Virus record (IMG/VR): IMGVR_UViG_3300023174_000052
Coordinates: 64,001-128,000 of that record
Reading direction: 5' to 3' (one strand)
Length of the DNA stretch: 64,000 bases
From: a virus
Positions within the stretch are counted from its first letter, which is position 1, and each line of letters begins with the position of its first letter. Shown in pieces: positions 1-64,000 of this stretch. Made by a program: the position numbers and the translations under genes. The notes beneath the pieces are model-generated. The model saw only the letters and a program-made list of their open reading frames with translations. It was not told where the DNA came from and did no database searches.

Positions 1-367
1 CCTTGATGTCATTGCCTTTGACCTGTAGATCGCCGCCGAGAATAGCGTCGCCAGAGCCAGTGATGTGACCACCGACCTTAAGATCAGAAGAGGCAGATAA
101 GACACCGATGAACTGCGCTGTGGCGTGTTTAAAAACGCCGGCTGCAACGCCCGTAAAATCTTTGGTATCGTCGCCTTGAATACGCTTGACAGACGCTGCA
201 AGTTGACCTAAAATTCCTTCGAGGTCTGTCGCGCCGATTGCCGCGGCGCCTGCAGGCTCGAGTCTCGATTGAGCTGACAAGGACTGATTAGCGATATCAG
301 AAATCGCCGTTAGTGAACCAGTAACTGCTGCGAGTCTAATTTGACTGCGTGGAGTTGGTGATGACAT
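1..367 (-). CDS. 5' part of a probable tail-fibre/virion structural protein (runs off left edge)
   Basis: Not in ORF track. Read by hand from ATG at 367: MSSPTPRSQIRLAAVTGSLTAISD...LSASSDLKVGGHITGSGDAILGGDLQVKGNDIK, open to base 1. G-x-L-x-V-x-G beta-repeat character; SD-like AGGGG upstream. Confidence 0.7.
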   Translation of the reverse strand, partial: MSSPTPRSQIRLAAVTGSLTAISDIANQSLSAQSRLEPAGAAAIGATDLEGILGQLAASVKRIQGDDTKDFTGVAAGVFKHATAQFIGVLSASSDLKVGGHITGSGDAILGGDLQVKGNDIK

Positions 368-556
368 GCTAGAACCCCTAATAGTTGAAGTATTTGTGCT
401 AAACGTTTAGACTTCGACTTTGACTGAACCGAGGTTCAAATGGGCATGCGTGAAGCGTTTTAGCCCGATGCTCATTTGTTACATATCCACGTCTTGAGTC
501 ATTTACACTCAAGAGATTGTAACTTTTCGTAATAATTTTTGATTATATGTAATCAA

Positions 557-775
557 CTAAGACTTATATAATCTCCTTTTAACCTGGCGCATCGCTGCGT
601 CGTATCTAGGGTAATCTGAGGCTAGATACTCCCTCTCCATGACTTCAGCCTTTCCGTCTGAATTATCGAAAACAAATTTAAACTTATTTCCAATTTTAGT
701 CGCAGTTATGAGATCGGCTCCTCTCATAACCAAGTACGCTGATATCGCGATATCTGATGTTTCGTAAGTTCGCAT
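557..775 (-). CDS. small DUF5659-like protein
   Basis: YETSDIAISAYLVMRG...KFKFVFD pattern resembles DUF5659; GGAG upstream. Confidence 0.55.
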   Translation of the reverse strand: MRTYETSDIAISAYLVMRGADLITATKIGNKFKFVFDNSDGKAEVMEREYLASDYPRYDAAMRQVKRRLYKS

Positions 776-845
776 AATCTATAAAATATCTCCGAACGCC
801 TGCAATTTCGCGCAAGATTGTAAAAATTATAAAATTTATATCTAT

Positions 846-3800
846 CTAAGAATATTGGTAAGTTGCGTAGAATCTGTACTCTTCGTCTACATCATCGTCA
901 AGAATAACTATTTGATTCGTGTCAAAAACGAAATCATCACCTACGCCTTGCTTCAAAAGTTGTCCATTCATAAATAACATAATCGATGATGCCGGCGTCG
1001 GAACGTGAGATAAATTAGCAATCCATAAACCCATTATAGGATTGTAAAAAAATGTAATTTGTTCATTCACTTCATAATAAGCCGTCCCAGAATATGCCAT
1101 GTACGTAGCGATGAATATATCGTCAGGATCTAATTCTTCTAAGGAAGCATTGATGTATATTTTTTTTCCGACTATCGTGTAATCTTTTAAACTTCCTTGT
1201 GAAAGAAGTTGCCCGTTCCAAAACAACAATAATCGAGCGGGTTCTATAGGTTCGAATTCCAGATCTCCTGTTATGACTCCATCGACTTCGAGTACATTAA
1301 CTCTTTCATTCAAAATATATCGAGATGATGCTTCAACGTAAGGATACATGACTGCAATAGTATCATCTATTTGTGGGGTCGAACCAGAAGCGAACATCAC
1401 CGTTTTACCCGATGTTGTATAATCGTATCCTGCTCCACAAGTTAATAATTGACCATTCAACCATATCATCAATTGTGAAGAATCAGATGGAGTACGCGTA
1501 GTCTCAAATAATCTATTTGAACCGTTTATTTCACCATCTAATCGTTCGTTAAGAGCTAACTTCGAGAGATACGCAGCAGAAGAACCGACTTGAGGATCAA
1601 CGGAAAAAATGACTTTTCCAGCTGACGACGTCGTAATCAAAATGCCTGTTCCCTGTTCGGCTTTACGACTATTTTGTATAGAAGAAGATTCGTAAGTTAT
1701 TATGGGTCCAGAAATCGTTCCTGTTATCGTACCCGTCGCATAAGAATTTATCGTGACAGATCCATCTGACCCTGTTGAAAGAATGATTCCATCACCCGCT
1801 CTTAAAAACGGAGAACCATCTGAGAGTTGAGTTAAAGAACCTGTGAGACCTCGTAGGAAGGTAACTTCTCCCGTAAACTGTGCTCCGGTCAAAAATGGTA
1901 TAGAAGCTACGTCGATAGCTAACGATACGGAACCAGAACTTCCTCCTCCAATGAGTCCCTGTCCTGCTATGACTTCTGTGATATCTCCTATGGGACCCGT
2001 ATTCGTGATAGTGATCGATCCATTAGAACCAGTCGATATATCAATGCCCGTACCAGCTATTAAGTACTGTGAACCATCTGTAAGTTGTGTTAAAGACCCT
2101 GTAAGTCCACCACCAAAAGTTACAGCTCCCGTAAACTGGGCACCGGTTAAAAATGGTATAGAAGCTACATCGATAGCTAACGTAACAGAACCAGATAATC
2201 CACCACCAACTAATCCAGTCCCTGCGATAACCTCAGTAATGTCGCCGACCGGTCCAGTGTTTAAAATTGTTATCGAACCATCTGACCCAGTCGTTAATGA
2301 AATGCCATCACCGGCCCTTAGATAAGCGGAACCGTCTGATAGTTTGGTTAGAGAACCAGATAAGCCAGTATAAAAAGTGCCAGGTCCATAAAAAGAAGCA
2401 GATTCAAGCGTAGAAGAACCAGAAGCATGTAAACCAGACGAGAAAGACACTTCGCCTGTGAATCGCGTGCCTGTAAGAAACGCCACTACTCCCGGGTCAA
2501 CAGATAACGAAACTGCGCCTGTTGTCCCTCCCCCAACCAATCCGAGGCCGGCGTCGACTTCAGTAATATCACCTACGGGACCTGTATTAGTAATCGTAAT
2601 CGATCCATTAGACCCAGTCGATATATCGATACCAGTACCAGCTAACAAGAAAGGAGAACCATCGATTAAACGGGTTAGAGAACCTGATAAACCCGCTGCG
2701 AATTTAGTCGGACCTGTGAACGTCGAGCCACTCAACTTGGCTATGCTTCCAGTGTCGACGTAGATGTTCATCTTTCCACCTGGACCGCCATCGTTTATCT
2801 TTATTCCAAAAGAAGAAGATAATACTCGACTACCTGTAAGCTCGGCGCTTGATGAAGCTAATATGTAAGCTGCGCCTATCGGTGGAATACTCGCCGTAAT
2901 ATTCGAAGAGATGACTATTTCACGTGTTGGCTTAACGGTTAACTCTATACCAGGACCAGCCGCCAATTTTGTAGCGATGGTAAAGTTACCATTAATCATG
3001 TCTTCGTGAAATTGTATACCATCGCCTTCTATTATCGCAAGGCTTCCTGGTAGACCCGCATCTTTGTGGTGCGTCAAAAATGGACCACTTACGAAAGAAC
3101 CCGTCTGCGCAGCGATCGTGATAGAACCATCAGACCCAGTAGAAAGTGTTACATTCAGTCCCGCCTTTAAATACGGATCGCCATTCGATAATTTCGTAAG
3201 GGAACCACTTAACGCCGTCGCCGAAAGAGTACCTGCGACGTTCGCGTTTCCGTTGGATTTTAAATAAGACGCTGTGACAGGACCAGAAAAAATAGCGCCC
3301 GTTAAAAATGCGACCTGACTATCTAAGACCTTTAAAGTATAAGAGCCACCTGCTCCTGCATCTACGCTACCTAAACCTGCGCCTAAAGATAAGACCCTTT
3401 CCTGTGATAATAGACCCGACGAATCTGCAGAGAGTAATAAATACTTAGCGTCTAAAGGTGCCGCTGACGTTAGCGCCGCGGCGATCGTGATAGAACCATT
3501 CGAGCCTGTCGAAAGAGTGATATTTGAACCAGCCTTGAGATAATCGCTTCCATCGATAAGCTTAGTTAAAGAACCTGTTATCTTCTGTAAGATAGCAGTC
3601 GTAGCGTTTATATTCGTCGTGTTTAAATTCGTAGCGCTTACGTTCGTGCTATTCAGATTAGTCGAATTTAAAGTCGGAGCTGTCACTGGGCCTGTAAATA
3701 CAGCACCTGACTTTCTAACTACCGTAGAATCTACTTTTACAACTGGCGAACCACTTGACGTATCTAATATTACGCCATCGCCTGCGCTTAAAACCTTCGC

Positions 3801-4349
3801 GCCAGCAAAACCCGGTACTGACGTTAAAGATAGAAAGGGCAGCGTAGATAAAGAAGTTCCATCTAAAGTAATCGAATCTGCTGTTAACGAACTAACTATT
3901 AGATTCGCAGTTGCATCGAATCCTATCGTAGCAGATGCAGTATCGAAAGTAATGGGTCCTGTCGCCTTGAGGACTTTGTCATTACTTAAATCGGTCGTAG
4001 CCTGCCATGTAAGATAAGGACTATTTTTTGGAGCAGACGCTACCGAACCTTCGACGACGGCGTTAAGAGTGAAACCACCATCACCGTTATCTACGACCTG
4101 GACGCCATCACCACCACGTAGCGCATACTGTCCATTTGGTAAGACAAGAGTTCCAGATGCTCCGTGTTTTACCCATAATGAACCTGACATATACGAGTGG
4201 CCGATGACCCGTAAGTCAGATTCCATATAGTCGGCTATACCTACAACAAGATCATGGGGAGAAATCACGCTTACGATTTCGCCCCGATTATCTTTAATTT
4301 TTAAAAGGTCTGCCTCGCGGGCATCCTTCTTTGTAATTTGTGTAGCCAT
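846..4349 (-). CDS. repeat-rich long tail fibre / virion protein (1167 aa)
   Basis: Six copies of GSLTxLxDGxx[YF]LxAGxxIxxSTGSxGSITI, three G[PV]xGDITEVxAG units, and three C-terminal 'xWxNGQLLxxG..D[YF]' beta domains typical of phage fibre/baseplate proteins. Confidence 0.75.
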   Translation of the reverse strand: MATQITKKDAREADLLKIKDNRGEIVSVISPHDLVVGIADYMESDLRVIGHSYMSGSLWVKHGASGTLVLPNGQYALRGGDGVQVVDNGDGGFTLNAVVEGSVASAPKNSPYLTWQATTDLSNDKVLKATGPITFDTASATIGFDATANLIVSSLTADSITLDGTSLSTLPFLSLTSVPGFAGAKVLSAGDGVILDTSSGSPVVKVDSTVVRKSGAVFTGPVTAPTLNSTNLNSTNVSATNLNTTNINATTAILQKITGSLTKLIDGSDYLKAGSNITLSTGSNGSITIAAALTSAAPLDAKYLLLSADSSGLLSQERVLSLGAGLGSVDAGAGGSYTLKVLDSQVAFLTGAIFSGPVTASYLKSNGNANVAGTLSATALSGSLTKLSNGDPYLKAGLNVTLSTGSDGSITIAAQTGSFVSGPFLTHHKDAGLPGSLAIIEGDGIQFHEDMINGNFTIATKLAAGPGIELTVKPTREIVISSNITASIPPIGAAYILASSSAELTGSRVLSSSFGIKINDGGPGGKMNIYVDTGSIAKLSGSTFTGPTKFAAGLSGSLTRLIDGSPFLLAGTGIDISTGSNGSITITNTGPVGDITEVDAGLGLVGGGTTGAVSLSVDPGVVAFLTGTRFTGEVSFSSGLHASGSSTLESASFYGPGTFYTGLSGSLTKLSDGSAYLRAGDGISLTTGSDGSITILNTGPVGDITEVIAGTGLVGGGLSGSVTLAIDVASIPFLTGAQFTGAVTFGGGLTGSLTQLTDGSQYLIAGTGIDISTGSNGSITITNTGPIGDITEVIAGQGLIGGGSSGSVSLAIDVASIPFLTGAQFTGEVTFLRGLTGSLTQLSDGSPFLRAGDGIILSTGSDGSVTINSYATGTITGTISGPIITYESSSIQNSRKAEQGTGILITTSSAGKVIFSVDPQVGSSAAYLSKLALNERLDGEINGSNRLFETTRTPSDSSQLMIWLNGQLLTCGAGYDYTTSGKTVMFASGSTPQIDDTIAVMYPYVEASSRYILNERVNVLEVDGVITGDLEFEPIEPARLLLFWNGQLLSQGSLKDYTIVGKKIYINASLEELDPDDIFIATYMAYSGTAYYEVNEQITFFYNPIMGLWIANLSHVPTPASSIMLFMNGQLLKQGVGDDFVFDTNQIVILDDDVDEEYRFYATYQYS
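1750..2700 (-). repeat. tandem ~258-nt (86-aa) intragenic repeat units in the tail fibre gene
   Basis: AAAAATGGTATAGAAGCTAC.TCGATAGCTAACG occurs at 1891 and 2149 (258 nt apart); GATCCATTAGA.CCAGTCGATAT occurs near 2016 and 2602. Confidence 0.85.
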
Positions 4350-4406
4350 CCCGCTCTAAATAAAGGTCAAGTTAAAGTTCCGGCGCATAAATATGCGCCG
4401 AATTCG

Positions 4407-4784
4407 CTAATAACCTTCTTCGACGCGTTTTAGGATGATTCTATGTTTACGCTCGTAAGCCTCAACGAATTCTTTAGTATCTACTCCGACGTAGAGCAAA
4501 ACGTTGAAAAAATAATTGAATGAGTCAACTATTTCCTCAAGAAAGTGTTCTCGATCGAATTCGTTTAATTGAGATTGACGATGCACCTTAGAATTCTTTA
4601 AAACCTGTAGAGCCTCGAACATTTCTTCAACACCGCGAAGGGCAGTCTCTCGAAGAAATACCTGAGAATCTCTACTCGTCGGATCCAAAGGCATGTCGTG
4701 GACTGCAGAAGGAACTCGGCGCTTGAGTGCGTTCAAAAACTCCTTGCGGAGTTCGAACATATGTTCTAAATCATTAGCTGACAA
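4407..4784 (-). CDS. all-alpha NTP pyrophosphatase (dimeric dUTPase/MazG-like)
   Basis: EEMFEA and EEIVD acidic metal-binding motifs, K-x-H loop, C-terminal AYERKHRII..R; TTG start. Confidence 0.7.
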   Translation of the reverse strand: MSANDLEHMFELRKEFLNALKRRVPSAVHDMPLDPTSRDSQVFLRETALRGVEEMFEALQVLKNSKVHRQSQLNEFDREHFLEEIVDSFNYFFNVLLYVGVDTKEFVEAYERKHRIILKRVEEGY

Positions 4785-5013
4785 CTTGTCCCTCGTTATA
4801 ATCTTGCATTAACTGGCCTTGTTCAAGAACAGTCAACAAACTATCAATCTGATTATCATGAGACTTAAGACACGCTGCGCTTGGAACTAACTGCCCATCC
4901 TTCTCTTCGAGTTCTAAAAGTCGTAGATTATCAACAACGTCAGTGCCTGTCAAAATAGCAACCTGCAATTGTCGAGCAATTAAAACAATAGTATCATCAG
5001 ATAATTTCAACAT
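4774..5013 (-). CDS. hypothetical protein (79 aa)
   Basis: ORF overlaps both neighbours in a coupled operon. Confidence 0.7.
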   Translation of the reverse strand: MLKLSDDTIVLIARQLQVAILTGTDVVDNLRLLELEEKDGQLVPSAACLKSHDNQIDSLLTVLEQGQLMQDYNEGQVVS

Positions 5014-5348
5014 TAGATTCCCTCTCCATTTGAATTGAATTGTAATGGAAGATTTCGAAAAGTTTCATTCTCTTTTTTTGCTGAATCTTCCATCGTCATA
5101 ATCGCCATAGCTGCGTAATTGTGCAAGTCAATCAGAGTATCCCTAATAGACTCGTTATCTACAAGAGTGACTCCTGAATTGTTGATAGACATGAGACGTT
5201 TAATCTTATCGCCCATTCGAACGATTACACCGACAGGTCCAAACTCTGCGAATGCGTCACCATAGTCCCTATTCTTCTTCGCGAACAAATTTCGAGCCTC
5301 TTCTTGAATCATTCGCATTTGCTCGACTCGTTTCTCAGTTCTGTCCAT
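5013..5348 (-). CDS. DUF1599 / nucleotide-modification-associated domain 1 protein
   Basis: KKNRDYGDAF...VRMGDKIKRL...ESIRDTLIDLHNYAAM signature. Confidence 0.75.
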   Translation of the reverse strand: MDRTEKRVEQMRMIQEEARNLFAKKNRDYGDAFAEFGPVGVIVRMGDKIKRLMSINNSGVTLVDNESIRDTLIDLHNYAAMAIMTMEDSAKKENETFRNLPLQFNSNGEGI

Positions 5349-5760
5349 AGTGCTCCTTTAAAAAGTCGTGGTATTCGTTTAATGCGTGATCTTTAGGCTG
5401 CACTTCCTTCCAGTCTCCAAGGATGAAAATGCGATATGCATCCCTTGCGTACTTTCCAACTCCAGCCAATTCTTCAACATCCATCCACTGACCAGAATGA
5501 TACTGGAGAGACATCTTCTTTAGCGTTGCAGCTCGTCGTCGCCACATGCCTAATGGTTTAATCAACTCTTGCAATTCTTCTTCGTCGGCCTGGGATAACG
5601 CAGCTGCATTAGGCCAGCGCTTGAACATCTCTTCAACCACGGGCTCCATCTGTTTACGCGTCGTCAAATTAAGACAAAGACAACAGACCAGAATCTTCCA
5701 GCCATCGGGCCAATACTTTTCTTGAATCAGCCCGTACTTAGGCGGAACCCAACCTATCAG
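5335..5760 (-). CDS. HhH-GPD DNA glycosylase, MBD4-like (T:G/U:G mismatch type)
   Basis: WVPP..LIQE...W..L...LN...LIKPLG...RA....GVGKYARDAYRIF...W..VQPKDHALNEYHDFL is colinear with the MBD4 catalytic domain. Start uncertain: CTG at 5760 or GTG at 5853. Confidence 0.85.
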   Translation of the reverse strand: MIGWVPPKYGLIQEKYWPDGWKILVCCLCLNLTTRKQMEPVVEEMFKRWPNAAALSQADEEELQELIKPLGMWRRRAATLKKMSLQYHSGQWMDVEELAGVGKYARDAYRIFILGDWKEVQPKDHALNEYHDFLKEHYGQN

Positions 5761-6473
5761 TGTTTCTGGTTCTCGATGAATGCCTTGACCGTAACCGGCC
5801 AGAGTTCCTGTACAATTTCCAACATCGCATTCGCTACTCGCTGGATTTCCCACTGTGCTCCCTCATGAGTTCGTAGTTCGATAAAGTGCATAACGTTTCG
5901 AAGATTCGCGGTACAGTAATATTCAGTGTAGAGATTCTGGGGTAGGACCATTCGAGCCTGCTCTCGACAGACTCCCTTCGCAGACAATTCTTCGTATAAT
6001 CGATGGGCGATTCCGACGAAGGCGTTCATAGACTCTGCTGCGTTACCACAATCGCCAGTCTCATGTGGATCACGATAACACCAACTCATTTCTGGATTGA
6101 TTAGTTCCTCAGCGTTAGAGGCCTGACGATTCGACTTATGCTGACTTCTAAATGTCTGAGGTAGGTAGAATTGAATATTTTCGTCAGTGTAACGACGTGA
6201 CACCTCATTGTATGCCGCGGTGCGGTGGCGCATGTGTTGAGAACGAACAAAAAGAGGAACCTTTACTCGAAAGGTGACGACGTTATGTTCAAGCGTTGAT
6301 GTATGCTTATGGTCGATAAGGTACTTGATAAGCTTTTCGTCCTTCGTATCAAGCGAATCCTTATGCTTGTTAAACGAGACACGCGCTGCGTTAACAATGG
6401 TTAAATCCGTTCCCATGTGCTCAACTAACTCGACGAATCCAATCTTATCGTCGTAAAGATATTTCCTACTCAA
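5757..6473 (-). CDS. thyX: FAD-dependent thymidylate synthase
   Basis: RHRTAAYNEVSRRY (RHRx7SxR motif), AARVS, HTSTLEH, REQARMVLP, LR..EGAQWEI; TTG start with AGGAG. Confidence 0.96.
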   Translation of the reverse strand: MSRKYLYDDKIGFVELVEHMGTDLTIVNAARVSFNKHKDSLDTKDEKLIKYLIDHKHTSTLEHNVVTFRVKVPLFVRSQHMRHRTAAYNEVSRRYTDENIQFYLPQTFRSQHKSNRQASNAEELINPEMSWCYRDPHETGDCGNAAESMNAFVGIAHRLYEELSAKGVCREQARMVLPQNLYTEYYCTANLRNVMHFIELRTHEGAQWEIQRVANAMLEIVQELWPVTVKAFIENQKH

Positions 6474-6491
6474 AGAAATCCTCCTATTAGA

Positions 6492-6519
6492 ATCTTATAT
6501 CATTATGAGATATTTTTAA
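6492..6519 (-). promoter_or_regulatory. sigma70-like promoter of the thyX operon
   Basis: TTAAAA-N16-TAAGAT upstream of the AGGAG RBS. Confidence 0.5.
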
Positions 6520-6555
6520 CATACGAGAAAACATATTTAATCGCAGGAGTCATTA

Positions 6556-7800
6556 ATGTTTAGACTGGCGTTAGTGTTTTTATTAGCCTCGCTCTCTTGC
6601 AATTCAGATTACGCGCTTAATGAAGAAGTTCCACCACCACCGCCTGCACCCGAACCTGACATATTAGTCGCAGGTGGTAGTCTAATCGTCGACGGTCTAC
6701 AACCAGGTTGCGAATCCCCAGGATCTTTTAGAATCTCTAACGTAGGCGAAGCGAATCTAACAGTAGATCAAATAGATGTATTCGCCAGTGCCCCCGTAGA
6801 TTCTATCATTCAACCCTACTCGAATAGATTACCCGTAACTATTATTCCTGGCGATTATTTCGAAGTTGAATTTATGACGACTTCTTCTGACAACGTCGAC
6901 GATGCTATCATCGCGATAGTGCATTCTGATGATCCGGATGAAAGTATTGTTCAAACTCAAGTAGAGATACCTTCAGCGCCAGGAGAACTCAGGGAAGAGA
7001 CTTTCGAAATCGAAGAGGCAAAATCAGCAGACATAATTCTTGTCGTTGATAACTCTGGCTCGATGTTAGAGGAACAGACTGAATTAGCATCTAATGCCCA
7101 ACTATTCGTCGATGAACTAAACGCTTCAAACATAGATTATAGAATTGCTGTTATAACGACAGACTCAAGTTATCATGCCGGGCCCTTCATCACACCATAT
7201 ACATCTAATCCTGCGTCTTTATTAGCATCAGAAGTCCTTGTGGGTATATTCGGTAGCGCAGTCGAAATGGGATTATACGAAGCCAAATTAGCTTTAGAAC
7301 CCCCAGGATTCGCGGCACCTGGTGGGAGTTTTCTTAGAGAAAATGCGAGGCTTTCTATTGTGTGGATATCCGACGAAGACGATTTCTCTGTCGGAGATGT
7401 CTCATCGTATGTATCAGATTTCTGGTCAAAGAAATCGTCACCAGGCGAAGTGTCAGTTTGGGGTATTATCGGAGATCCGATGTTAGGATGCTCGAGTGCC
7501 CAACCCGGTGATAGATACTACGATATCATTACTATCATGGGTGGTGGCTGGACTTCTATTTGTTCAAGAGACTGGGGTGCGCCACTCTCGGCTGTCGCCG
7601 GTAGTGTTGGTGTTGATTCTGTATTAGAACTATCAGGTAATCCAGCACCAGCCACGATAGAAGTAAAAGTTAATGGAACGCAAACATGGAATTGGGTATA
7701 TGTCGTGGCCGATAATTCAATATCGTTTAATCCAGGACATATACCCAATGTCGGTTCGCGTGTAGTAGTAAGTTATCAAACTTACGGAGAATGCGATTAG
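6556..7800 (+). CDS. vWA-domain lipoprotein with Ig-like domains
   Basis: Lipobox-like MFRLALVFLLASLSC; Pro linker; Ig-like ISNVGEANLTV...HSDDPDE; MIDAS DIILVVDNSGSM; ISDEDD; AGGAG RBS. Only plus-strand gene. Confidence 0.85.
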   Translation: MFRLALVFLLASLSCNSDYALNEEVPPPPPAPEPDILVAGGSLIVDGLQPGCESPGSFRISNVGEANLTVDQIDVFASAPVDSIIQPYSNRLPVTIIPGDYFEVEFMTTSSDNVDDAIIAIVHSDDPDESIVQTQVEIPSAPGELREETFEIEEAKSADIILVVDNSGSMLEEQTELASNAQLFVDELNASNIDYRIAVITTDSSYHAGPFITPYTSNPASLLASEVLVGIFGSAVEMGLYEAKLALEPPGFAAPGGSFLRENARLSIVWISDEDDFSVGDVSSYVSDFWSKKSSPGEVSVWGIIGDPMLGCSSAQPGDRYYDIITIMGGGWTSICSRDWGAPLSAVAGSVGVDSVLELSGNPAPATIEVKVNGTQTWNWVYVVADNSISFNPGHIPNVGSRVVVSYQTYGECD

Positions 7801-8240
7801 TTTTTCTTAATAGAATCTTTTAGTCTGCGTGCTTCGTCTCTACTGACTCGAGGTCTATCAATGACCTTGTCTAGAACACCAGTGACTTTTGAACTTAAAT
7901 CGTCAGTCTTATCTTCAAATGATTTAAACTTCGATTCCATCGCGTCAAACTTTTTGGCAATAACGTCTACTTGCTTTTTTGCACCAGCTACGTCTGTCTT
8001 AAGTTCACCAACTAATTCATCCTTGGCTAACTTCATCTGTTCTCTAGCTTCGTCTATCTGGGCTTGTATTTCTTTCTTCAAAGAAGCTACTGATTCATCG
8101 ACGTCCATCTTTTTGACTAACGCCTTAGAAGTGTACATATCCCAAGAACTTTTTCCTAAAAGAGTCGTAACAAGTAAAGCGATAATCGCCTGAAAGTTAT
8201 CCTGACCGACGGCGTTAATAATCTCTGAAATCATTGACAT
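7797..8240 (-). CDS. membrane-anchored coiled-coil protein
   Basis: Single hydrophobic helix AIIALLVTTLLG followed by a heptad-rich helix; GGAGG RBS. Confidence 0.7.
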   Translation of the reverse strand: MSMISEIINAVGQDNFQAIIALLVTTLLGKSSWDMYTSKALVKKMDVDESVASLKKEIQAQIDEAREQMKLAKDELVGELKTDVAGAKKQVDVIAKKFDAMESKFKSFEDKTDDLSSKVTGVLDKVIDRPRVSRDEARRLKDSIKKN

Positions 8241-8265
8241 TTCCTCCAGCTTTAAATATCAACGA

Positions 8266-8583
8266 CTATTCAGGGAATTCTTTCTGTATCCACTTACTTC
8301 TTACTTCAATTCTTTTAACTTTCTCTTTTCTATCGAGTTGTTTAAATGCATATTCGGCTTTCAAAGCTTCACTCTTTGTTTGATATGGCCACCAACAAAG
8401 CATTTTAACAGGAATTCTTGAGCGAGTGTATTTTGCCCCTCGCCCAGAATTATGCATCGCTAAACGTCGATCTAAATCGTTCGTGATTCCAGTGTAGAGG
8501 GTCCCGTCCCTACATTGAAGGACGTAGACCCACCAGCACTCATCACCCCAGTATATTTCCTTACTCGAGTCCGTACTTGACAT
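8266..8583 (-). CDS. GIY-YIG nuclease (UPF0213/YazA-like)
   Basis: VYVLQCRDGTLYTGITNDLDRRL..HNSG.GAKYTR...EALKAE. Confidence 0.9.
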   Translation of the reverse strand: MSSTDSSKEIYWGDECWWVYVLQCRDGTLYTGITNDLDRRLAMHNSGRGAKYTRSRIPVKMLCWWPYQTKSEALKAEYAFKQLDRKEKVKRIEVRSKWIQKEFPE

Positions 8584-9163
8584 CGACGGTCGCAGTAAGC
8601 GTAGGCAGACGAGCGTGATTTGCTAAATTGTGGCGACGCGCCTCATCAGCGTCAAGATACCAGTCGGCATGGCCCTTCGAATGAACGATATCGAGGAAAT
8701 AACCTGGTTCCTTCCCGCAGTTCTTGGCCATCATCTCGTAGACCTTCTTATTCAAACGTTCAGCCTCGCGAACGTCGGCCTTGAGTTCTTCAACCTTACC
8801 CCATGCACCTGACGATACATCGTGAATCATCAATGTAGCATCAGCGTCCATGTATCGCATACCTTCAGCACCGAAGGAAAATAGTAGCGCGCCACAACTC
8901 ATAGCCTTACCTTCGACAACAGTCGCGACTGGTACCTTCGAAGCCTTGATCGCAGCGATCATAGACATGAGAGCATAAACTTGACCACCATAAGAATCGA
9001 TAATGACTGGAATAACGGTCTGACCAGTGTTCTGCGCAAGGCTCATCGCAGAGCAGAAGTCCTTCGCCGATTCTTCATCAAACTTATTCACTCGAATAAT
9101 AACCGGTTCATACTTTAATTCGAGGTCCTTGATGAGCGGCGAAACAGTTGCTTTGAAGTTCAT
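8561..9163 (-). CDS. clpP: ClpP-like protease
   Basis: IIDSYGG, GKAMSCG (Ser nucleophile), LMIHD (His), DWYLDADEA (Asp); AGGAGG RBS. Confidence 0.88.
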   Translation of the reverse strand: MNFKATVSPLIKDLELKYEPVIIRVNKFDEESAKDFCSAMSLAQNTGQTVIPVIIDSYGGQVYALMSMIAAIKASKVPVATVVEGKAMSCGALLFSFGAEGMRYMDADATLMIHDVSSGAWGKVEELKADVREAERLNKKVYEMMAKNCGKEPGYFLDIVHSKGHADWYLDADEARRHNLANHARLPTLTATVDVKYGLE

Positions 9164-9209
9164 TCTTCCTCCTGCCCGTTGAAGCGCGGGCGATTTATTA
9201 TCTAAGTCT

Positions 9210-9238
9210 ACTATAATAAGTAACTTGAATATTTTTAA
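9210..9238 (-). promoter_or_regulatory. sigma70-like promoter of clpP
   Basis: TTAAAA-N17-TATAGT. Confidence 0.6.
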
Positions 9239-9270
9239 TTAATTTAATTGTATAATATCTAATTGCACAA

Positions 9271-11007
9271 TTAACTGCACTTTGACGAACCACAAGAAGA
9301 ACACGTCATGCATCCCTCTTGGTATACAAGACTGTCGCTACCACAATTTTGACATGTCTTACCTGCGATCGTAGTTCCATCCTTGATGTATCCCTTAAGG
9401 ACTCGCGAGATTGTCTTCGCGAACGAGAACATGTCGCTATTCTTATCTTTCTGGAGTTGTTCGACAACATATTGGATGGGTACTTCATGACGAAGGGCAA
9501 GAGAAATCGTCCTACTGAACGCACCTTGAGTTGGATTGTCAAATAAGTTAGCTACGTCCTTGAACATTAGCTCATCGTCTTCACCAAGTGGAATCGATAG
9601 ATTGTATGTTGACATTCCATCTCGTTTACCATTCTTGATAAGATTACCAATCTTGTGCTTCTTGGGCGCTTCAATATTTCCTGCTAATCCGCAGAAGACT
9701 TCGTAAGGCTTACCATCCAGAAGACCGATGAGTACCATCCAGTTTTCAGACTCGGTTCCATTACGTACAGTTACACGGTGAATGTCACATGGGATGGACT
9801 TCGGACGCTTCTTCGAATCACGGCCGGGTGGCTTCAATGGGTCCTGCTTCTTTGGAGCTTCCGTAGATACAAGCACACCATTACGACAACCATCACGATA
9901 GACAGTGAATCCCTTGCAACCAGATTCCCAAGCACGAAGATAAACGTCGGAGACTAATTCCTTCGTTGCTGAGTTCGGAAGGTTACACGTCTTCGAAATC
10001 GAGTGGTCAATCCAACGTTGCGCCGCAGCCTGTAATTCTACTGAAGATACCCAATCTACGTCGTTAGCAGTCGCACCCCAATAAGGAGATTCCTCAGGTG
10101 CCTCGAGTCCAGTTACATCCATCCACTTCTTAAACCAGTGATGATAAACGGTGTATTCTGTCCACTTATCTCCCAACTCATCTACGAAATCCACCTTCGA
10201 AGTGAAATCGCCAGGTGTAACCTTACGACGGCGCTTATAAGAAAGGAGGAACGCGGGTTCGATGCCTGAGGTGGTTCGGGTAAGACAAGAGACGGAACCG
10301 ACGGGTGCAGTGGTCGTCAATGCAATATTACGACGGCCAGTCTTACGCCACATCTCTTTTACGCTTTCACCGCATGCGTCCATGATCTTCGAGAGGTATT
10401 CATGATCCTTCTCTTTCTTATATTCGAACATTGGAAAAGGACCACGCTCATGAGCGAGGATACAAGAAGACGTATGCGCAGCAATCGCAAGAGAACGATA
10501 GATCTTTTCAGTCCACGTAATGGACTCTTCGCTACCATACTTTACACCGAGCGCAGCGAGACAATCTCCGAGACCCGTAATCCCCAACCCCGTACGGCGA
10601 CCGTTCAATCCCGCAGCGCGAATCTTCTGCCATAAGTCTCGTTCGATTTGTTTAACCTGGTTGGGTTCGGTGTCTCGTTCAAGCTTCTTAATAATCTTGT
10701 CAACGCACTCGACCTCGAGGTCAACGAGATCGTCCATTAGTCGCTGCGCTCGCATAGCGACCTTATGGAACCTATCGAAATCAAAGCGTGGCGAAGACGA
10801 GAACGGTTCGTTAACGAACGACGTAAGGTTAAGAACCATGAGACGACAAGAGTCATATGGAGACAGTGGAATCTCTCCACAATTATGAACGAGTAATCCA
10901 TTAGCGAAAAAATTGTGTGTATCGTCCACTGTTAAATCATAAACAGTTTCATTTTGTGCCTCTTCAATTGACACAATCTCATCCCAAAAAACATTACCTT
11001 CAATCAT
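9271..11007 (-). CDS. nrdJ: class II (B12) ribonucleotide reductase, C-terminal half, with N-terminal split-intein C-fragment
   Basis: 42-aa IntC ending NFFANGLLVHN, then CGEIPL...CRL, RRTGLG, TTAPVGS, SGIEP, DHSISKTCN, KGFTVYRDG, TSCPD-like region and Cys-rich tail. Confidence 0.92.
   Translation of the reverse strand: MIEGNVFWDEIVSIEEAQNETVYDLTVDDTHNFFANGLLVHNCGEIPLSPYDSCRLMVLNLTSFVNEPFSSSPRFDFDRFHKVAMRAQRLMDDLVDLEVECVDKIIKKLERDTEPNQVKQIERDLWQKIRAAGLNGRRTGLGITGLGDCLAALGVKYGSEESITWTEKIYRSLAIAAHTSSCILAHERGPFPMFEYKKEKDHEYLSKIMDACGESVKEMWRKTGRRNIALTTTAPVGSVSCLTRTTSGIEPAFLLSYKRRRKVTPGDFTSKVDFVDELGDKWTEYTVYHHWFKKWMDVTGLEAPEESPYWGATANDVDWVSSVELQAAAQRWIDHSISKTCNLPNSATKELVSDVYLRAWESGCKGFTVYRDGCRNGVLVSTEAPKKQDPLKPPGRDSKKRPKSIPCDIHRVTVRNGTESENWMVLIGLLDGKPYEVFCGLAGNIEAPKKHKIGNLIKNGKRDGMSTYNLSIPLGEDDELMFKDVANLFDNPTQGAFSRTISLALRHEVPIQYVVEQLQKDKNSDMFSFAKTISRVLKGYIKDGTTIAGKTCQNCGSDSLVYQEGCMTCSSCGSSKCS
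10882..11007 (-). mobile_element. split intein C-fragment (IntC, 42 aa)
   Basis: Block F VYDLTVDDTHNFFAN, block G VHN, followed by the +1 Cys. Confidence 0.93.
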
Positions 11008-11797
11008 TTTTTAACTCCATGAGTCTTACTTTCTTCCACTCATTAATAATATCTTTTTGTTTTCGATTTATTAATAAAAACAGTTCGTCTGAGATTAATT
11101 CGGCAGATATATCGCCGTATTCTTTTTTAAACATTTCGAATTTGTCGATTCTTTCTAAAGAACCATTTGACCACCTGGATTTAATCTCTACGATCTTGGA
11201 GAGATTATTGTTTTCGTAAATAAAAAAATCGGGTCGATAATATCTGCCATCTGACAGAAGGTACGAACGTGCTTCGACGTCCCATTCTATTCTGTTATCA
11301 TTTAAAAATTTTGCATAACCATATTCCCAAGAACTTCGCAACCAAACATATTTTGATTTAGATTCGTTAAGGTACCAACCCGCAACGTGATGTTTATTAA
11401 CGATATCTTTGTCTTTGTATTTTTCAGTCCAATTCGTCCACGGATTATTAGTCTTGGCACGCTCTGATCTTATCTTTTTTAAACCTTCTGTGACACAGTT
11501 TTGGCCCGCTCGTTTTTCTATTCCTAACGTTTCAAATACAGTTCTTAATCTTGTGTAAGAAATGTTTCCCAAGTAAGAACTAATCAACTTAAAACCCATT
11601 CCATTCTCTTCATACAAAATCGTTAGATTTCGTATTAATTTTTGACAATCTTTATGTGAGGCGTCGATTACATAACTTGCGGTTATCTTTCCACCTCTAC
11701 CTATAAATTCTCTTTTAATTTTAGAACAGGCTATTTCTTGTATTAATTCTCTGGTTTCGTTGATCAGTCCTTCTAACGCTTGAATATGTTCGTACAT
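11000..11797 (-). CDS. free-standing putative homing endonuclease, PD-(D/E)xK fold
   Basis: LRSSWE...EWDVE...YRPDFFIY...IVEIKS; AT-rich; lies between the two intein halves. Confidence 0.8.
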   Translation of the reverse strand: MYEHIQALEGLINETRELIQEIACSKIKREFIGRGGKITASYVIDASHKDCQKLIRNLTILYEENGMGFKLISSYLGNISYTRLRTVFETLGIEKRAGQNCVTEGLKKIRSERAKTNNPWTNWTEKYKDKDIVNKHHVAGWYLNESKSKYVWLRSSWEYGYAKFLNDNRIEWDVEARSYLLSDGRYYRPDFFIYENNNLSKIVEIKSRWSNGSLERIDKFEMFKKEYGDISAELISDELFLLINRKQKDIINEWKKVRLMELKND

Positions 11798-11846
11798 TTA
11801 CTAATCCCTCCATTTATAAGTATATTGCAAGGATTAGTAAATTTTC

Positions 11847-13028
11847 TCATTTAGAATCAAAGGAAAGAATTTTATCGTCTTTTGTTAAATCTGCCGCTTC
11901 GACCCAACCGCGTTGTGTGTATACGCGGTGATCTGGCGTTAATCTAATTTTCTTTCCTGACTTGGTTTTTAGTTCAAGAATCTTTGCGTCATCTTTCGTC
12001 TTAAACGCAACAGCTGACTTTTTAACGACTTCTTTCTTTTCGGTATCAAAGGACTCTACAAAGAACTGCGCATTTTGTTCTGCCAACTCTTTTACAGTCT
12101 TTTCTCCTGCATTTGTTAGGACCAGAGTATCTCCTGTCACGCATGGATTTGTCGAAATTGACTTATAGCCCATTGACTCGTAAATATCTGCCGTTCCATT
12201 CTTCGTAACATTGTCCCAGAACAAAGCGCCTGGTTCTGCCGAAGACCATGCTGCATCCACGAACTGGTCCCAGATTGCCTTAGCCGATACTGTCTTTGTG
12301 TATTCGGCGTTCTCTACGCTCTTCTCTACGGGCCACCGGAGTGTAAAATCCGTACCTGACTTCACGGCATGCATAAACTCATCCGTGAAACGAATAGAAA
12401 TATTTGCACCAGTTACCTTCTTAAGATCACGCTTGATATTAATGAAGGTCTCGATCTCTGGGTGGCGACAGTCGATTGAAAGCATCAACGCTCCTCGACG
12501 ACCGCCTTGGGCGACCTCTCGACATGAATTTGAGAATCGCTCCATGAACACGCCGATACCGTCAGTCGTACGAGCAGCGTTAGAAGTAGGAAGACCCTTG
12601 GGACGAATGTTCGATACGTCGAATCCTACGCCACCGCGACGCTTCATGATTTGAACCTGCTCTTGGTCAGAGAATAAGATGCCGCCGTAAGAATCTTTAG
12701 GGCTATCGATGACGAAACAGTTCGAAAGCGACTGAATCTGATAGGGATTTCCAATTCCTGACATCGGAGAACCTTGCGGAACAATGTCTGCGAAATTCTT
12801 GAAGTATCCGTAGATTTCTTCTTCAGACATTGGATTGGGATACTTCGATTCTACGTGGGCGAATGCCTTCGCCAAGCGACGGTGCATCTGGTCTGGATTC
12901 GTTTCCAGAAGTTCACCCGCTTCATTTCGAAGCGCGTATTTCATGAATACATCAGGAGCAAGTGGATCTCCATCAAAGTATTCAGATGTTTCACGTAGCG
13001 CGATCTCTTGTACGTTAGTTAAAGACAT
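11847..13028 (-). CDS. nrdJ: class II ribonucleotide reductase, N-terminal half, with C-terminal IntN
   Basis: PQGSPM, LSNCFV, GGVGFD.S.IRPKG, QGGRRGALM, HPEI, ANISI, AEPG, STNP|C. Likely start is ATG 13028, just after the helicase stop. Confidence 0.92.
   Translation of the reverse strand: MSLTNVQEIALRETSEYFDGDPLAPDVFMKYALRNEAGELLETNPDQMHRRLAKAFAHVESKYPNPMSEEEIYGYFKNFADIVPQGSPMSGIGNPYQIQSLSNCFVIDSPKDSYGGILFSDQEQVQIMKRRGGVGFDVSNIRPKGLPTSNAARTTDGIGVFMERFSNSCREVAQGGRRGALMLSIDCRHPEIETFINIKRDLKKVTGANISIRFTDEFMHAVKSGTDFTLRWPVEKSVENAEYTKTVSAKAIWDQFVDAAWSSAEPGALFWDNVTKNGTADIYESMGYKSISTNPCVTGDTLVLTNAGEKTVKELAEQNAQFFVESFDTEKKEVVKKSAVAFKTKDDAKILELKTKSGKKIRLTPDHRVYTQRGWVEAADLTKDDKILSFDSK
11850..12143 (-). 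mobile_element. split intein N-fragment (IntN, 98 aa)
   Basis: Block A CVTGDTLV directly after ...STNP; block B IRLTPDHRVYT; GWVEAADL; ends at a stop codon. Confidence 0.93.
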
Positions 13029-13030
13029 TT

Positions 13031-14410
13031 TTACTTGCTCCCCATTACTTCTTTCCATTTTGCTTGTAGGACTCGTTTTCTTTCGCTTTCATCTTGAGCC
13101 AAAGATTCTTGAAGACTCAAACTATTTTCATCAAGGATTCTAATTTTAGAGCGAGAAGTGTCAATGTGTACTGGAAAAATGATGCCATCTCGGCCGGCTC
13201 GATTCTTCGCAACGAACATTCTCCCCATTCCAGTCGCCTTTTCCGAAGGTTTTCGCGATAGAGAAATTACTACGTCGGCGACCATTGCCTTACCATAAGA
13301 TTCAGACATGTTCTCCAAACCTACGACGTCTGCGTTCGAACCCTCTCTATTCGACTGCGAAGCAGTCCAGATTGGGATAGCCTTTTCCATTGCAAGATTT
13401 CGTAGATCTTCATAGATTAGTTTTAGCTCCATTCGTAGAGCGTCGAATTCTCGACTCGAACGCATAATGTCGGCGTAGTCAATAATGATAACATGCGGGA
13501 CGAATCCACGAAGAGCTAACTTTTCTAAGTGATTTCGAATAGTAGCAACTGTACATGTACCGGTTGGATACTCTTTAATAATCAACCTACCGAGTTCCAT
13601 GCCCTTATACATATCGATGACATTTGTCTTCGAATCCTGAATGTCACTCGATGGGATATCCGTTAGATTTGAATCGTATCGAATTCCTACAGCAGTCTCG
13701 GTCAGTTCGAAAGTATAATGAACAACGTTCTTGCCGACCTTTAACGCGTTAGCTCCCATAGCAACAAGAAAGTGAGACTTTCCAACACCAGTTGGAGCGG
13801 CTATAACTCCAAGTTCACCCTTGCCAAGACCACCATTTAGAACAGAGCGTTCGTCAAGCTGTTCGATACCAGTTGGACAAGGCATGCGATTAATCTTAAC
13901 GAAACGCGCTTCCATATCTTCGAAGAAATCATGACCAACAGATGCTGCGATACCAACGGATACCGCCTTCTTCATGAGATCGACAACTGCGTCATACTGG
14001 TCGGTACCGATGAGCTCAACAGATTTATTAAGAGCTTCCTTCATCGCTTGCTTGCGACAAAAATCCAGAGACTTATCTTTTACATACGCGAGATCTCCCA
14101 TATCAGGAAGCGTACGCATGCGTGTTAAGTATTCTACGACCTGCTCTTTAAGAACTTCGTTATTCGTTTCTCGAAGGTCGTCTTTGACGATGGAGATTAG
14201 AAGGGGAAGGGTTGGAAAGTTCTTGTACTTCTCAAAGTACTTGAAATACTTGTCGGTCAAATAAGCGAGATAACGTAGATCGAAAAAATCCGATCGCATT
14301 ACTTCTGTCATTTGTGTAGCCCAAGTTGTATCTGTGATCAAACCAAGAAAGATTCTTTCCTGGAATGGGCGACCGTATTGTCCAAAGTAATTCTCACTAC
14401 CGTCAATCAT
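13031..14410 (-). CDS. DnaB-family replicative helicase (T4 gp41-like)
   Basis: Walker A APTGVGKS, FELTE, IIDYAD, WTASQSNR, KNRAG. Confidence 0.92.
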   Translation of the reverse strand: MIDGSENYFGQYGRPFQERIFLGLITDTTWATQMTEVMRSDFFDLRYLAYLTDKYFKYFEKYKNFPTLPLLISIVKDDLRETNNEVLKEQVVEYLTRMRTLPDMGDLAYVKDKSLDFCRKQAMKEALNKSVELIGTDQYDAVVDLMKKAVSVGIAASVGHDFFEDMEARFVKINRMPCPTGIEQLDERSVLNGGLGKGELGVIAAPTGVGKSHFLVAMGANALKVGKNVVHYTFELTETAVGIRYDSNLTDIPSSDIQDSKTNVIDMYKGMELGRLIIKEYPTGTCTVATIRNHLEKLALRGFVPHVIIIDYADIMRSSREFDALRMELKLIYEDLRNLAMEKAIPIWTASQSNREGSNADVVGLENMSESYGKAMVADVVISLSRKPSEKATGMGRMFVAKNRAGRDGIIFPVHIDTSRSKIRILDENSLSLQESLAQDESERKRVLQAKWKEVMGSK

Positions 14411-14424
14411 TCTTTCCTCTTTGT

Positions 14425-15381
14425 CTACTTCGTAATCAGGTTAGCAGAGATCTGAAGAAACAGACCATCTACATTAAAAGTCTTGATGCCATTCGTCATT
14501 AATGATCTCATAAATCCAATCTTATTAGCTGCAGGCAGCGGAATTACAAGTGAATCTTCGATTTTTTTGACTTGCGTCCCGCTCAACGAAATTAAGTCCA
14601 GGTTCATGAGTCGCCAGTTCAGTCTTAATAACTGTTCTGACTCTGTGATTTCTTTATAAAACTTTAGCTTAGATTTCTCTGACATTTGTTTAGATTCTTC
14701 GATGACTTCGTCAATAGAAACCTCACCAGTCAAAAACTGCGGGAACTTTTTAGACAGCGTCTTCATTCCAACCCCCTTAACTCCTGGGATAGAATCTGAC
14801 TGATCGCCTTCGAAGCACCTGGCTAAGCAAAAGTTTTTAGGATGAATTCCATACTTTTCGATGATGGATTGTTCATCGATCATCTTTTTCTGGTTCGGAG
14901 ACCAGACCTTGACACGATCATTTATGAGTTGATAATAGTCGTGGTCTGATGAAACGATAACGATATTATTGTCTTTGTAACAGTACCGGGAGATGTACCC
15001 GATGACGTCGTCAGCTTCGCAATCAGAAACATACATTTGACGAACCGGCAATAACTTCAATAATGAAATTAAAAACTTAAGTTGCCAGTCCCTATTTTCG
15101 GGAGAATCGGGTAGCTCATCTTCATAAAATCGATTAAACCGTTGGGGTTTGCGACCACCCTTGTATCCAGGGAAAATGGCTCGACGTCTGGTCGAGCCAC
15201 CTCCCTCCCAGACTATTGTACAAGCTTCTGGTTGCAGCATCCTGATGAGCGAGCCTAACGTAGATAGGAATCCTATGGCCCCACCGACGTGTGTGCCCTC
15301 GGCCATTTTAGGCGATGCAGTGTATGATCTCAAAAATAGATTTGTGCCGTCTATCAGGATGTGTGGCCTTGACAATTTCAC
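14425..15381 (-). CDS. 5'-3' exonuclease / flap nuclease (T4 RNase H-like)
   Basis: IDGTN, YKGGR, EADD, SSDHD, GDQSDSIPGVKGVG; GTG start overlapping the recA stop. Confidence 0.92.
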   Translation of the reverse strand: MKLSRPHILIDGTNLFLRSYTASPKMAEGTHVGGAIGFLSTLGSLIRMLQPEACTIVWEGGGSTRRRAIFPGYKGGRKPQRFNRFYEDELPDSPENRDWQLKFLISLLKLLPVRQMYVSDCEADDVIGYISRYCYKDNNIVIVSSDHDYYQLINDRVKVWSPNQKKMIDEQSIIEKYGIHPKNFCLARCFEGDQSDSIPGVKGVGMKTLSKKFPQFLTGEVSIDEVIEESKQMSEKSKLKFYKEITESEQLLRLNWRLMNLDLISLSGTQVKKIEDSLVIPLPAANKIGFMRSLMTNGIKTFNVDGLFLQISANLITK

Positions 15382-16586
15382 TCCGGAAGAATATTTTCGT
15401 CGAGGTGCATTGCAATAGAACGCATGTCTTCGTAAGAGTCAGGATCAATTTCGATATCTTCTGCCTTGACCGCCCTCTTTACCATCGCTCGTTCAACCAG
15501 GTCATCAAGCCAGGTCTTATATTCTTTGTTTTCAAGAAGCTCGCCGAAATCTGACTTATAGAACTTCTTTTCGATGATCTTCGTACCATCTGGTTTGACA
15601 ACTTCGAATAGCTTCCACTGTGTCGTACCAGAAATACAGACCTTGTGATCTCGAATGATTTCTTCACCGTGCTCTCGCAAGACGTCGAATAACTCTTCAT
15701 GTTCTACGATACCCTTTCCGAAATGAATCTGGAAATTACAGGTTCGGAATGGCGGACCGACTTTATTCTTGACTGTTTTTGCAGAAACATTGATACCAAT
15801 GATTTCTTTCTTGTCATTTTCAATCTGAGAACCGGCACCAAGCTTGATTCTTACTGAAGCGTGGAATGGAATAGCATTACCACCAGGAGTCACTGATGGA
15901 TCTCCGTAAAGTACGCCGATCTTGCTTCGAATCTGATTCAAGCATACAAACAAAACATTTTGATCGCCGATGACACCAGTAATCTTACGCATACCCTTCG
16001 AGAGTACTCGAGCCTGAAGACCGATGGTATCTTTATCGTAGTCGCCTTCTAATTCTGCCTTAGGCGACGACGCTGCGACTGAATCCCAGATGATAGTGAT
16101 CGGTGCATCCTTTTGCATCGCCTTCGCTTTAAGAATAGTCTTTTCGGCGATATCGAATACTTCTTCAGTACAATGTGTATCAACATATACGAAGCGCTTC
16201 GCTACATCGACCCCAAGAGCAGCCAAGTTCTCGGGATTTGTGGCGTTCTCAGTATCGATATACACGACAATACCACCCATTCGTTGAGTCGAACGAGCGA
16301 TGTGCGTCGCGATATGTGACTTACCGATTGAAGGTGGACCGAACATTTCAATGATTCGACCTTCGGGTAATCCACCATTTCGCTTATTAGAAATGATATA
16401 ATCTAATTGTCGAGAACCTGTTGAGACCCAACGTTTAACGTGAGTCGGAGATTGGTCAGAAGCAAGATTATATGCTACGCGATGACCCTGATCTTTGTTC
16501 AAGGACGCGATTAGATCGGCGGTAAAATCTTCAGTTGATGAAGTTTCACCTGTTAATTCAATAGACTTCTTTCTACCTGGTGGCAA
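15378..16586 (-). CDS. recA: RecA/UvsX recombinase
   Basis: GGLPEGRIIEMFGPPSIGKS, IDTE, WDSVAA, NQIR, TPGGNA, KNKV; TTG start with GGAGG. Confidence 0.95.
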   Translation of the reverse strand: MPPGRKKSIELTGETSSTEDFTADLIASLNKDQGHRVAYNLASDQSPTHVKRWVSTGSRQLDYIISNKRNGGLPEGRIIEMFGPPSIGKSHIATHIARSTQRMGGIVVYIDTENATNPENLAALGVDVAKRFVYVDTHCTEEVFDIAEKTILKAKAMQKDAPITIIWDSVAASSPKAELEGDYDKDTIGLQARVLSKGMRKITGVIGDQNVLFVCLNQIRSKIGVLYGDPSVTPGGNAIPFHASVRIKLGAGSQIENDKKEIIGINVSAKTVKNKVGPPFRTCNFQIHFGKGIVEHEELFDVLREHGEEIIRDHKVCISGTTQWKLFEVVKPDGTKIIEKKFYKSDFGELLENKEYKTWLDDLVERAMVKRAVKAEDIEIDPDSYEDMRSIAMHLDENILPE

Positions 16587-16603
16587 ATTTCCTCCATAAC
16601 AGA

Positions 16604-16632
16604 ACAGTAATGAGATTTAGCAATATTTTCAA
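16604..16632 (-). promoter_or_regulatory. sigma70-like promoter of recA
   Basis: TTGAAA-N17-TACTGT. Confidence 0.6.
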
Positions 16633-16637
16633 GACAT

Positions 16638-16669
16638 AAAAAAGGCAGCTCACCTTTCGATGCGCTGCC
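16638..16669 (-). terminator. intrinsic terminator after the SSB gene
   Basis: GGCAGC-GCATC-GAAA-GGTGA-GCTGCC followed by T6. Confidence 0.8.
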
Positions 16670-16684
16670 AGAAATATCAATCTA

Positions 16685-17515
16685 TTACGATTCTAAATCT
16701 GCGAATGCGTCATCAAGATCTGCGAACGCGTTCTTCGAAGGGCTTGGCTTCGAGACACTTTGCGGCGTAGACTTCGAAGTCGTTGAGAATTCTTCTTCGA
16801 GAGAGGTCAACTTCGATGGAGCGCCACGAACAGTACCGACATCATCATTAGAAGAACCGCCGGTTAACCAGTCATTGACACGCTTCTCGATCTCTTCTGT
16901 AGGAGTTAGAGATTCGTAGTCATCAATGTTCGGCACCGTAGTTAACCACTGCTTCGACTGCGACGAGTCCTTCGACAGTGGAGTCTGTGTGGCTCGAGGC
17001 GTAAACTTCGTATCAGCAAACTGCTTACCAGGCTGCTTTGAAGTAGAAACCTTGAGGTCGCGACCGGTCTCAGGATCAGTGATATCACCGTAATCTTCAT
17101 CGAGCATCAAGCGGAGAAGATCCTGATAGATCATCTTACCGAAAGACCATAGACGAACGCCCTTCTCTTCTTCACCTCGAACAATGACAGCAGCGTAAGT
17201 GCGCATCTTCGGGTAAAGCTTCTTGGCCAGTTCCTTGCTTCCGTCTGACCCATCTTCGCGAAGCTTATTGATCAAATCCTGAATTGGATCCTTCTTCTGG
17301 AATTGATATGGAGCAAGAATTGCGGGAGCCTTATCGCCACCGATCCCGTAGTAATACCAACGATCGACGAAAGGTTGACCGTCGTTATTGGGCATAGGGA
17401 CAATTCGAATGTTATAATCCTTGCCTTCTTCCGGACGCCACATAATGGTCGACTTCTTGTTCTGTCCAGAAAGAGTGTTCAGCTTCTTACGAATCGCGTC
17501 AAAATCAATAGCCAT
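16685..17515 (-). CDS. single-stranded DNA-binding protein (T4 gp32-like)
   Basis: WRP...IRIVP, LWSFGK, YGDITDPETGRDL, acidic tail FADLDDAFADLES. Confidence 0.85.
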   Translation of the reverse strand: MAIDFDAIRKKLNTLSGQNKKSTIMWRPEEGKDYNIRIVPMPNNDGQPFVDRWYYYGIGGDKAPAILAPYQFQKKDPIQDLINKLREDGSDGSKELAKKLYPKMRTYAAVIVRGEEEKGVRLWSFGKMIYQDLLRLMLDEDYGDITDPETGRDLKVSTSKQPGKQFADTKFTPRATQTPLSKDSSQSKQWLTTVPNIDDYESLTPTEEIEKRVNDWLTGGSSNDDVGTVRGAPSKLTSLEEEFSTTSKSTPQSVSKPSPSKNAFADLDDAFADLES

Positions 17516-17601
17516 GTTATTTTTTCCTTTTTTGTTTGTTGAATTAAGCTATGAACGACCTCTCGCCCGTTCACCGCTTCCCCGTGCTCTTCGCACATGA
17601 G

Positions 17602-17630
17602 ACTATAGTAAGTGTTTGTTATTTTTTTAA
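17602..17630 (-). promoter_or_regulatory. sigma70-like promoter of the SSB gene
   Basis: TTAAAA-N17-TATAGT. Confidence 0.6.
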
Positions 17631-18034
17631 GCTTCGTGAGGATATTTTATTTCGCCTTGCAGATATCTCATCGCGTTCTTAGAACCCCTGGACCTGGACG
17701 AACCAAAGGGATTTTCAGCAATAGCGAATGCTCGAGCTAAGCAAGCGACAGAATCGTAATACAACCAATGTTCTTCACGGTCGTAAGAATCTTCATTATT
17801 ATAGTATCTAAAATGATTTTGAAAAGTAAAGTCTTCATCGCCGACGACTTGACCAGACAAAGACTTCGACTCTTTCATTTTCGACTTACGCCTATCACGT
17901 TTAGAACGTTTTCGAATTGGCGCGCCTATTGGTCCAATAAACCCACCAGCGCCTGCTACGCCGCTAAATTCTTCAAGTGTTTCTTCTTCAATCATTTCGC
18001 GTATCAAAGAGCGAAGTCTATCGAGGTGTTCCAT
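17627..18034 (-). CDS. hypothetical protein, probable internal head protein
   Basis: N-terminal LRSLIREMIEEETLEE motif, basic patch, GAGG RBS, upstream ATAATTA. Confidence 0.6.
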   Translation of the reverse strand: MEHLDRLRSLIREMIEEETLEEFSGVAGAGGFIGPIGAPIRKRSKRDRRKSKMKESKSLSGQVVGDEDFTFQNHFRYYNNEDSYDREEHWLYYDSVACLARAFAIAENPFGSSRSRGSKNAMRYLQGEIKYPHEA

Positions 18035-18043
18035 ATCCTCTAA

Positions 18044-18616
18044 TTATTCAGCTCGACCGAGAACCCATTGCCTTGCGTGTAATAATAGTAAGCCAAGCGA
18101 TGGTTCCGCACCGGCGTAAAACTTCGCTTCATCACGATGCACCCCGCCAGATATTGCGATGGCTGTCCATTCATCAAGAGACATAGAAATTCCTGATGTC
18201 TGTAATAAATAAAGACTGCGATGAGAGACAGGCATTTTAGGCAGCGACTCGTTGTGTCGATACATGATTCCACGCTTGATGTGCCAATCTGAATCTTGCG
18301 GGACCAATAGGTCTCGTGTCTCATCTCCCATTAATCCCACGGCGTGAAACAGTCCTGTAAATACAACACGTTCCATTGGAATTTGTAATTCAAAAATCTT
18401 ATGCATCGAGCGCATTTTAGATGTTACATTTAAAGCAAGATCTAAAAATCCACCGGGATATGCGCCAAAGTAAACTTGTTCAGTCGAAGCGGGACACTCT
18501 ATCAATCTTGTCCCGTAGGCTTCTATGAAATCAAGAGCTCCATGATGCGATGCATCAAGTGTTTCGACAAGCTTTTTAAATTTATTCCACTTATTTTCTA
18601 ATTCTTCGATGTTCAT
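18044..18616 (-). CDS. HD-domain-like protein with degenerate metal ligands
   Basis: CPAS..YFGAYPGGFLDLALNV / GLFHAVGLMG / HRSLYLLQ..I..SLDEWTAI match the phage HD-hydrolase layout. Confidence 0.65.
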   Translation of the reverse strand: MNIEELENKWNKFKKLVETLDASHHGALDFIEAYGTRLIECPASTEQVYFGAYPGGFLDLALNVTSKMRSMHKIFELQIPMERVVFTGLFHAVGLMGDETRDLLVPQDSDWHIKRGIMYRHNESLPKMPVSHRSLYLLQTSGISMSLDEWTAIAISGGVHRDEAKFYAGAEPSLGLLLLHARQWVLGRAE

Positions 18617-18647
18617 AAATGAATATTATAACTGTAAAAGACTTTTT

Positions 18648-19208
18648 TTATGATGCAACAGTAATAATAACAGTCTTTTGTCTAATCTCTACTTTATCTC
18701 CCTTACTTTCGTCCCACGTTATCTTTTGATGACTGTTGGAAGTCGCCATCGCGTACAATATAGAACTCACTATTGATCCACAAGTTCTAGGACTAACTGC
18801 GACTACTGCGTTTTTTCCATTATCGCAAGCGTATTCTATTATTCTTAATAGAATCGTTTTATCTGTGACTCTTGCCGAGTCAAAAAGATATTGAAAATAC
18901 ATGTCACCATCTATTTTCGAAGTAATGATTTTATTAAAAATTGCAGCGATTGTGCTTTGTTTATCACCACCCGGTCTTTCATCTAAAACATTCAACACCT
19001 GTAACAACGAATCAGGATCGCTTTTCGCTAGACCGCTAACATCTTTCGCGAGTTTAGATAATTTACCGGATCCTGCTCGACGGGTGACAGTTCGTCTTTC
19101 ATCGCCAGAATCATCTTTTTCAGATATATCAAGTAATTCCTGAAGGGTTCTTCTTGACACGACCAAAGGCAAGTCGCTATAGATTTCATTATTTTTAAAA
19201 TTGCGCAT
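18648..19208 (-). CDS. hypothetical protein (186 aa)
   Basis: ORF fills the intergenic space in the operon orientation. Confidence 0.65.
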   Translation of the reverse strand: MRNFKNNEIYSDLPLVVSRRTLQELLDISEKDDSGDERRTVTRRAGSGKLSKLAKDVSGLAKSDPDSLLQVLNVLDERPGGDKQSTIAAIFNKIITSKIDGDMYFQYLFDSARVTDKTILLRIIEYACDNGKNAVVAVSPRTCGSIVSSILYAMATSNSHQKITWDESKGDKVEIRQKTVIITVAS

Positions 19209-19212
19209 ATGA

Positions 19213-20346
19213 TTAATTATGTTCGTTGAACAAGCTTAATCCAAGATAAAATCTACCCATTGGTTCAATGTCGACGTATAGATCATCTTTCGAAAGTTCT
19301 TCGTAAGTTTCTCGTGAACATTCGAATACCAAACTATCGTGAATCATAAAATAAGGCGTGATATTTTTGGATTCAACAAAGTTTGAAAATCCCAACAACG
19401 CGACATCTACTGCGGTAGATTGCACGAAATGTGATAATCTCAAACGATCATCTTCAGGAAATAACGGTCGGCCGTAAAGATTGAACAGCGCATCATTGTT
19501 AAGATATTTTTCTGTCACTTTATCAATAGAAAAAAATCTTGAAACTTTCTTAGAAATTGCAGGATCAGTTTTGCTGCTTCCGTAAAGCGAAGAGATCGTC
19601 GCTATTTTTAATTTAGCTCGTGAAATATCACCACCAATCTCTTCTCCCATTTTTGTGTAAATGTCTCTTGGAGCTTCACCACGTGCCAATAAATAAATGA
19701 CTCTCGGTTCAAGAGAAACAAAATCGACTTGCGCCAAAACATTTCTATGTTTTTTTGGAACAAAGAAACGCCTATCCTCTTTTGACAAAAGCAAAACCTT
19801 TGGTCCTTTCATTACCGTCATTCTTCCTGTTTGTGAAGAATGAGAATAACGAACGACTTCGCACGTTCCGTCTTGTCCAGGTAAAAGAGAGTTTAAATTA
19901 GAAGATTCTCTTGCTTTAAGTTCATTTAATAACGAAGGTTTATCGATGTGTATTCTTTCGAATGAACCAAGTACTTTTCGACCTTTGATTAAGGTTTTAA
20001 AATATTTTTTTGTATCTTTTTCTTGAATTTCTTTTGAAATCTCTCGTAATTTCGAGTTAATGATAGAGACAAAGCGATTTTTTCCGAGTGCTCTCATCCA
20101 ATTGATATCATCTCCATAAATTTGAGCATATGAATTTATCAAGGATTCGTGCACGAATGCGTCGACTTTCATACCGAGAGAACCTGAAATGTCCAGTAGT
20201 TCGCCTTGCTTGAAGGCTTTAGATCCATATACGATGTCTTCTTCGTTAGGGTCGTGACACGTCCTAATTCTACCGTCTTCGTAGAGAGCAAAATCGCTAG
20301 AGAACCCGGTCATATCTCGACTAATAATTACTTTTCTATCAAGCAT
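19213..20346 (-). CDS. minimal family-A DNA polymerase-like protein (377 aa)
   Basis: TGRM, motif A DFVSLEPR, motif B RAKLKIATISSLYG, QSTAVD, motif C IHDSLVFE. Confidence 0.8.
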   Translation of the reverse strand: MLDRKVIISRDMTGFSSDFALYEDGRIRTCHDPNEEDIVYGSKAFKQGELLDISGSLGMKVDAFVHESLINSYAQIYGDDINWMRALGKNRFVSIINSKLREISKEIQEKDTKKYFKTLIKGRKVLGSFERIHIDKPSLLNELKARESSNLNSLLPGQDGTCEVVRYSHSSQTGRMTVMKGPKVLLLSKEDRRFFVPKKHRNVLAQVDFVSLEPRVIYLLARGEAPRDIYTKMGEEIGGDISRAKLKIATISSLYGSSKTDPAISKKVSRFFSIDKVTEKYLNNDALFNLYGRPLFPEDDRLRLSHFVQSTAVDVALLGFSNFVESKNITPYFMIHDSLVFECSRETYEELSKDDLYVDIEPMGRFYLGLSLFNEHN

Positions 20347-20352
20347 ATCGTA

Positions 20353-20381
20353 ATGATATTCATTAAATAAATAATTTTTAA
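20353..20381 (-). promoter_or_regulatory. sigma70-like promoter, probably leaderless mRNA
   Basis: TTAAAA-N17-TATCAT, 6 nt before the ATG; no SD. Confidence 0.55.
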
Positions 20382-20416
20382 ATCTTAAAAATAATAATTT
20401 TAGATATTGTTTTAGA

Positions 20417-23400
20417 TTAATCTATGCCTTGTAAAATTTGCGCCGCACGTCGAGCGAAATCATCTAGGTTGATTACTATAGTACCGTTAGCATGTCCCGG
20501 TTCTCCAATATTCTTGAGAGCTTGTATAACATTATAACCACTAGCTAATTTTGAAGATGGATTAAGAACTGCTACTTGTTTTTTACCAGACATGTCTATA
20601 TGCGCGTCGAATGTTATTACGCAATATTTCGGATCCAGAGATTCAGAATATCGTAACGCATTTGATTTAGCATTTTCTCCGATATAGTATCCAGTACCTG
20701 AACAATCTTCTTCGTTAATTATTATAGCGAATTCAAATTTTTGGGTTGAATCTTTCTTTTTGTTCCTAATCATATACATCGCGATTTCATCGATTGCTGT
20801 CGTGAAACCAGTAACTTTAAAGAATAATTTTTCATCCCGCATTTCTTGATCATCGAGTAGTGAAGAATTAGATCTTGAATAATCACTCGTTATATTTTGA
20901 CCTTGTTCGATAGCTGCGTTTTTGAACAGGGTCGAAGCCGTTCGAATTTTTTTCTCAGGCGAAGAGTATTTCGCAAAAGAATCGGTGAATGTTAATTTAA
21001 CCGATGTTGTAAATGACCCTTGATCAAGTTTGTGATCTATACCTGTTACGCTATACGTATTATCTGCCGTTGTTCCTGTTCCAAAGTCGATAAAAAATTG
21101 TTGTCCGTATGATAACAATGGACAACCCATCATCTCTATTGAACACTCAGTAGGAGCAACTTGCATAGGGAGCCCTCTTTGAGATGTAATGTCCGGAACT
21201 GTCGAATCCGTTTTATCCATGCGAAGCATGTTTACCGTAGTTAAAGCAGGATCTGACATCGAACTAAGACCGATGTTATTTATCGTTCCACCTTCTCTAC
21301 CATATTTTATTGTAGGTATACCTTGTGAAATAAATTTTTTAGTTTTATTAATAGATTTATTTTTTAGTAAATTACCCGTGTCTATCGTTACCTCTGATTC
21401 TACTCCCATGCCTTGAGCATTAACTCTTCTTTCTAGATTCGCTATTACTCCCTTGTCTATAAGTCGTTGTAGAATATCTTTCCTACTTGTTTCTATTTCT
21501 GATGCGTTTAATTCTGGCGCTAGCGTCAAAATTGGATGTCTAGGGTCATTTGTGAAACCGAAAGAACTAATGTCGATACTATTCGCCGAGCGTAATAAAT
21601 CAGCAAGCGTACTAAAATTCGAACAAGTTTCATCTATAACGTGCATCCTCAAGATACTTCTTTCAGGATTGTCCTTGTCCTTTACGCACTCTGGCATTAC
21701 GGTTAGTTTTGGTATTTTAAATACTCCGTCTTTTATTCCAGCAGCTTCGATGACAGCGTCTTGTTTCGCGTATTGTTTTGATTGAAAATCTTCTTTTGTT
21801 TCTTTTGAAGCATCTTCGGCGGGTTCTTTTCTTTTATATTCTCCTGTTTCTTTATCGACATCATAAAGAAAGTTAAAGCCGTAAGCATGTGAAGCATTGT
21901 TACCGACGAATCTACTATTAAGCATTCCTATGAATTGCATTATGTTGACTTTTACGTTTTTTGACATAATATCGACTAATTCTTTTTTTAATGCTTCGTA
22001 TGGTATCGGAAACTTAGCTATCGATAAATCTCTCATAAAAGTACATTTATCATTAAACGTATGAAACAAGAAGTGCACTTCGTCATAGTTTCCCGAATTT
22101 ATCAGAGGTTTTCCTACGAAAGATAAAAGCACTCTACCCAACGATATAGGGTTATTTAAAACTTGACTTTTGATTTCTTTTGATACATTAGTACCATCGA
22201 ACAAGCTAATCGGTGCAGAAGGATCCTTAAGTTGAATGTCTGCGCATGGGAATATTTCTACTCCGATAGACAAGGATTTTAATTCGGCGTCGATAGCTTC
22301 GGCTGCAGATTGTTTGTATTTTTCTTTTGCGCTATCTGTCGAACCAAATAAATTGTCAAGTTTATCGGCCAATTGTTTGTCGTTTGGATTCGACGCATTC
22401 TTTTTTATAGATGAGATCTTCTTTTTTAACTCTTCAAGTTTTTCGCCGTCGATCGCAAGAGCAGCAGAAGCAGTGCCCACGGCAGACATCACAACATCTC
22501 CGAAAATTTTCTCGAATCTTTCGCCGTCAATTGTTTTTGCGCTCTTTATTAATTCTCCGATTTCTTCTAAAATAGTCTGCAATTCCTGAGCGGCATCTGA
22601 TGATCCACATCTCGAAATATCTAAAGATATAATATCATTTGCTCCTTTCATTGCAAGAGTTAATGAAACTCCTACTTGTCCAGCTTCTTCGAAATTAAAA
22701 GAAGAGTTAACAACTGTATATTTTTCTCTAACTTTCATCGAATTTAAAAAAGATCCGATAGGATTTTTAAATGAGGCAATACCCGAATTATTTTGATAAC
22801 TCGCTGACGATTTATCAGACGCAGGATTTGACCAACCATACTCTATATCGATATCGGCTTTCGTGTAAAGACCAGGTTTAACGAAATAAGCTATTTCTCC
22901 TAAACGCGAACGATCGTGTAATACAAGTTCTAATTTTGCTGTTTTATAACTCATAAATCCTTTTGTCGACGCGACATTAAAGGATACATTTTTAAGAGTC
23001 ATAAGAGGCCTGAACCTATCTAACACTGCTGGGATATTATTCGTCTTACCTGTTTGACCTCTTCCCTCTTCTCTAAACACGGCGCTATTTCTTTCTGGTA
23101 CTAAGGTCTGCGGGCTGGTGAATAATTCCATTCCAGCTGTTACGGGTCGATTATTTTTATCAAACGATAGTATTGTGTCGTATCCTGCTTTAGACACTGC
23201 TTCGCCGCGGCCAATTAAAAAAGACATTAAAGAAAGCCCGTCGTATGTAGGAGCATCAGTCTCTGCTGATCCTGTCGATTTTATTTTAATGTTAACGTAA
23301 GGAACACATCTCGACATTTCAAGTGTAGTTACTAGCGATGTGAATATACCGACTGATGGTGTATCTCGACTGCCCAATCCGAATCTCGGATTCATAAATT

Positions 23401-23926
23401 CGATAGCGTAAAGTCCGCTAGTGCTTTCGTCAGTATTCGATTGCTTATTCAAAAAAACGATACCCCCAGCAGCTAGGCTGAGTTCCGTTTCAATGTTTGT
23501 AGAATAATCTATGTTATAATTTGATAATTCATTAACGTAACATAAACTTTTATGAAAAGGAACTGTAGAAGTACTTCTTTTGTGAGGTTTGGTTTGATCA
23601 CCCGGCAAAGTTATTCTTATAAATTTTCTGATGCTATCTTCTATAATCGCTTGTTTTTCGATGTCAAATTCCCCAGGGTCCGACGGTTCAATAAGGTTAT
23701 CTAATTTATTAATGAAATTTTGTATGCTTATGCCGCCTTCTACGATTTCGTATAAATCGGACGAGACGTCTTTAATTACACTATTAACAGGCGCGCGGTC
23801 GCCCGCAGATGACAAAGGATCGATTCCTTTTTCTAGTAGTTCGGCTGTTAAAGCGTGACGATCACTAGCTTCAATATACGGAGCTAATAATTTTGCAGCG
23901 TCTGTAAGTTCTCTTGAAATTGACAT
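20417..23926 (-). CDS. large baseplate hub / tail protein (1169 aa)
   Basis: IEYGWS and SIEMMGCPLLSYGQQFFIDFGTGTTADNTYSVTGIDHKL..SFTTSVKL (hub/gpD-type ending); lies after the TMP and LysM-like genes. Confidence 0.65.
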   Translation of the reverse strand: MSISRELTDAAKLLAPYIEASDRHALTAELLEKGIDPLSSAGDRAPVNSVIKDVSSDLYEIVEGGISIQNFINKLDNLIEPSDPGEFDIEKQAIIEDSIRKFIRITLPGDQTKPHKRSTSTVPFHKSLCYVNELSNYNIDYSTNIETELSLAAGGIVFLNKQSNTDESTSGLYAIEFMNPRFGLGSRDTPSVGIFTSLVTTLEMSRCVPYVNIKIKSTGSAETDAPTYDGLSLMSFLIGRGEAVSKAGYDTILSFDKNNRPVTAGMELFTSPQTLVPERNSAVFREEGRGQTGKTNNIPAVLDRFRPLMTLKNVSFNVASTKGFMSYKTAKLELVLHDRSRLGEIAYFVKPGLYTKADIDIEYGWSNPASDKSSASYQNNSGIASFKNPIGSFLNSMKVREKYTVVNSSFNFEEAGQVGVSLTLAMKGANDIISLDISRCGSSDAAQELQTILEEIGELIKSAKTIDGERFEKIFGDVVMSAVGTASAALAIDGEKLEELKKKISSIKKNASNPNDKQLADKLDNLFGSTDSAKEKYKQSAAEAIDAELKSLSIGVEIFPCADIQLKDPSAPISLFDGTNVSKEIKSQVLNNPISLGRVLLSFVGKPLINSGNYDEVHFLFHTFNDKCTFMRDLSIAKFPIPYEALKKELVDIMSKNVKVNIMQFIGMLNSRFVGNNASHAYGFNFLYDVDKETGEYKRKEPAEDASKETKEDFQSKQYAKQDAVIEAAGIKDGVFKIPKLTVMPECVKDKDNPERSILRMHVIDETCSNFSTLADLLRSANSIDISSFGFTNDPRHPILTLAPELNASEIETSRKDILQRLIDKGVIANLERRVNAQGMGVESEVTIDTGNLLKNKSINKTKKFISQGIPTIKYGREGGTINNIGLSSMSDPALTTVNMLRMDKTDSTVPDITSQRGLPMQVAPTECSIEMMGCPLLSYGQQFFIDFGTGTTADNTYSVTGIDHKLDQGSFTTSVKLTFTDSFAKYSSPEKKIRTASTLFKNAAIEQGQNITSDYSRSNSSLLDDQEMRDEKLFFKVTGFTTAIDEIAMYMIRNKKKDSTQKFEFAIIINEEDCSGTGYYIGENAKSNALRYSESLDPKYCVITFDAHIDMSGKKQVAVLNPSSKLASGYNVIQALKNIGEPGHANGTIVINLDDFARRAAQILQGID

Positions 23927-24210
23927 TAAATAAACTTCCCTACATCGTCTAGTTTAGGGATTTTAATCAAAATACCTGGTGGTATTTGCATGCCCCATCC
24001 GATATTCGAAGCGGCTGCAATGATCCACCACAAGGAAGAATCTCCGTATTCTATTCCCGCTAAAACGTCTAGACGTTGTGTCTCTGTCATAATTTGTTCG
24101 CTACATTTTATAGCACCTGATGATATCGCTTTTCTAATATTATAAACTGTTTCACTCGTGCCGTATCTTGTTCCACCTGACATGAGTGGCGAGCTAGCGT
24201 ATCGTCTCAT
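23926..24210 (-). CDS. LysM-like baseplate wedge / tail protein X
   Basis: RLDVLAGIEYGDSSLWWIIAAASNI...PGILIKIP. Confidence 0.85.
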   Translation of the reverse strand: MRRYASSPLMSGGTRYGTSETVYNIRKAISSGAIKCSEQIMTETQRLDVLAGIEYGDSSLWWIIAAASNIGWGMQIPPGILIKIPKLDDVGKFI

Positions 24211-26651
24211 AATATCCTCTTGATGCTCTTGCCCAAATAGCCGTTAATAACGTCTTCTGCTGCTTCTGCGAATCTTTGTCCACGTGTTTGCGTCGTGGCC
24301 ACCGCGTCGACGCGATCTTTCTTCGACTGTTCATCAAGCTCAGGGAAAAAAGCTTCTCTAACTGTCTCGCCGACAGGATACGGCACAGCGCGTGGCATAC
24401 CATCATAATCGAGACCCATCGGAAGATCATGTATAGGACTAAATTGTAAACTAACCTTACAATAAATCGGAGCTCGACTTCCTTGTGAAGTTTCCCAAGG
24501 CGCTTCTGCCCAATCGAAACCAATCGATCTTATGCTTCCTGCTAAACCTCGTCCTGATGTTTCTTCGAAACTTCTGACGATAGCGTTTCCACCCCTTTCA
24601 TCATTATTATCATTTTTCGTGATAAAATAATTACCCGGTGTTCCGAAATGTTTCGATATCGAGTCAGCAGCATCAAGTCTGGGCAACGTATTTGTTCTAT
24701 CAACGCGAGAATTAACTACCTGTGTTCTCGCGCGCTCGACTCGCGCATCCAATACGCTAAGTGTAGGTTCGTCCGTAGCATCCGTGTTCTCACGGTCGTA
24801 TACAGCGTCTAGATATACTTGTTGTGCTTCTTGATAATCCATTTCTGTATACGCGGGTCGTTGAGATTCTTGTCGTTCTATACCATATAAATTCTCTGCA
24901 TTAACCGCGACGTATTCGACATTCGCAGCTCGACTACCCGAAGATACCAACGAAGCTGCCAGCGTATCGACACGCATTTTTTTATCTAATTTCACTACGA
25001 CTATAACCGTTCCATCTCTTCGCTTTTTACCATCAGTAACAGTACCTGTCGTTCCTCTTTTGATCGTGATCGTAGAGTGCAAACCGGCTAGTGGATTTAT
25101 AAAATTTATTCCTTGTTTGCAAGTTACAGTGCTAGCAAACACGACGGGTATATCTTCGACAGTTCCATTTACAGGATTCAATAGCATTCCTTCTACACCT
25201 ACGTCAAGAGACATGCCACTTCGTTCTAACGATCCTATAAAATCGTCTAAATTTTTTAATCTTACAACCGCTCCCGATTCTTGTTCAGTTGTTGTATTTG
25301 GTAATTCAAAGGTGCTAGGAAATATATCATTATTACCCAAACCAAAATTACGAGCCAAATTGAATCTTGAATAGTTACTCGCAATTAAATCGCCAACTCT
25401 TAATCTAACGAGTGGAGAAGAAGTTATAACTTGAGAAAATGGTTGTATGACCTTTTGACCATTTAATTCTATTTCTTCGCCCTTTGACCACTGCGGGTAT
25501 ATCATTGTCACTAATCTATTGATCGTCCACCACACTCGATCGAAATCCTTCTCCGACGTCGCGACAATCATAAAATCTACGCCGATAGATCTCGTTGTAC
25601 CTTTATAAACCTGCACAGCGTCCATGCGACCGTAACCCTCGGTATCGTTCCAGTTCGCGTTGTAAGAATCGGAGACATTTTCTACGAACGCATGAAAATT
25701 TAAAAATTCATTTGTTCTAAGATCTTGTATATAAAAAGGAACATATTGCGCTTCCAAAACTCTTTCTATTTCTTTTACTTCTTCTTTACTAAAAGAACTT
25801 TTACTAGAAGCGCCATTTAATTTTGATTTAACCTGCGCCAATTTGCTTCCATTGTATCCGTGATAATCATTTAAAGCCCGTTGAAAACTTTCGGGCATTA
25901 AAACGGGCGCTAAATTTGCAGCGAGTCTATGCGAAATAGATTGTTGATTACTTCCTTTATAAGCTTTCGATCTAGACTGCCACGTAGAAGCATCTTGCGC
26001 AAGAATAGTATTAGCAGTAACTTTATCATTGTCGTCGATATTCGATACATCAATAGACTTATATTTAGAACCTTCTATCGGATTAGACATTTTTGTGAAG
26101 CGATTCTTAGGGAGTCGTATCTCTATTTCAGCCTGCATGGCTAGAGATATGGGGTTAAATTCAGGAATAAAATCGCCCGGGTCGCCCGTTGTTAAATTAG
26201 TAATAATATCGACAGGATCTGGTAGTACGTCTTGGACTGTCAAGACATCCTTCAACATCGACGCTCGTTGTTTTCGTTTTTTCGCCGTGTCGTTACCACC
26301 AACGTTCATAAGCTTATTAGTAACAAGCATATTCTTTGGAAAGTTCCACTTTGCCATTTGAGATTCGGTCGCATATTTTTTTACGTCAGTATTTCCATCA
26401 GCGTCCGGTTCTTCTTGTGTAGGTAGCGGTTGCGCATTGCCCACAGGAGGCGAATACGTAGGATCTCCGATCGGACTAGTCGTTATTAAATGGACTAAAG
26501 TTGTCGGATCGTCAGGAGCAGGTATTTTAACGTTATGCTCAGATTCGCCTAGTGTTCTACGACCAAGATAGTCTCCTAATCTTCTCTTCGTTTCTTCAGG
26601 GAAATCGCCTGTCTCTCTATCGACTTTTAAAAATCTTGAATCTATTGGCAT
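24207..26651 (-). CDS. baseplate / tail-tube initiator-like protein (814 aa)
   Basis: FHAFVENVSDSYNANW....YGRMDAVQVYKGTTRSIGVDF...SPLVRLRVGDL; follows the TMP. Confidence 0.7.
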   Translation of the reverse strand: MPIDSRFLKVDRETGDFPEETKRRLGDYLGRRTLGESEHNVKIPAPDDPTTLVHLITTSPIGDPTYSPPVGNAQPLPTQEEPDADGNTDVKKYATESQMAKWNFPKNMLVTNKLMNVGGNDTAKKRKQRASMLKDVLTVQDVLPDPVDIITNLTTGDPGDFIPEFNPISLAMQAEIEIRLPKNRFTKMSNPIEGSKYKSIDVSNIDDNDKVTANTILAQDASTWQSRSKAYKGSNQQSISHRLAANLAPVLMPESFQRALNDYHGYNGSKLAQVKSKLNGASSKSSFSKEEVKEIERVLEAQYVPFYIQDLRTNEFLNFHAFVENVSDSYNANWNDTEGYGRMDAVQVYKGTTRSIGVDFMIVATSEKDFDRVWWTINRLVTMIYPQWSKGEEIELNGQKVIQPFSQVITSSPLVRLRVGDLIASNYSRFNLARNFGLGNNDIFPSTFELPNTTTEQESGAVVRLKNLDDFIGSLERSGMSLDVGVEGMLLNPVNGTVEDIPVVFASTVTCKQGINFINPLAGLHSTITIKRGTTGTVTDGKKRRDGTVIVVVKLDKKMRVDTLAASLVSSGSRAANVEYVAVNAENLYGIERQESQRPAYTEMDYQEAQQVYLDAVYDRENTDATDEPTLSVLDARVERARTQVVNSRVDRTNTLPRLDAADSISKHFGTPGNYFITKNDNNDERGGNAIVRSFEETSGRGLAGSIRSIGFDWAEAPWETSQGSRAPIYCKVSLQFSPIHDLPMGLDYDGMPRAVPYPVGETVREAFFPELDEQSKKDRVDAVATTQTRGQRFAEAAEDVINGYLGKSIKRIL

Positions 26652-26751
26652 CGTCGTTTCCCCTATCAGAGTGAATCATATGCGTCTTCGGATCGAAAGT
26701 AACTTAGGACTATCTATGCGCTTAATAAAAGCGTCCATCATATCGTTTTGA

Positions 26752-29700
26752 TTATTTACCTTGCGCTCCAAACGCTGCGGCTATATTCTTTATAGAGGGA
26801 TCATTCGGATTCGCGTTAATCATCTTCGCTGATACGTCAAATATTTCTTTCGCGATATCGTCAGCCTTCATCGTGAGATTTAGCTGGACGTTCATTGTAA
26901 TTGGCTTTCTTTCAAGTTGTATTATACTATCTTTTATGCCTAAATTTTTTCCGATTTTTTCTACTGTAGCATCCATTTGAATGTCGCCGAGACTTTCTAA
27001 CGCCGAATTAACCGCCTTGATGTCGTCGACGATCGCCGTGACTAATGGCGCCATAGTCTTTTCTTTATATGTAGATAGCATGTCTGATACTTTGAAATAG
27101 TCGGGCATAAATCCAGCCAAATTAGCGAGAGGAGCTCGAAGACTGTCAATATTCTTTTTAATAAGGACCGCGTCTAAAGCTTTACCTTCGGATAATTTCA
27201 TTATTTCTCCCAAGGATTCGGCGACTGGTTTTATGGTCCCAATAACAGTCGCAATAGTTTGAGCTTTTTCGTTATTAAAATCGTCGGGTAATCCGTCGGC
27301 TGCGAGAACTACTGAATCGACGATGTACGGAAGCTCAGTTTTTATCGTCTCCATAATTGTTCCCATCGATTTCATAATTTGATCTATTTTATCCGTCGCT
27401 CTATTACCCATTAGGATACCACCGCCTTCAATTCCTGCTAGCGCTTGAATCGGCGATGAGATAGCAGTTACTAAACTTGCTACTGCTCCTATTGCAGAGG
27501 CAAACGCGTCGGCTTTTTCTTTATTGAAACCAGGAGGGATCAACTTTGCTGTTTTGAAAACTTCAGGAATTATATCTTGTATAGCCTTAGATAATACTGG
27601 CAATAATTGCGTAAATCTCACCATAATGAAATCAATTATTTCTGTTGCTCTATTGCCCAACGCCAAACCGCCTTTGATTCCTGCAAGAGCGCTAATCGGT
27701 TGAGTTAAAGCTCCCGCTAAATTAGCTATCTTTCCAATTACGTCTGCAACACCAACGGCCCTTGAAATAACACCTTTAGGATATTTTTGTGTATCTAATG
27801 CGATGGTCATAACAGTAGTGAGCAATCCTGTTATTTTACCTTTTATTTTTTCGAGGAATGAACCCATAGATTCTATCGCGCTAGATGCAGAATTACCCTT
27901 AAAAATTTTAGAAGCAATGTCGAGTTTTCCTGCATCGACGGCGAGAGTGCCGAGTGACGACATAGACTCGACGAGTTTACCTATTAATTCGACTTTTAAT
28001 TTTAGCTGTTCTGGGTCGGTTACATTAATGCGATCTATCGCGCTCAATCCTCTGGCAAGACTACCTGAGGTTTCTTCCATGAACTTCGCCATTAATAGAG
28101 TCGACGCGATCAATGGTATGATATATGGTCCCATAAGCGCGAAAGTTCCGCTAGCGGCGACTAATGCTCCAACTGCTGTCATGCTTACTAAAATTAATTC
28201 GAATATTTTTAAGACCTTACTAGGATCTGCTATATTCGTTCTCGTTATCAAGCTATTAATGCCTGCTGCAAGTACTGCTACACCGAATGTTAAAAACGCA
28301 ACAGCTAAAGGTAATGTAACAAGACCTAGCGCCATGGCAGGAGCTGCCGTTGCCAATGCAATGGAAGCGACAGCGATTCCAATTAATGCCCCGATTCCCG
28401 TGGCAGTAGCAGCAAACACTTTCTTGATGTCATCCCAATCAACCTCTTTGAGAACTCCTGCAGCATATGCGACTGCTTTAGAGAATACAACTATCCCTGC
28501 GGTGGTGAATATCGCGGCTAATAATAGACCGGCCATTCCTATAGTCAATGTCGCACCGCCATCAGCGACCAACGAAGCAGCTGTAAAAGCAAGAACGATC
28601 GTTGCCAATATTCCAAAACCAGTAGCAGCAAATACTTTTTTAATATCATCCCAGTCTACAGGTTTTAATATGTCGGCAGCCATTCGAACTGCGATTGAAA
28701 ACCACAAAATGCCATCGATAACGAATAACGCTGCGACAGTTAAGCCGAGTATCCCTATCAACATTTCAGGAATTGCTTCACTGAGCGCCGACGCTGCGAA
28801 TGCAAGTCCTAACGTAGCAGATATTCCAAGCGCCATTGAAATAAATACCATATTGACTTGATCCCATGATATTCCTGCAAAGAGTGCTGCCGATTCAGAG
28901 ATCGCTAAAGAAAATGCATACACAGCCCCCGATACGAACGCGGCAATAATAAGTAAATTTAATCCTGCTTTAGCAACAGTTCCGGGTTTCACATTCCCTA
29001 ATTCTTCAACAATTCCCATTACTGACTTCGCTGCTTCTCTCATTTTTTCGCTTATTGGAACAGGTTGTTTTTCTTCTCCTGGTTTTACTCCTATTGCATC
29101 TGCTATTTTACTTTTTATTTTCAATACAACGGCGCTTGATATAGCTGATATAGTCGCCTTTAATAACATAAAACCTATGTAAGCTCCGATTACAGGTACG
29201 AGTATCGGAGACAGCGCCTTAAACGCTTCAACAAACAAGTCCCACAAAGCGTGGAGAAGATCAGGGAGCACGTCCATAATTCCGTCTATTAACGGCTTCA
29301 ATAGAGAAGATCCGGCGTTCATACCTCGGATCCATGCAGCCAATTTCTTGATTATATCTGTTAGACCCGACAATAACTTCGGTAACAAAGCGATGAGCGA
29401 TTTTAATAAAAAGCTACCGAACTTCATCATGCCATCGAGAATTGTAGATCCTCTACCGTTTTTATCTCCGAATATTTTTTTAAACGCGTTCGAAATATAA
29501 TCAGTGAATTTATTTATGTATTTTTCAGGATTTTTTTGAAAATCCTTAAACGTACCATCAACTCCATTTTTAAAGTTTTTGACGTCTTTCGTTATACCAT
29601 CTAACGTTTTAGAAATATCTCTAAAGAAACCTGCGACGCCGCCTAACATCTCTTTAACACCTGGGAACGCTGTTACGAAAACGTTTCCAAGTACGCGACC

Positions 29701-31227
29701 TAATCTAGCTGCTGATTTTAACGCGTCCATTATCGAATAGAGAAGTTCTTTCATTGGCTTCGCTTTCATAATGCCATTTGTAAAACCGTCAAAGAACGTC
29801 TTGAACAAGCTTCCGAGATATTGAATAGGTTCGAAAGCTTTTTTGATATTATCTGCCATATTCTGCATTATCTCTTCTTGAGATAACTGCTTATCAGCTG
29901 CGCCTTCTGCAGCAGCAGAAATTTCGTCGTAGGACATACCCATATTTTCTGCAGATAATGCGGCCTCGACCATATTCGCATCCATACCAGCGGTCTGCGC
30001 GAGTAAGTCTTTTTCGGCTCGAGACATATCTTTTATCGATCTACCCGTTGCAGCGAACGACTGGCGTAACATATCGAGACGTTTCGAAGGATCCTGCTCC
30101 TTCATCATTTGCATCGCATCGACATTCATTCCGAAGGATTGCGCGAGTTTAGATGCATTAGTCGCTGCTGTCTCAAAATCATCGAAAGCACCCATTAAAC
30201 CTTCGAGATCCTTGATTTCTAATCCTAATTTTCTAACGTATACAGCTGACGTTGCCATTTGAGCTTTAGTCATAGCTCCGAATTTGCCCATGTTCGACGT
30301 CATGTAAGTCATATCCTTACCCATGAGCTTCGAAGAGATTCCGAATTTTTTGCCCATTTGTACGGATAAATTACCAATCTCTTTCAATGAATCTGTAATA
30401 TTTTCGCCTCGGGCAAGTGCAGTAGACCCGAGAGATTTCATCGCTTCGTTAGTGATGCCGAGACCTTTTTGATAGATCACTACCTGCGCGGCGTTTTCAA
30501 CCATCTGGTTACCTAACGCGCTAAATACTGGTCCCATCGCTTCGGCAGTTTCGCTAAGCTCCTGCATCGCCTTAGCCAAACCATCAGGACCATAACCATA
30601 AATTGATCCTAAAGAGCGACCAGAACCTGCTAAATTACCAGATTGTTTATTTAATTCTTTATATGAATCTATAACAGCCTTGCCTTCATTCGAAGCCAGA
30701 CTTCCAAATTTATCTCTTACTTCTTCGAATGCAGTCCTCAATACAAGCGAATCGTTCGCGAGATTAGCGGCCTCTTCCTGTAATGAACTTAAAATTCCCA
30801 TAGGAATAGAAAGTAATGCTCCACCAATTCCTATAATGCTGCGAGTTAGTGACGTCACAACTCCGACTACGCCACCTAATACATCTTTAAACTTCTGAAA
30901 TGCAGTACGTCCTGCTTTCGCTGCTTGCGTCGCAGCAGGACCAACGTTAGGTATCTCTCTAGCAGCTTCTGTTGCAGCAGCTGTCACGCCTTCGATACCT
31001 GTCGACGCAGATCGAGCTGCATCGGCGGCTGCTGTCAACGCAGCCGCCATATTATCAACACCCTCGGGCTTTTTTGAACCTTTATCTAATAACTCTGCCA
31101 GCTTTTCAGATATCTGGATCTGGTTTCGCAGTACTTCATTTTGCTTAGACATAAGCACAGTTCTTGCTTCCAGCAATTCATTAATCTGGCGCTGAATGTC
31201 TAGATTTCCAGTATCTTCGGTAGCCAC
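26752..31227 (-). CDS. tape measure protein (1491 aa)
   Basis: Long helical Ala/Gly-rich protein with a hydrophobic central region and ~70-aa repeats (DWDDIKKVFAAT x2; GNRAT x2); downstream of tube and chaperones; GTG start with GGAGG. Confidence 0.88.
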   Translation of the reverse strand: MATEDTGNLDIQRQINELLEARTVLMSKQNEVLRNQIQISEKLAELLDKGSKKPEGVDNMAAALTAAADAARSASTGIEGVTAAATEAAREIPNVGPAATQAAKAGRTAFQKFKDVLGGVVGVVTSLTRSIIGIGGALLSIPMGILSSLQEEAANLANDSLVLRTAFEEVRDKFGSLASNEGKAVIDSYKELNKQSGNLAGSGRSLGSIYGYGPDGLAKAMQELSETAEAMGPVFSALGNQMVENAAQVVIYQKGLGITNEAMKSLGSTALARGENITDSLKEIGNLSVQMGKKFGISSKLMGKDMTYMTSNMGKFGAMTKAQMATSAVYVRKLGLEIKDLEGLMGAFDDFETAATNASKLAQSFGMNVDAMQMMKEQDPSKRLDMLRQSFAATGRSIKDMSRAEKDLLAQTAGMDANMVEAALSAENMGMSYDEISAAAEGAADKQLSQEEIMQNMADNIKKAFEPIQYLGSLFKTFFDGFTNGIMKAKPMKELLYSIMDALKSAARLGRVLGNVFVTAFPGVKEMLGGVAGFFRDISKTLDGITKDVKNFKNGVDGTFKDFQKNPEKYINKFTDYISNAFKKIFGDKNGRGSTILDGMMKFGSFLLKSLIALLPKLLSGLTDIIKKLAAWIRGMNAGSSLLKPLIDGIMDVLPDLLHALWDLFVEAFKALSPILVPVIGAYIGFMLLKATISAISSAVVLKIKSKIADAIGVKPGEEKQPVPISEKMREAAKSVMGIVEELGNVKPGTVAKAGLNLLIIAAFVSGAVYAFSLAISESAALFAGISWDQVNMVFISMALGISATLGLAFAASALSEAIPEMLIGILGLTVAALFVIDGILWFSIAVRMAADILKPVDWDDIKKVFAATGFGILATIVLAFTAASLVADGGATLTIGMAGLLLAAIFTTAGIVVFSKAVAYAAGVLKEVDWDDIKKVFAATATGIGALIGIAVASIALATAAPAMALGLVTLPLAVAFLTFGVAVLAAGINSLITRTNIADPSKVLKIFELILVSMTAVGALVAASGTFALMGPYIIPLIASTLLMAKFMEETSGSLARGLSAIDRINVTDPEQLKLKVELIGKLVESMSSLGTLAVDAGKLDIASKIFKGNSASSAIESMGSFLEKIKGKITGLLTTVMTIALDTQKYPKGVISRAVGVADVIGKIANLAGALTQPISALAGIKGGLALGNRATEIIDFIMVRFTQLLPVLSKAIQDIIPEVFKTAKLIPPGFNKEKADAFASAIGAVASLVTAISSPIQALAGIEGGGILMGNRATDKIDQIMKSMGTIMETIKTELPYIVDSVVLAADGLPDDFNNEKAQTIATVIGTIKPVAESLGEIMKLSEGKALDAVLIKKNIDSLRAPLANLAGFMPDYFKVSDMLSTYKEKTMAPLVTAIVDDIKAVNSALESLGDIQMDATVEKIGKNLGIKDSIIQLERKPITMNVQLNLTMKADDIAKEIFDVSAKMINANPNDPSIKNIAAAFGAQGK

Positions 31228-31273
31228 GGGTCAACGACCTCCCTACATCGTAACTATCGGGAGGCTCAAGTTT

Positions 31274-31510
31274 TTAGAGACCCCAATTCTGTCCTGTAAC
31301 GCGTTCAAATCTCGAAACAGCTATTCTTTTCTGTTCCAAGGCGCTTGCAACTTCATCGATCTTACCTTCTCGAAGCGCTAATAGCAATTTTCTCGAAGTG
31401 TTTGCAGCTTCATACATAACAGAAATAAAAACAGGATCACCGACAAGAGTTAACGTCTTACGATGACCCGAAATATATTCTACAAGAGATTTTTTAATAA
31501 TGGGTTCCAT
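31274..31510 (-). CDS. hypothetical protein (78 aa)
   Basis: Compact ORF in the tail operon with upstream ATAATTA. Confidence 0.6.
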   Translation of the reverse strand: MEPIIKKSLVEYISGHRKTLTLVGDPVFISVMYEAANTSRKLLLALREGKIDEVASALEQKRIAVSRFERVTGQNWGL

Positions 31511-31539
31511 AATGAGTAATTATCTCTTCATTTTTCTTT

Positions 31540-31788
31540 TTATGTAAATCTTCGAAGTTTCGCAGGAACTTGTGATCTTGCCTTATTCGTTAGCGCTCTG
31601 GCTTCGGGTGAATTCGCATGAGCAGCTCTCGAATCTTCTGAACCCTTCATCTCCCGCTGCAATCTCTGTAAAAACCAGACTCTATATTGTACCGGTAGAT
31701 TATAGCACTCCCAATAACTGAATCCCATATAATACATCAACAAGAAGGAGTGCTCTAAGTATATCTCTCTATCAGTCGGCGTCAGGCC
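31540..31788 (-). CDS. T4 gp51-like tail/baseplate chaperone segment, probably reached by frameshift
   Basis: Frame open from the T7 run: GLTPTDREIYLEHSFLLMYYMGFSYWECYNLPVQYRVWFLQRL; no SD before the internal TTG/ATG. Confidence 0.65.
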   Translation of the reverse strand, partial: GLTPTDREIYLEHSFLLMYYMGFSYWECYNLPVQYRVWFLQRLQREMKGSEDSRAAHANSPEARALTNKARSQVPAKLRRFT

Positions 31789-32632
31789 AAAAAAAGCTGG
31801 CCCCTAGAGGCATTCTCACCTCCGAAGATTCACCACACGCCGTGCAATCGATGAACTGCTTCATATCGATGCCAGGTTCATTCTTGTCGATGAATTGACG
31901 AAGAGTCATAGAATCGCGAGCTGGCATCGAACGAATGAACGACGCAATGAGAGACTTATCTGTCTTTCCATCAACAGCGACGAGAGAAAACTGTAGGCGA
32001 GTTGTCACTAAAGAGTCAGCCTGCGCGCCTGACTTCTTCTTGCGCTCCTGGATCGTCATGATTTCTTCTTCATCAGCACCCGTGAGGAACTTAAAACGAA
32101 CGTTTTTCTTAGTTACAGGTAACTGGAATTCAAAAATATTCGCGCCGATTTCAACAGGCTGAATCTGTAGTTCCTTGATCGGAAGAGAAGACAGGTCGAA
32201 CTCGTGCTTTGAACGGTCGCCACAAGAAGGACAATCGACTTCGGCTGTATACTCAGCACCGTAACCGGTGATTCGAAGCGCGATCATAATCGCGTTTCTA
32301 TCTCCTGATAACATTTTTTGAACGTCTATACGCTTATCAATTACACAAGATTGTAATAAATTCGTGATAACAGTTCCTTTCTTGATGAGGGCACGAGAGG
32401 TTAGAATATCTTCTTCCCTGGCTGTCATCGAGCGTATTTCAACTGTTTCTAGTCCATGCAACGGAGAATCAGACGGGTATACTAACCCATGTGTCGGGAG
32501 TGGTATACTCTCAACGGGTATCTCAAACCCGAAATCATCTTTCATTACGTCTCGAGTCATTACACCGGCAGGGGCGCCACCCATTGGACCTTGTCCACCG
32601 AAAACGCTATTCTTATCACCTCTATCTGCCAA
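31772..32632 (-). CDS. T4 gp26-like baseplate-hub / tail assembly chaperone
   Basis: IPLPTHG..YP, MTAREEDILT, GDRNAIMIALRITGYG, CPSC and CTAC, terminal FFWP; TTG start with GGAGG. Confidence 0.85.
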   Translation of the reverse strand: MADRGDKNSVFGGQGPMGGAPAGVMTRDVMKDDFGFEIPVESIPLPTHGLVYPSDSPLHGLETVEIRSMTAREEDILTSRALIKKGTVITNLLQSCVIDKRIDVQKMLSGDRNAIMIALRITGYGAEYTAEVDCPSCGDRSKHEFDLSSLPIKELQIQPVEIGANIFEFQLPVTKKNVRFKFLTGADEEEIMTIQERKKKSGAQADSLVTTRLQFSLVAVDGKTDKSLIASFIRSMPARDSMTLRQFIDKNEPGIDMKQFIDCTACGESSEVRMPLGASFFWPDAD

Positions 32633-32657
32633 AAGAACCTCCTAATATATCAAATTA

Positions 32658-32686
32658 ATGATACTATCAGGAGATAGCGTTGTAAA
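32658..32686 (-). promoter_or_regulatory. sigma70-like promoter of the chaperone gene
   Basis: TTTACA-N17-TATCAT. Confidence 0.6.
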
Positions 32687-32705
32687 TTATTCGTCGTAAT
32701 TTTAT

Positions 32706-32735
32706 AAAAGAAAAGGCCCGGATGCCCGGGCCTTT
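32706..32735 (-). terminator. intrinsic terminator after the tail tube gene
   Basis: AAAGGCCCGG-GCAT-CCGGGCCTTT followed by TCTTTT. Confidence 0.88.
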
Positions 32736-32761
32736 GTTCTATCGCATCTAGTATGCAAACA

Positions 32762-33250
32762 TCAGAACTGAAGTATAGCGTTATCCATTTGAATCGTGAG
32801 CGAGATTTCTGTCGCGTCTTCGGTGCCGTAATCGAGGTCGCCGAACTGTGCAGATGTAATCTGCGCGCCCTTGACGTCCCAGAGTTCTACGACGGTACCA
32901 ACTGGGTCAAGCATCTTTAATTGGATATCACGCTTGTAAAAGTCAGCATAACCCGCGCGGCCTGAGACTGACTCGTAGTGCGCGCGGACCCATTCCATAA
33001 CCTGCTGCGCTCCAGACGGAGCGATGGGATCATAGAGCGTGATCGCCATGGTCGAGAAAGTTGCCTTACCCGCGACGTAGCGTTTCGTATTGATCCAGTG
33101 CATTTCTGTTACACCGATATCAACTTGGGGACGAGCAGTTCCCTTAACGAGGAACGAATCGATGCCGTCTATAGCGAGGACCCACCTAAATTTGCGCTTC
33201 GGTTCGAAGCGGTTCGGTAGCATTTCGCCGACTGAGAGTGTTTCTGCCAT
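32762..33250 (-). CDS. tail tube protein (gp19-like)
   Basis: EPKRKFRW, ITLYDPIAPSGAQQVMEW, GYADFYKRDI.LKMLDPVG.VVE.W. Confidence 0.92.
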   Translation of the reverse strand: MAETLSVGEMLPNRFEPKRKFRWVLAIDGIDSFLVKGTARPQVDIGVTEMHWINTKRYVAGKATFSTMAITLYDPIAPSGAQQVMEWVRAHYESVSGRAGYADFYKRDIQLKMLDPVGTVVELWDVKGAQITSAQFGDLDYGTEDATEISLTIQMDNAILQF

Positions 33251-33292
33251 TTTAGTATTCTCCTAATTTCTATATATTCTCTCGGTCGCCTT

Positions 33293-36199
33293 TTATATTG
33301 TGGCGCCCGCATTTGTGACGACGAAGTCTAACGAGACGAACTCGATCGACTTGGTGGGTTGGACGAAGATCTTACCTCTGATGGTGTTATTTTCGACGTC
33401 GGCCTGTGTGGTCGTTGTCGTGTCTATCTTAACCAGGTAACGGTCAACACCAGACTGTGCCTGAATCTGTTTAAGGATTGGATCGACTAAATTAGAGAAT
33501 CGAGCTAATGTCTCTTCGCGATTGGGCTCGAATAGAATCTGGTTAGATGCTACTCTGACACGGCGGCGAATTTCGATGAGTAGACGACGTACGTTAACTC
33601 TATCAAGAGCTGACGTTCTATTCAACAACGTCTTTTGACCGTTGATGATTGGAGAAGGTGATCCTGGAATCGTCGCGATTGGATTGATGTTCGCAGAATA
33701 TAGAGTGTCCATGTTGTCTCTATTTAATTTTGTCTGTGTCTCGGTGACGTCGCCCAGAGCACCACGAGTAAAGCCCGCGGGAGCGAACCAAGGATACGCA
33801 ACTCTATCGTTGAGAGAGAAAGCTCCAAGGGCAGCAACTGACGGTGGAGCAACGACTTCCATTCCTGTCGTTGGGTCTGCGATAACGACGTCAGGGTAAT
33901 ATGCTGCGCCAAACGAGCTATCTAGCTGTCTATCCTTAAACGAAGAAGCTGTAAATGTTACTGATGGCGTTTCACTTGAGCCGGTTATAACTAGTCCGTT
34001 AGTATTACGTTCTTCGATATCCATGATATATAACGCGTCGAATCGATTTTCGACAGCATCAAGAGCGTAGTCAGTAACTCCAGGTTCTCTCATACCAGGA
34101 ATTGTGATGAGTTGGACGTCGACATCGGAGCGTTCTGCGATAACGTCGACTGCCTTTCTATAAGAAGCGACTGTCGCACCAAAAGCGCCACCCTGTGTAG
34201 CCGAATTAACCATCTCGCGAAGAGCAGCAAGGTTGTTCATTTTCGATTTATTGGAGTCAAGGGAATTGACACCGTCGAAACCACCTTGTAAGTTAAACGT
34301 AAATTTAATATATTTCCTACTGCCTAGATCTGCGAGATCGGACGTTTGTAGGAATCTATTAAATGATGCGCCTAAAACTCCATCGCGACTATACGTAGCG
34401 ACAGCCCATTGATTTGGATCGGGTAAACCAGTGATCGAAGCCGTTTTGACCTGTATCTGATCAATTGAGAATAAGTTATTCGCGAATTTGTCTGCTTCTA
34501 CGGAGTCTCCTATCCAGGGGTTCGGGAAATCTGTATGATATTTTGCGAAGTATTTAGAGTAAGAAGCTACGTTGCTATTCGCCCAATTATTTTTGTTTTG
34601 TTCTAAAACACTATCGATTGCTTCATATTGAACGCCCCAGTGCAAGTAAGGGGTAACTCTAATCGATGTTCCGGTTCCTTGCGATATTGTTTTACGGAAG
34701 GGAAGAGGCAATTGTTTAACGTTATCTAAGCTAGCGATACCCGCTCTGTGAAGCATTCCTTTGGTATTCAAGTGATAGTATCCTCTGAACCCGAACGGTA
34801 ACGACGTCGCAGGAACTTCTGCGTTCTCTACTGACGGAGCGACTTCTATTCTTATGTAGTTGGAATTGTTAGGATACAATCCGTCGACGACCAACTTCTG
34901 GCTGCCCGCTTCGCGATCGAAATCGTAATAAACGTGTGTATCGCCAATCACTCTTGCGATGTACTTAGGAGACGAAGGATCCAAGCTTAAACCTATAAAA
35001 GTCTCGAGAACAACTTGGTTGTCATCACTATCTCTAAAGTCTCTTACATATAAATCGAATGTTCCATAATCCGACGTGGGATCTGACGAGGGGGTTAATC
35101 CGCGTATAGAAATCTTAACTCTTTCATTTGGCCATGCGCCGTCATCAAGAGCGTGGACCTTGAATAGATTTTCTCTTTCGCCACCGAACTTTTGTGAAAC
35201 GATCCAAGGAGAAACAGCAGTTGTGAATCTATCTTCGAATCCTTCAAAGTTTGGAATAGAAGTCGAACCGCTATTGTGTCCTAACGCACCTGTTAAAATA
35301 AACGCAACGTTATTCTTGTGGTTAGGTGCTAACGTTTCAGCAACATTTGTACCTGTCACAATAGCAAATGAAGGATAGACATCCCAAGAAGCAGCCAAAC
35401 AGTGTCCTGCGATTTCGGTCTTCGTTAGATCTGTATTGAAGATATTTCCGAAGTAATTTGGAGCGACAGGATCGAATGACGCTGTGATCGTGTTCGGATA
35501 AGATACTGTTGAAATGTGTCCTGACAAGAACATTACAAACTCTTGCTTCGCATTCGAGAGATCGACAGTACCACTTAACAAGCCGTGCATACTACTGGGC
35601 GCGGCGTTTATTGGGAGATCGTTATCTGCGAAAATACTAGATGACAAAGATAGAAGCACACCACTTGGAGTTAAAATAACTCCTCGAAGAACGGGAACAG
35701 CTCCAGCGCCAGTCTGTAATCCTGATTCGCTAAGTAACGTCGAGCCGTTTGATTCGGACATGAAGCAACCTAAAAAGTGCGTGCGTCCGCTTTTGCTTCC
35801 TGCGTTATTGTATGCGTATGGATTCGAATCTAAATCGCCCGAAGTTTGAACCTGTTCGCTACCGACGACGAATCCTGCGTTAGTGACTTTGCCTTTATTG
35901 ACGCCATCTGATACTCTCTTTTTGGCATCTCCAGCGCCCAGGATTCGAATGTATAGACCAGAACCTGCGTTCTTAAGCCATTGATACATCGCGATAGGTC
36001 CCATACGCTCGCCGTTCGAATTACCAAATTTCGTCGTGAATTCTCTATAATTTGCCGCGACGGTTGGAACGTAAGCGGGGCCTCGCTCTGAGGTACCAAT
36101 AACGCCAGCGGGTGTTCCTGTTGGAGAAACGCGGGATGGAGAGGAGAGGTCAATCTCTCTCACACCGACCCCAGCGCTCTTATAAGTCAGCTCTGCCAT
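33293..36199 (-). CDS. tail sheath protein, copy 2 (968 aa)
   Basis: SAGVGVREIDLS, GPAYVPT, WFAPAGFTRG, GQKTL, LDRVNVRRLL, FEPN, QPTKSIEFV. Confidence 0.93.
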   Translation of the reverse strand: MAELTYKSAGVGVREIDLSSPSRVSPTGTPAGVIGTSERGPAYVPTVAANYREFTTKFGNSNGERMGPIAMYQWLKNAGSGLYIRILGAGDAKKRVSDGVNKGKVTNAGFVVGSEQVQTSGDLDSNPYAYNNAGSKSGRTHFLGCFMSESNGSTLLSESGLQTGAGAVPVLRGVILTPSGVLLSLSSSIFADNDLPINAAPSSMHGLLSGTVDLSNAKQEFVMFLSGHISTVSYPNTITASFDPVAPNYFGNIFNTDLTKTEIAGHCLAASWDVYPSFAIVTGTNVAETLAPNHKNNVAFILTGALGHNSGSTSIPNFEGFEDRFTTAVSPWIVSQKFGGERENLFKVHALDDGAWPNERVKISIRGLTPSSDPTSDYGTFDLYVRDFRDSDDNQVVLETFIGLSLDPSSPKYIARVIGDTHVYYDFDREAGSQKLVVDGLYPNNSNYIRIEVAPSVENAEVPATSLPFGFRGYYHLNTKGMLHRAGIASLDNVKQLPLPFRKTISQGTGTSIRVTPYLHWGVQYEAIDSVLEQNKNNWANSNVASYSKYFAKYHTDFPNPWIGDSVEADKFANNLFSIDQIQVKTASITGLPDPNQWAVATYSRDGVLGASFNRFLQTSDLADLGSRKYIKFTFNLQGGFDGVNSLDSNKSKMNNLAALREMVNSATQGGAFGATVASYRKAVDVIAERSDVDVQLITIPGMREPGVTDYALDAVENRFDALYIMDIEERNTNGLVITGSSETPSVTFTASSFKDRQLDSSFGAAYYPDVVIADPTTGMEVVAPPSVAALGAFSLNDRVAYPWFAPAGFTRGALGDVTETQTKLNRDNMDTLYSANINPIATIPGSPSPIINGQKTLLNRTSALDRVNVRRLLIEIRRRVRVASNQILFEPNREETLARFSNLVDPILKQIQAQSGVDRYLVKIDTTTTTQADVENNTIRGKIFVQPTKSIEFVSLDFVVTNAGATI

Positions 36200-36227
36200 A
36201 CCAAATCTCCTATCATTACTTTATGTA

Positions 36228-39221
36228 TCATTGAAACGAAACGCCCGAGTTCGTAATTACGAAATCTATCGCAATAAATTCAATTGTTCTCGTAGGAACA
36301 ATGACAATGCGACCGTTAACTCGGTTTGCGTCTATATCTGCCTGACTGTTATTCGAAGAATCCATTACGACTTGGAAACGCTCGATACCTGCCTGCGCCT
36401 GAATAACTCCTAATTTAGGAGTAACTGCGTTAACGAAACGCTGACGCGTGGTAGGAGTATTTTGTTCGAAGAGAATCTTGTTCGCTTCTTCTGCGACCGT
36501 TTTCTTCACTTCGACCATTAGACGTCGAACGTTTAGACGATCAAGTGAAGATTTCGAAAGTTGTAGTGTCTTCTGTCCGAAAATAACGAAACCACCTGAT
36601 GGGAACGATGCGATCGGATTGATGCGTGCGTCGTAGAGTGTATCGCGGTCGGCGGCGTTAAGACGAACCGTAACGTTCTTAACGAAGTCAAGAGCACCAC
36701 GATTGAAACCTGCAGGTGCGAACCAAGGATAAGCAACACGATCATTATACGCGATAGCGCCGAGAATCGCTACTGAAGCAGGAACTTTAATTCTTCTTGG
36801 CGAGCCCGAAGTTTCAATGAATACATCTGGGTAGTATACAGATGTGTAGTTGTTATCTATGTTTAATGCTGCGAATGTTTCTGACGTATAACGAACGCTT
36901 GGTTTCGTGGTCGAATCATCCCATAGTCTAGAACCCGTATCATCGTACGATGCGATGTCTCTTATGTGGACCATGAGAGCATTCGATCGAACTCTATCAG
37001 CTAAATGATCCTGGACGAGTGGGTCTCTAATACCTGGTATCGAAACGATATTCGCGTTTGAACTAAACTCGTCAGTTAATATGTCTGCAGCAACTCTATA
37101 AGAACTGATGATGTTATTGTCGACGCCCGCTCCTGCAACGTTCACATTTAATCCGGCCTCGATATCTCCCCTAGCCTTTCCACCCAGTTCCACAGACGAC
37201 GCTTTGTCGTTCATCTTTCCGTTGTCTCTATCGAGTATATTAAGCCCATCGAATCCACCATAGAAATTATTTGTAAACTTCGCGTATGGTGTGAATCTAT
37301 TGAAGACTACAGAAGAACTATTAATTAGCGTTGCTAACGTTACACGAGATTGTGTTCCGAATGTTACACGATAGTCTGAACCATCTGGTATTCCATCTCT
37401 AACGTAAGCAGCACCTCTCATTAACACATCAGCAGAACCAGTCACGTTTGCGAACGTCGTCGACTCTAAAGCAACTCTAGCTAACGTAAATTTATTCGCA
37501 TTTAAAACGTCTGACGCTGAACCTGATACTAGCGTATCTTTCTTTGCTATACCTAAAAACTTAGATAAATTACGTATTAATTTATTTTCAACGACGCTAT
37601 TATTTGGATCGAGTACAGAATCAAGAGGAACTGATTGAAACATCACGCCCCAATATAATCTCGAATCGACTCTCTCATTAGGACCAGGTGTTCCTATATT
37701 ATCGGCGTTGGTTGTCATAGTTCCTCTCGTAACCTTAAATCTAAACGGTGTAGGAGGAATCAAAGAGTTTAATAAATTTGCGTATGTTACTTCGGCGTGT
37801 AAACGACTTTCACCTGTAAATAACTGACCATCGAATGTTAGACTATTCGAATTATCGCTTAGAGAATCTACTGTCTTAAGGGTAGGTAGACCTCTAAATC
37901 CGAACGGTAACGCCGCGGCGGGAACGTCTCCACTGTCGACCCTATCATTCATTATAACTCGAATCAACCTACTGCGATTCGCAAACTTGCCCGATATTAA
38001 TAGACGTCGTTCAGAATCTACATCGGTGTCGAAATTATAAGAAACTTTCTTATCACCTATCTTTTTCGCGATGTAATTATCTGCTTTAGGATTTAAACTA
38101 AGTTTCGGATAGTATTCGACTATTTGTGGAGAGAGATCGTCATCTTCGAACTTGCGGACAACGACATCGAAACTACCATATGGATTCGATTTATCAGTAG
38201 AGGCCACGATATTCTGAATCGAGACCTTGTAGAGATCGTTCGCAATCGCACCGTCTGATATAGACTCAAAATGAAATAAATCATATTCAAATTTACCGAA
38301 TGGTTGCGATATAAACGCGGTCGTTCTAGGCGCTTGATATCTTGTATCAAAACGACCAAAGTCGTTTAGCCAATTTGTCGATCCTGTTAGCGCAGCTACG
38401 CTTCTTGTCGTAGTATCGATTTTTGCAATTTCTACGTCGACAGGAAAATCTGCATATAAGAGATGTTTCTTTTCTGCGAATAGATCGGGGTCGGTATTTA
38501 AAACCTTTGTAATATAGTTATCGTCTTTTGGATCCAGAGAAGCAGTTAAAATTCTCATAACTCCGCCATTCGACGAAGATATGACGATCTTAAATTTATT
38601 TTTCATCTCGCCGGTCGGACCAGGTCTTGCTTCGTGATGATTTCCATAAGCATATGAACCGCTGTAGTCGAGTAATTGTATTCTCGTGTCTTCAGCAGTG
38701 AATATCATTCCGCGAACGAGGTTTGCAGTGTGTGATGTATACGATGGATTATCTATAAACATAGGTGAGGAGTAATCAGCTTGACCATTAACTATATGTT
38801 TTGCAGATAGAAAAACGACTGAACCTTCTGAGGCACTATAAATTGCAGGAACGCCAGGCTTGTAATAATTCGTATCTGACTTGATTACAAATCCTGCATT
38901 TTTTACTGTGCCTTCGTTTAATGTCTCGTCTATATCATCGGCGGTCTTATTCGCGCCTGCTCCAAGTGTTCTTACGAATGTAAAAGCGCTTCGGTGTTTG
39001 AGCCATTCGTTAGCAGCGTATGTCGCAGGCATTTCGTGGTTTAAACCACCGAATCTAGATTGAAAGTCTTCGAAATTTCCGACTGTCACGGGAACGAAAG
39101 CCGGTCCAAGTTTTGATGTACCAGCTACGCCGATTGGCGTGCCGACCGGTCCCGTCGCGCCGGCGATGAGTTCTATCTCCTGCTCAAAAAATCCAGGAGA
39201 TCGAAAAGTTTGTTCAGCCAT
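36228..39221 (-). CDS. tail sheath protein, copy 1 (997 aa)
   Basis: SPGFFEQEI, GPAFVPV, WFAPAGFNRG, GQKTL, LDRLNVRRLM, FEQN, PTRTIEFI. Confidence 0.93.
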   Translation of the reverse strand: MAEQTFRSPGFFEQEIELIAGATGPVGTPIGVAGTSKLGPAFVPVTVGNFEDFQSRFGGLNHEMPATYAANEWLKHRSAFTFVRTLGAGANKTADDIDETLNEGTVKNAGFVIKSDTNYYKPGVPAIYSASEGSVVFLSAKHIVNGQADYSSPMFIDNPSYTSHTANLVRGMIFTAEDTRIQLLDYSGSYAYGNHHEARPGPTGEMKNKFKIVISSSNGGVMRILTASLDPKDDNYITKVLNTDPDLFAEKKHLLYADFPVDVEIAKIDTTTRSVAALTGSTNWLNDFGRFDTRYQAPRTTAFISQPFGKFEYDLFHFESISDGAIANDLYKVSIQNIVASTDKSNPYGSFDVVVRKFEDDDLSPQIVEYYPKLSLNPKADNYIAKKIGDKKVSYNFDTDVDSERRLLISGKFANRSRLIRVIMNDRVDSGDVPAAALPFGFRGLPTLKTVDSLSDNSNSLTFDGQLFTGESRLHAEVTYANLLNSLIPPTPFRFKVTRGTMTTNADNIGTPGPNERVDSRLYWGVMFQSVPLDSVLDPNNSVVENKLIRNLSKFLGIAKKDTLVSGSASDVLNANKFTLARVALESTTFANVTGSADVLMRGAAYVRDGIPDGSDYRVTFGTQSRVTLATLINSSSVVFNRFTPYAKFTNNFYGGFDGLNILDRDNGKMNDKASSVELGGKARGDIEAGLNVNVAGAGVDNNIISSYRVAADILTDEFSSNANIVSIPGIRDPLVQDHLADRVRSNALMVHIRDIASYDDTGSRLWDDSTTKPSVRYTSETFAALNIDNNYTSVYYPDVFIETSGSPRRIKVPASVAILGAIAYNDRVAYPWFAPAGFNRGALDFVKNVTVRLNAADRDTLYDARINPIASFPSGGFVIFGQKTLQLSKSSLDRLNVRRLMVEVKKTVAEEANKILFEQNTPTTRQRFVNAVTPKLGVIQAQAGIERFQVVMDSSNNSQADIDANRVNGRIVIVPTRTIEFIAIDFVITNSGVSFQ

Positions 39222-39280
39222 TATAAGCTCCCTACACGTGTCTGTGCTCTATATAACTATCTGTCTCCGATTCGAAATCT

Positions 39281-40516
39281 TTATTTACGACGATCTAATA
39301 TATTGATTATATAAACTTCCTCTCCTCGCCTGGGATTCGAATCTATAACTTGAACTACTATATTTTCTTCTTTACCAGTTATCGGGTCGAATTCTAATTC
39401 GACTTTTCTTTTATTGGATCTTTTATTAACGTAACTTCCAACCGACGTTGTTGCTTTTGATGGAACATCACCCGACATAATTTTTTCAGCTTCACTCTCT
39501 GCGACTTTCACATTACTTGAACCTATAAAATCGCGCGGATCATTATCTTCGATCGTTTCAACATCCGCGAGTACATATCTGTCGATATTTCCACTTGATA
39601 ATACAGACGAAGAAATTTCTTCTTCTATTTTATTCGTCACAGCAACTTCGAAAGAAATTTCAGGCGCCGATAAATATTTTTTAGTTCCATTTGGTATGCC
39701 TGGCGCTTTCGGGAGTATTAAATAAGCGGGTACTTCTACTGTCAATGTAGCTTTTATAATTCTCTCGGAATCTGAATAATCTCCGAAGTTATTATCTTGA
39801 TTTACAGAAGATTCAAAATATGCAACGAACCAATAACCTTTTTTTGTGTCTATTCTAATCGTCCTATTGCCTGGTTGCGGGTATGCTCCTGCTATCGTTT
39901 CGATGATAGTGTTTAATTGTTGGACATATTGACACCAAATAGATATTTCGTATTTTGCAGTAAAATATTTTGGTGTAGGAATAACTGTAAATTCGTAAAG
40001 ATTTCTATCTAACTTCGGTCCAAGCATCCTGCCACTAGATCTCAGCCAATCATAATTAGAGGAACGACCAGCGTAACTAGAATTTTTTAGATTAGAAGAA
40101 TTTATCAAATCTTGGTACGAAGCGTCATCTGGCGAAATCCTTTTACGTATTATCGTTTCGGGTAATTTATCTGATGTTCCACCTTGTTTCGTAGAATCGA
40201 ATTCTAAACCGTTCCTCGTTATCGAAATCATGGGTAGAATAAGCGCGCCGTTTTTATCTCTAAGTGGTGTCGTTTTCGAAAGTACGGCGAATCTTTCTCC
40301 CGATGCGAACATAACAGGTACTCTACGTTGTTCACCTGTATCTTTCGAAACCTTATAAAATAACGGGAGCGTTTCTGAGAATAGACTAAACAATGCTCGG
40401 TCGACGTCTTCTACACCACAAGACGCTATCGTATCGCTAGAATCGGGCGACGTAATTTCGTAGCCGCTCGGAATGACACCAGAGGTACCTATAGCCTTTG
40501 AATAACGCGTAGCCAT
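39281..40516 (-). CDS. tail terminator / sheath stabiliser (gp15-like)
   Basis: DVDRAL, VPVMFASGER, RDKNGALILPMISITR, YEISIW; lies between neck and sheath genes. Confidence 0.7.
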   Translation of the reverse strand: MATRYSKAIGTSGVIPSGYEITSPDSSDTIASCGVEDVDRALFSLFSETLPLFYKVSKDTGEQRRVPVMFASGERFAVLSKTTPLRDKNGALILPMISITRNGLEFDSTKQGGTSDKLPETIIRKRISPDDASYQDLINSSNLKNSSYAGRSSNYDWLRSSGRMLGPKLDRNLYEFTVIPTPKYFTAKYEISIWCQYVQQLNTIIETIAGAYPQPGNRTIRIDTKKGYWFVAYFESSVNQDNNFGDYSDSERIIKATLTVEVPAYLILPKAPGIPNGTKKYLSAPEISFEVAVTNKIEEEISSSVLSSGNIDRYVLADVETIEDNDPRDFIGSSNVKVAESEAEKIMSGDVPSKATTSVGSYVNKRSNKRKVELEFDPITGKEENIVVQVIDSNPRRGEEVYIINILDRRK

Positions 40517-40520
40517 TTAC

Positions 40521-41174
40521 TTACTCGTCTCCATAAAATGATGAGCTTCTGCCATCCTCTGCGACTTTTCTAGGGCCCGTGAGAGGTGAATCGATCGTTC
40601 CATTTTCGACAAGTTGCCGCTTATCGTTCGTTTCGCCTTGTTCGTTCTGTTGTACCCCCCGTTGTTGAACGAAGATTTTTTGTACTGCATCAGAATCTGT
40701 GAAATGTTCGCCTGTAGGTCCTTTGGGACGTTTCGATATGATTCCTTCTCGTGCGTACCTTCCTTCGAGTCTATATCCAGTCGTGTGTTCCACCTGCCCA
40801 AATATTTTAGAAATCTTAACGGCCTGAACTATTTCATAAAAAGCCGGGCCGTACGAGAAAAAGTCTCCTGCTCTTACCGTCACGCCCTTATCTAATAAAT
40901 CCCTATAGTGCACCGAAACCTTGACATTGTTCTTCGCGTCGACGCCAAAGTTTGTAGACGTCTGTTCGTATTCGCTCCATTCTACCAAACATTCTAGTTC
41001 AAGTGGAGGATCGAATACTTTTTCGGTCGCCTCTTGATATAAGTCATTGACATTCGACATGTCGGCCCTGGCTCGATAATAAAATACTTTTTGACCAGCG
41101 ACGTCTTTAATCACTTCTTTCGTGAGATCGCTAATCAAATCTAGTTCTCTCGGAGTTATAAATAAACGAGCCAT
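40521..41174 (-). CDS. neck protein (gp14-like head closure)
   Basis: GQKVFYY, DLYQEA, GDFFSYG..FYEI; synteny. Confidence 0.7.
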   Translation of the reverse strand: MARLFITPRELDLISDLTKEVIKDVAGQKVFYYRARADMSNVNDLYQEATEKVFDPPLELECLVEWSEYEQTSTNFGVDAKNNVKVSVHYRDLLDKGVTVRAGDFFSYGPAFYEIVQAVKISKIFGQVEHTTGYRLEGRYAREGIISKRPKGPTGEHFTDSDAVQKIFVQQRGVQQNEQGETNDKRQLVENGTIDSPLTGPRKVAEDGRSSSFYGDE

Positions 41175-41183
41175 GTTTTACTC

Positions 41184-42362
41184 CTAACCGACGATTATAG
41201 CTTTTCCGACAGGTATTGGTATCGCTCTAAGCACTTTTTGCAGATTATCGACCTGTTGTGCCTGTCTCTCCATAAGTTTATCGTATGTTAATGTATCCAG
41301 CATTTCTTTTAGTTGAGTTATTAATTTATCTTTTTCGTCTTTTGCTGAACTAATTAAATCGCCACCGTTCAAAGTCAATTCGCCACCGGGAATCGGTACT
41401 GTAGAAAATTTCGATCGAATGAGCCCAAGTAATTCCTTACATAACGCGAAGGCGTATTCTCTAACCCATTGTCTTCCAATCGAATTAACGTGATCATAAG
41501 AAAGATTTCCAAAAGGAACATTCGATAGATTCGAAACACCATTTATCGAAGAATCATTAAATGAGGGATTAAATGGATCCATTTGGAAACCAACACGCAT
41601 AAAAAGATTGTTGAACGCTACGTTCGTATCTACTTGCGGCACTGGAAATATTCTGATTTTCGTTCCATAAATCGACCAGCTATAATTCGAGCGTCGAACA
41701 TTATTCGACATTTTCATTTGACCTCCGCGGAGGACATCTTCGAAAACGGGAAGAACATAGAATACTGTTTCGGGAGTGAATGACTCGAATGAAAATTCGT
41801 TGTTCAAATAGTTGATCGCAGAAGTCGTGTCGAAGAAACGATACGCAGCCTGTGGACTGAGATGGAACACTTCGAATATTCTTAGTTTACCACGATTCGG
41901 ATTTAAAGATGAGCTTATGACAAGATTGCCACTTCCATCTTTTAAATCAGTGTATATGTCGTAATCTTGTTTCCCGGCTTTTAATTGTATCGAACCCGAC
42001 ATCGTATTGTAAGAACCACCTAGGCCTGCATACGCAGAATAAGGTTCAGCAAGACGTAAGGCATACTCTAGAGTCTCGCGAGGTAGTTTTTGTTCACGAC
42101 CAGCTAAACTTCCTGTTTCGGATCCCAATAAATTTAATAATTGACTTCTCGCTTGATATTGATTTAAGATCGAACCGTATTCCAGAAACGCCTCTTCGAA
42201 ACAAGCCCAAATCTGTTTCTTAGTTAATTCGACAGAAAGAACATCGTCGCCGAGCTTTCTTTTGACGAATGTAATCATCGAATCAGCCTCGGATTGAAAT
42301 GCTGTATCCGTGTCGAAGAAACCAAAAGGTGTTGGATTAAGCGTTGTTAAAAATGTCGACAT
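41184..42362 (-). CDS. neck protein (gp13-like adaptor)
   Basis: RKLG..VLSVEL, WVREYAFALCKELLGLIRSKF..VPIPGGELTLNG; ATG at 42362 with GGGAG upstream. Confidence 0.85.
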   Translation of the reverse strand: MSTFLTTLNPTPFGFFDTDTAFQSEADSMITFVKRKLGDDVLSVELTKKQIWACFEEAFLEYGSILNQYQARSQLLNLLGSETGSLAGREQKLPRETLEYALRLAEPYSAYAGLGGSYNTMSGSIQLKAGKQDYDIYTDLKDGSGNLVISSSLNPNRGKLRIFEVFHLSPQAAYRFFDTTSAINYLNNEFSFESFTPETVFYVLPVFEDVLRGGQMKMSNNVRRSNYSWSIYGTKIRIFPVPQVDTNVAFNNLFMRVGFQMDPFNPSFNDSSINGVSNLSNVPFGNLSYDHVNSIGRQWVREYAFALCKELLGLIRSKFSTVPIPGGELTLNGGDLISSAKDEKDKLITQLKEMLDTLTYDKLMERQAQQVDNLQKVLRAIPIPVGKAIIVG

Positions 42363-42393
42363 TATGAGAAACTCCCATAACACTATGTATCAT

Positions 42394-42431
42394 AAAAAAA
42401 ATAATGCGCTGGTCTTATATCAACCAGCGCA
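42394..42431 (-). terminator. intrinsic terminator
   Basis: TGCGCTGGT-N9-ACCAGCGCA followed by TTAT8. Confidence 0.8.
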
Positions 42432-42457
42432 AAGTTTCTGTAGTAAAAATTTGTAAA

Positions 42458-44743
42458 TTAACGATTTAATCCTGCCAAACGACCCCAGTTCTCTATCAAT
42501 AGATCGTCACGATCGCTTTTTACTTCGACAACTTGATCTCTAATTATATTTCTTATAGCTTTATCCAATCTAATTCTTAAATCGTCGCCCATTTCTTTTC
42601 TAACATCCTGAGTTATCGCGACGCCTGGTACGTTATCTTTGAATTTCTTTAAAATTTTCGCGATTGTTTCATCGTTCGGAGAATTATTAGGATCTTTTTT
42701 CTTCTTTTCTTCTGGTATATCGTTGATTAATGCTTTTAAACTAATTTTTTCTTTACCGCTGGTGGGTTTTTCTGATTCTGACGAGGCTTCCGACGCATTT
42801 ATCGCAGCTTCGATCCCGGCTTCAATGGACGCCTTGTCTGGTTCCGCGCCAGGTTGCTTAGCAGCCGCGACTGTTGCGACGATAGAAGCTGCTGCTCCTT
42901 CTGGGCCTTTTTCATGTGGATCTATATTTTTAATCTCACTGGGATTCTTTCTTAATTCTTCGATTTGTTTTTTTAGATCTTCGTTGTCTTTTATTAGTTT
43001 CTTTATAAGATCAAACAACTCTTTATCTTTTAATACGCTATCGACTTCTTTAGGACTAGGAGCACCACCGGCACTAGGCGAAGCTTCTTCTGGCGTTTCT
43101 GTCGGCACATCAGGTTGTTTCGGAGAAGGTCCTGATACATCTTGAAGTCTATTGATAAGTTCTTGAATCGCAGCTGCCCTCGACGTCTTTAATCCCTTCT
43201 TTTTTAACCAAAGAGACGTACCACCAACAACAGCAGCTCCTAGACCCAACCCAATCAACCAAGGCGCTGCAGCTGTACCTGCGGCGAGAATAGCAAGTCC
43301 CGTAGCTGTTATTGTAGTGCCCCCTTTCACGAGAACTTTTTTAATTACAGTACTACCAACAAACTTTATAGACTTCACTGTGACGAGAGCTAATTTCGAG
43401 TGATTCTTATATTTTGCTACTCCCCAAAATGCTTCTGCTGGTTTATTCAGGTTACTGGGATCGAATAACGTCGCCTTAAGTTCTGCAGCGCTTGAAGCGA
43501 GATTTTGTCCGCCTTTTTCCCAAGCAGTTTCCAATCCGCCATTCGATACTAAATTACCTGCTTTATCCCACCATCCTTCCTTAATACCCGCGGCTATAAT
43601 TTCCTTAGCGGTTGAGTGAGAATCGATTCCCTTTAATCCGTATGTAAGCCCAAGTTTTTGAAGTTCTTCTACTTTTTCTAAGACAGTTTGTGGAACTTCT
43701 TGTATTGTGTCAGGAGTTGTCGAAGAAAATAACCATTTTACTAACATTTTAAGAACGCCCATCTTGATCAAAAAACCAATCGCAGCAGCTGATAAACCTA
43801 ACGCGATTAATGCCTTTTCAATAGTTTGCGATTTATTTTGCTTAGTAGCGTCCGTATCTTCTCCCGCTTTTATGTCAAGAGATGAACCTTTTTTACCATC
43901 GCCAGCATCGTCAGATTCGCCACCCGAACCGTGGTATTGTCCACCACCAGCGCGTTCGTCGATTTGATCATCTTCATCCAAAACTTTACCTTCTGGTTCG
44001 TCGGTTTCAAACTTTTTATAAACAGCCGATAGTTTTTTGCTATGAAAATTCAACGCAGCACGGAGATCTTTAATAACTTCGTTAGCCATATCGGCTGTGA
44101 TTCCACCATTATCGGGACCTTTTTCTACAGCTGCAACTAAAGTATCATACATTATTGCGACTTTTGAAAGAGCGTGAATAAACACACCTTGTGCAGAAGT
44201 ATCAGCAGGTAGCTTATTTACTTTTATTGCATGTCTAACGTCGTCATCTTTGTCTATATTCGGAAACGAAGGATAATCTGCTTTTATACTATCGAATAAT
44301 TTTTTAACACTTTTATCAGCAGCTTGTTCGTATTTCGCCATTAATTCGTCGTACGCCTTTTCTGCTTCGTCAGCTTCTTTGTCGCCTAATATACCACGTT
44401 TAGCGTCATACATTGCATCGCCAACGCCACGGACAACTCTTTTGAACCAATTGCCAGTTTTCTTCCAGAATCCACCTTTTTTGTCTAATTTGTCACCGTC
44501 GCCTGACGTGTCGTATTCTAACAGTCGACGTTTACCTATGATAGAAAGTACTGTCGGTATTTTCGCAGGAAATCTTATACAATAATTTTCAACTAGTGAA
44601 GTACAAACGTAATCTATACCATAATTTTGAAACACGAATTTTGAAAATTGTGAATCATCCTCTTCGACTAAAATTCTCTTTTGTTCTGCGATAATCCATG
44701 GATCTCTAATCGAAAATAAAGTCTCTGTCAATAGTTGCGACAT
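42458..44743 (-). CDS. hypothetical 761-aa protein with membrane segments, possible internal/ejected protein
   Basis: Two hydrophobic regions; C-terminal LLIENWGRLAGL resembles the scaffold C-terminus. Confidence 0.7.
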   Translation of the reverse strand: MSQLLTETLFSIRDPWIIAEQKRILVEEDDSQFSKFVFQNYGIDYVCTSLVENYCIRFPAKIPTVLSIIGKRRLLEYDTSGDGDKLDKKGGFWKKTGNWFKRVVRGVGDAMYDAKRGILGDKEADEAEKAYDELMAKYEQAADKSVKKLFDSIKADYPSFPNIDKDDDVRHAIKVNKLPADTSAQGVFIHALSKVAIMYDTLVAAVEKGPDNGGITADMANEVIKDLRAALNFHSKKLSAVYKKFETDEPEGKVLDEDDQIDERAGGGQYHGSGGESDDAGDGKKGSSLDIKAGEDTDATKQNKSQTIEKALIALGLSAAAIGFLIKMGVLKMLVKWLFSSTTPDTIQEVPQTVLEKVEELQKLGLTYGLKGIDSHSTAKEIIAAGIKEGWWDKAGNLVSNGGLETAWEKGGQNLASSAAELKATLFDPSNLNKPAEAFWGVAKYKNHSKLALVTVKSIKFVGSTVIKKVLVKGGTTITATGLAILAAGTAAAPWLIGLGLGAAVVGGTSLWLKKKGLKTSRAAAIQELINRLQDVSGPSPKQPDVPTETPEEASPSAGGAPSPKEVDSVLKDKELFDLIKKLIKDNEDLKKQIEELRKNPSEIKNIDPHEKGPEGAAASIVATVAAAKQPGAEPDKASIEAGIEAAINASEASSESEKPTSGKEKISLKALINDIPEEKKKKDPNNSPNDETIAKILKKFKDNVPGVAITQDVRKEMGDDLRIRLDKAIRNIIRDQVVEVKSDRDDLLIENWGRLAGLNR

Positions 44744-44794
44744 TAAAAACTCCGAAGTATACTCTCTATATATATCTGAACAAAATGCGCAAAT

Positions 44795-44819
44795 AAAAAG
44801 GGCCGCCCGAAGGCGGCCC
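44795..44819 (-). terminator. intrinsic terminator after the major capsid gene
   Basis: GGGCCGCC-TTCG-GGCGGCCC followed by T5. Confidence 0.95.
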
Positions 44820-44846
44820 CAGAGGACCTAAAGTCCCAACATCAAA

Positions 44847-46721
44847 TTAGATGATGTTGAGATCGAGGATTGTGACCGTACCGTAGAAGTCGGCGCGAAC
44901 CATCTTCTTACCGTAACGGGTCATGACACCCTTACGAGGGGTGAAGTCTTCGGGAGCGAAGATGGTCGGAGTGACGATTAGCGGGACGTACGGAGCGTAC
45001 ACGTAACCGGTCTCGAGGTAAGAACCACCCTTGAAGCCGACGAGGACCTTATTACGTGGGAAGTAAGGATCCTTGTAAACGGTGAAGCGGTTGGAGAGCG
45101 AACCGATCTTCTCGGCGCCGATTGACATCGGTGAACCGACCTGGCCAGAGCCGTCGATCGAGTAGACAGGCTTATAAAGCACTGAGGCCTCGAGGATGGT
45201 GGCGACGTCAGGAGAGACGACGATGAAGTTCGCAGAACCGCGGAGAGTCTTGCGGTGGATTTCGTTCGCAACGTCGATAACGGTCTCGACGAGGGTCTCG
45301 TACCATTCACGGACGGTGCCGGTGAACGCAGGACCAGGTTGGACTGAAGAGCGTGCAATCTCAGCTCCAGAGGTCTTGTTGACGAACTTACCAGGAGCAC
45401 GTGACCAGTAGTAGTTCGCGCCAGCAGCCTGGGTGAGGAGGTCGTTGAGGATCTCGCGATCGAGCTCAAGGGCGATCTGCTCAGAAAGGATCTGGGTTAA
45501 CTCAACCTCGGCGTCCATTGAGTGGTACGCGTTGAGGTCCTGGGCGAGCTCTGGTGACCAACGAGCGCGGAGCTTACGGGTCTGAGCTGTAACGGCGAGA
45601 GATTCGATCTTGATGTCGATCTCGGGAATGGCGGGAGAAGGATCAACGCCGAAGTTAGATTCGAAAGAAGGAATCGTGAGGGTCGAACCAACACCAGCTT
45701 CGACATCGAGTAGTGAAGACTGGATGTACGACACTGAAAGATTCGCTTCCGCACCGTCGGTTGAAACTGGTGAACCAGAGACGACCATAAGAATTGAAGC
45801 GCCGGCAGAACCCGTCGCGACGAGCGGTGAAGGAGTGAATACCTTGGTAGTATTGTTCCAAACGCCGAGCTGATTCAAACGACGGACGTTAAGAATTCCC
45901 GCGCCGCCTTGGACCGTATCTGGAATAACGTTGATCTTCGTAGGAACGCCCGCGCCCGAAGCCTTAAAGAGCGAGAAGTCCTTGACCATCGTAGGATCAG
46001 CGTACGGTAGATTCGTGAATGGAATAACGTAGAAGTGGAACGCGCCACCCGCATCGATCAAATTGGCAAGACCAGGATCGAAACCAGTGAGGCGACCGTC
46101 GGTACCAGAAACGGATAGAGGAAGATCCTTCCACACACCGCCGTAATATGAACCAGTTGAAGTCGGCGTAACAGACGAAGCTGAAACGTGGACTCTGGAG
46201 AAACCAGAACCTGCGAGGTCGTACTGACCACCGGTTGCTGACGCACCAGCCTGGATGCTCTTGCCAAGTGGGTTACCGTAGATAGACGCGCCAGTTACGT
46301 AAGTAGCAGCCTGTCCCTTGGTACCGTCGATATCATTTGAACCGCCACGGTTAGTGCCATAGGAGTAATCTAGGTAGAAGAGGAGACCTGAGGGGAGGCT
46401 CATCGGTTGGATTGAAACGAGCTCGTTCGCAACGAGACCACCGAAAACACGGCGGACGATTGGGAACGCGATATTGGTGAAACCGCGGATATCACCACCA
46501 GCAGCAACTGAACCGCCGCCAGCGCCGAGGGAGTTAGCCTCGCGGAGGATCTGGGCGGTCTGGTTCTCGAGGAGGCGAGCCATATTTTCTTTGTTGACGC
46601 CGTCGAGGTTCTTGAGAAGACCGGTGCGTGACCACTTCTCAACGAGGCGCTTGTTCTCGGTACCGAGGTGACGCTCGCGAATTCCTTCGGCGAGCGTATC
46701 TAATGAAAATGAACGTGACAT
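44847..46721 (-). CDS. major capsid protein (T4 gp23-like)
   Basis: MARLLENQ, FPIVRRVF, VSIQPMSLPSGL, TRKLRARWSPELAQDL, YAPYVPL, F.PRKGVMTRYG. Confidence 0.97.
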   Translation of the reverse strand: MSRSFSLDTLAEGIRERHLGTENKRLVEKWSRTGLLKNLDGVNKENMARLLENQTAQILREANSLGAGGGSVAAGGDIRGFTNIAFPIVRRVFGGLVANELVSIQPMSLPSGLLFYLDYSYGTNRGGSNDIDGTKGQAATYVTGASIYGNPLGKSIQAGASATGGQYDLAGSGFSRVHVSASSVTPTSTGSYYGGVWKDLPLSVSGTDGRLTGFDPGLANLIDAGGAFHFYVIPFTNLPYADPTMVKDFSLFKASGAGVPTKINVIPDTVQGGAGILNVRRLNQLGVWNNTTKVFTPSPLVATGSAGASILMVVSGSPVSTDGAEANLSVSYIQSSLLDVEAGVGSTLTIPSFESNFGVDPSPAIPEIDIKIESLAVTAQTRKLRARWSPELAQDLNAYHSMDAEVELTQILSEQIALELDREILNDLLTQAAGANYYWSRAPGKFVNKTSGAEIARSSVQPGPAFTGTVREWYETLVETVIDVANEIHRKTLRGSANFIVVSPDVATILEASVLYKPVYSIDGSGQVGSPMSIGAEKIGSLSNRFTVYKDPYFPRNKVLVGFKGGSYLETGYVYAPYVPLIVTPTIFAPEDFTPRKGVMTRYGKKMVRADFYGTVTILDLNII

Positions 46722-46753
46722 ATTTTTATCTCCTTTAAGATAATAGAATTAAA

Positions 46754-48499
46754 TTACTTAATGCCTGCGAGTGTTGCCCAACGATCGACGACCACACCCT
46801 CATTTAGAGTGGTGCCAGCAGACGCCTTACCAACTGGACGGGAAGAACCACCAGCGGAGCGGACGCCCTCAGAGAGGGAACGGCCGTGCTTCGCGAGCGA
46901 CTCGGAGAGGCTTGAATAGAGGAGGTGCGCTTCGCGTAGATTCTTAGCAGAGTCTAGCGCCTCAACAATTGAACGGAACTGCTTGTCAGTGAGAGAAGAG
47001 CTCTGCATTAGCTTGTTCACATAGAGTAGCTTAGCATTAAAGAGTTTCTGCTCATTGAGCTGACGACCAAGCGCCTTGATCGCCTTTGCGGCCTCAGAGA
47101 GGCTGGACTTGAGTGCACGATTGCGACGTGACTCCTTAACTGATTCTTTTTTATCCGACTCATCTGACTCGTCGACCTCTTCGGCCTTCGATTCTGATTT
47201 ACCACGGCCGGCCTTTTTAGCTGCGCCACCTTCGTGCTTATTGAGCTTGGCGGGTGATTCGAACGCATCCTTACCAGCCTTACCGCCGCCGAAGTGGTGA
47301 GCCATGGCAGTCGCGCCGTTAGCGGCTTCACGTAGCGCGCGGAGACGACCGAGTTCACGACGAAGCATAGACTCATCGATTTCGAAGACCTGGCCTTCGT
47401 CCATGCCTTCTTCTTCCTCTTCGCCTTCGTACATTTCACCTTCGTCGGCCATGTCAACTTCGTAAGTCATACCTTCGTCGGCAGACTCGTCTTCTTCACC
47501 GGCGTCTTCTAAGGGTTCTTCGCCCATGTCTTCGCCGGCTTCGTCGCCACCGACTTGCGCTAGGATATCCTTGATTTGAGCCAACGCATCTTCTGCTGAC
47601 ATCTCTTCGCCGGCGGAGTCGTCGGCATCCATCTCGGTGTCATCGCCAGAATCATCATCACCGGCGTCCATCTCGACGTCGTCATCTTCGAATAGGTTTT
47701 CATTAATACCACGACGACCTTCTGATAGAAGGTTGCGGAGTAGGGTTTTAGTAGACATTTCAACAATCTCCTTTTCTATTTTGGTAAGTTCTCGCTTCGC
47801 GCTCTCCGCAAGGGGACCAGGAACTGAGTCCTTGATCTCTTGCTTAAGTCCAATCGCCTTGCGGAGTACCGCGTTGAACTCCTCGACGATACGACCGCCT
47901 GCGCGAAGCTTTTCGCGGCCATTGAGAGTGTCGAGTCCCCTCCTAATCATTTTAAGCTCAAGTTGAAGAGAGCGCGCCCTCTCAACAAGTGTACCGCGAC
48001 CATCGACAAGACGAATAAGATCTTGAACGTTAGATTCATCTAGATTTACTATTTTATCTAACTTCGAAGAAGTCTTCGTTCCCTTCTTAGATTCGGCAAC
48101 AGTCAATGTAACTTTTTTAACGCCTCTTGGAACCTTAATGTCGAGTCCGTCCGCAGAATCAACTGGCGCTGGTGTTGCGACGGGAGGAAGCGCACTAGTA
48201 CCTACCTCTTCGAAATCCTCGGCATCATCTTCGAGATGATCGACGTCGTCGGAAGTCGCTTCCATAGATGCGTCGCCGTCTTCTAGTTCGCCGTCAGAAT
48301 CTTGGGATAGAATCATATCAAGATCGTCATCGTTAACTTCCTCTTCTTCGCCTTCCCCTTCTAGAATTCTTTTCTCTAAGAGTGAACGAATCCTTGGCAT
48401 AACTGATTCGATGAGTTTGTCACGAGCTCGTTCCTCTGCCATTTTGACGAGGTCGTTTGCTTCATTAATAGCTTCTTGGTAAAGTTTGCCTGTTGACAT
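46754..48499 (-). CDS. prohead scaffold / core protein (gp22-like)
   Basis: Very acidic and coiled-coil; LFNAKLLYVNKL; many [LIV]xE sites; directly upstream of MCP; likely ATG at 48499. Confidence 0.8.
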   Translation of the reverse strand: MSTGKLYQEAINEANDLVKMAEERARDKLIESVMPRIRSLLEKRILEGEGEEEEVNDDDLDMILSQDSDGELEDGDASMEATSDDVDHLEDDAEDFEEVGTSALPPVATPAPVDSADGLDIKVPRGVKKVTLTVAESKKGTKTSSKLDKIVNLDESNVQDLIRLVDGRGTLVERARSLQLELKMIRRGLDTLNGREKLRAGGRIVEEFNAVLRKAIGLKQEIKDSVPGPLAESAKRELTKIEKEIVEMSTKTLLRNLLSEGRRGINENLFEDDDVEMDAGDDDSGDDTEMDADDSAGEEMSAEDALAQIKDILAQVGGDEAGEDMGEEPLEDAGEEDESADEGMTYEVDMADEGEMYEGEEEEEGMDEGQVFEIDESMLRRELGRLRALREAANGATAMAHHFGGGKAGKDAFESPAKLNKHEGGAAKKAGRGKSESKAEEVDESDESDKKESVKESRRNRALKSSLSEAAKAIKALGRQLNEQKLFNAKLLYVNKLMQSSSLTDKQFRSIVEALDSAKNLREAHLLYSSLSESLAKHGRSLSEGVRSAGGSSRPVGKASAGTTLNEGVVVDRWATLAGIK

Positions 48500-48542
48500 T
48501 GCTTTCTCTGAACGCTCCAGATTAATAACTATACGCCACAAC

Positions 48543-49148
48543 TCATTTTCGTAACAAATTTAAGTCGTGATATGTTCTAACTATCCGTCTAATATTTGAA
48601 ACGGGATCATTATCGTCAAAAAAATCTTCTTCCCACGCTTGCGGAACGTCAACTAAACTTTGCAATGCGCTAGAATAGCCCTTTTTTGTTCCCTTAGTGT
48701 GTTGAATCGGTTTTTGTACCGCGTTCCAACTATTCGATCCACCGACAACAGCTTGCTTCCCAGCATACGCACGCGGTGACGCTACGATTGACCCATTAGA
48801 TGAATTTCTACCGATAGCTTCTCCGAACATATCGAACGGTGTAGCTGCTCCGACAAAATATTGATTGTCGACTGATCTCGCAGACAATGGATCCGAAGGG
48901 CCAATACTTCCTATTTTATTTCTAAATTCAGCCTGGTCCTTTGGATCTTCGACCGTCTCGTCTTCGACGTCTTCTAATTCATCGTCATCGACAGGACTTT
49001 TATATGGATATGTTGTCGCTGATTGTCTTGGGAAATGATTCTTTGGGCGCAAAATGCCGTAGCCTGCGCCCGTGTTCGCATCATAATTTGGAAAGTTAGC
49101 AGGTGAACTTAGCGCTTCCCATAAAGTTTTCTTATTTTTATGATGCAT
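48543..49148 (-). CDS. hypothetical head-module protein (201 aa)
   Basis: ORF in the head operon. Confidence 0.65.
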   Translation of the reverse strand: MHHKNKKTLWEALSSPANFPNYDANTGAGYGILRPKNHFPRQSATTYPYKSPVDDDELEDVEDETVEDPKDQAEFRNKIGSIGPSDPLSARSVDNQYFVGAATPFDMFGEAIGRNSSNGSIVASPRAYAGKQAVVGGSNSWNAVQKPIQHTKGTKKGYSSALQSLVDVPQAWEEDFFDDNDPVSNIRRIVRTYHDLNLLRK

Positions 49149-49671
49149 TCGCCGTCGCGGGTGATTTACCAGGTACTAGTGGAAGTTCTTCTGGACCGTG
49201 CGACATTCTCTTAGAAGATTCGTAAGGATTTCTAGAAGGTGTCGTCGCATCCGTTGAATTACCATCGTTCGCTAGACTATTCGTAACTCTTGTTCCGAAT
49301 CCTTCCGGAGCAGGGCCCTGATCTGTAGGGTTCGATGAACCCGGACCTGGGGACATGGGATTCGGAAGGTACGGCGACGCAGGAAGCCCACCAGCTCCTG
49401 TTTCGACGCTTTCAAGATTTGGTGGACGACGTGATTCGCTAGAAGCATTAGCGCCGAAATCTCTATCGACAGTACCCGCCTGTAGATTTTCGACAACCTC
49501 ACCTTTTAATAATTTTTCTAAAGCATCTTTTTTAAAAGAGTTTATATCTCGTAAATGAAGACCAGGAGAATGAGGAAAAAGAGCATCAATCGTCGCTGAA
49601 TCAGACTTTCCAAGACCGCGAGCGGTTGCTTGTCCTAATTTTGTAATAGTTGGGTATTTATAAGATGACAT
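49138..49671 (-). CDS. hypothetical Pro/Gly-rich head-module protein (177 aa)
   Basis: ORF with GGAG RBS; GGLPASPYLPNPMSPGPG. Confidence 0.7.
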   Translation of the reverse strand: MSSYKYPTITKLGQATARGLGKSDSATIDALFPHSPGLHLRDINSFKKDALEKLLKGEVVENLQAGTVDRDFGANASSESRRPPNLESVETGAGGLPASPYLPNPMSPGPGSSNPTDQGPAPEGFGTRVTNSLANDGNSTDATTPSRNPYESSKRMSHGPEELPLVPGKSPATANAS

Positions 49672-49701
49672 CCTATTCTCCTTTAGAGTTTAATTAAAAG
49701 C

Positions 49702-49992
49702 TTACTTCTTAAGTTGACGAACTGCGCGAGTTTTTGCTTCGCGAAGTTGCTTAAGCTTACGAAGTAAAGCCTTTTCATCGCGTTCCATCATCATAATTTG
49801 ATGTAGACGACGCTTTGCTTCCTTCACGGTGAAATCTTCAGGATCTTCTAACGCTTTGTCAGTGCCAAGTTCATCGGCTTCAAGCTCGACTGGATCGCTA
49901 ACAAATTCTTTAGCCTTTTCTCTGAGTACGCGATTACGCTCTTCGAGGACGATCTTGCGAAGAAGCGCGGGTGTTAATTTACGGACTGCCAT
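49702..49992 (-). CDS. hypothetical protein, probable internal head protein
   Basis: KLTPALLRKIVLEE motif; GGAGG RBS. Confidence 0.7.
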   Translation of the reverse strand: MAVRKLTPALLRKIVLEERNRVLREKAKEFVSDPVELEADELGTDKALEDPEDFTVKEAKRRLHQIMMMERDEKALLRKLKQLREAKTRAVRQLKK

Positions 49993-50027
49993 GTTTACCT
50001 CCAGAGCGAAATGCTCTTATTTATGTA

Positions 50028-50477
50028 TCAAGCTCGCCCACGATTTGTCGCAGGAGAACCAAAAGCTAGCGAAGCCCAGTTGTCAGCGCCTTCGAATAAC
50101 GCTATAGGATCTACGCCGGTATCATTCACGTGAACGCTTCTCCCAGAATCAGCGGCTACTTGCTCGCGAAGTGTGGTAGAAGCAGTATCTTCAAAAATAG
50201 AAGCCATAACGGGATCGTTTGGTACTATATTTTCGACGACCTTCGAAGTAGTCTTTTGTCTTAAACTTGTTTCTGTCGTATTTTTCTTATCGACAACAGA
50301 TCGATGTTGACCTGCAGGTAGAACATAATCTAAAGCCCTTCGTCGAGGTTGTTGTTCGACGTTTTCTTTAACTTGCTGTCTAGCTGTAGGAGCTGCAACG
50401 CCTTCCATCAAAATTTCCAGAAGACATTCTTTAACAACTGCTTTTAATTCGCTTCTTTTCAATTTTTCTTCCCCCAA
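50028..50477 (-). CDS. hypothetical head-module protein
   Basis: KRSELKAVVKECLLEILME N-terminus; NWASLAF near the C-terminus. Start may be the internal TTG at 50462. Confidence 0.7.
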   Translation of the reverse strand: MGEEKLKRSELKAVVKECLLEILMEGVAAPTARQQVKENVEQQPRRRALDYVLPAGQHRSVVDKKNTTETSLRQKTTSKVVENIVPNDPVMASIFEDTASTTLREQVAADSGRSVHVNDTGVDPIALFEGADNWASLAFGSPATNRGRA

Positions 50478-51073
50478 TCGATAATATCATTAAAAATTCT
50501 ATCGATTCGGTCGTCCTTTGTAAAGACACGCTTCAATTCGGCAGGATCTATTTTTTTACCTTCAGCCATTAAAAATGCGCCGGGCGTTGAAGGCTCAGCG
50601 ACTACATCCCAACAGATAAGTTGAAAATCGTCTTGAACTACCTGCGAGTCTCCGTCCCTTTTAGTAGAACCTACACCGCGTGACGAAATTCCAAGCGTCA
50701 CGCCTGATTCTACAAGACTCTGTAATATTTTTCCACAAGGGGTATCAAGCAGCTCGACAGTACCATAACATACATCACCGTCCATATAAGCTTCTCTAAT
50801 AATGTGAGATACCTTCTTGAGTTCTACGACGGAAGAGTCAGGATGATCACATTCTCCAAGCGCGCGATTTTCTCGAATAAATTTTTGATAATTTCTAACT
50901 TCTCTTTCAAGAATCGGGCGAGGATAAACTCTACCATTTTGATTTAAGGTTTCTGATTTTTGGAGAATACCTTTCATGACAATTTTTCCACCGTTTTTAT
51001 CTCGGCTCTCCTTAATCATGTCTGGCGTGTAACTGAACTGTGTCCAGCTTGTCAATAACCTAACGTCCGCCAT
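50459..51073 (-). CDS. prohead core protease (T4 gp21-like)
   Basis: NQNGRVYP, ALGECDHP, VSH, GISSRGVGS, WDVVAEPSTPGA. Confidence 0.95.
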   Translation of the reverse strand: MADVRLLTSWTQFSYTPDMIKESRDKNGGKIVMKGILQKSETLNQNGRVYPRPILEREVRNYQKFIRENRALGECDHPDSSVVELKKVSHIIREAYMDGDVCYGTVELLDTPCGKILQSLVESGVTLGISSRGVGSTKRDGDSQVVQDDFQLICWDVVAEPSTPGAFLMAEGKKIDPAELKRVFTKDDRIDRIFNDIIDWGKKN

Positions 51074-51899
51074 CTTCGACTCCTGTCATTTCCTCTATCA
51101 TTTTATTCAAAAGTAAAAACCTGGAGACATTGCCTTCGGTAATGTCGCTCGACGAAAGACTTTCAATTTGTGTTTTCACTTCGTTTAGTTTTTCTTTTAA
51201 AATTCCGTTACTATTTTTATGTGAAAATTCGTTAATAGTTTCGAAAGCTTCACATTTCGTCTTTTCTAAAAGCGGAACTAGATTTCTCTTGTCGCCTTGT
51301 AAAGACATTTTAACCATCTTAAATTGTTCTGTTGTTAATTCTTGTGAAACTTTCTCACAGACCTTTTTCTTCATGATATCGACGGACAATTTACTCGTTC
51401 GTCCACTCATTTCGAGAGATTCGATTTGTTTTCTTTCGCATAACATTTTCGAAACCTTTTGTTCATATTCAACGACTCTAGCTATATCTGCGTTAGTACC
51501 CATACGCCAATCGTTCAATAATGTCTGAACTGTTGCGAATGCTCTATAATCGGGAACTCTTTGCTCAAAAAACATGGGTTGATCGAGTCTTTTATTAATT
51601 GATTTAATTAAAAGACCCTTTTCTCTATCGAGCGCATTAAAATCGTGTTGCTTCGCAGCACGCTTTGCTTCGTCAAGAATTCTAAGAGCGATAGACTCAG
51701 TGTCGACCGTAGTTCTTACGAGCGCGTTAAAAAGTCTAAATTCTCTATGAAGATGCGTTCCAGGTGCAAAGTGTTCACGAACAATCGCCATCGCCTCACG
51801 AGCCTGATCGACGTTTCCATCGATCAAAGACTTCGAGATGAAGCGCACGAGCTGCTCATAAATAATCGCAGCATTTCTCTTTTTATTGTGCCTCATCAC
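51060..51899 (-). CDS. hypothetical protein between portal and protease
   Basis: RHNKKRNAAIIYEQLVR; helical; coupled to the portal stop. Confidence 0.75.
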   Translation of the reverse strand: MMRHNKKRNAAIIYEQLVRFISKSLIDGNVDQAREAMAIVREHFAPGTHLHREFRLFNALVRTTVDTESIALRILDEAKRAAKQHDFNALDREKGLLIKSINKRLDQPMFFEQRVPDYRAFATVQTLLNDWRMGTNADIARVVEYEQKVSKMLCERKQIESLEMSGRTSKLSVDIMKKKVCEKVSQELTTEQFKMVKMSLQGDKRNLVPLLEKTKCEAFETINEFSHKNSNGILKEKLNEVKTQIESLSSSDITEGNVSRFLLLNKMIEEMTGVEDGGR

Positions 51900-53824
51900 T
51901 CACTCTCCAGGTCATCACGACCCACTAAAACTTCTGAAAGAATTCCGCTACCCGATTTATTACCTATATTGCCCGAAAGCTTTTTGAAAATATTCTCTAA
52001 TTCTGATGTCATTCTAGGCGAAGTCGAAACGCTCGTTTCTCCTAGCATAGCATCCTTTAATGATATAGGTAGTTCATCTTCGAAAATATTAGCTCCCGTT
52101 AATGTATCTCCGAATGGTCTATTTAAAGTATCTTGTGTTCGACCGCCAGATACCATCGAAGAAAAGTCTGGGAGGTGTTTTTCTCCACGGCCTTTAGACC
52201 TGGTTAATTTTTTCTTATTTATTTCTTTTCCCCACATATTTTTCTTCGCTTCACTCGATGCTTTTACAGGAAATTCGATGTTACCTCGACCGGTGGGTTC
52301 ATAGGCCGAGAATAAATCTCCTCCAGCTTCTTCGCCGCCACCGGCATCTGGGGTCGTAGTATCTCCGCCCGTATCACCGCCCATGTCTCCACCTGCGTCT
52401 CCACCTGCGTCTCCACCTGTCCCACCTTCAGGCGTTGCAGCTTCAACTTCTGCGTCTTCGATCTTATCTTTCTTTCTACCGTCTTTAATTCTAGCGATCT
52501 CTTCTTCTGTAAGGCCGAGAATATTCCTTCGTATCCATGTTTTATCTACAGCTCCTTCGGGAGCTGCACCTGCTATTTCAAATTTTGTCTTAATTAATTC
52601 AAGCTTTTGCATTTGCGCAACAGAACTTGGATTATTAAGCATCAACTTAAAATTTAGAATCGCTTCATCAGTAAACCCATGTGAATAAAGATGAATCATT
52701 GCGATCTTATTCAACTCAGAAATAATGACCTTCTGGATTCTAGATATTGTTCTTGAAAATCGTATATCTTCTTGGGCCAGCGTCGCCTTAGAACCAATTT
52801 CTTCGTCATACCCAAGATACGCCTTTGGTATTTTAAGCGCTGCGAATAATTTCTTTTGGATATACTGTACGTCTTCGACGGCTGCTGTATTTTGTCCACC
52901 TGCCAAAGTGTCGATCTTCGTACCAGACTCTCCACCTCTAACCGGGATGAAATAGTCGTCAAGACCACTAAGTGGATTGAATCGAAGATCGACCCTACCT
53001 GTCGACTTATCGATAACCATATTTCTTTTAAGACTAGATTGTATATTTTGCATATAGTTTTCTACTTCCTCAGGAGGAATGTTTCCTACGTCGATGTAGA
53101 ATATTCTTCGTTCAGGAGCGCGGACAACTCGATAAAGAAGCATCGCATCTTCGCTAAGAATTAACTGTCTCCAAATTCTACGAGCCGATTCTAGAACAGA
53201 CGCTCCATATGGAAGAAACGCGTCGTTCCCCAATAATCTAAAATGCACTACTTGCCAATTTTCTAATACTTTGTTTCCTTTCGTGACCCATCGAAATCGA
53301 ACTGCGAGTGGATCTTCTGGGTCGTATCCTTCTTCTCGTTCCATTTCTGCGATCGGAATTGGAAGCGCATTGATAATCCCAAATTTTGGATCAACGTCGA
53401 GAAACGAAAAGAAGTCTCCATATTTGCAAAGATTTCTTGTCCACATCGGAAGATTGAAATCTATATTCAAATTATCATAAAAAAGATCCTCGAGCAATTC
53501 TCTTATTGCTCGATTGTCAGAATAAATGTGTAATACCCTTCCGTTTTCATCTTGCGATGCGGCCTCTTCCGAATAAATGTCGAGGGCCGAAGAAATTTCT
53601 GGCGTTGATTCCATTTCGCTGAAATCACTGTAACGACTCATTCTATCGAACGAACCATACGCAGAAACTGTAGAAGCGTAGATGTCCGAAACATTTCTTC
53701 GAAAAAGTTCATAGGAGGACGAAGCCGTAGGAGTAGTATACCCTTTTACTTTCCTCTTTACGACGGGTCCTGATCTAAAAAGCTTTGTTAGTCTACTGAA
53801 TAGACTCTCATTTCTATCTGCCAT
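51896..53824 (-). CDS. portal protein (T4 gp20-like)
   Basis: EISSALDI, PYGASVLE, EDAMLLYRVVRAPERRIFYIDVGN, DDYFIP, ALKIP, DIRFSRTI. Confidence 0.96.
   Translation of the reverse strand: MADRNESLFSRLTKLFRSGPVVKRKVKGYTTPTASSSYELFRRNVSDIYASTVSAYGSFDRMSRYSDFSEMESTPEISSALDIYSEEAASQDENGRVLHIYSDNRAIRELLEDLFYDNLNIDFNLPMWTRNLCKYGDFFSFLDVDPKFGIINALPIPIAEMEREEGYDPEDPLAVRFRWVTKGNKVLENWQVVHFRLLGNDAFLPYGASVLESARRIWRQLILSEDAMLLYRVVRAPERRIFYIDVGNIPPEEVENYMQNIQSSLKRNMVIDKSTGRVDLRFNPLSGLDDYFIPVRGGESGTKIDTLAGGQNTAAVEDVQYIQKKLFAALKIPKAYLGYDEEIGSKATLAQEDIRFSRTISRIQKVIISELNKIAMIHLYSHGFTDEAILNFKLMLNNPSSVAQMQKLELIKTKFEIAGAAPEGAVDKTWIRRNILGLTEEEIARIKDGRKKDKIEDAEVEAATPEGGTGGDAGGDAGGDMGGDTGGDTTTPDAGGGEEAGGDLFSAYEPTGRGNIEFPVKASSEAKKNMWGKEINKKKLTRSKGRGEKHLPDFSSMVSGGRTQDTLNRPFGDTLTGANIFEDELPISLKDAMLGETSVSTSPRMTSELENIFKKLSGNIGNKSGSGILSEVLVGRDDLESE
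52366..52428 (-). repeat. 12-bp coding minisatellite (GGD[A/M/T])n in the portal tail
   Basis: TCTCCACCTGCG tandem copies encode GGDAGGDAGGDMGGDTGGDT. Confidence 0.8.
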
Positions 53825-55417
53825 TTATTTATACATCCATAATAGTTCGGGTGGTATCGGTGCAGTTGAATCTGAACCGAAATACTTCGAATCGTACCTA
53901 TTCGGTTTCAAGGCGTCTCTGGCGCCGAATTGAATCGGCATATTATTGTTTTTTTGTTCGTTGACTTTAAATCCTGCTGCGAGAGACCATTGACCAGATT
54001 GATACGATTGTGATGTATCTCTGTTTGGTTCAAAAAGACTACATCCAATTGCCGAGGCCATGACGAGATCGTCGTTGAATCCTTTTTGAGCGCGAGCTGT
54101 GTTTCCGATCCAAACGAAAGTCTTAAGCTCATCTAATAACCTCGCTGAGTATATTCTAATCCGTCCTGTGCGAAGGTATTCCTCAAATTTCGTTAAAATC
54201 GTAGGTTTATTTTGTCCTGAGGTGTTAAAACCTATTTTTCCGATCGGAATGTCAACTGCGTATTTGAATCTTATATCATTTATGTGCAGGTTAGGATACG
54301 CTAATTCTTTTAATTTTGTGATGGTCGCAAATCCATATGTGTTATTCTCAGGACAGACTATCGCCTTATTATATTTTAAACCGATTTCGTTGATCAACGT
54401 GCCCAATTGATCTGGTGGTAGCTTTCCTCTAAATTCACAAACCTGTTCACATTCGTTAGTGTCAAAGACTTGTATAGTAGAATAATCTAATGCGTCTCCT
54501 CGAGAAACGTCAGCGGATAGAACGTACTTGTGATTTGGTAGAGCATATTTCCAAACCCAAACTCCCATTTCTGGGCCCCATCTTTCTAACGGGTTTCTAC
54601 ACGAGGCTCTAATCTTTTCATAATCTTCTGCATTTATAAAAGTATCGCCAGATGAAGAGAAGTCGCAAAGTAATTCTTGCGCGATCTCTTTTCTCGTTAA
54701 GTTCCTAGACTCTTGCTCGAACCATCTTTCGTCTCTATCAGGGTGAACGTCCCAAGGTAATTTTATGGGATTAAAATCAGATGTCCCTGCGTCGGCGTCT
54801 ATCCATAATTTATGAAATTGATTTCCGACACCCGACGGTGTACTAAGAATAATCGCAGAACCACCCGTCGACAAGGTAGGGTAAAGACCTTTCCATAATT
54901 CGTCGAAGTCTCTAATGAATGCAGCTTCGTCGACGATCAGTAACGATAGTGCTTCAGAACGACCCGCATCTTCTGACGTTGGAACTGCCTTTATTATAGA
55001 ACCATTAGAAAATTCTATTTGCGTTTTTGTATGCGACGTAATTTCTGAAATCACAAGCCATTCAGGCAATCCCTCTAACATCGTCTTTACTTTTCTAATA
55101 AAGTTTTGAGCAACTGCAAGTTTCGTCGCGATTACTAAAATGTTTTTTTGCTTATAGAAAACGCCTTGCCATAGAGCATACGCAGCAGTGATAGTAGATA
55201 GCCCAAGTTGTCTAGACTTTAAAACGATATTAAAACGATGCTTATTAAATTCTTTTACGCAATCATCCTGGAATGGGTACGTTCTAAATGGAACGAGGCC
55301 TTTTTTAGGGTGCGTAATTTTAACGTACGTATTAATAAAATGTAGAGGTTCCTTACCGCATTTAATGATTTCATTAACCTGCGATTGCTTGGTCACTACT
55401 ACTTTCTGACTAGCCAA
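53825..55417 (-). CDS. terminase large subunit (gp17-like)
   Basis: KSRQLGLST, LLIVDEAAF, LSTPSG, ADVSRG..DYS, DDLVMA; TTG start. Confidence 0.96.
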   Translation of the reverse strand: MASQKVVVTKQSQVNEIIKCGKEPLHFINTYVKITHPKKGLVPFRTYPFQDDCVKEFNKHRFNIVLKSRQLGLSTITAAYALWQGVFYKQKNILVIATKLAVAQNFIRKVKTMLEGLPEWLVISEITSHTKTQIEFSNGSIIKAVPTSEDAGRSEALSLLIVDEAAFIRDFDELWKGLYPTLSTGGSAIILSTPSGVGNQFHKLWIDADAGTSDFNPIKLPWDVHPDRDERWFEQESRNLTRKEIAQELLCDFSSSGDTFINAEDYEKIRASCRNPLERWGPEMGVWVWKYALPNHKYVLSADVSRGDALDYSTIQVFDTNECEQVCEFRGKLPPDQLGTLINEIGLKYNKAIVCPENNTYGFATITKLKELAYPNLHINDIRFKYAVDIPIGKIGFNTSGQNKPTILTKFEEYLRTGRIRIYSARLLDELKTFVWIGNTARAQKGFNDDLVMASAIGCSLFEPNRDTSQSYQSGQWSLAAGFKVNEQKNNNMPIQFGARDALKPNRYDSKYFGSDSTAPIPPELLWMYK

Positions 55418-55778
55418 TTTCGTATGTCACAAATCGACGATAGTACGCGACTTTTTTAGGAGAATGAAACGTAACAGAAATCACTTCAATAGAATCGTCG
55501 GTAGAAACCTCTTTGCATTTCAATGCCTTTCCTGACGCTTCTTTGTAAGTTTTTTTGACTGTCTTTAGTGCGTCATTTATCATGTCTATGGATCTAGTAG
55601 ATTCCTTACCTACCTGCGATCTCAGCGATGCGTCACTGGCGAAATTGACTATCGTTGTATAGGTCAACATCATGCGACCTTCACCAGGAAATTTATAGAT
55701 GATAGATTCGGTTCCGTTTGAAGAACCTTTGATATTTTCAAGACATTGCGCCAGACAGTTTAAGTCGTAAGTTAACAT
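55410..55778 (-). CDS. hypothetical protein (122 aa)
   Basis: ORF coupled to the terminase gene. Confidence 0.7.
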   Translation of the reverse strand: MLTYDLNCLAQCLENIKGSSNGTESIIYKFPGEGRMMLTYTTIVNFASDASLRSQVGKESTRSIDMINDALKTVKKTYKEASGKALKCKEVSTDDSIEVISVTFHSPKKVAYYRRFVTYEIG

Positions 55779-55779
55779 T

Positions 55780-56115
55780 TTATTTCTCCGTAGTTAAATA
55801 TCTAATCACAAGCAAAGAATTTCGATCTGTTTTTTTGTTTTCTACGTCCTGGGCTGACGGACGGACGCCTTCTTTCCACGCTTTTAGATTCATTTCTGCG
55901 AAATCACTTTCGCATGCCCTACAACAAAAAACTCTGTCATATGCTTCGTTATCTATGTTGCTAGACATGACAGTATCACAAATTGGACAAAAAAATGGTG
56001 CACCGACTTCTTCTATTTTCGAAAAGAAGTCGGCCTGTTTTTCAAGCCCAAACGTAAGCGTCCGCGCCTTGCTTTGATATTTCGATGATGTTGTCGACTG
56101 CATCTTTGATTGCAT
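55780..56115 (-). CDS. small Zn-finger-like protein (start uncertain)
   Basis: CPICD...CCRAC and W.EG.RP. Confidence 0.6.
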   Translation of the reverse strand: MQSKMQSTTSSKYQSKARTLTFGLEKQADFFSKIEEVGAPFFCPICDTVMSSNIDNEAYDRVFCCRACESDFAEMNLKAWKEGVRPSAQDVENKKTDRNSLLVIRYLTTEK

Positions 56116-59100
56116 CCACGTGTGATATTACAATAATTGTCTTAAAAAATCTCTTCAATGAAACAAGAAGACGATTGCATGCTTCTACGTTAACGTCGTC
56201 AAGAGCGCCGAAACCTTCATCGATAATAAACATATCTGATTTGGGCAAAGACGAAACATTAATGAGAGCGACTCGCAAAGCTAAAGACGCCATCATTTTT
56301 TCCATTCCCGACCCCAATTCTACAGGACGTTGCGAATCGCCATAATCTAAGTTAACATCGAGATTATTTCCGTCAGATACTAAAACAACGGTAAATCCGC
56401 AAATACCTTGTAGAATAGAAGCGATCTCCTGATTAATTCTTGGTAATTGTTGAGCAAGAACAACCTGTGGTAATCCGTTCTTCCCGTACGCTTGGATTAA
56501 TGCTTCGAAGATCTTCCAGTCCTTGACGTGTTCAGAATATTTTTCTTTATCATTTTTATGCTTCGCGAGATTCGAAATCTCAGAACCGATCATTCTCTCC
56601 GTGTTAAGGAGGTTAGATTCTGCTTGACGCAATGAACCGGTCGTTTCCTTTAGTTCGGATTCGATTGATTCGATAATCGCAGCGTTATCTTCGTCGATCA
56701 AATTGAGTTTCATCTCGACGATTTTCTCTTCGATTTCTTTGATCTTCTTAAGAGCGTCGATAGATTTCGAAGCGTAAGAATTCTTTTCGATCGAAGATGC
56801 TTTGGAAGCAGCGTCTAAGCCAATCTCTTCTCGGAGTACTGCTTCGTATTTCTTTAATTTTTCTTCGATAGACTTCGACTTGATTAAAGAAATAGAATCA
56901 TTTGCATCCTTTAATTGTTGCGTTAAATTTTCAATCGTCAGTCGCTGTGTTTCGATGAGTGTCTTATCACGATGCGAATCTTTAATAAATTTGCATGTAG
57001 GAAACTTATCTCCGCAAGGTACTTCTGACAACCTTGAGATAGACTTTTGTTGCTGTTTAAGCTTCTCGTTTTCTTTTTCAAGATCCGATGATAGTTTAGC
57101 CTCGCCGATTTCGAGTTGTCGTAATGAAGACAGTTCTTGTTTAAGAGCATCAATGGGAAAATTATTTTTGATACTCGAAATTTTTTCGAGTCTTGAAGAT
57201 TGTTGTTTGATTTTTTCGTCAATTTCTTCCATACTCTTTTCGTAAGAAATTAAAGAATTTTGCAATTTCGTGAGATCTTGTTCCTTCGACTTAATATCAG
57301 ATCGTGTATATCCAGAACCTGTTCTGGACGTTGCAAGACTTACATTGAGGCTGATCTGTTTTTTCTTTAAATCTTCTATTCTCTTTTCTAAATTACTCTT
57401 GCTATTGTTTAGTTCGTGAATTTTATCGTTGCAATCTTCAATTGCGACTTCATAATTAACGTTCGAACCTTGCTTTAAGGCAACCTTTGTATTATACGAT
57501 TCCTCTTTTAGCTTAACAAGAATCTGATCAAATATCCCAAGATCCAAAAAGTTATTCAATAACTTCTTTCTATCTGTTGCTCCGTTTCTAATGAACGTGT
57601 TCATTTCTCCTTGTGAAGCAAATGAAGTCAAAAGAAAATCGCTGGGCTCGCCGATTAATTCTCGCAGTGCCTTATCTGAATCACGGCGTTGCTCTCCAGA
57701 TATATCTTCGATAATCTCTCCAGATTCATCGATTCGATATAGATTCATCTTCGTGTTAGCGCCGACACCTCGAGGATTGCTCCACTTAATCGACATTCTC
57801 TCTGCGCGGTATAGATTGCCGTTCATTTCAAATTCGACTTTAGCTTCGCAATCTCCCTTCCTCGCGTTAATGACGTGTAGATTGCTGATAGACCCACGAT
57901 CTGTGTCATTAAAAAGAGAGTACATTAATGTACCAGGAATGGAAGACTTTCCACATCGATTTACTCCGAATAAACCGATAACTCCTTCAAGAGACGAAAA
58001 ATCTATACGATTGCCCTTTCCATATGCGAATGTATTTTCCCATTCCATATTTCGAATCGACCACTTACGATTTCGATTAGTCTCAAAATTCTCGAAAGAA
58101 TGTAGAATACTATAAACAGTATTATCAATTCGCTCCCACTCTTCTTGCGTAAACTTTGATTCTCCGAAATATTCGCGTAATGCTTTATTATGAAACTCTT
58201 CGTTACGAAGCGATGATTGCTCTAATTCTGATTCGCCGATTAAAATATTTGAAGCGTTTTGATGCTCAGTAATTCGCCATGTTAATTCGGATGGTTCTAA
58301 TGTCGATTTCACGAGAAAAGAAAACTTTTTAATATCTTCTTGACTCAAAATTTGATCTGACATTACCCGGAGACGACAACCTTTCGAAAATCCATCGCAA
58401 GAAGCGAAGGTAAGATCTGCGGTTCCATCCCATTCAATCGTATAAAATGGATTCGGCGACTTAATTACACGGCGGACTGATCTGAATTCATCTTTAGACC
58501 GAATATCCCATAGAAGATATCCCTTATCAATATCCTCGGAGTAATCCTGTTGAATCGTAGAGCCAGGATATGCGAATCGCTTAGCTGTATCAAGATATTG
58601 AAATTTGTGAATGTCTCCGAACATTCCGAAATCGAATCCTGCGAATAGAGACAAATCGCATTCAGATTCGATCTCCCAGCCAATGTCGGTCATAGACTTC
58701 GCGATTGGTCCGTGAAATAAAGAGATATTGATTTTATTTTCGATCGGTTTAAGGTTTCCCCAATTCTCCTCGTCGAAACAACTAAAATTCGTCCACACTA
58801 CTCCAAATTCATCGTCGTAATACTGCATGGAATCTCGAAGAAAAATAATTCGAGGATTCGAAAGCGTATTAATGATAGGAGTGATCGTATCCATTCGAGA
58901 TTTATTAAGAATAAGACCGTCATGATTACCGAGCGTCACAATAACAGGCGCAATTTCTGCAAGACGATTGAACCACCACGTGAGTCGTTGAATCAACTCG
59001 GGAGAAATTCCCATCGTCTTCGTATGCACAATATCGCCTGCGACGACGATGCGATCAACTTTTTGTTTCTTCGCGTCGGCGGCGAGGCGCTCGAAAACCT

Positions 59101-59164
59101 CAGTATATTCTTCATGACGTTTTAAACCACGCCAATGAACATCTGCAATATGACAAACTCTCAC
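56042..59164 (-). CDS. fused Mre11/SbcD nuclease - Rad50/SbcC ATPase (gp47-gp46 fusion)
   Basis: DVH, GD, GNHD, HG, GDIHK phosphoesterase motifs, then Walker A GVNRCGKSS, Q-loop SQ, coiled coil, GSGME signature, Walker B IIDEGFGALD, ISH. Confidence 0.92.
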   Translation of the reverse strand: MRVCHIADVHWRGLKRHEEYTEVFERLAADAKKQKVDRIVVAGDIVHTKTMGISPELIQRLTWWFNRLAEIAPVIVTLGNHDGLILNKSRMDTITPIINTLSNPRIIFLRDSMQYYDDEFGVVWTNFSCFDEENWGNLKPIENKINISLFHGPIAKSMTDIGWEIESECDLSLFAGFDFGMFGDIHKFQYLDTAKRFAYPGSTIQQDYSEDIDKGYLLWDIRSKDEFRSVRRVIKSPNPFYTIEWDGTADLTFASCDGFSKGCRLRVMSDQILSQEDIKKFSFLVKSTLEPSELTWRITEHQNASNILIGESELEQSSLRNEEFHNKALREYFGESKFTQEEWERIDNTVYSILHSFENFETNRNRKWSIRNMEWENTFAYGKGNRIDFSSLEGVIGLFGVNRCGKSSIPGTLMYSLFNDTDRGSISNLHVINARKGDCEAKVEFEMNGNLYRAERMSIKWSNPRGVGANTKMNLYRIDESGEIIEDISGEQRRDSDKALRELIGEPSDFLLTSFASQGEMNTFIRNGATDRKKLLNNFLDLGIFDQILVKLKEESYNTKVALKQGSNVNYEVAIEDCNDKIHELNNSKSNLEKRIEDLKKKQISLNVSLATSRTGSGYTRSDIKSKEQDLTKLQNSLISYEKSMEEIDEKIKQQSSRLEKISSIKNNFPIDALKQELSSLRQLEIGEAKLSSDLEKENEKLKQQQKSISRLSEVPCGDKFPTCKFIKDSHRDKTLIETQRLTIENLTQQLKDANDSISLIKSKSIEEKLKKYEAVLREEIGLDAASKASSIEKNSYASKSIDALKKIKEIEEKIVEMKLNLIDEDNAAIIESIESELKETTGSLRQAESNLLNTERMIGSEISNLAKHKNDKEKYSEHVKDWKIFEALIQAYGKNGLPQVVLAQQLPRINQEIASILQGICGFTVVLVSDGNNLDVNLDYGDSQRPVELGSGMEKMMASLALRVALINVSSLPKSDMFIIDEGFGALDDVNVEACNRLLVSLKRFFKTIIVISHVDAIKDAVDNIIEISKQGADAYVWA

Positions 59165-59172
59165 TATTTACC

Positions 59173-60138
59173 TCAGAGTAACGAACCAGTCGTAATGTTG
59201 TTGATTCTAAAAATTAGACCACTCATTGGATTCCACTCGGTAGCTGTCTTTTTTAAATTTTCGAATTCTTCATTCGACATATCACCGACATCGATTCCAG
59301 CAGGAATCTTTACGAATTTTATAGAAATGTTATACTGATATAAAATCTTTGCTATTTTATGCGCTTTTATAATCGCATCTGGGTCTAATGCTATGGTTAC
59401 GTTCGTTTGGTTTTCAACTATCCTCCGAAATAACAAAGAATCCTGTGGTAACGTCGAACCTAATAAAGAGACTGCATTTTCACCAGCCTTGAATAAATCG
59501 AATGGACCTTCTACAAGAGTAAGAGGTTTCCTCCAATCGATATCGACTTCATTAAAAATGATCGACTTTCTATTGACCTTTGGATTAACGTATCGATACT
59601 TGGCATCAGGTTCAATCGAGCGAGCGGTCCAATAATTAATCTTTCCTTCTGAATCGAAAGAAGGTATGACGACTCTTCGTCTCAACCTACCACCGATAGC
59701 TCCTAAAATCCTATATCGATAAGCAGAGTCGATATCGATACCACGACGTTCCAAATAATTTACGATTGCCTGTGCGTCTGGGTCTGATGATTCGTATAAT
59801 TCGTCGATGTTCAATGCGTCAGGAAGTTCTACGACCTCGTCTTTGGGTTTTTCATCGTCGATAAAGTCAGAGCGAATGGCATTTTTTTCAAATCTTTCGC
59901 ACCACTCTCTGTGTAAAGACGGAGCAAACTTTCTTAAAAGTGAAGGTACAGAACGACCTTTTACTTCACATACCCAACAATGCCATTGTCCAGTATCAAT
60001 TTTAATAGCTAGCTTTTTCTTATTTTTCCCGCTTCCACACGCAGGACAAGAAAAAGCTACGTTAGCCCCGTCTCTTGCTACTTCGCAATCGCCCAGGGCT
60101 CTTTTCAGTAGCGTCAGTCTTTCGCCTACGTCGATCAT
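59173..60138 (-). CDS. DNA primase (Zn finger + Toprim)
   Basis: CPAC...HCWVC, YLERRGI, RVVIP, LVEGPFD, ALDPDA, DVGDM. Confidence 0.9.
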   Translation of the reverse strand: MIDVGERLTLLKRALGDCEVARDGANVAFSCPACGSGKNKKKLAIKIDTGQWHCWVCEVKGRSVPSLLRKFAPSLHREWCERFEKNAIRSDFIDDEKPKDEVVELPDALNIDELYESSDPDAQAIVNYLERRGIDIDSAYRYRILGAIGGRLRRRVVIPSFDSEGKINYWTARSIEPDAKYRYVNPKVNRKSIIFNEVDIDWRKPLTLVEGPFDLFKAGENAVSLLGSTLPQDSLLFRRIVENQTNVTIALDPDAIIKAHKIAKILYQYNISIKFVKIPAGIDVGDMSNEEFENLKKTATEWNPMSGLIFRINNITTGSLL

Positions 60139-60703
60139 GATTGATTGTAAACAGGTCTGGTTTGTTTTTTAACAACAATACAGCTCGAGCGATGACATAC
60201 GCGTCCATGGCATCTTCAACGCCCTTTTCCAGTACAGTCTCGCCTTTTCTTGGCCCACTCTTTAGTACTTTCGTTTGCCATGCGTAATCTTTTTCTTGAG
60301 AATCTACCCACATTTTAACGATCGCTTTTGGATCCGAACCCCGAGGAATCTTTATACCAAGATTATTTCTGGCTATGGTCACAGATATAACATCGGGCGG
60401 GATCGATAATACTTCTCTCGCGAGATAAGTCACTACACCATTAAATCTCGCGAGAGTCATTAAGACATGTGCCGATGAACGACCCCTTTGAAAACCCGTC
60501 AGATTAGCCTCTATTGAGACACGTTCTATGCCCCTTGTACTATATCGTTCTATCTCTTTCTTCACGTCCAGTGCTCTCTGGTGATGATCCGGAGAGTCTA
60601 AATAGACGAAGCTGGCTTCTATTAATTTTCCTGTTTCGTCGATCAGTGCAAAACCCGTACATGACGTGCTTACATCGATTCCGAGATATAATTTAGAAGT
60701 CAA
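60062..60703 (-). CDS. RuvC-like Holliday junction resolvase
   Basis: LGIDVSTSCTG, VSIE, LARFNG, DAMDAYVIA. Confidence 0.85.
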   Translation of the reverse strand: MTSKLYLGIDVSTSCTGFALIDETGKLIEASFVYLDSPDHHQRALDVKKEIERYSTRGIERVSIEANLTGFQRGRSSAHVLMTLARFNGVVTYLAREVLSIPPDVISVTIARNNLGIKIPRGSDPKAIVKMWVDSQEKDYAWQTKVLKSGPRKGETVLEKGVEDAMDAYVIARAVLLLKNKPDLFTINHDRRRRKTDATEKSPGRLRSSKRRG

Positions 60704-63014
60704 TTTTAGTTCTCACCATTATTCTATCGCTTGTTCGTTTATTAATAGGTTGCGCCAAGTCTGTCCTTGCAACTATGTTAAGATTATCATCATGAAAATT
60801 AACTCGACTTATTCGAATAAATCCTGTCTGTTCTTCGTTCACGTAATCAGAAAGATATAACGATTTCCAGTCTGGATTCGAGCTTGTGTTTAATTGCCAC
60901 GCTGGCGCGATCGCTGGTATTTCTAGAACGTCGACAGGTTGCATACCTCTCAAATTAACAGTGAATCCATCTTTTCCGAAAAGCTCTCCGTAATAAGGAT
61001 TAGTCACGACCGACAATCCTTCTGGGTACATCACAAAGCCAACACTCGACCATGTTGCATGTTCAGTATCAGCATCTGCTCTATATAAAAACCCCCTACC
61101 GTTATCTTTCAATCTTACCCGCATTGTTCCATTACTACCCGTCAACGATGGATCTATTAATTCGTAACTTTCAGGTAAAATTCGTGTACCATAAAATAGA
61201 TTGGACGCGTCGAAAAAAGTCACGGCATTTGAACTATCGTCCCTTGTTCTTTGGAAAATTGTCAAAACTGATCCAGGAGAAACGCCAGGATTTTCAGGCG
61301 ATGCTCCAGCGATTTGATTCAATATATCGCCATCTTGTATTAATCCTGGGAACAGCGAAGTTGTTGCAATAAGATGCGATAAATTAACGAAAGATAAATC
61401 AGGAGTTCCCATATCGGTGACAAACTTTTCCATGGCTCCACCGTATGAATAGTCGGAGTCAGTTCCGCTGTATAATAAAGAAAAATTAGGGTAAAATTTA
61501 CCATTATCGCATGGCAAAATTGTAAGATTTCTTCTGACAGTCGAACCTGTCGCGTAAAGATAAACGTTCGCTTCCAAGAATGTTGAAGAGTCGTAGTCTG
61601 CTTCGCTAGAAGTTAAAAACAATAGTCTAGGATAGTAACCTCTAACCATTTCTCTGAGGTGATTTTCTATATTTATTTGATGGCCACCTACACCAAAACT
61701 TAACGCTACGTTAAACGGGTCATCAGTTTCTAATATGTCAGACTGAAACGGCGTTTGTAATACTTTCCTTGTCTTCGTTTCTTTTCTAAAAAATGGTGGT
61801 AAATAAAAAAGTAAATCATTCTCAAGTTCTACACCATTAATACTACCGGACGCTAATGACTCTGAATCTCTTCTCGTTTTCCACAATCTTATTTCGTGTA
61901 GTTCTCCCTTAAAAGGGCTCCGCATATCGAAAGTTTCTGGTGCCTCGCTATCGTCGGGAGAATTAAACGCGTCAGTTACTCCTTCATCAACGATCGCAGT
62001 CTCTGAAAAGAAACCGTGCAATCCATTTAGAGATGTATTTGGACCATCGTAATAATTTCCTATCACGATGGCTGATCTATCATTATTCGAGGCGCTAAAT
62101 GGCAATAGATTTAAAGAACAAGAAAAAAATCCTGCAGAGTTACCGTCGATTATAAATGAACCTGTAGAATCATTGTGAGACGGTGACCATTGCACGGCAA
62201 CATGATGCCAGTGATTTTTAAATATCTTTAAATCTTCAGAAATAAACGCAAGATTAAGTTGTGAACTTCCGAGATTAGCAACATTAATACTTCTGGGATT
62301 TACGTCTGCACTATGTGATAGTTGTAATAGAACTCTAAACGAGTCTACTTCACCCTTATAATTTTTTTTGCTTCCACTCACTATAGAAACAGCGAGACAA
62401 GAAGACATATGCATGATTGTACCTGCGTCGTACGTCACACCGGTATATGATGGTTTAACATAAAATTCTAACGTAAAATCTTGCGACGGTGAATAAACAG
62501 GTAGGTTATTTTCTAATGGATTCGGATATACAATACTGGCAGACGTTGGACCGATATCATTAGGAAAGTGTATAGAATTATAATTTGTATAACCCCAACC
62601 GATTCCAGGTTGGGCGATTCTATAATGCGGCATTAAACTTGAACGTATGACATTCTTTCTTAATGTGTCAGACGTGAATTTAAATGAAGGTTCGAATCTT
62701 ATAACTTCTACAGATTTGTCGAATCTTGGATCAATAGCTGCATTATTCACAGCCGTCATATAATTTTCTAAAAAGATCTCAAAGTCTGATTCGTTTGAAT
62801 GTTCTTTCACATCTCTTAATGAACTTTCTGGCGAATTCTCAGAGTATGCAGCATCGTTGAATACGCTGGAATTTTTTTCGATTTCAGATAATCTTTTATA
62901 TACTCGAATCGTGCCGTCGATGCCCGTCGTTGAGGACGAAGTGAACGTCCGTATAGGACGAGCCATGACTGTGAAAGTGTCGAAGGCATCTACGGGTAAT
63001 TTTATGAATGCCAT
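60693..63014 (-). CDS. LamG/ConA-domain virion (baseplate/tail) protein (773 aa)
   Basis: FTLEFYVKP, WHHVAV, FKGELHEIRLW; C-terminal LAQPINKR...VRTKIDF. Confidence 0.7.
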   Translation of the reverse strand: MAFIKLPVDAFDTFTVMARPIRTFTSSSTTGIDGTIRVYKRLSEIEKNSSVFNDAAYSENSPESSLRDVKEHSNESDFEIFLENYMTAVNNAAIDPRFDKSVEVIRFEPSFKFTSDTLRKNVIRSSLMPHYRIAQPGIGWGYTNYNSIHFPNDIGPTSASIVYPNPLENNLPVYSPSQDFTLEFYVKPSYTGVTYDAGTIMHMSSCLAVSIVSGSKKNYKGEVDSFRVLLQLSHSADVNPRSINVANLGSSQLNLAFISEDLKIFKNHWHHVAVQWSPSHNDSTGSFIIDGNSAGFFSCSLNLLPFSASNNDRSAIVIGNYYDGPNTSLNGLHGFFSETAIVDEGVTDAFNSPDDSEAPETFDMRSPFKGELHEIRLWKTRRDSESLASGSINGVELENDLLFYLPPFFRKETKTRKVLQTPFQSDILETDDPFNVALSFGVGGHQINIENHLREMVRGYYPRLLFLTSSEADYDSSTFLEANVYLYATGSTVRRNLTILPCDNGKFYPNFSLLYSGTDSDYSYGGAMEKFVTDMGTPDLSFVNLSHLIATTSLFPGLIQDGDILNQIAGASPENPGVSPGSVLTIFQRTRDDSSNAVTFFDASNLFYGTRILPESYELIDPSLTGSNGTMRVRLKDNGRGFLYRADADTEHATWSSVGFVMYPEGLSVVTNPYYGELFGKDGFTVNLRGMQPVDVLEIPAIAPAWQLNTSSNPDWKSLYLSDYVNEEQTGFIRISRVNFHDDNLNIVARTDLAQPINKRTSDRIMVRTKIDF

Positions 63015-63056
63015 CCGTCATCTCCCTATGTCATGGATGTCGGGCGGCAAGACTTT

Positions 63057-64000
63057 TTAGAAGTCAAGCCTGACCCTGACCGTCAGGTCCTTTTCGTAAT
63101 TTTTTTCGATTGGTCTTGAGAATTTAGCGACAGCCAACAGATTATCGTTCGCATCGTATAGACCAATAGTCGTTGGGTACGTAAAACTAGTCTGGACATC
63201 TTCTTGACCAGCTTCTATAACAACGATTCTATCATCCGTGTCTGTATAAGTTGGATTCGTGGAATAGTTAAATTCGTCGGCAGTTGCTCTACAGAAAACG
63301 AGAGTTGAATTTATCGTAGTTTGATTCTGAAATGTGATGGCCGTATACGAACCCGACGAGAATCTGCAAGAAGCAACATGATCAATAATATCGTCCATCG
63401 AAGAAGAAACGAAAAAGTCGGGTATAAACTTGGCTGATCGATTCGAACTTGGGAACGATCCACTTCCTAAAATCGTAGTACCAGGACCATATAGAGTTCC
63501 TGTGGTCGCCGAAATTACTCCTGAAACGTGTTGATCTGCCCAAATAATCTTTTTAGCATCCAACACTACGATACCAGCGTCGTAAAATGCAAGACCTACT
63601 TTTCTAGAAGAGTTCGCTGCGTCAACTATATCGCCAACCTCTCCGCCGAATGTAACGCGTCTATTTGAAGTAGAACCCACGTCTGTAAATAATGTCGCGC
63701 CAAAATCTGATGTTCTGCTAACATTCGAACCCGTATACGCGTTCGCTATGGCGCGCTCTTCAACAGAAGCGTAGGGACTACCGTCCAATGTAGCTGTCAC
63801 GTAAAATCTCATAGCGAAAGATTCTCGCTTTAATTTATCACGCATAAATAAGCGTTTGAAATCTAAAAAGATAGCCTCGTCGATTCTATCGTCAGCGGCA
63901 GTCGAATCAAATGGCGAATAAAATGATTCCTCATTATCTCCAAGTAATTTACCAGCGTGAAGACGATACATATCAACTTTTTCTCGCATCATTAATGATG
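63057..64000 (-). CDS. 3' part of a virion structural protein (runs off right edge)
   Basis: Frame open to the window end; FCRA..DEFNYSTNPT, TTIGLYDANDNLLAVAKFSRPIEK...VRLDF. Confidence 0.75.
   Translation of the reverse strand, partial: SLMMREKVDMYRLHAGKLLGDNEESFYSPFDSTAADDRIDEAIFLDFKRLFMRDKLKRESFAMRFYVTATLDGSPYASVEERAIANAYTGSNVSRTSDFGATLFTDVGSTSNRRVTFGGEVGDIVDAANSSRKVGLAFYDAGIVVLDAKKIIWADQHVSGVISATTGTLYGPGTTILGSGSFPSSNRSAKFIPDFFVSSSMDDIIDHVASCRFSSGSYTAITFQNQTTINSTLVFCRATADEFNYSTNPTYTDTDDRIVVIEAGQEDVQTSFTYPTTIGLYDANDNLLAVAKFSRPIEKNYEKDLTVRVRLDF

What the first reader, a model, noticed from the sequence alone, without database searches (positions are those of the whole stretch)
5335..5760. 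Phage-encoded MBD4-like mismatch DNA glycosylase
Seen: the protein is colinear with the catalytic domain of eukaryotic MBD4 as I recall it (WxPP, LxQE, W..L, LKPLG, GxGKY..D.YRIF, V.P.DH.L..YHD.L). It keeps the pocket Gln and Tyr and the catalytic Asp, and has no Fe-S cluster, unlike bacterial MutY/Nth/MIG. The MBD4 'Arg finger' (LNRT) reads LNLT here. Known: MBD4 excises T or U opposite G, mainly at deaminated methyl-CpG. Inference: a stand-alone phage repair enzyme for deaminated (modified) cytosine, or a weapon against uracil/modified DNA; possibly relevant to the origin of MBD4.
Basis: partly seen in the sequence, partly recalled or inferred. Interest (0 to 1): 0.8.

Follow-up and report, generated by a model that had tools for sequence, protein, structure and literature searches.

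The report
Phage MBD4-type mismatch DNA glycosylase
An uncultured T4-like phage carries a stand-alone copy of the catalytic domain of the eukaryotic repair enzyme MBD4, and because the phage also has genes predicted to replace its cytosine with a 5-hydroxymethyl-derived base, the enzyme most likely repairs the G-mismatches left when those modified cytosines deaminate.

Summary
The ORF at 5335..5853 (-) encodes a 172-aa protein. Residues 33-170 match the MBD4 glycosylase domain (phmmer 1.6e-34 against MBD4, 6e-4 against MutY). The AF2 model superposes on human MBD4 (TM 0.94, rmsd 1.1 A, 42% identity).

- **Active site:** the catalytic Asp (D155), pocket Gln (Q44) and Tyr (Y135) are present. There is no Fe-S motif and no Nth-type Lys.
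- **Arg finger:** LNLT in place of LNRT is the normal phage state. An Arg three residues later (R66) is conserved instead.
- **Host element:** the window is a far-T4-like myovirus.
- **Cytosine modification:** elsewhere its genome encodes a dCMP-hydroxymethylase-type thymidylate-synthase homolog, a carbamoyltransferase and a dCMP deaminase. This predicts 5hmC-derived DNA.
- **Distribution:** relatives occur in at least 591 IMG/VR viral contigs. Three signature patterns found none in 185,579 prokaryote species genomes.
- **Linked genes:** relatives are often followed by a Nei/Fpg gene. In 5mC phage Xp12 the relative lies two genes from the dCMP methylase.

Best reading (about 0.65): a monofunctional glycosylase that removes T, U or 5-substituted U opposite G. 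The link to cytosine modification is suggestive, not strict. The direction of transfer between phages and eukaryotes is unresolved. Activity is untested.

The parts
5335..5853 (-). MBD4-type HhH-GPD DNA glycosylase ORF (172 aa, P0001). It starts at GTG 5853-5851. The homologous core is residues 33-170, about 5344-5757.
5858..5864 (-). Shine-Dalgarno-like GAGGGAG, 4 nt upstream of the GTG start. It lies inside the thyX coding sequence.
   Evidence: read directly from the sequence
5389..5391 (-). Codon of D155, equivalent to the catalytic Asp560 of human MBD4. It is invariant in all 359 family sequences with a residue at this column.
5722..5724 (-). Codon of Q44, equivalent to Gln449, which reads N3/O2 of the flipped pyrimidine (the Q449A mutant is inactive).
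5449..5451 (-). Codon of Y135, equivalent to the pocket Tyr540. It occupies the position of the Nth Lys120 nucleophile, so the enzyme is predicted to be monofunctional.
5656..5667 (-). DNA-penetrating loop L63-T-T-R66. Leu sits where mammalian MBD4 has the Arg468 finger, and the conserved Arg sits where mammals have Gly471.
5757..6473 (-). thyX (flavin-dependent thymidylate synthase), the upstream gene of the same operon. Its last 97 nt overlap the glycosylase ORF.
   Evidence: Thy1, 2e-55
5013..5348 (-). DUF1599, 'nucleotide modification associated domain 1' (phrog_1485). It overlaps the glycosylase stop by 14 nt. It sits in the slot where related phages carry Nei.
4774..5013 (-). orf79, a small conserved protein that always precedes the MazG-like gene in related phages.
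4407..4784 (-). MazG/dUTPase_2-like nucleoside triphosphate pyrophosphohydrolase, the last gene of the operon.
   Evidence: (phrog_12184, 9e-12)
4379..4402 (-). Terminator-like GC-rich hairpin just after the MazG-like stop. It is the likely end of the thyX-glycosylase-DUF1599-orf79-MazG transcription unit.

Best explanation
The gene encodes a stand-alone, monofunctional DNA glycosylase of the MBD4 type. It most likely flips out and hydrolyses a pyrimidine that is mispaired with guanine. The expected substrates are thymine, uracil, 5-hydroxymethyluracil and possibly bulkier 5-substituted uracils. These are the deamination products of 5mC, C and 5hmC-derived bases.

Excision leaves an abasic site. 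In many related phages a Nei/Fpg-type AP lyase encoded just downstream would process that site. In this phage a host enzyme, or a gene in the unsampled half of the genome, would have to do so.

This phage is predicted to replace cytosine with a 5-hydroxymethylcytosine derivative, probably 5-carbamoyloxymethylcytosine. Deamination would then give 5-substituted uracils opposite G, which Ung-type uracil glycosylases are not expected to remove. A phage-borne MBD4-type enzyme would fill that gap.

Shown here: family membership, fold, intact catalytic residues, phage origin, gene context and the modification genes. Inferred: the substrate range, the base actually present in virion DNA, and the repair role.
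For: Family and active site:
- Sequence and fold match MBD4.
- D155 (hD560) and Y135 (hY540) are invariant across 361 family members, and Q44 (hQ449) is Q in every viral and short metagenomic member.
- Residue roles come from the MBD4-DNA structures (PMC3479182). That paper also reports that the 5-CH2OH of 5hmU makes no protein contact, and that the orphan G is read by main-chain carbonyls, so the Arg side chain is not needed for G recognition.
- There is no Cys cluster after the catalytic Asp. Tyr stands where Nth has Lys120, so the enzyme should be monofunctional.

Cytosine modification in the same genome:
- G000 encodes a thymidylate-synthase homolog whose best solved relative is the CMP hydroxymethylase MilA (3e-37, against 2e-22 for the best thymidylate synthase).
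- That homolog has Asp at E. coli ThyA N177 and Asp at L143. PMC13326640 describes this as the dCMP-hydroxymethylase signature.
- One gene away from it lies a full-length 601-aa carbamoyltransferase. A dCMP deaminase lies close by.
- This is the gene set that MetaGPA tied to 5-carbamoyloxymethylcytosine phage DNA (PMC8670742).

Independent lineages:
- Xp12 (5mC DNA) and its relatives, including Janthinobacterium phage Donnerlittchen, carry a homolog. It lies two genes upstream of an Asp-type thymidylate-synthase homolog, which in Xp12 I take to be its dCMP methylase.
- Cyanophage S-TIM54 has both genes.
- Of 21 thymidylate-synthase homologs in MBD4-like-bearing IMG/VR records, at least 17 are Asp-type.

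Repair module:
- A Nei/Fpg gene with an intact MPEGPE N-terminus lies within about 0.3-2 kb downstream in most of the 24 (of 80) viral loci that have one, across several clades.
- Among DnaB-matched relatives, Nei accompanies the glycosylase in 10 of 15 loci, against 1 of 9 loci without it (Fisher p = 0.013, not corrected for relatedness).
Against: - No activity has been measured.
- The Arg468 finger is Leu and Lys562 is Ala, so specificity could differ from mammalian MBD4.
- Neither Nei/Fpg nor another AP-processing enzyme was found in the 175 kb held, which CheckV estimates at 52% of the genome.
- The link to cytosine modification is not strict. Within the closest phage lineage a thymidylate-synthase homolog is present in 7 of 12 records with the glycosylase and 2 of 7 without it (p = 0.35).
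- Three large records (39-70% complete) have the glycosylase but no thymidylate-synthase homolog and no C5-methyltransferase.
- No T-even coliphage appears among the cultured-phage hits, although from general knowledge those phages carry 5hmC DNA.
- It is not known whether a carbamoyloxymethyl group fits the pocket.
- The modified base in the virion is predicted, not measured.
Confidence: 0.65

Rival explanations
1. It is a general G:U and G:T mismatch glycosylase for phage genome maintenance, with no special tie to modified cytosine. It would stand in for a uracil or mismatch glycosylase in large aquatic phages. Its place among nucleotide-metabolism genes would reflect only the usual clustering of replication and repair genes.
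For: - The within-lineage test shows no significant link to thymidylate-synthase homologs (7 of 12 against 2 of 7).
- Records G054, G055 and G067 have the glycosylase but no thymidylate-synthase homolog or C5-methyltransferase in 39-70% of their genomes.
- The gene sits in a conserved DnaB-RNR-ClpP-ThyX replication and nucleotide block.
Against: - All cultured bacteriophages with a homolog also carry an Asp-type (dCMP-specific) thymidylate-synthase homolog. In the Xp12 group the two lie two genes apart.
- This genome has a full cytosine-modification operon.
- At least 17 of 21 thymidylate-synthase homologs in glycosylase-bearing records are the cytosine type.
Confidence: 0.2
2. It is a counter-defence enzyme. 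It would reverse damage done by host DNA cytosine deaminases, or by other base-damaging defence systems, by removing the resulting U or T opposite G quickly during infection.
For: The chemistry is the same as in the repair reading. The gene is present in some and absent from other closely related phages (15 loci with it, 9 without), as is common for conflict genes. The family looks restricted to viruses among prokaryotic sequences.
Against: No defence or anti-defence gene is linked to it. The neighbours are nucleotide-metabolism and BER genes. Nothing ties its presence to a host deaminase.
Confidence: 0.08
3. It acts in the modification pathway itself or against host DNA. It might remove unmodified or wrongly modified pyrimidines so that they are replaced, or nick host DNA. 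Alternatively it is a catalytically silent DNA-binding protein.
For: The gene is translationally coupled to a DUF1599 'nucleotide modification associated' gene and lies close to a MazG-like gene. Other glycosylase-like folds are used in thymidine hypermodification (PMC8256090).
Against: The hydrolytic active-site residues of MBD4 (Asp, Tyr and, in the phage members, Gln) are invariant. From my own knowledge of the field, MBD4 does not excise C or 5hmC paired with G. The repeated pairing is with an AP lyase, not with a transferase. DUF1599 is found beside it only in this genome.
Confidence: 0.05

Closest known systems
Catalytic (glycosylase) domain of eukaryotic MBD4 (human residues about 426-580; PDB 4DK9, 4E9G, 6VJW, 1NGN)
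   Same: - 42-43% identity to the solved mammalian domains and 41-50% to the best eukaryote-type database hits, colinear over the whole domain.
- Predicted fold superposes with TM 0.90-0.94 and rmsd about 1.1 A.
- Catalytic Asp, pocket Gln and Tyr, and the Leu/Met wedge are kept.
- No Fe-S cluster and no Lys nucleophile.
   Different: - No N-terminal methyl-CpG-binding domain or linker, so no targeting to methyl-CpG.
- The Arg468 finger is Leu, and Arg sits at the Gly471 position.
- Lys562 is Ala.
- It is encoded by a bacteriophage, in an operon with thyX, DUF1599 and a MazG-like gene.
Uncharacterised homologs in 5-methylcytosine phage Xp12 (QNN97216.1) and related Bradleyvirinae phages, annotated 'hypothetical protein', 'endonuclease III' or 'ENDO3c domain'
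   Same: The same family (34-36% identity). They are stand-alone proteins of about 155-160 aa with an LNLTT loop and the catalytic Asp. They are encoded beside genes that make C5-modified dCMP.
   Different: They belong to siphoviruses of a different phage family. The neighbouring thymidylate-synthase homolog has Asn, not Asp, at the L143 position, which fits Xp12's methylated rather than hydroxymethylated cytosine. No Nei partner is seen.
Fe-S-containing HhH-GPD glycosylases: MIG (M. thermoautotrophicus T:G glycosylase, 1KEA), MutY and Nth
   Same: The HhH-GPD superfamily fold and the catalytic Asp. MIG also removes T and U opposite G.
   Different: Only remote similarity (E = 6e-4 to 0.3, 16-24% identity). 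This protein lacks the C-terminal four-Cys Fe-S loop and, compared with Nth, the Lys nucleophile.

Membership tests
MBD4-type glycosylase domain family (HhH-GPD superfamily) | Best and full-length sequence match is to MBD4 catalytic domains, well separated from MutY, Nth and MIG | tested here: met
   MBD4 1.6e-34 over query 34-169, MutY 6e-4, Nth 0.014, MIG 0.3; the best hits in the 50%-identity library are C-terminal domains of protist MBD4 proteins.
MBD4-type glycosylase domain family (HhH-GPD superfamily) | MBD4 catalytic-domain fold | tested here: met
   AF2 model pLDDT 86 (at least 93 in every ten-residue block but one (89) between residues 41 and 170). Foldseek top 16 hits are all MBD4, with TM by target 0.90-0.94 and rmsd 1.0-1.8 A.
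MBD4-type glycosylase domain family (HhH-GPD superfamily) | Catalytic Asp560 and pocket residues Gln449 and Tyr540 | tested here: met
   They correspond to D155, Q44 and Y135. Asp and Tyr are invariant across 361 members. Roles are taken from PMC3479182.
MBD4-type glycosylase domain family (HhH-GPD superfamily) | No [4Fe-4S] cluster loop and no Lys nucleophile (monofunctional enzyme) | tested here: met
   The protein ends 17 residues after D155 with no Cys in that stretch. Tyr135 aligns with Nth Lys120.
MBD4-type glycosylase domain family (HhH-GPD superfamily) | Arg468 'finger' that fills the gap left by the flipped base | tested here: not met
   The position is Leu63. This residue is not family-wide. 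It is Arg in only 42 of 130 eukaryote-type sequences (Lys 39, Gln 21), and Leu, Gln or Cys in phage members. Arg at the 471 position is present in 177 of 200 phage and metagenomic members, and never occurs together with Arg468 in the eukaryote-type set.
MBD4-type glycosylase domain family (HhH-GPD superfamily) | Excision of T, U and 5hmU opposite G | not testable with these tools
   This needs a glycosylase assay on defined duplexes.
Full-length MBD4 protein (methyl-CpG-binding domain plus glycosylase) | N-terminal methyl-CpG-binding domain | tested here: not met
   The protein has 172 aa. Pfam finds only HhH-GPD. Residues 1-30 are predicted disordered.
MutY / Nth / MIG (Fe-S HhH-GPD glycosylases) | C-terminal Cys-x6-Cys-x2-Cys-x5-Cys Fe-S loop, and family-level HMM score | tested here: not met
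   No such motif is present. NCBIfam nth scores 32.9 bits against a cut-off of 211.7, and mutY 17.5 against 286.5.

The most novel reading that the evidence does not exclude
The MBD4 glycosylase domain is, among non-eukaryotes, essentially a phage invention. It would have evolved as the deamination-repair arm of phage genomes built with 5-methyl- or 5-hydroxymethyl-cytosine. Eukaryotes would then have acquired it from such phages and fused it to an MBD domain, in parallel with the proposed phage ancestry of the TET/JBP dioxygenases.

The evidence does not exclude this. Relatives are abundant and very diverse in viral contigs (at least 591). Three signature patterns found none in 185,579 prokaryote species genomes. 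Phage sequences take the deepest positions in the outgroup-rooted tree. However, monophyly of the eukaryotic sequences and monophyly of the phage sequences are each left unrejected (AU p = 0.79 and 0.64), so the direction of transfer is open.
Probability: 0.3. Interest if true: 0.8.

Novelty: new variant of a known kind. Interest (0 to 1): 0.65.

Why it matters
- **A gap in phage biology.** Phages that replace cytosine with 5mC or 5hmC derivatives face a problem that has had little attention. Deamination of these bases gives T or 5-substituted U opposite G, which uracil glycosylases are not expected to remove. A dedicated MBD4-type enzyme, often with a Nei partner, would be the matching repair system. 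Because the cultured 5mC phage Xp12 has a homolog, the idea can be tested by ordinary genetics and biochemistry.
- **Distribution.** A large, diverse clade 41-50% identical to eukaryotic MBD4 appears in viral contigs, with no relative found by pattern scans of prokaryote genomes. This makes the origin of a central enzyme of eukaryotic methyl-cytosine maintenance a concrete phylogenetic question.
- **Practical use.** Small, stand-alone G:T and G:5hmU glycosylases without CpG targeting may be useful reagents for methylation sequencing and for removing deamination damage.
- **Annotation.** PHROGs has no family for this protein. Deposited phage records call the homologs 'hypothetical protein' or 'endonuclease III'. 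I found no paper on them in nine searches of the held library.

Tried and rejected
- **PHROGs:** no family matches the glycosylase.
- **NCBIfam:** only sub-threshold nth and mutY hits.
- **Literature:** nine full-text searches and reading of the MetaGPA, phage TET, 5hoC, defence-glycosylase and jumbo-phage papers. I found no description of phage MBD4-type glycosylases. HhH-GPD is not in the stored (truncated) MetaGPA tables. The Iyer et al. 2013 paper could not be fetched.
- **C5-DNA methyltransferase as the source of 5mC:** none in G000 and none in five related records.
- **Nei/Fpg in G000:** none in the 175 kb held.
- **CpG depletion as a footprint of methyl-CpG deamination:** CpG is over-represented (observed/expected 1.39), so this gives no signal.
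- **Within-lineage test of glycosylase against thymidylate-synthase homolog:** not significant (p = 0.35).
- **Direction of transfer from trees:** the backbone is unresolved. The E. coli outgroups sit on branches of 8-9 substitutions per site. AU tests reject neither eukaryote monophyly nor phage monophyly.
- **Cellular prokaryotes:** only pattern scans were possible.
- **An error of mine, corrected:** I first took D138 (GKY..D) for the catalytic Asp. Counting back from the C-terminus of human MBD4 shows that D155 is the equivalent of D560. D138 is variable and not catalytic.
- **Fused forms:** longer ORFs (260-293 aa) in some viral loci show no second Pfam domain.
Full report
**1. What is at the locus**

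The minus strand carries one ORF at 5335..5853 (172 aa, P0001). It opens with GTG at 5853-5851, four bases after GAGGGAG at 5864-5858. No ATG, GTG or TTG lies between this start and the conserved domain. The ORF overlaps the end of thyX (5757..6473) by 97 nt.

Many relatives start with Met immediately before the conserved Trp (MW.PPK). A few share the long N-terminus. In the model residues 1-30 are disordered (pLDDT about 50). The exact start does not affect the domain.

**2. Family assignment**

- Pfam finds HhH-GPD (7.5e-9).
- Phmmer against all PDB sequences gives 1.6e-34 to 3.6e-33 for the 15 MBD4 glycosylase-domain sequences, aligned over query residues 34-169.
- The next hits are MutY (6e-4), Nth (0.014) and MIG (0.3).
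- An AF2 model built from 34 family sequences has mean pLDDT 86. Every ten-residue block from 41 to 170 scores at least 93, apart from residues 61-70 at 89.
- Its 16 best Foldseek matches in the PDB are all MBD4, with TM by target 0.90-0.94, rmsd 1.0-1.8 A and 41-43% identity. MutY and MIG follow at E of about 4e-4.
- NCBIfam nth and mutY score far below their cut-offs. PHROGs has no family for this protein.

**3. Active site**

I numbered human MBD4 back from its C-terminus and used the alignment. The equivalences are:

| Human MBD4 | This protein |
|---|---|
| Q449 | Q44 |
| L466 | L61 |
| R468 | L63 |
| G471 | R66 |
| L506 | L101 |
| L508 | M103 |
| Y540 | Y135 |
| D560 | D155 |
| K562 | A157 |

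The MBD4-DNA structure paper (PMC3479182) reports the following:
- D560 is the catalytic residue.
- Q449 and Y540 read the flipped pyrimidine, and Q449A is inactive.
- The orphan guanine is read by the main-chain carbonyls of R468 and L506.
- The R468 side chain fills the gap left by the flipped base.
- The hydroxymethyl group of 5hmU makes no protein contact.

Across 361 family sequences the Asp and Tyr are invariant. The Gln is present in every viral and short metagenomic member, and is Gln or Glu in the long, eukaryote-type ones.

The finger position varies:
- Viral members have Leu (35), Gln (32), Cys (12) or Arg (3).
- Short metagenomic members have Leu in 109.
- The long, eukaryote-type sequences have Arg in only 42 of 130 (Lys 39, Gln 21).

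Arg at the 471 position is present in 69 of 84 viral and 108 of 116 metagenomic members. In the long set it never occurs together with Arg468 (0 of 42, against 21 of 88 without Arg468). So LNLT is the normal phage state, and the Arg has probably moved along the same DNA-penetrating loop.

The protein ends 17 residues after D155 with no Cys, so there is no Fe-S loop. Y135 aligns with Nth Lys120, which predicts a monofunctional enzyme.

**4. The element is a phage**

The window encodes T4-type proteins:
- major capsid (Gp23, 1.9e-75), portal (6.6e-78) and large terminase;
- two sheath proteins and gp15;
- gp32, a RecA/UvsX-like protein and a DnaB-like helicase;
- a 5'-3' exonuclease and a ribonucleotide reductase interrupted by intein halves.

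Almost all genes are on one strand. The window is bases 64001-128000 of a 175,594-bp IMG/VR virus record that CheckV rates 52% complete. The closest cultured capsids are only 32-45% identical (Microcystis phage Mel-JY01, Flavobacterium phage immuto, RM378). An uncultured metagenomic phage record reaches 49%.

Locally the order on the minus strand is:
- DnaB
- RNR N-half
- a 265-aa ORF
- RNR C-half
- ClpP
- GIY-YIG
- a 147-aa ORF
- a VWA-like gene on the opposite strand
- thyX
- the glycosylase
- DUF1599
- orf79
- a MazG-like gene

A terminator-like hairpin follows at 4379-4402.

**5. The phage is predicted to have modified cytosine**

Outside the window the same record encodes a ThyA-family homolog.
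- Its best solved relative is the CMP 5-hydroxymethylase MilA (3e-37, against 2e-22 for the best thymidylate synthase).
- It has Asp at E. coli ThyA N177 (RSSDIILGLAYD) and Asp at L143 (KDVPC), and it keeps D169.
- PMC13326640 describes N177D as specifying dCMP and an acidic residue at L143 as allowing hydroxymethylation. It uses D169N as the mark of 5-hydroxy-dCMP synthases, and that change is absent here.

Neighbouring genes:
- One gene away is a full-length 601-aa carbamoyltransferase with both N- and C-domains.
- Nearby are an SDR epimerase, thymidine kinase, a DHH phosphoesterase and dCMP deaminase.

MetaGPA linked this set (thymidylate-synthase homolog, carbamoyltransferase, PRA-PH/MazG and dCMP deaminase) to cytosine-modified phage contigs. 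It showed that such a carbamoyltransferase converts 5hmC to 5-carbamoyloxymethylcytosine (PMC8670742).

Two earlier first-stage notes on this genome describe the same operon. I checked the thymidylate-synthase residues and the domain content myself. No C5-DNA methyltransferase is present.

**6. Relatives and their context**

*Metagenomes and viral contigs.* The word-indexed search found 125 stand-alone relatives of about 140-176 aa in metagenomes. [quoted passage not shown] A scan of IMG/VR found at least 591 viral contigs that encode a relative.

*The conserved block.* In the far-T4-like lineage the gene sits in a conserved block: DnaB, RNR, ClpP, sometimes GlnA, ThyX, the glycosylase, Nei/Fpg, orf79 and the MazG-like gene.
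- An Asp-type thymidylate-synthase homolog lies 4-9 kb downstream in many of these loci.
- The Nei partner has all three Fpg/Nei domains and the catalytic N-terminus MPEGPE.
- Nei also follows the glycosylase in a different jumbo phage that has a DnaE polymerase, and in several distant viral clades.
- In the present genome DUF1599 occupies the Nei slot. That gene was not found beside any other family member.

*Cultured phages.* The hits are:
- Xanthomonas phage Xp12, whose DNA carries 5mC in place of C, and its relatives. These include Stenotrophomonas phage AXL_1 and Janthinobacterium phage Donnerlittchen.
- Cyanophage S-TIM54.
- An archaeal virus with a more MutY-like protein.

In Xp12 and Donnerlittchen the homolog lies two genes upstream of an Asp-type thymidylate-synthase homolog. 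A dCMP deaminase and DHFR follow it. S-TIM54 also has an Asp-type homolog.

**7. How strong is the link to cytosine modification?**

Points in favour:
- Of 50 glycosylase-bearing IMG/VR records, 21 hold a thymidylate-synthase homolog, and at least 17 of these are Asp-type. Nearly all have Asp at L143 as well.
- Every cultured bacteriophage with the glycosylase has an Asp-type homolog.

Points against:
- I ran a within-lineage control using DnaB as bait. It gave 15 loci with the glycosylase and 9 without it at the same slot.
- One of the records lacking it at the slot (G067) turned out to carry a copy elsewhere in the contig. After moving that record, a thymidylate-synthase homolog was found in 7 of 12 records with the glycosylase and 2 of 7 without. 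Fisher p is 0.35.
- Three large records (39-70% complete) have the glycosylase but neither a thymidylate-synthase homolog nor a C5-methyltransferase.

By contrast, Nei tracks the glycosylase: 10 of 15 loci against 1 of 9 (p = 0.013, not corrected for relatedness). The BER-module reading is therefore better supported than exclusive dedication to modified cytosine. For this particular genome the modification operon makes 5-substituted uracils the expected lesions.

**8. Relation to eukaryotic MBD4**

In the exhaustive search of the 50%-identity library, 2448 proteins score at or below 1e-3. The top hits (41-50% identity) are mostly long proteins with the domain at the C-terminus. Those I looked up are MBD4 proteins of Phaeocystis, Prasinoderma, Acrasis, Cyanophora and Ceratiomyxa.

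Two pattern scans of one genome for each of 185,579 bacterial and archaeal species found no relative. They used three family signatures, including the LN[LQC]T..R loop. These are pattern scans and not HMM searches, so absence is provisional.

In BFVD the only clear structural match is a granulovirus HhH-GPD protein.

The trees have 146 columns and an unresolved backbone.
- FastTree puts most eukaryote-type sequences in one subtree among viral clades.
- IQ-TREE with E. coli Nth and MutY as outgroups separates the whole family from them by a very long branch. It places viral sequences deepest.
- AU tests reject neither eukaryote monophyly (p = 0.79) nor phage monophyly (p = 0.64).

The data show one family shared by phages and eukaryotes. 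They do not show who gave it to whom.

**9. Verdict**

The most likely function is removal of T, U or 5-substituted U opposite G, to start base excision repair of deaminated cytosine derivatives in phage DNA. I put this at about 0.65.

The rivals are:
- modification-independent mismatch repair, about 0.2;
- counter-defence against deaminases, about 0.08;
- a role in the modification pathway, against host DNA, or a non-catalytic role, about 0.05.

The enzyme kind is known. What is new is the stand-alone, phage-borne form with a relocated Arg, its Nei partner, and its recurrent association with C5-modified cytosine, including in the classic 5mC phage Xp12. I found none of this in the literature I could search.

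Noticed in passing
window 5757-5853: thyX and the glycosylase ORF overlap by 97 nt in different frames. The glycosylase frame has no canonical start codon nearer to its domain. Relatives P0002 and P0011 share the long N-terminus, while most others start with Met right before the conserved Trp.
   Followed up: partly
window 5013-5348: A DUF1599 gene ('nucleotide modification associated domain 1', phrog_1485, function unknown) is translationally coupled to the glycosylase. It sits exactly where related phages carry Nei/Fpg. It was found beside none of the other 80 viral family members examined.
   Followed up: partly
window 4407-5013: orf79 (no Pfam hit) and a MazG/dUTPase_2-like gene form a conserved overlapping pair. 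The pair recurs downstream of the glycosylase and Nei in 13-20 of 80 viral loci.
   Followed up: partly
window 9271-13058: The ribonucleotide reductase is encoded as two ORFs. Each carries an intein-splicing half, and a 265-aa ORF lies between them. An earlier first-stage note reads this as a split intein.
   Followed up: no
window 6556-7800 (+): The only sizeable plus-strand gene in this stretch. It is a 414-aa protein with a signal-peptide-like N-terminus and a weak VWA domain (1.4e-4), inserted between the 147-aa ORF downstream of ClpP and GIY-YIG and thyX.
   Followed up: no
window 8266-8583: A free-standing GIY-YIG domain protein (105 aa, 7.7e-19) lies next to ClpP. It may be a homing-endonuclease remnant.
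   Followed up: no
window 33293-39221: Two adjacent, unusually long tail-sheath paralogs (968 and 997 aa). Only their C-terminal parts match the sheath domains.
   Followed up: no
G000:C1 about 31100-34600 (L006, L117): Between the carbamoyltransferase and the MilA-like thymidylate-synthase homolog lies a 218-aa ORF with no Pfam hit. An SDR epimerase/dehydratase follows, which hints at chemistry beyond carbamoylation.
   Followed up: partly
L040-L044 (9554-10432); L082 and L085: Some viral family members sit in longer ORFs of 260-293 aa, with N- or C-terminal extensions that have no Pfam domain. L040 lies in a record that IMG/VR classes as a provirus. It has a thymidylate-synthase homolog and a dCMP deaminase 4 kb away.
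   Followed up: partly
L211 7435-8352; L212 826-1743: In one sublineage a Gad2-family (PF26128) gene is inserted between the glycosylase and Nei.
   Followed up: no
alignment A1 and (family-wide): A minority of family members (for example P0011, P0057, P0118, P0143) change the HhH-loop Lys (hK539, GVG-K-Y) to Glu or Gln. A minority also replace D543 with Arg, Thr or Ala. All of them keep the catalytic Asp, so they may form a subfamily with altered DNA contacts.
   Followed up: no

Follow-up and report, generated by a model that had tools for sequence, protein, structure and literature searches.

A Putative Class II nrdJ Fractured Ahead of Its Radical-Cysteine Codon by a Candidate Split Intein and a Free-Standing Endonuclease Gene

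Organization of the Locus

The window, that is, the whole 64,000-nucleotide stretch of viral DNA analysed here (from IMG/VR record IMGVR_UViG_3300023174_000052), carries on its minus strand a nrdJ gene divided between two ORFs, with a third ORF, a free-standing putative homing-endonuclease gene, lying between them. The three are read in three different frames. The N-half (13058/13028..11847) encodes 403 aa if its start is the ATG at 13058; the contig's own gene call (P0004) begins at the ATG at 13028, which gives 393 aa. Its N-extein (12144..13058; 305 or 295 aa from the respective starts) ends in ...STNP and runs directly into the N-terminal intein piece, IntN, which together with its stop occupies 11847..12143 (98 aa at 12143..11850, then TGA at 11849..11847). 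The endonuclease gene (11000..11797, 265 aa) follows after a 49-nt spacer. The C-half (11007..9271, 578 aa) opens with the C-terminal intein piece, IntC (10882..11007, 42 aa), which ends in ...VHN and passes into the C-extein (9271..10881, 536 aa and a stop), a segment with a Cys-rich tail whose first residue, in CGEIPL..., is the predicted radical Cys. The ORF list thereby bears out the preliminary description, made from the sequence alone, which had set the two nrdJ ORFs about 840 nt apart (839 nt separate the N-half stop codon and the ATG of the C-half) and had given the same lengths and borders for the two intein pieces.

IntN, spacer, endonuclease gene, and IntC make up a cassette of 1262 nt (10882..12143), and the exteins fall in frame once it is taken out. 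The IntC ATG and the endonuclease stop overlap by 8 nt, with GGAG upstream of the former. A sigma-70-like promoter match (13137..13164, minus strand; TTGACA-16-TAGAAT, 11/12), a consensus match only, lies upstream of the N-half, and no terminator-like site was found between the three ORFs on the minus strand. One metatranscriptome run contains 4% of the sampled words.

The arrangement matches what Dassa, London, Stoddard, Schueler-Furman, and Pietrokovski (2009, PMC2677866) call a fractured gene, a term they used for a group of loci including the split NrdA-1 to NrdA-7. As in their cases, three ORFs lie on one strand and the intein is broken at the usual endonuclease-insertion point; the spacer falls inside their range of 27–51 nt. 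A TATAAAT-type hairpin before the endonuclease gene and the frame overlap of endonuclease and IntC are likewise common to both. Arrangements of this type were already described in 2009; the nrdJ locus adds a well-supported further case, with some useful twists.

The Host Enzyme

Profile matches assign the host gene to the class II ribonucleotide reductases (RNRs) of the NrdJ_Z type, in agreement with the earlier assignment to class II. TIGR02504 aligns over its positions 8–282 with the N-half (198.7 bits) and 281–604 with the C-half (294.1 bits), a rough sum of 492.8 bits against a cut-off of 399.95, and the two exteins are complementary on the profile, abutting at 281/282. The Cys in ...SNCFV... 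of the N-extein aligns with the Cys134 region of Thermotoga maritima NrdJ, and residues 1–14 of the C-extein align with its residues 322–335, including Cys322 and Cys333. The +1 Cys of the intein is the residue aligned with Cys322, which we take to be the radical Cys; this alignment upholds the proposal that splicing would rebuild the NPCGE loop with the radical Cys itself at +1.

The source is a lake-water phage whose RNR, predicted to be B12-dependent, is encoded as two genes. The 175.6-kb record, about 52% complete according to CheckV, yielded no other RNR gene (class I alpha or beta, class III) and no match to the small-subunit family PF00268.

The Split Intein

Both pieces are recognized by intein profiles. 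Pfam Intein_splicing (PF14890) covers positions 2–93 on the N-half and 116–155 on the C-half, with 40.0 and 40.2 bits (cut-off 35.8), while NCBIfam intein_Nterm (TIGR01445) matches IntN with 60.9 bits (cut-off 24.5) and intein_Cterm (TIGR01443) matches IntC with 40.3 bits (cut-off 15.6). All catalytic blocks are intact: Cys1 of IntN and T69 and H72 of its block B (T69-x-x-H72) are invariant in alignment A2; for IntC, alignment A3 shows an invariant N42 and conservation of at least 90% at H41 and D24; and the C-terminal His-Asn is followed by the +1 Cys (...VHN|C). These features identify a naturally split class 1 (HINT) intein, made as two separately translated pieces and predicted to splice; the earlier claim of a natural split around a free-standing endonuclease gene holds. 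Relative to locus L004, dN/dS is 0.045 for IntN, 0.064 for the endonuclease, and 0.065 for IntC; both intein halves and the endonuclease are under purifying selection in this comparison.

The best solved relative of IntN is NrdJ-1 (PDB 8ubs, E 3e-8). A docking model of IntN with IntC reached an ipSAE of 0.80, against 0.00 for the best control. Of 80 solved complexes, 58 reach the mark used, as do 2 of 110 mismatched pairs. At least 95% of contacts are shared between the runs, and the partner pLDDT is at least 82. This score may stem from likeness to solved split inteins.

The two pieces differ strongly in charge. IntC has no K/R and nine D/E (net −9), and IntN has 19 K/R and 17 D/E (net +2), with a net +4 over its last 40 residues; a Lys-rich IntN end and an acidic IntC had already been pointed out, and the counts agree. 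This pattern marks a whole clade, with the polarity inverted relative to NrdJ-1, and a compensatory charge swap runs across the family between contacting strands of IntN and IntC. In the intein tree (MAFFT and FastTree, midpoint rooted, without printed support values, so that clade statements are provisional), the intein of the window and NrdJ-1 fall into separate clades. A one-piece form also exists, 92–97% identical to the split intein of a relative.

The Endonuclease and Its Spacer Hairpin

The endonuclease combines a helical, HTH-like domain at its N-terminus with a PD-(D/E)XK nuclease domain at its C-terminus. The motif residues of the latter (E158, E175, P189-D190, and E204-x-K206) were read from the invariant columns of alignment A1. 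E158, P189-D190, and E204-x-K206 are invariant across its 44 sequences, among which no invariant or nearly invariant His was found. An AF2 model (pLDDT 88) gave TnsA (1t0f) as its best fold match, with Z 8.9 and rmsd 4.5 over 137 aligned residues, followed in the wide VIA-align search by Bax1, Hjc, and restriction enzymes, many restriction-fold rows standing at Z 5–6. A Foldseek search of the model against the PDB returned nothing at E <= 0.001. At the sequence level, no Pfam family at E <= 0.01 and no NCBIfam family matched the protein, and tblastn found no match in 50,697 deposited phage records; single family members have sub-threshold matches to DUF790 (Bax1) and Phage_endo_I (T7 endonuclease I). 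On motif and predicted fold, the protein belongs to the PD-(D/E)XK superfamily, as a canonical type without a Pfam model and with probable nuclease activity. In 80 IMG/VR loci, its homologues are nearly always sandwiched by an IntN and an IntC.

A comparable architecture is found in the EDxHD, or Vsr-like, homing endonucleases such as I-Bth0305I (PDB 3r3p; PMC3239194), which also join a DNA-binding N-terminus to a restriction-fold C-terminus and likewise occur in fractured genes and introns. The fold of the present endonuclease scores Z 5.8 against I-Bth0305I and Z 5.7 against Vsr. The EDxHD composite motif includes a conserved His as general base (PMC3239194), whereas the endonuclease here has no conserved His, carries the canonical E...PD...ExK motif, and has its weak sequence matches with Bax1/DUF790 and T7 endonuclease I, not with Vsr; membership in the Vsr-like EDxHD group is ruled out. 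As a separate observation, a true Vsr-like ORF (motif ...EVHGDFWH...) is present in the relative L152, at a different nrdJ break.

The 49-nt spacer contains an RNA hairpin (11796..11842, minus strand) with a dG of −18.1 kcal/mol and a z of −5.2; none of 200 shuffles folded as well. Its loop holds TATAAAT; the 3' arm takes in a portion of the GGAGGG ribosome-binding site as well as bases one and two of the endonuclease AUG. A hairpin of this kind ahead of the endonuclease coding sequence, in the 5' untranslated region, has been reported (Dassa 2009, PMC2677866). Relatives fold a hairpin at the same place in single-sequence folds, with the stem kept by paired changes (ACTAATCC/GGATTAGT to ACTAACCC/GGGTTAGT). 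Conservation of the hairpin was judged from these single folds and from inspection of the aligned arms because RNAalifold, run on a MAFFT alignment of nine spacers in which the 3' arms were misaligned, gave no consensus structure.

Relatives and Mobility

The order N-half, endonuclease, C-half recurs in IMG/VR loci L004–L018, L066, and others, and 89 metagenomic protein clusters match the junction together with part of IntN, the majority being N-halves with an NP|C junction whose ORF terminates behind a related IntN. Contigs X2 and X4, from two other studies, are colinear with the window over 10679–12272 and 9380–12872.

Sequence comparison shows the 1262-bp cassette behaving as a mobile unit. 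Aligned with L004, it has a nucleotide identity of 0.82–0.90, against about 0.58–0.79 in both exteins, with the step falling exactly at the intein borders; at the protein level, the cassette is 85–93% and both exteins 74% identical. Against L008, the pattern is reversed. An apparent empty site was met in run X5, of another study, where a contig joins 10882 to 12145 and reads N-P(CCT)-C-G-E; it is a single contig of depth 3.2, with only 27 nt on its shorter side.

Comparison with Known Systems

The insertion site is not new. NP|C, used by the split NrdA inteins, is the most frequent, classical intein site in RNRs (Dassa 2009, PMC2677866), and the present family is abundant in metagenomes, so that the novelty implied in the preliminary description has to be revised. 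Compared by description, NrdA-1 to NrdA-7 share the insertion point, immediately N-terminal to the thiyl-radical Cys, but their host is NrdA and not a class II, NrdJ_Z-type enzyme.

Another close system is NrdJ-1 (GOS Lake Gatun; PDB 8ubs; locus L025), which is also a split intein beside the radical Cys of a B12-type RNR and whose locus encodes a homologue of the present endonuclease (39% identity, E 6e-35). NrdJ-1 and NrdJ-2 sit one residue C-terminal of the site adjoining the thiyl Cys (Dassa 2009, PMC2677866). The L025 junction, NPC|C...HN|SEI, makes the radical Cys the −1 residue and Ser the +1 nucleophile, and both sources confirm the earlier statement that NrdJ-1 splices after the Cys. 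At this insertion point, Ser or Cys takes the place of Gly at +1. The junction here lies one residue upstream, identity is 37% for IntN and 41% for IntC, and the two inteins belong to separate clades; this is not the NrdJ-1 allele, in line with the earlier view that it looked like a different one. The polarity is also opposite (NrdJ-1 IntN −7, against +2 for IntN and −9 for IntC here), and the NrdJ-1 host RNR is of a different type, only weakly similar to the present N-extein (27% identity, residues 146–398).

The polarity itself is reminiscent of gp41-1 and gp41-8, whose docking strands are also positive in the N-intein and negative in the C-intein (Dassa 2009, PMC2677866), in another host protein, a helicase, and at another insertion site; the gp41-1 structures show weak similarity to IntC (E 0.004), a remote sequence relation only. 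The NP|C junction with Cys at +1 is found again in NrdJ of Bacteroides phage DAC23 (MT074142, ORF DAC23_177). That intein, however, is in one piece, contains an in-frame domain of the LAGLIDADG type, and has Gln as its last residue, whereas the present one is split and ends in Asn.

Proposed Mechanism and Alternatives

The account that we hold to be very probably correct is that of a 1262-bp selfish cassette placed in a class II nrdJ exactly ahead of the thiyl-radical Cys codon. Briefly, the three ORFs would be co-transcribed and the N-half and C-half translated separately, after which the basic IntN strand and the very acidic IntC would come together as a single HINT fold. Protein trans-splicing, carried out by Cys1 with the TxxH block, the terminal HN, and the +1 Cys, would then free the intein and yield a one-piece NrdJ of about 831–841 aa with its native NPCGE finger loop. 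Because the intein sits in the active-site loop, the unspliced halves would be inactive, and the phage's own dNTP synthesis would accordingly need splicing; this dependence is limited to the phage enzyme, since the record is about half of a genome and the host supplies dNTPs too. The endonuclease most likely cuts the intein-less nrdJ of co-infecting relatives, upon which the whole cassette would be copied in (homing), and the hairpin, by hiding the ribosome-binding site and start codon, probably holds endonuclease translation down.

It is improbable that the halves never splice, with the intein pieces serving as mere docking modules or decaying in a pseudogene and the phage using the host RNR. 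Such a state has a precedent in Aeh1 NrdA, which is split by an endonuclease gene without an intein and works as a non-covalent complex (cited in Dassa 2009, PMC2677866). Here, however, the catalytic intein residues are all invariant or nearly so across the family, dN/dS is 0.05–0.07 on both intein halves, and both exteins still match the NrdJ profile over their full length; moreover, a 140-residue HINT domain between the Pro and the radical Cys would, as judged from the T. maritima NrdJ alignment, block the active site.

Joining of the halves at the RNA level, by a group I or II intron with an endonuclease ORF, has a negligible chance of being correct. In its favour, nrdJ-like genes of Bacillales are interrupted directly after NPCG, without intein motifs, by segments that contain homologues of the nuclease domain, and those genes have group I introns elsewhere. 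For the segment with the endonuclease in the Sporosarcina nrdJ-like gene, Rfam gave no match. In the window, no Rfam family matched at E up to 1 in 9000–13300 on either strand, complete in-frame intein halves, for which an intron would have no need, stand on both sides of the interruption, and the empty-site junction falls exactly on the intein borders. An assembly or sequencing artefact that conceals an unbroken intein containing an in-frame endonuclease domain, for which the metagenomic origin of the window is the only point found, is hardly credible, since three frames for three ORFs require two frameshifts, the arrangement of stop, spacer, separate start, and overlap is repeated in dozens of independent contigs, and the colinear X2 and X4 contigs have no indel in the cassette.

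Implications

If the trans-splicing and homing account is correct, the locus displays, in clean natural form, the full life cycle of a split-intein/endonuclease cassette, with an occupied site, an apparent empty site, a sharp identity step suggestive of recent transfer, and a near-identical one-piece derivative on view. Inteins, in two registers, and intron-like insertions with the same nuclease both appear to target the most conserved RNR codons repeatedly.

A broader joint reading is tentative and, taken as a whole, rather doubtful. It would place the intein in a single RNR split-intein clade that came to have inverted docking electrostatics, as compared with its sisters (NrdJ-1 among them), through paired K/E swaps on the two contacting strands; the clade would be naturally orthogonal to those sisters and would switch state easily. 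Related inteins would fill two insertion registers one residue apart, and the endonuclease would be the prototype of an uncharacterised, canonical ExK-type lineage of PD-(D/E)XK homing endonucleases that targets RNR active-site codons, with split inteins as one setting and intron-like insertions, in Bacillales, as the other.

For protein engineering, the pair is compact (98 + 42 aa), has a +1 Cys, and shows a polarity opposite to that of NrdJ-1 and DnaE-type inteins. It is a reasonable candidate for orthogonal trans-splicing, should its speed, extein tolerance, and orthogonality prove suitable, and dozens of natural variants of the pair are on hand.

Organization of the fractured nrdJ gene

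The nrdJ gene is divided between two separate minus-strand ORFs, an N-half of 403 aa (13058..11847; the contig's own gene call uses the ATG at 13028 and gives the 393-aa protein of cluster P0004) and a C-half of 578 aa (11007..9271), with a 265-aa endonuclease ORF between them on the same strand (11797..11000). The N-half matches the RNR barrel domain as far as ...STNP, continues into an intein N-terminal splicing region (IntN, 98 aa, 12143..11850, minus strand) and then stops, while the C-half opens with an intein C-terminal region (IntC, 42 aa, 11007..10882, minus strand) ending ...VHN, followed by CGEIPL... and the remaining RNR barrel. The N-half stop and the C-half ATG are 839 nt apart. 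ORF coordinates and profile matches show the preliminary description, two ORFs about 840 nt apart that join ...NP to IntN and a stop, and IntC ...VHN to CGEIPL, to be accurate in every detail; the observation of a fractured nrdJ is confirmed and its reading supported. The source, an IMG/VR virus record of which the window spans bases 64001-128000, comprises 175,594 bp and is rated ~52% complete.

The two nrdJ pieces abut exactly on TIGR02504 (NrdJ_Z, the NCBIfam equivalog for the adenosylcobalamin-dependent RNR), the N-half covering positions 8-282 and the C-half 281-604. The first C-extein residue aligns to residue 322 of T. maritima NrdJ, the Cys twelve residues on to 333, and the N-extein Cys in ...SNCFV... 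to the region of residue 134, positions held in that enzyme by the thiyl-radical Cys and its redox pair. Since splicing would restore N-P-C-G-E, the canonical finger loop, the intein +1 nucleophile would be the radical cysteine itself, an earlier proposal that the alignment to residue 322 bears out. No other RNR alpha chain, small subunit, or class III enzyme was found in the record, although with about half of the genome missing this does not prove the absence of a second RNR.

All expected intein motifs, namely Cys1, the T69-x-x-H72 block of IntN, and the terminal H41-N42 of IntC followed by Cys, are present, and the catalytic residues are invariant or nearly so in 30-sequence alignments of relatives. 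The closest solved relative of IntN is NrdJ-1 (8ubs, E 3e-8), whereas IntC is more strongly similar to DnaB-type mini-inteins than to NrdJ-1.

RNA splicing is a very unlikely account of this arrangement, and assembly error is excluded. No RNA family, group I introns included, matches 9000-13300. An assembly artefact is ruled out by the three ORFs, which all lie in different frames, by recurrence of the layout, and by colinear contigs of other studies. Queried with the junction plus the IntN portion, a set of 5.8 billion clustered proteins gave 89 clusters, mostly N-halves of ~390-410 aa in which a related IntN at NP|C is followed by the stop, and an endonuclease profile scan of IMG/VR yielded 80 loci, in almost all of which the endonuclease sits between IntN-ending and IntC-starting ORFs. 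Contigs from two other studies are colinear with the window without any indel inside the cassette, over 9380-12872 (run X4, ~92% identical) and 10679-12272 (run X2).

Relation to Known Split Inteins

This three-ORF layout, named "fractured genes", has been known since Dassa et al. 2009 (PMC2677866), and the window shares with those genes the 49-nt spacer, the overlap of endonuclease stop and IntC start, and the hairpin before the endonuclease gene. Beyond the 2009 picture, the sequences point to a provisional charge-inverted clade, a sharp transfer signature at the cassette borders, a near-identical one-piece form that seems to derive from a split intein, two insertion registers within the related inteins, and a so far uncharacterised family of putative ExK-type homing endonucleases; splicing, cleavage, hairpin control, and orthogonality are predicted functions.

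Split NrdA inteins are located directly N-terminal to the thiyl-radical site, and NrdJ-1 and NrdJ-2 are inserted one residue further on (Dassa et al. 2009, PMC2677866). The NrdJ-1 locus itself was recovered (L025), with IntN and IntC matching the solved NrdJ-1 sequence and a junction reading NPC|C...HN|SEI. This different site, together with identities of only 37% (IntN) and 41% (IntC), excludes the window intein as a NrdJ-1 allele, in line with the preliminary description, which set this NP|C junction apart from the NPC|S of NrdJ-1. The window intein occupies the classical RNR site, as in split NrdA, but the host here is of the NrdJ_Z type. Bacteroides phage DAC23 NrdJ is interrupted at the same NP|C point, but by a one-piece LAGLIDADG-type intein.

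A large set of split RNR inteins shares the NrdJ-1 register but has Cys, not Ser, at +1 (NPC|C...HN|CEI; L021-L023, L026, L028, L035-L036, L038, L040-L044, L046-L047, L049, L051, L054-L055, L074-L075), and their spliced loop would read NPCCE.

Charge Polarity and Modelled Docking

As initially noted, IntC is acidic, with nine acidic and zero basic residues, and IntN carries +2 net and is basic along its contact with IntC. This inverted pattern is common to 13 distinct related loci (L004-L009, L011-L014, L016, L018, and L066), with IntN slightly negative and IntC still acidic in L013 and L016, and L017 has the same acidic IntC. In the remaining relatives, including NrdJ-1, IntN is strongly acidic and IntC basic or neutral. 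In the alignments, one IntC strand reads W-D-E-I-x-x-I-E in the window group versus K-I-K-R-I-T in the others, and its partner IntN strand carries K/R versus E/D, a swap that is paired and compensatory. FastTree analysis of the concatenated halves, from which L017 was omitted for its long IntN, placed the charge-inverted inteins in one clade and split the NPC|x register over two clades that both fall within NP|C inteins; both statements are provisional because the alignment is short and the tree carries no printed support values. Opposite polarities were already known in natural split inteins, gp41-1 and gp41-8 differing from the rest (Dassa 2009, PMC2677866). The L017 IntN (L017:3484-3954, cluster P0064) has 157 aa, with a C-terminal extension of roughly 60 residues before the stop.

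The docking model of IntN with IntC reached an ipSAE of 0.80 versus 0.00 for the best of three controls, a mark attained by 58/80 solved complexes and 2/110 mismatched pairs. Runs agreed in at least 95% of contacts, with partner pLDDT of at least 82. Because split-intein complexes have already been solved, this pass would indicate likeness to them rather than prove IntN-IntC binding. In the model, contacts are closest between IntN residues 57-60 and 91-94 on one side and IntC residues 7-14 on the other, which make up the two long antiparallel strands.

The Endonuclease Family

For the 265-aa endonuclease, Pfam (E <= 0.01), NCBIfam, and a set of 50,697 deposited phage records yielded no match; its relatives form 119 metagenome clusters. 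Invariant in 44 members are E158, E175, P189-D190, and E204-x-K206, the canonical PD-(D/E)XK signature. No His is conserved across the 44, so that the residue defining the EDxHD family (PMC3239194) is lacking. An AF2 model (pLDDT 88) comprises a helical N-terminal domain resembling ParB/HTH DNA-binding domains (Z 5-6) and a C-terminal nuclease domain with TnsA as its best fold match (Z 8.9), followed by Bax1, I-Bth0305I (Z 5.8), and Vsr (Z 5.7); weak sequence matches are to Bax1/DUF790 and T7 endonuclease I.

The window endonuclease and that of the published NrdJ-1 locus are members of one family. Bacillales genomes in GTDB also encode the nuclease domain, within interrupted nrdJ-like genes and directly after the NPCG codons, so the family appears linked to the codons of the RNR active site in two types of carrier. 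Those interrupted genes contain no intein motifs, and group I introns were detected elsewhere in them but not around the nuclease ORF. In Sporosarcina sp. FA9 (L095:2797-3980) and about 60 other Bacillales loci (L088-L151), the insert directly after NPCG is ~1.2 kb and contains a 311-aa ORF, the N-terminal domain of which is a homologue of the window nuclease domain; further upstream, the interrupted gene also has a distinct group I intron. Two genes downstream of nrdJ in the window, at 8266-8583 (minus strand), a small 105-aa ORF encodes a GIY-YIG catalytic domain (PF01541, E 8e-19) and adjoins a ClpP-like protease gene (8561-9163).

Signatures of Cassette Mobility and One-Piece Forms

Compared with the closest relative, L004, the cassette (10882..12143, minus strand, 1262 nt) is far better conserved than its host gene, with protein identities of 93% (IntN), 85% (endonuclease), and 93% (IntC) versus 74% in both exteins, and synonymous sites saturated only in the exteins. 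Nucleotide identity, taken in 90-nt windows, climbs from ~0.6-0.7 to 0.82-0.90 precisely at the edge of IntN and is back to ~0.6 just beyond the IntC border. Against L008 the pattern is reversed, the exteins being more similar than the cassette, and this difference indicates distinct histories of element and host gene, as homing predicts. The dN/dS values against L004 (0.045 for IntN, 0.064 for the endonuclease, 0.065 for IntC) indicate purifying selection on all three parts. A contig from another freshwater study (run X5) joins 10882 to 12145, reading AAT-CCT-TGT-GGA-GAG on the coding strand, which encodes N-P-C-G-E without a break and differs by a synonymous change in the Pro codon; with a depth of 3.2 and a shorter side of only 27 nt, this candidate empty site is a hint, not proof.

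A contiguous mini-intein at the same site (cluster P0013), found in two independent assemblies, shares 97% identity over 88 residues with IntN of the split locus L008 and 92% with the L008 IntC plus flank; it has a short linker instead of the stop, endonuclease gene, and restart. The phage relative carrying this mini-intein shows synteny to the window (DnaB-like gene, nrdJ, ClpP-like gene), and its nrdJ (L152:1174-5067; also L153) carries three intein insertions. The first, at ...LTIH|C, is split, with a 320-aa true Vsr-like ORF (...EVHGDFWH...) between its halves; the second is the one-piece mini-intein at NP|C; and the third, at ...SISKT|C, is an additional IntN with which the ORF ends. The extra L152 sites are uninterrupted in the window nrdJ. 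Further breaks of 1.4-1.6 kb, near residue 197 of the N-extein in L007:1362-3951 and near residue 240 of the C-extein in L064-L067:4669-8018, suggest additional elements in nrdJ.

A Hairpin Preceding the Endonuclease Gene

A hairpin at 11842..11796 (minus strand; 14-bp outer stem, dG -18.1 kcal/mol, z -5.2) precedes the endonuclease gene, its 3' arm covering the last part of the GGAGGG site together with the first two AUG bases, and TATAAAT lying in the loop. Equivalent hairpins fold in close relatives, with paired changes in the arms. From the analogous cases cited in Dassa 2009 (PMC2677866), we infer that the hairpin would regulate the endonuclease gene. In many relatives, the loops share the motif (A/C)TACTTAT(A/G), adjoining the ribosome-binding site, a candidate promoter element for this group of phages.
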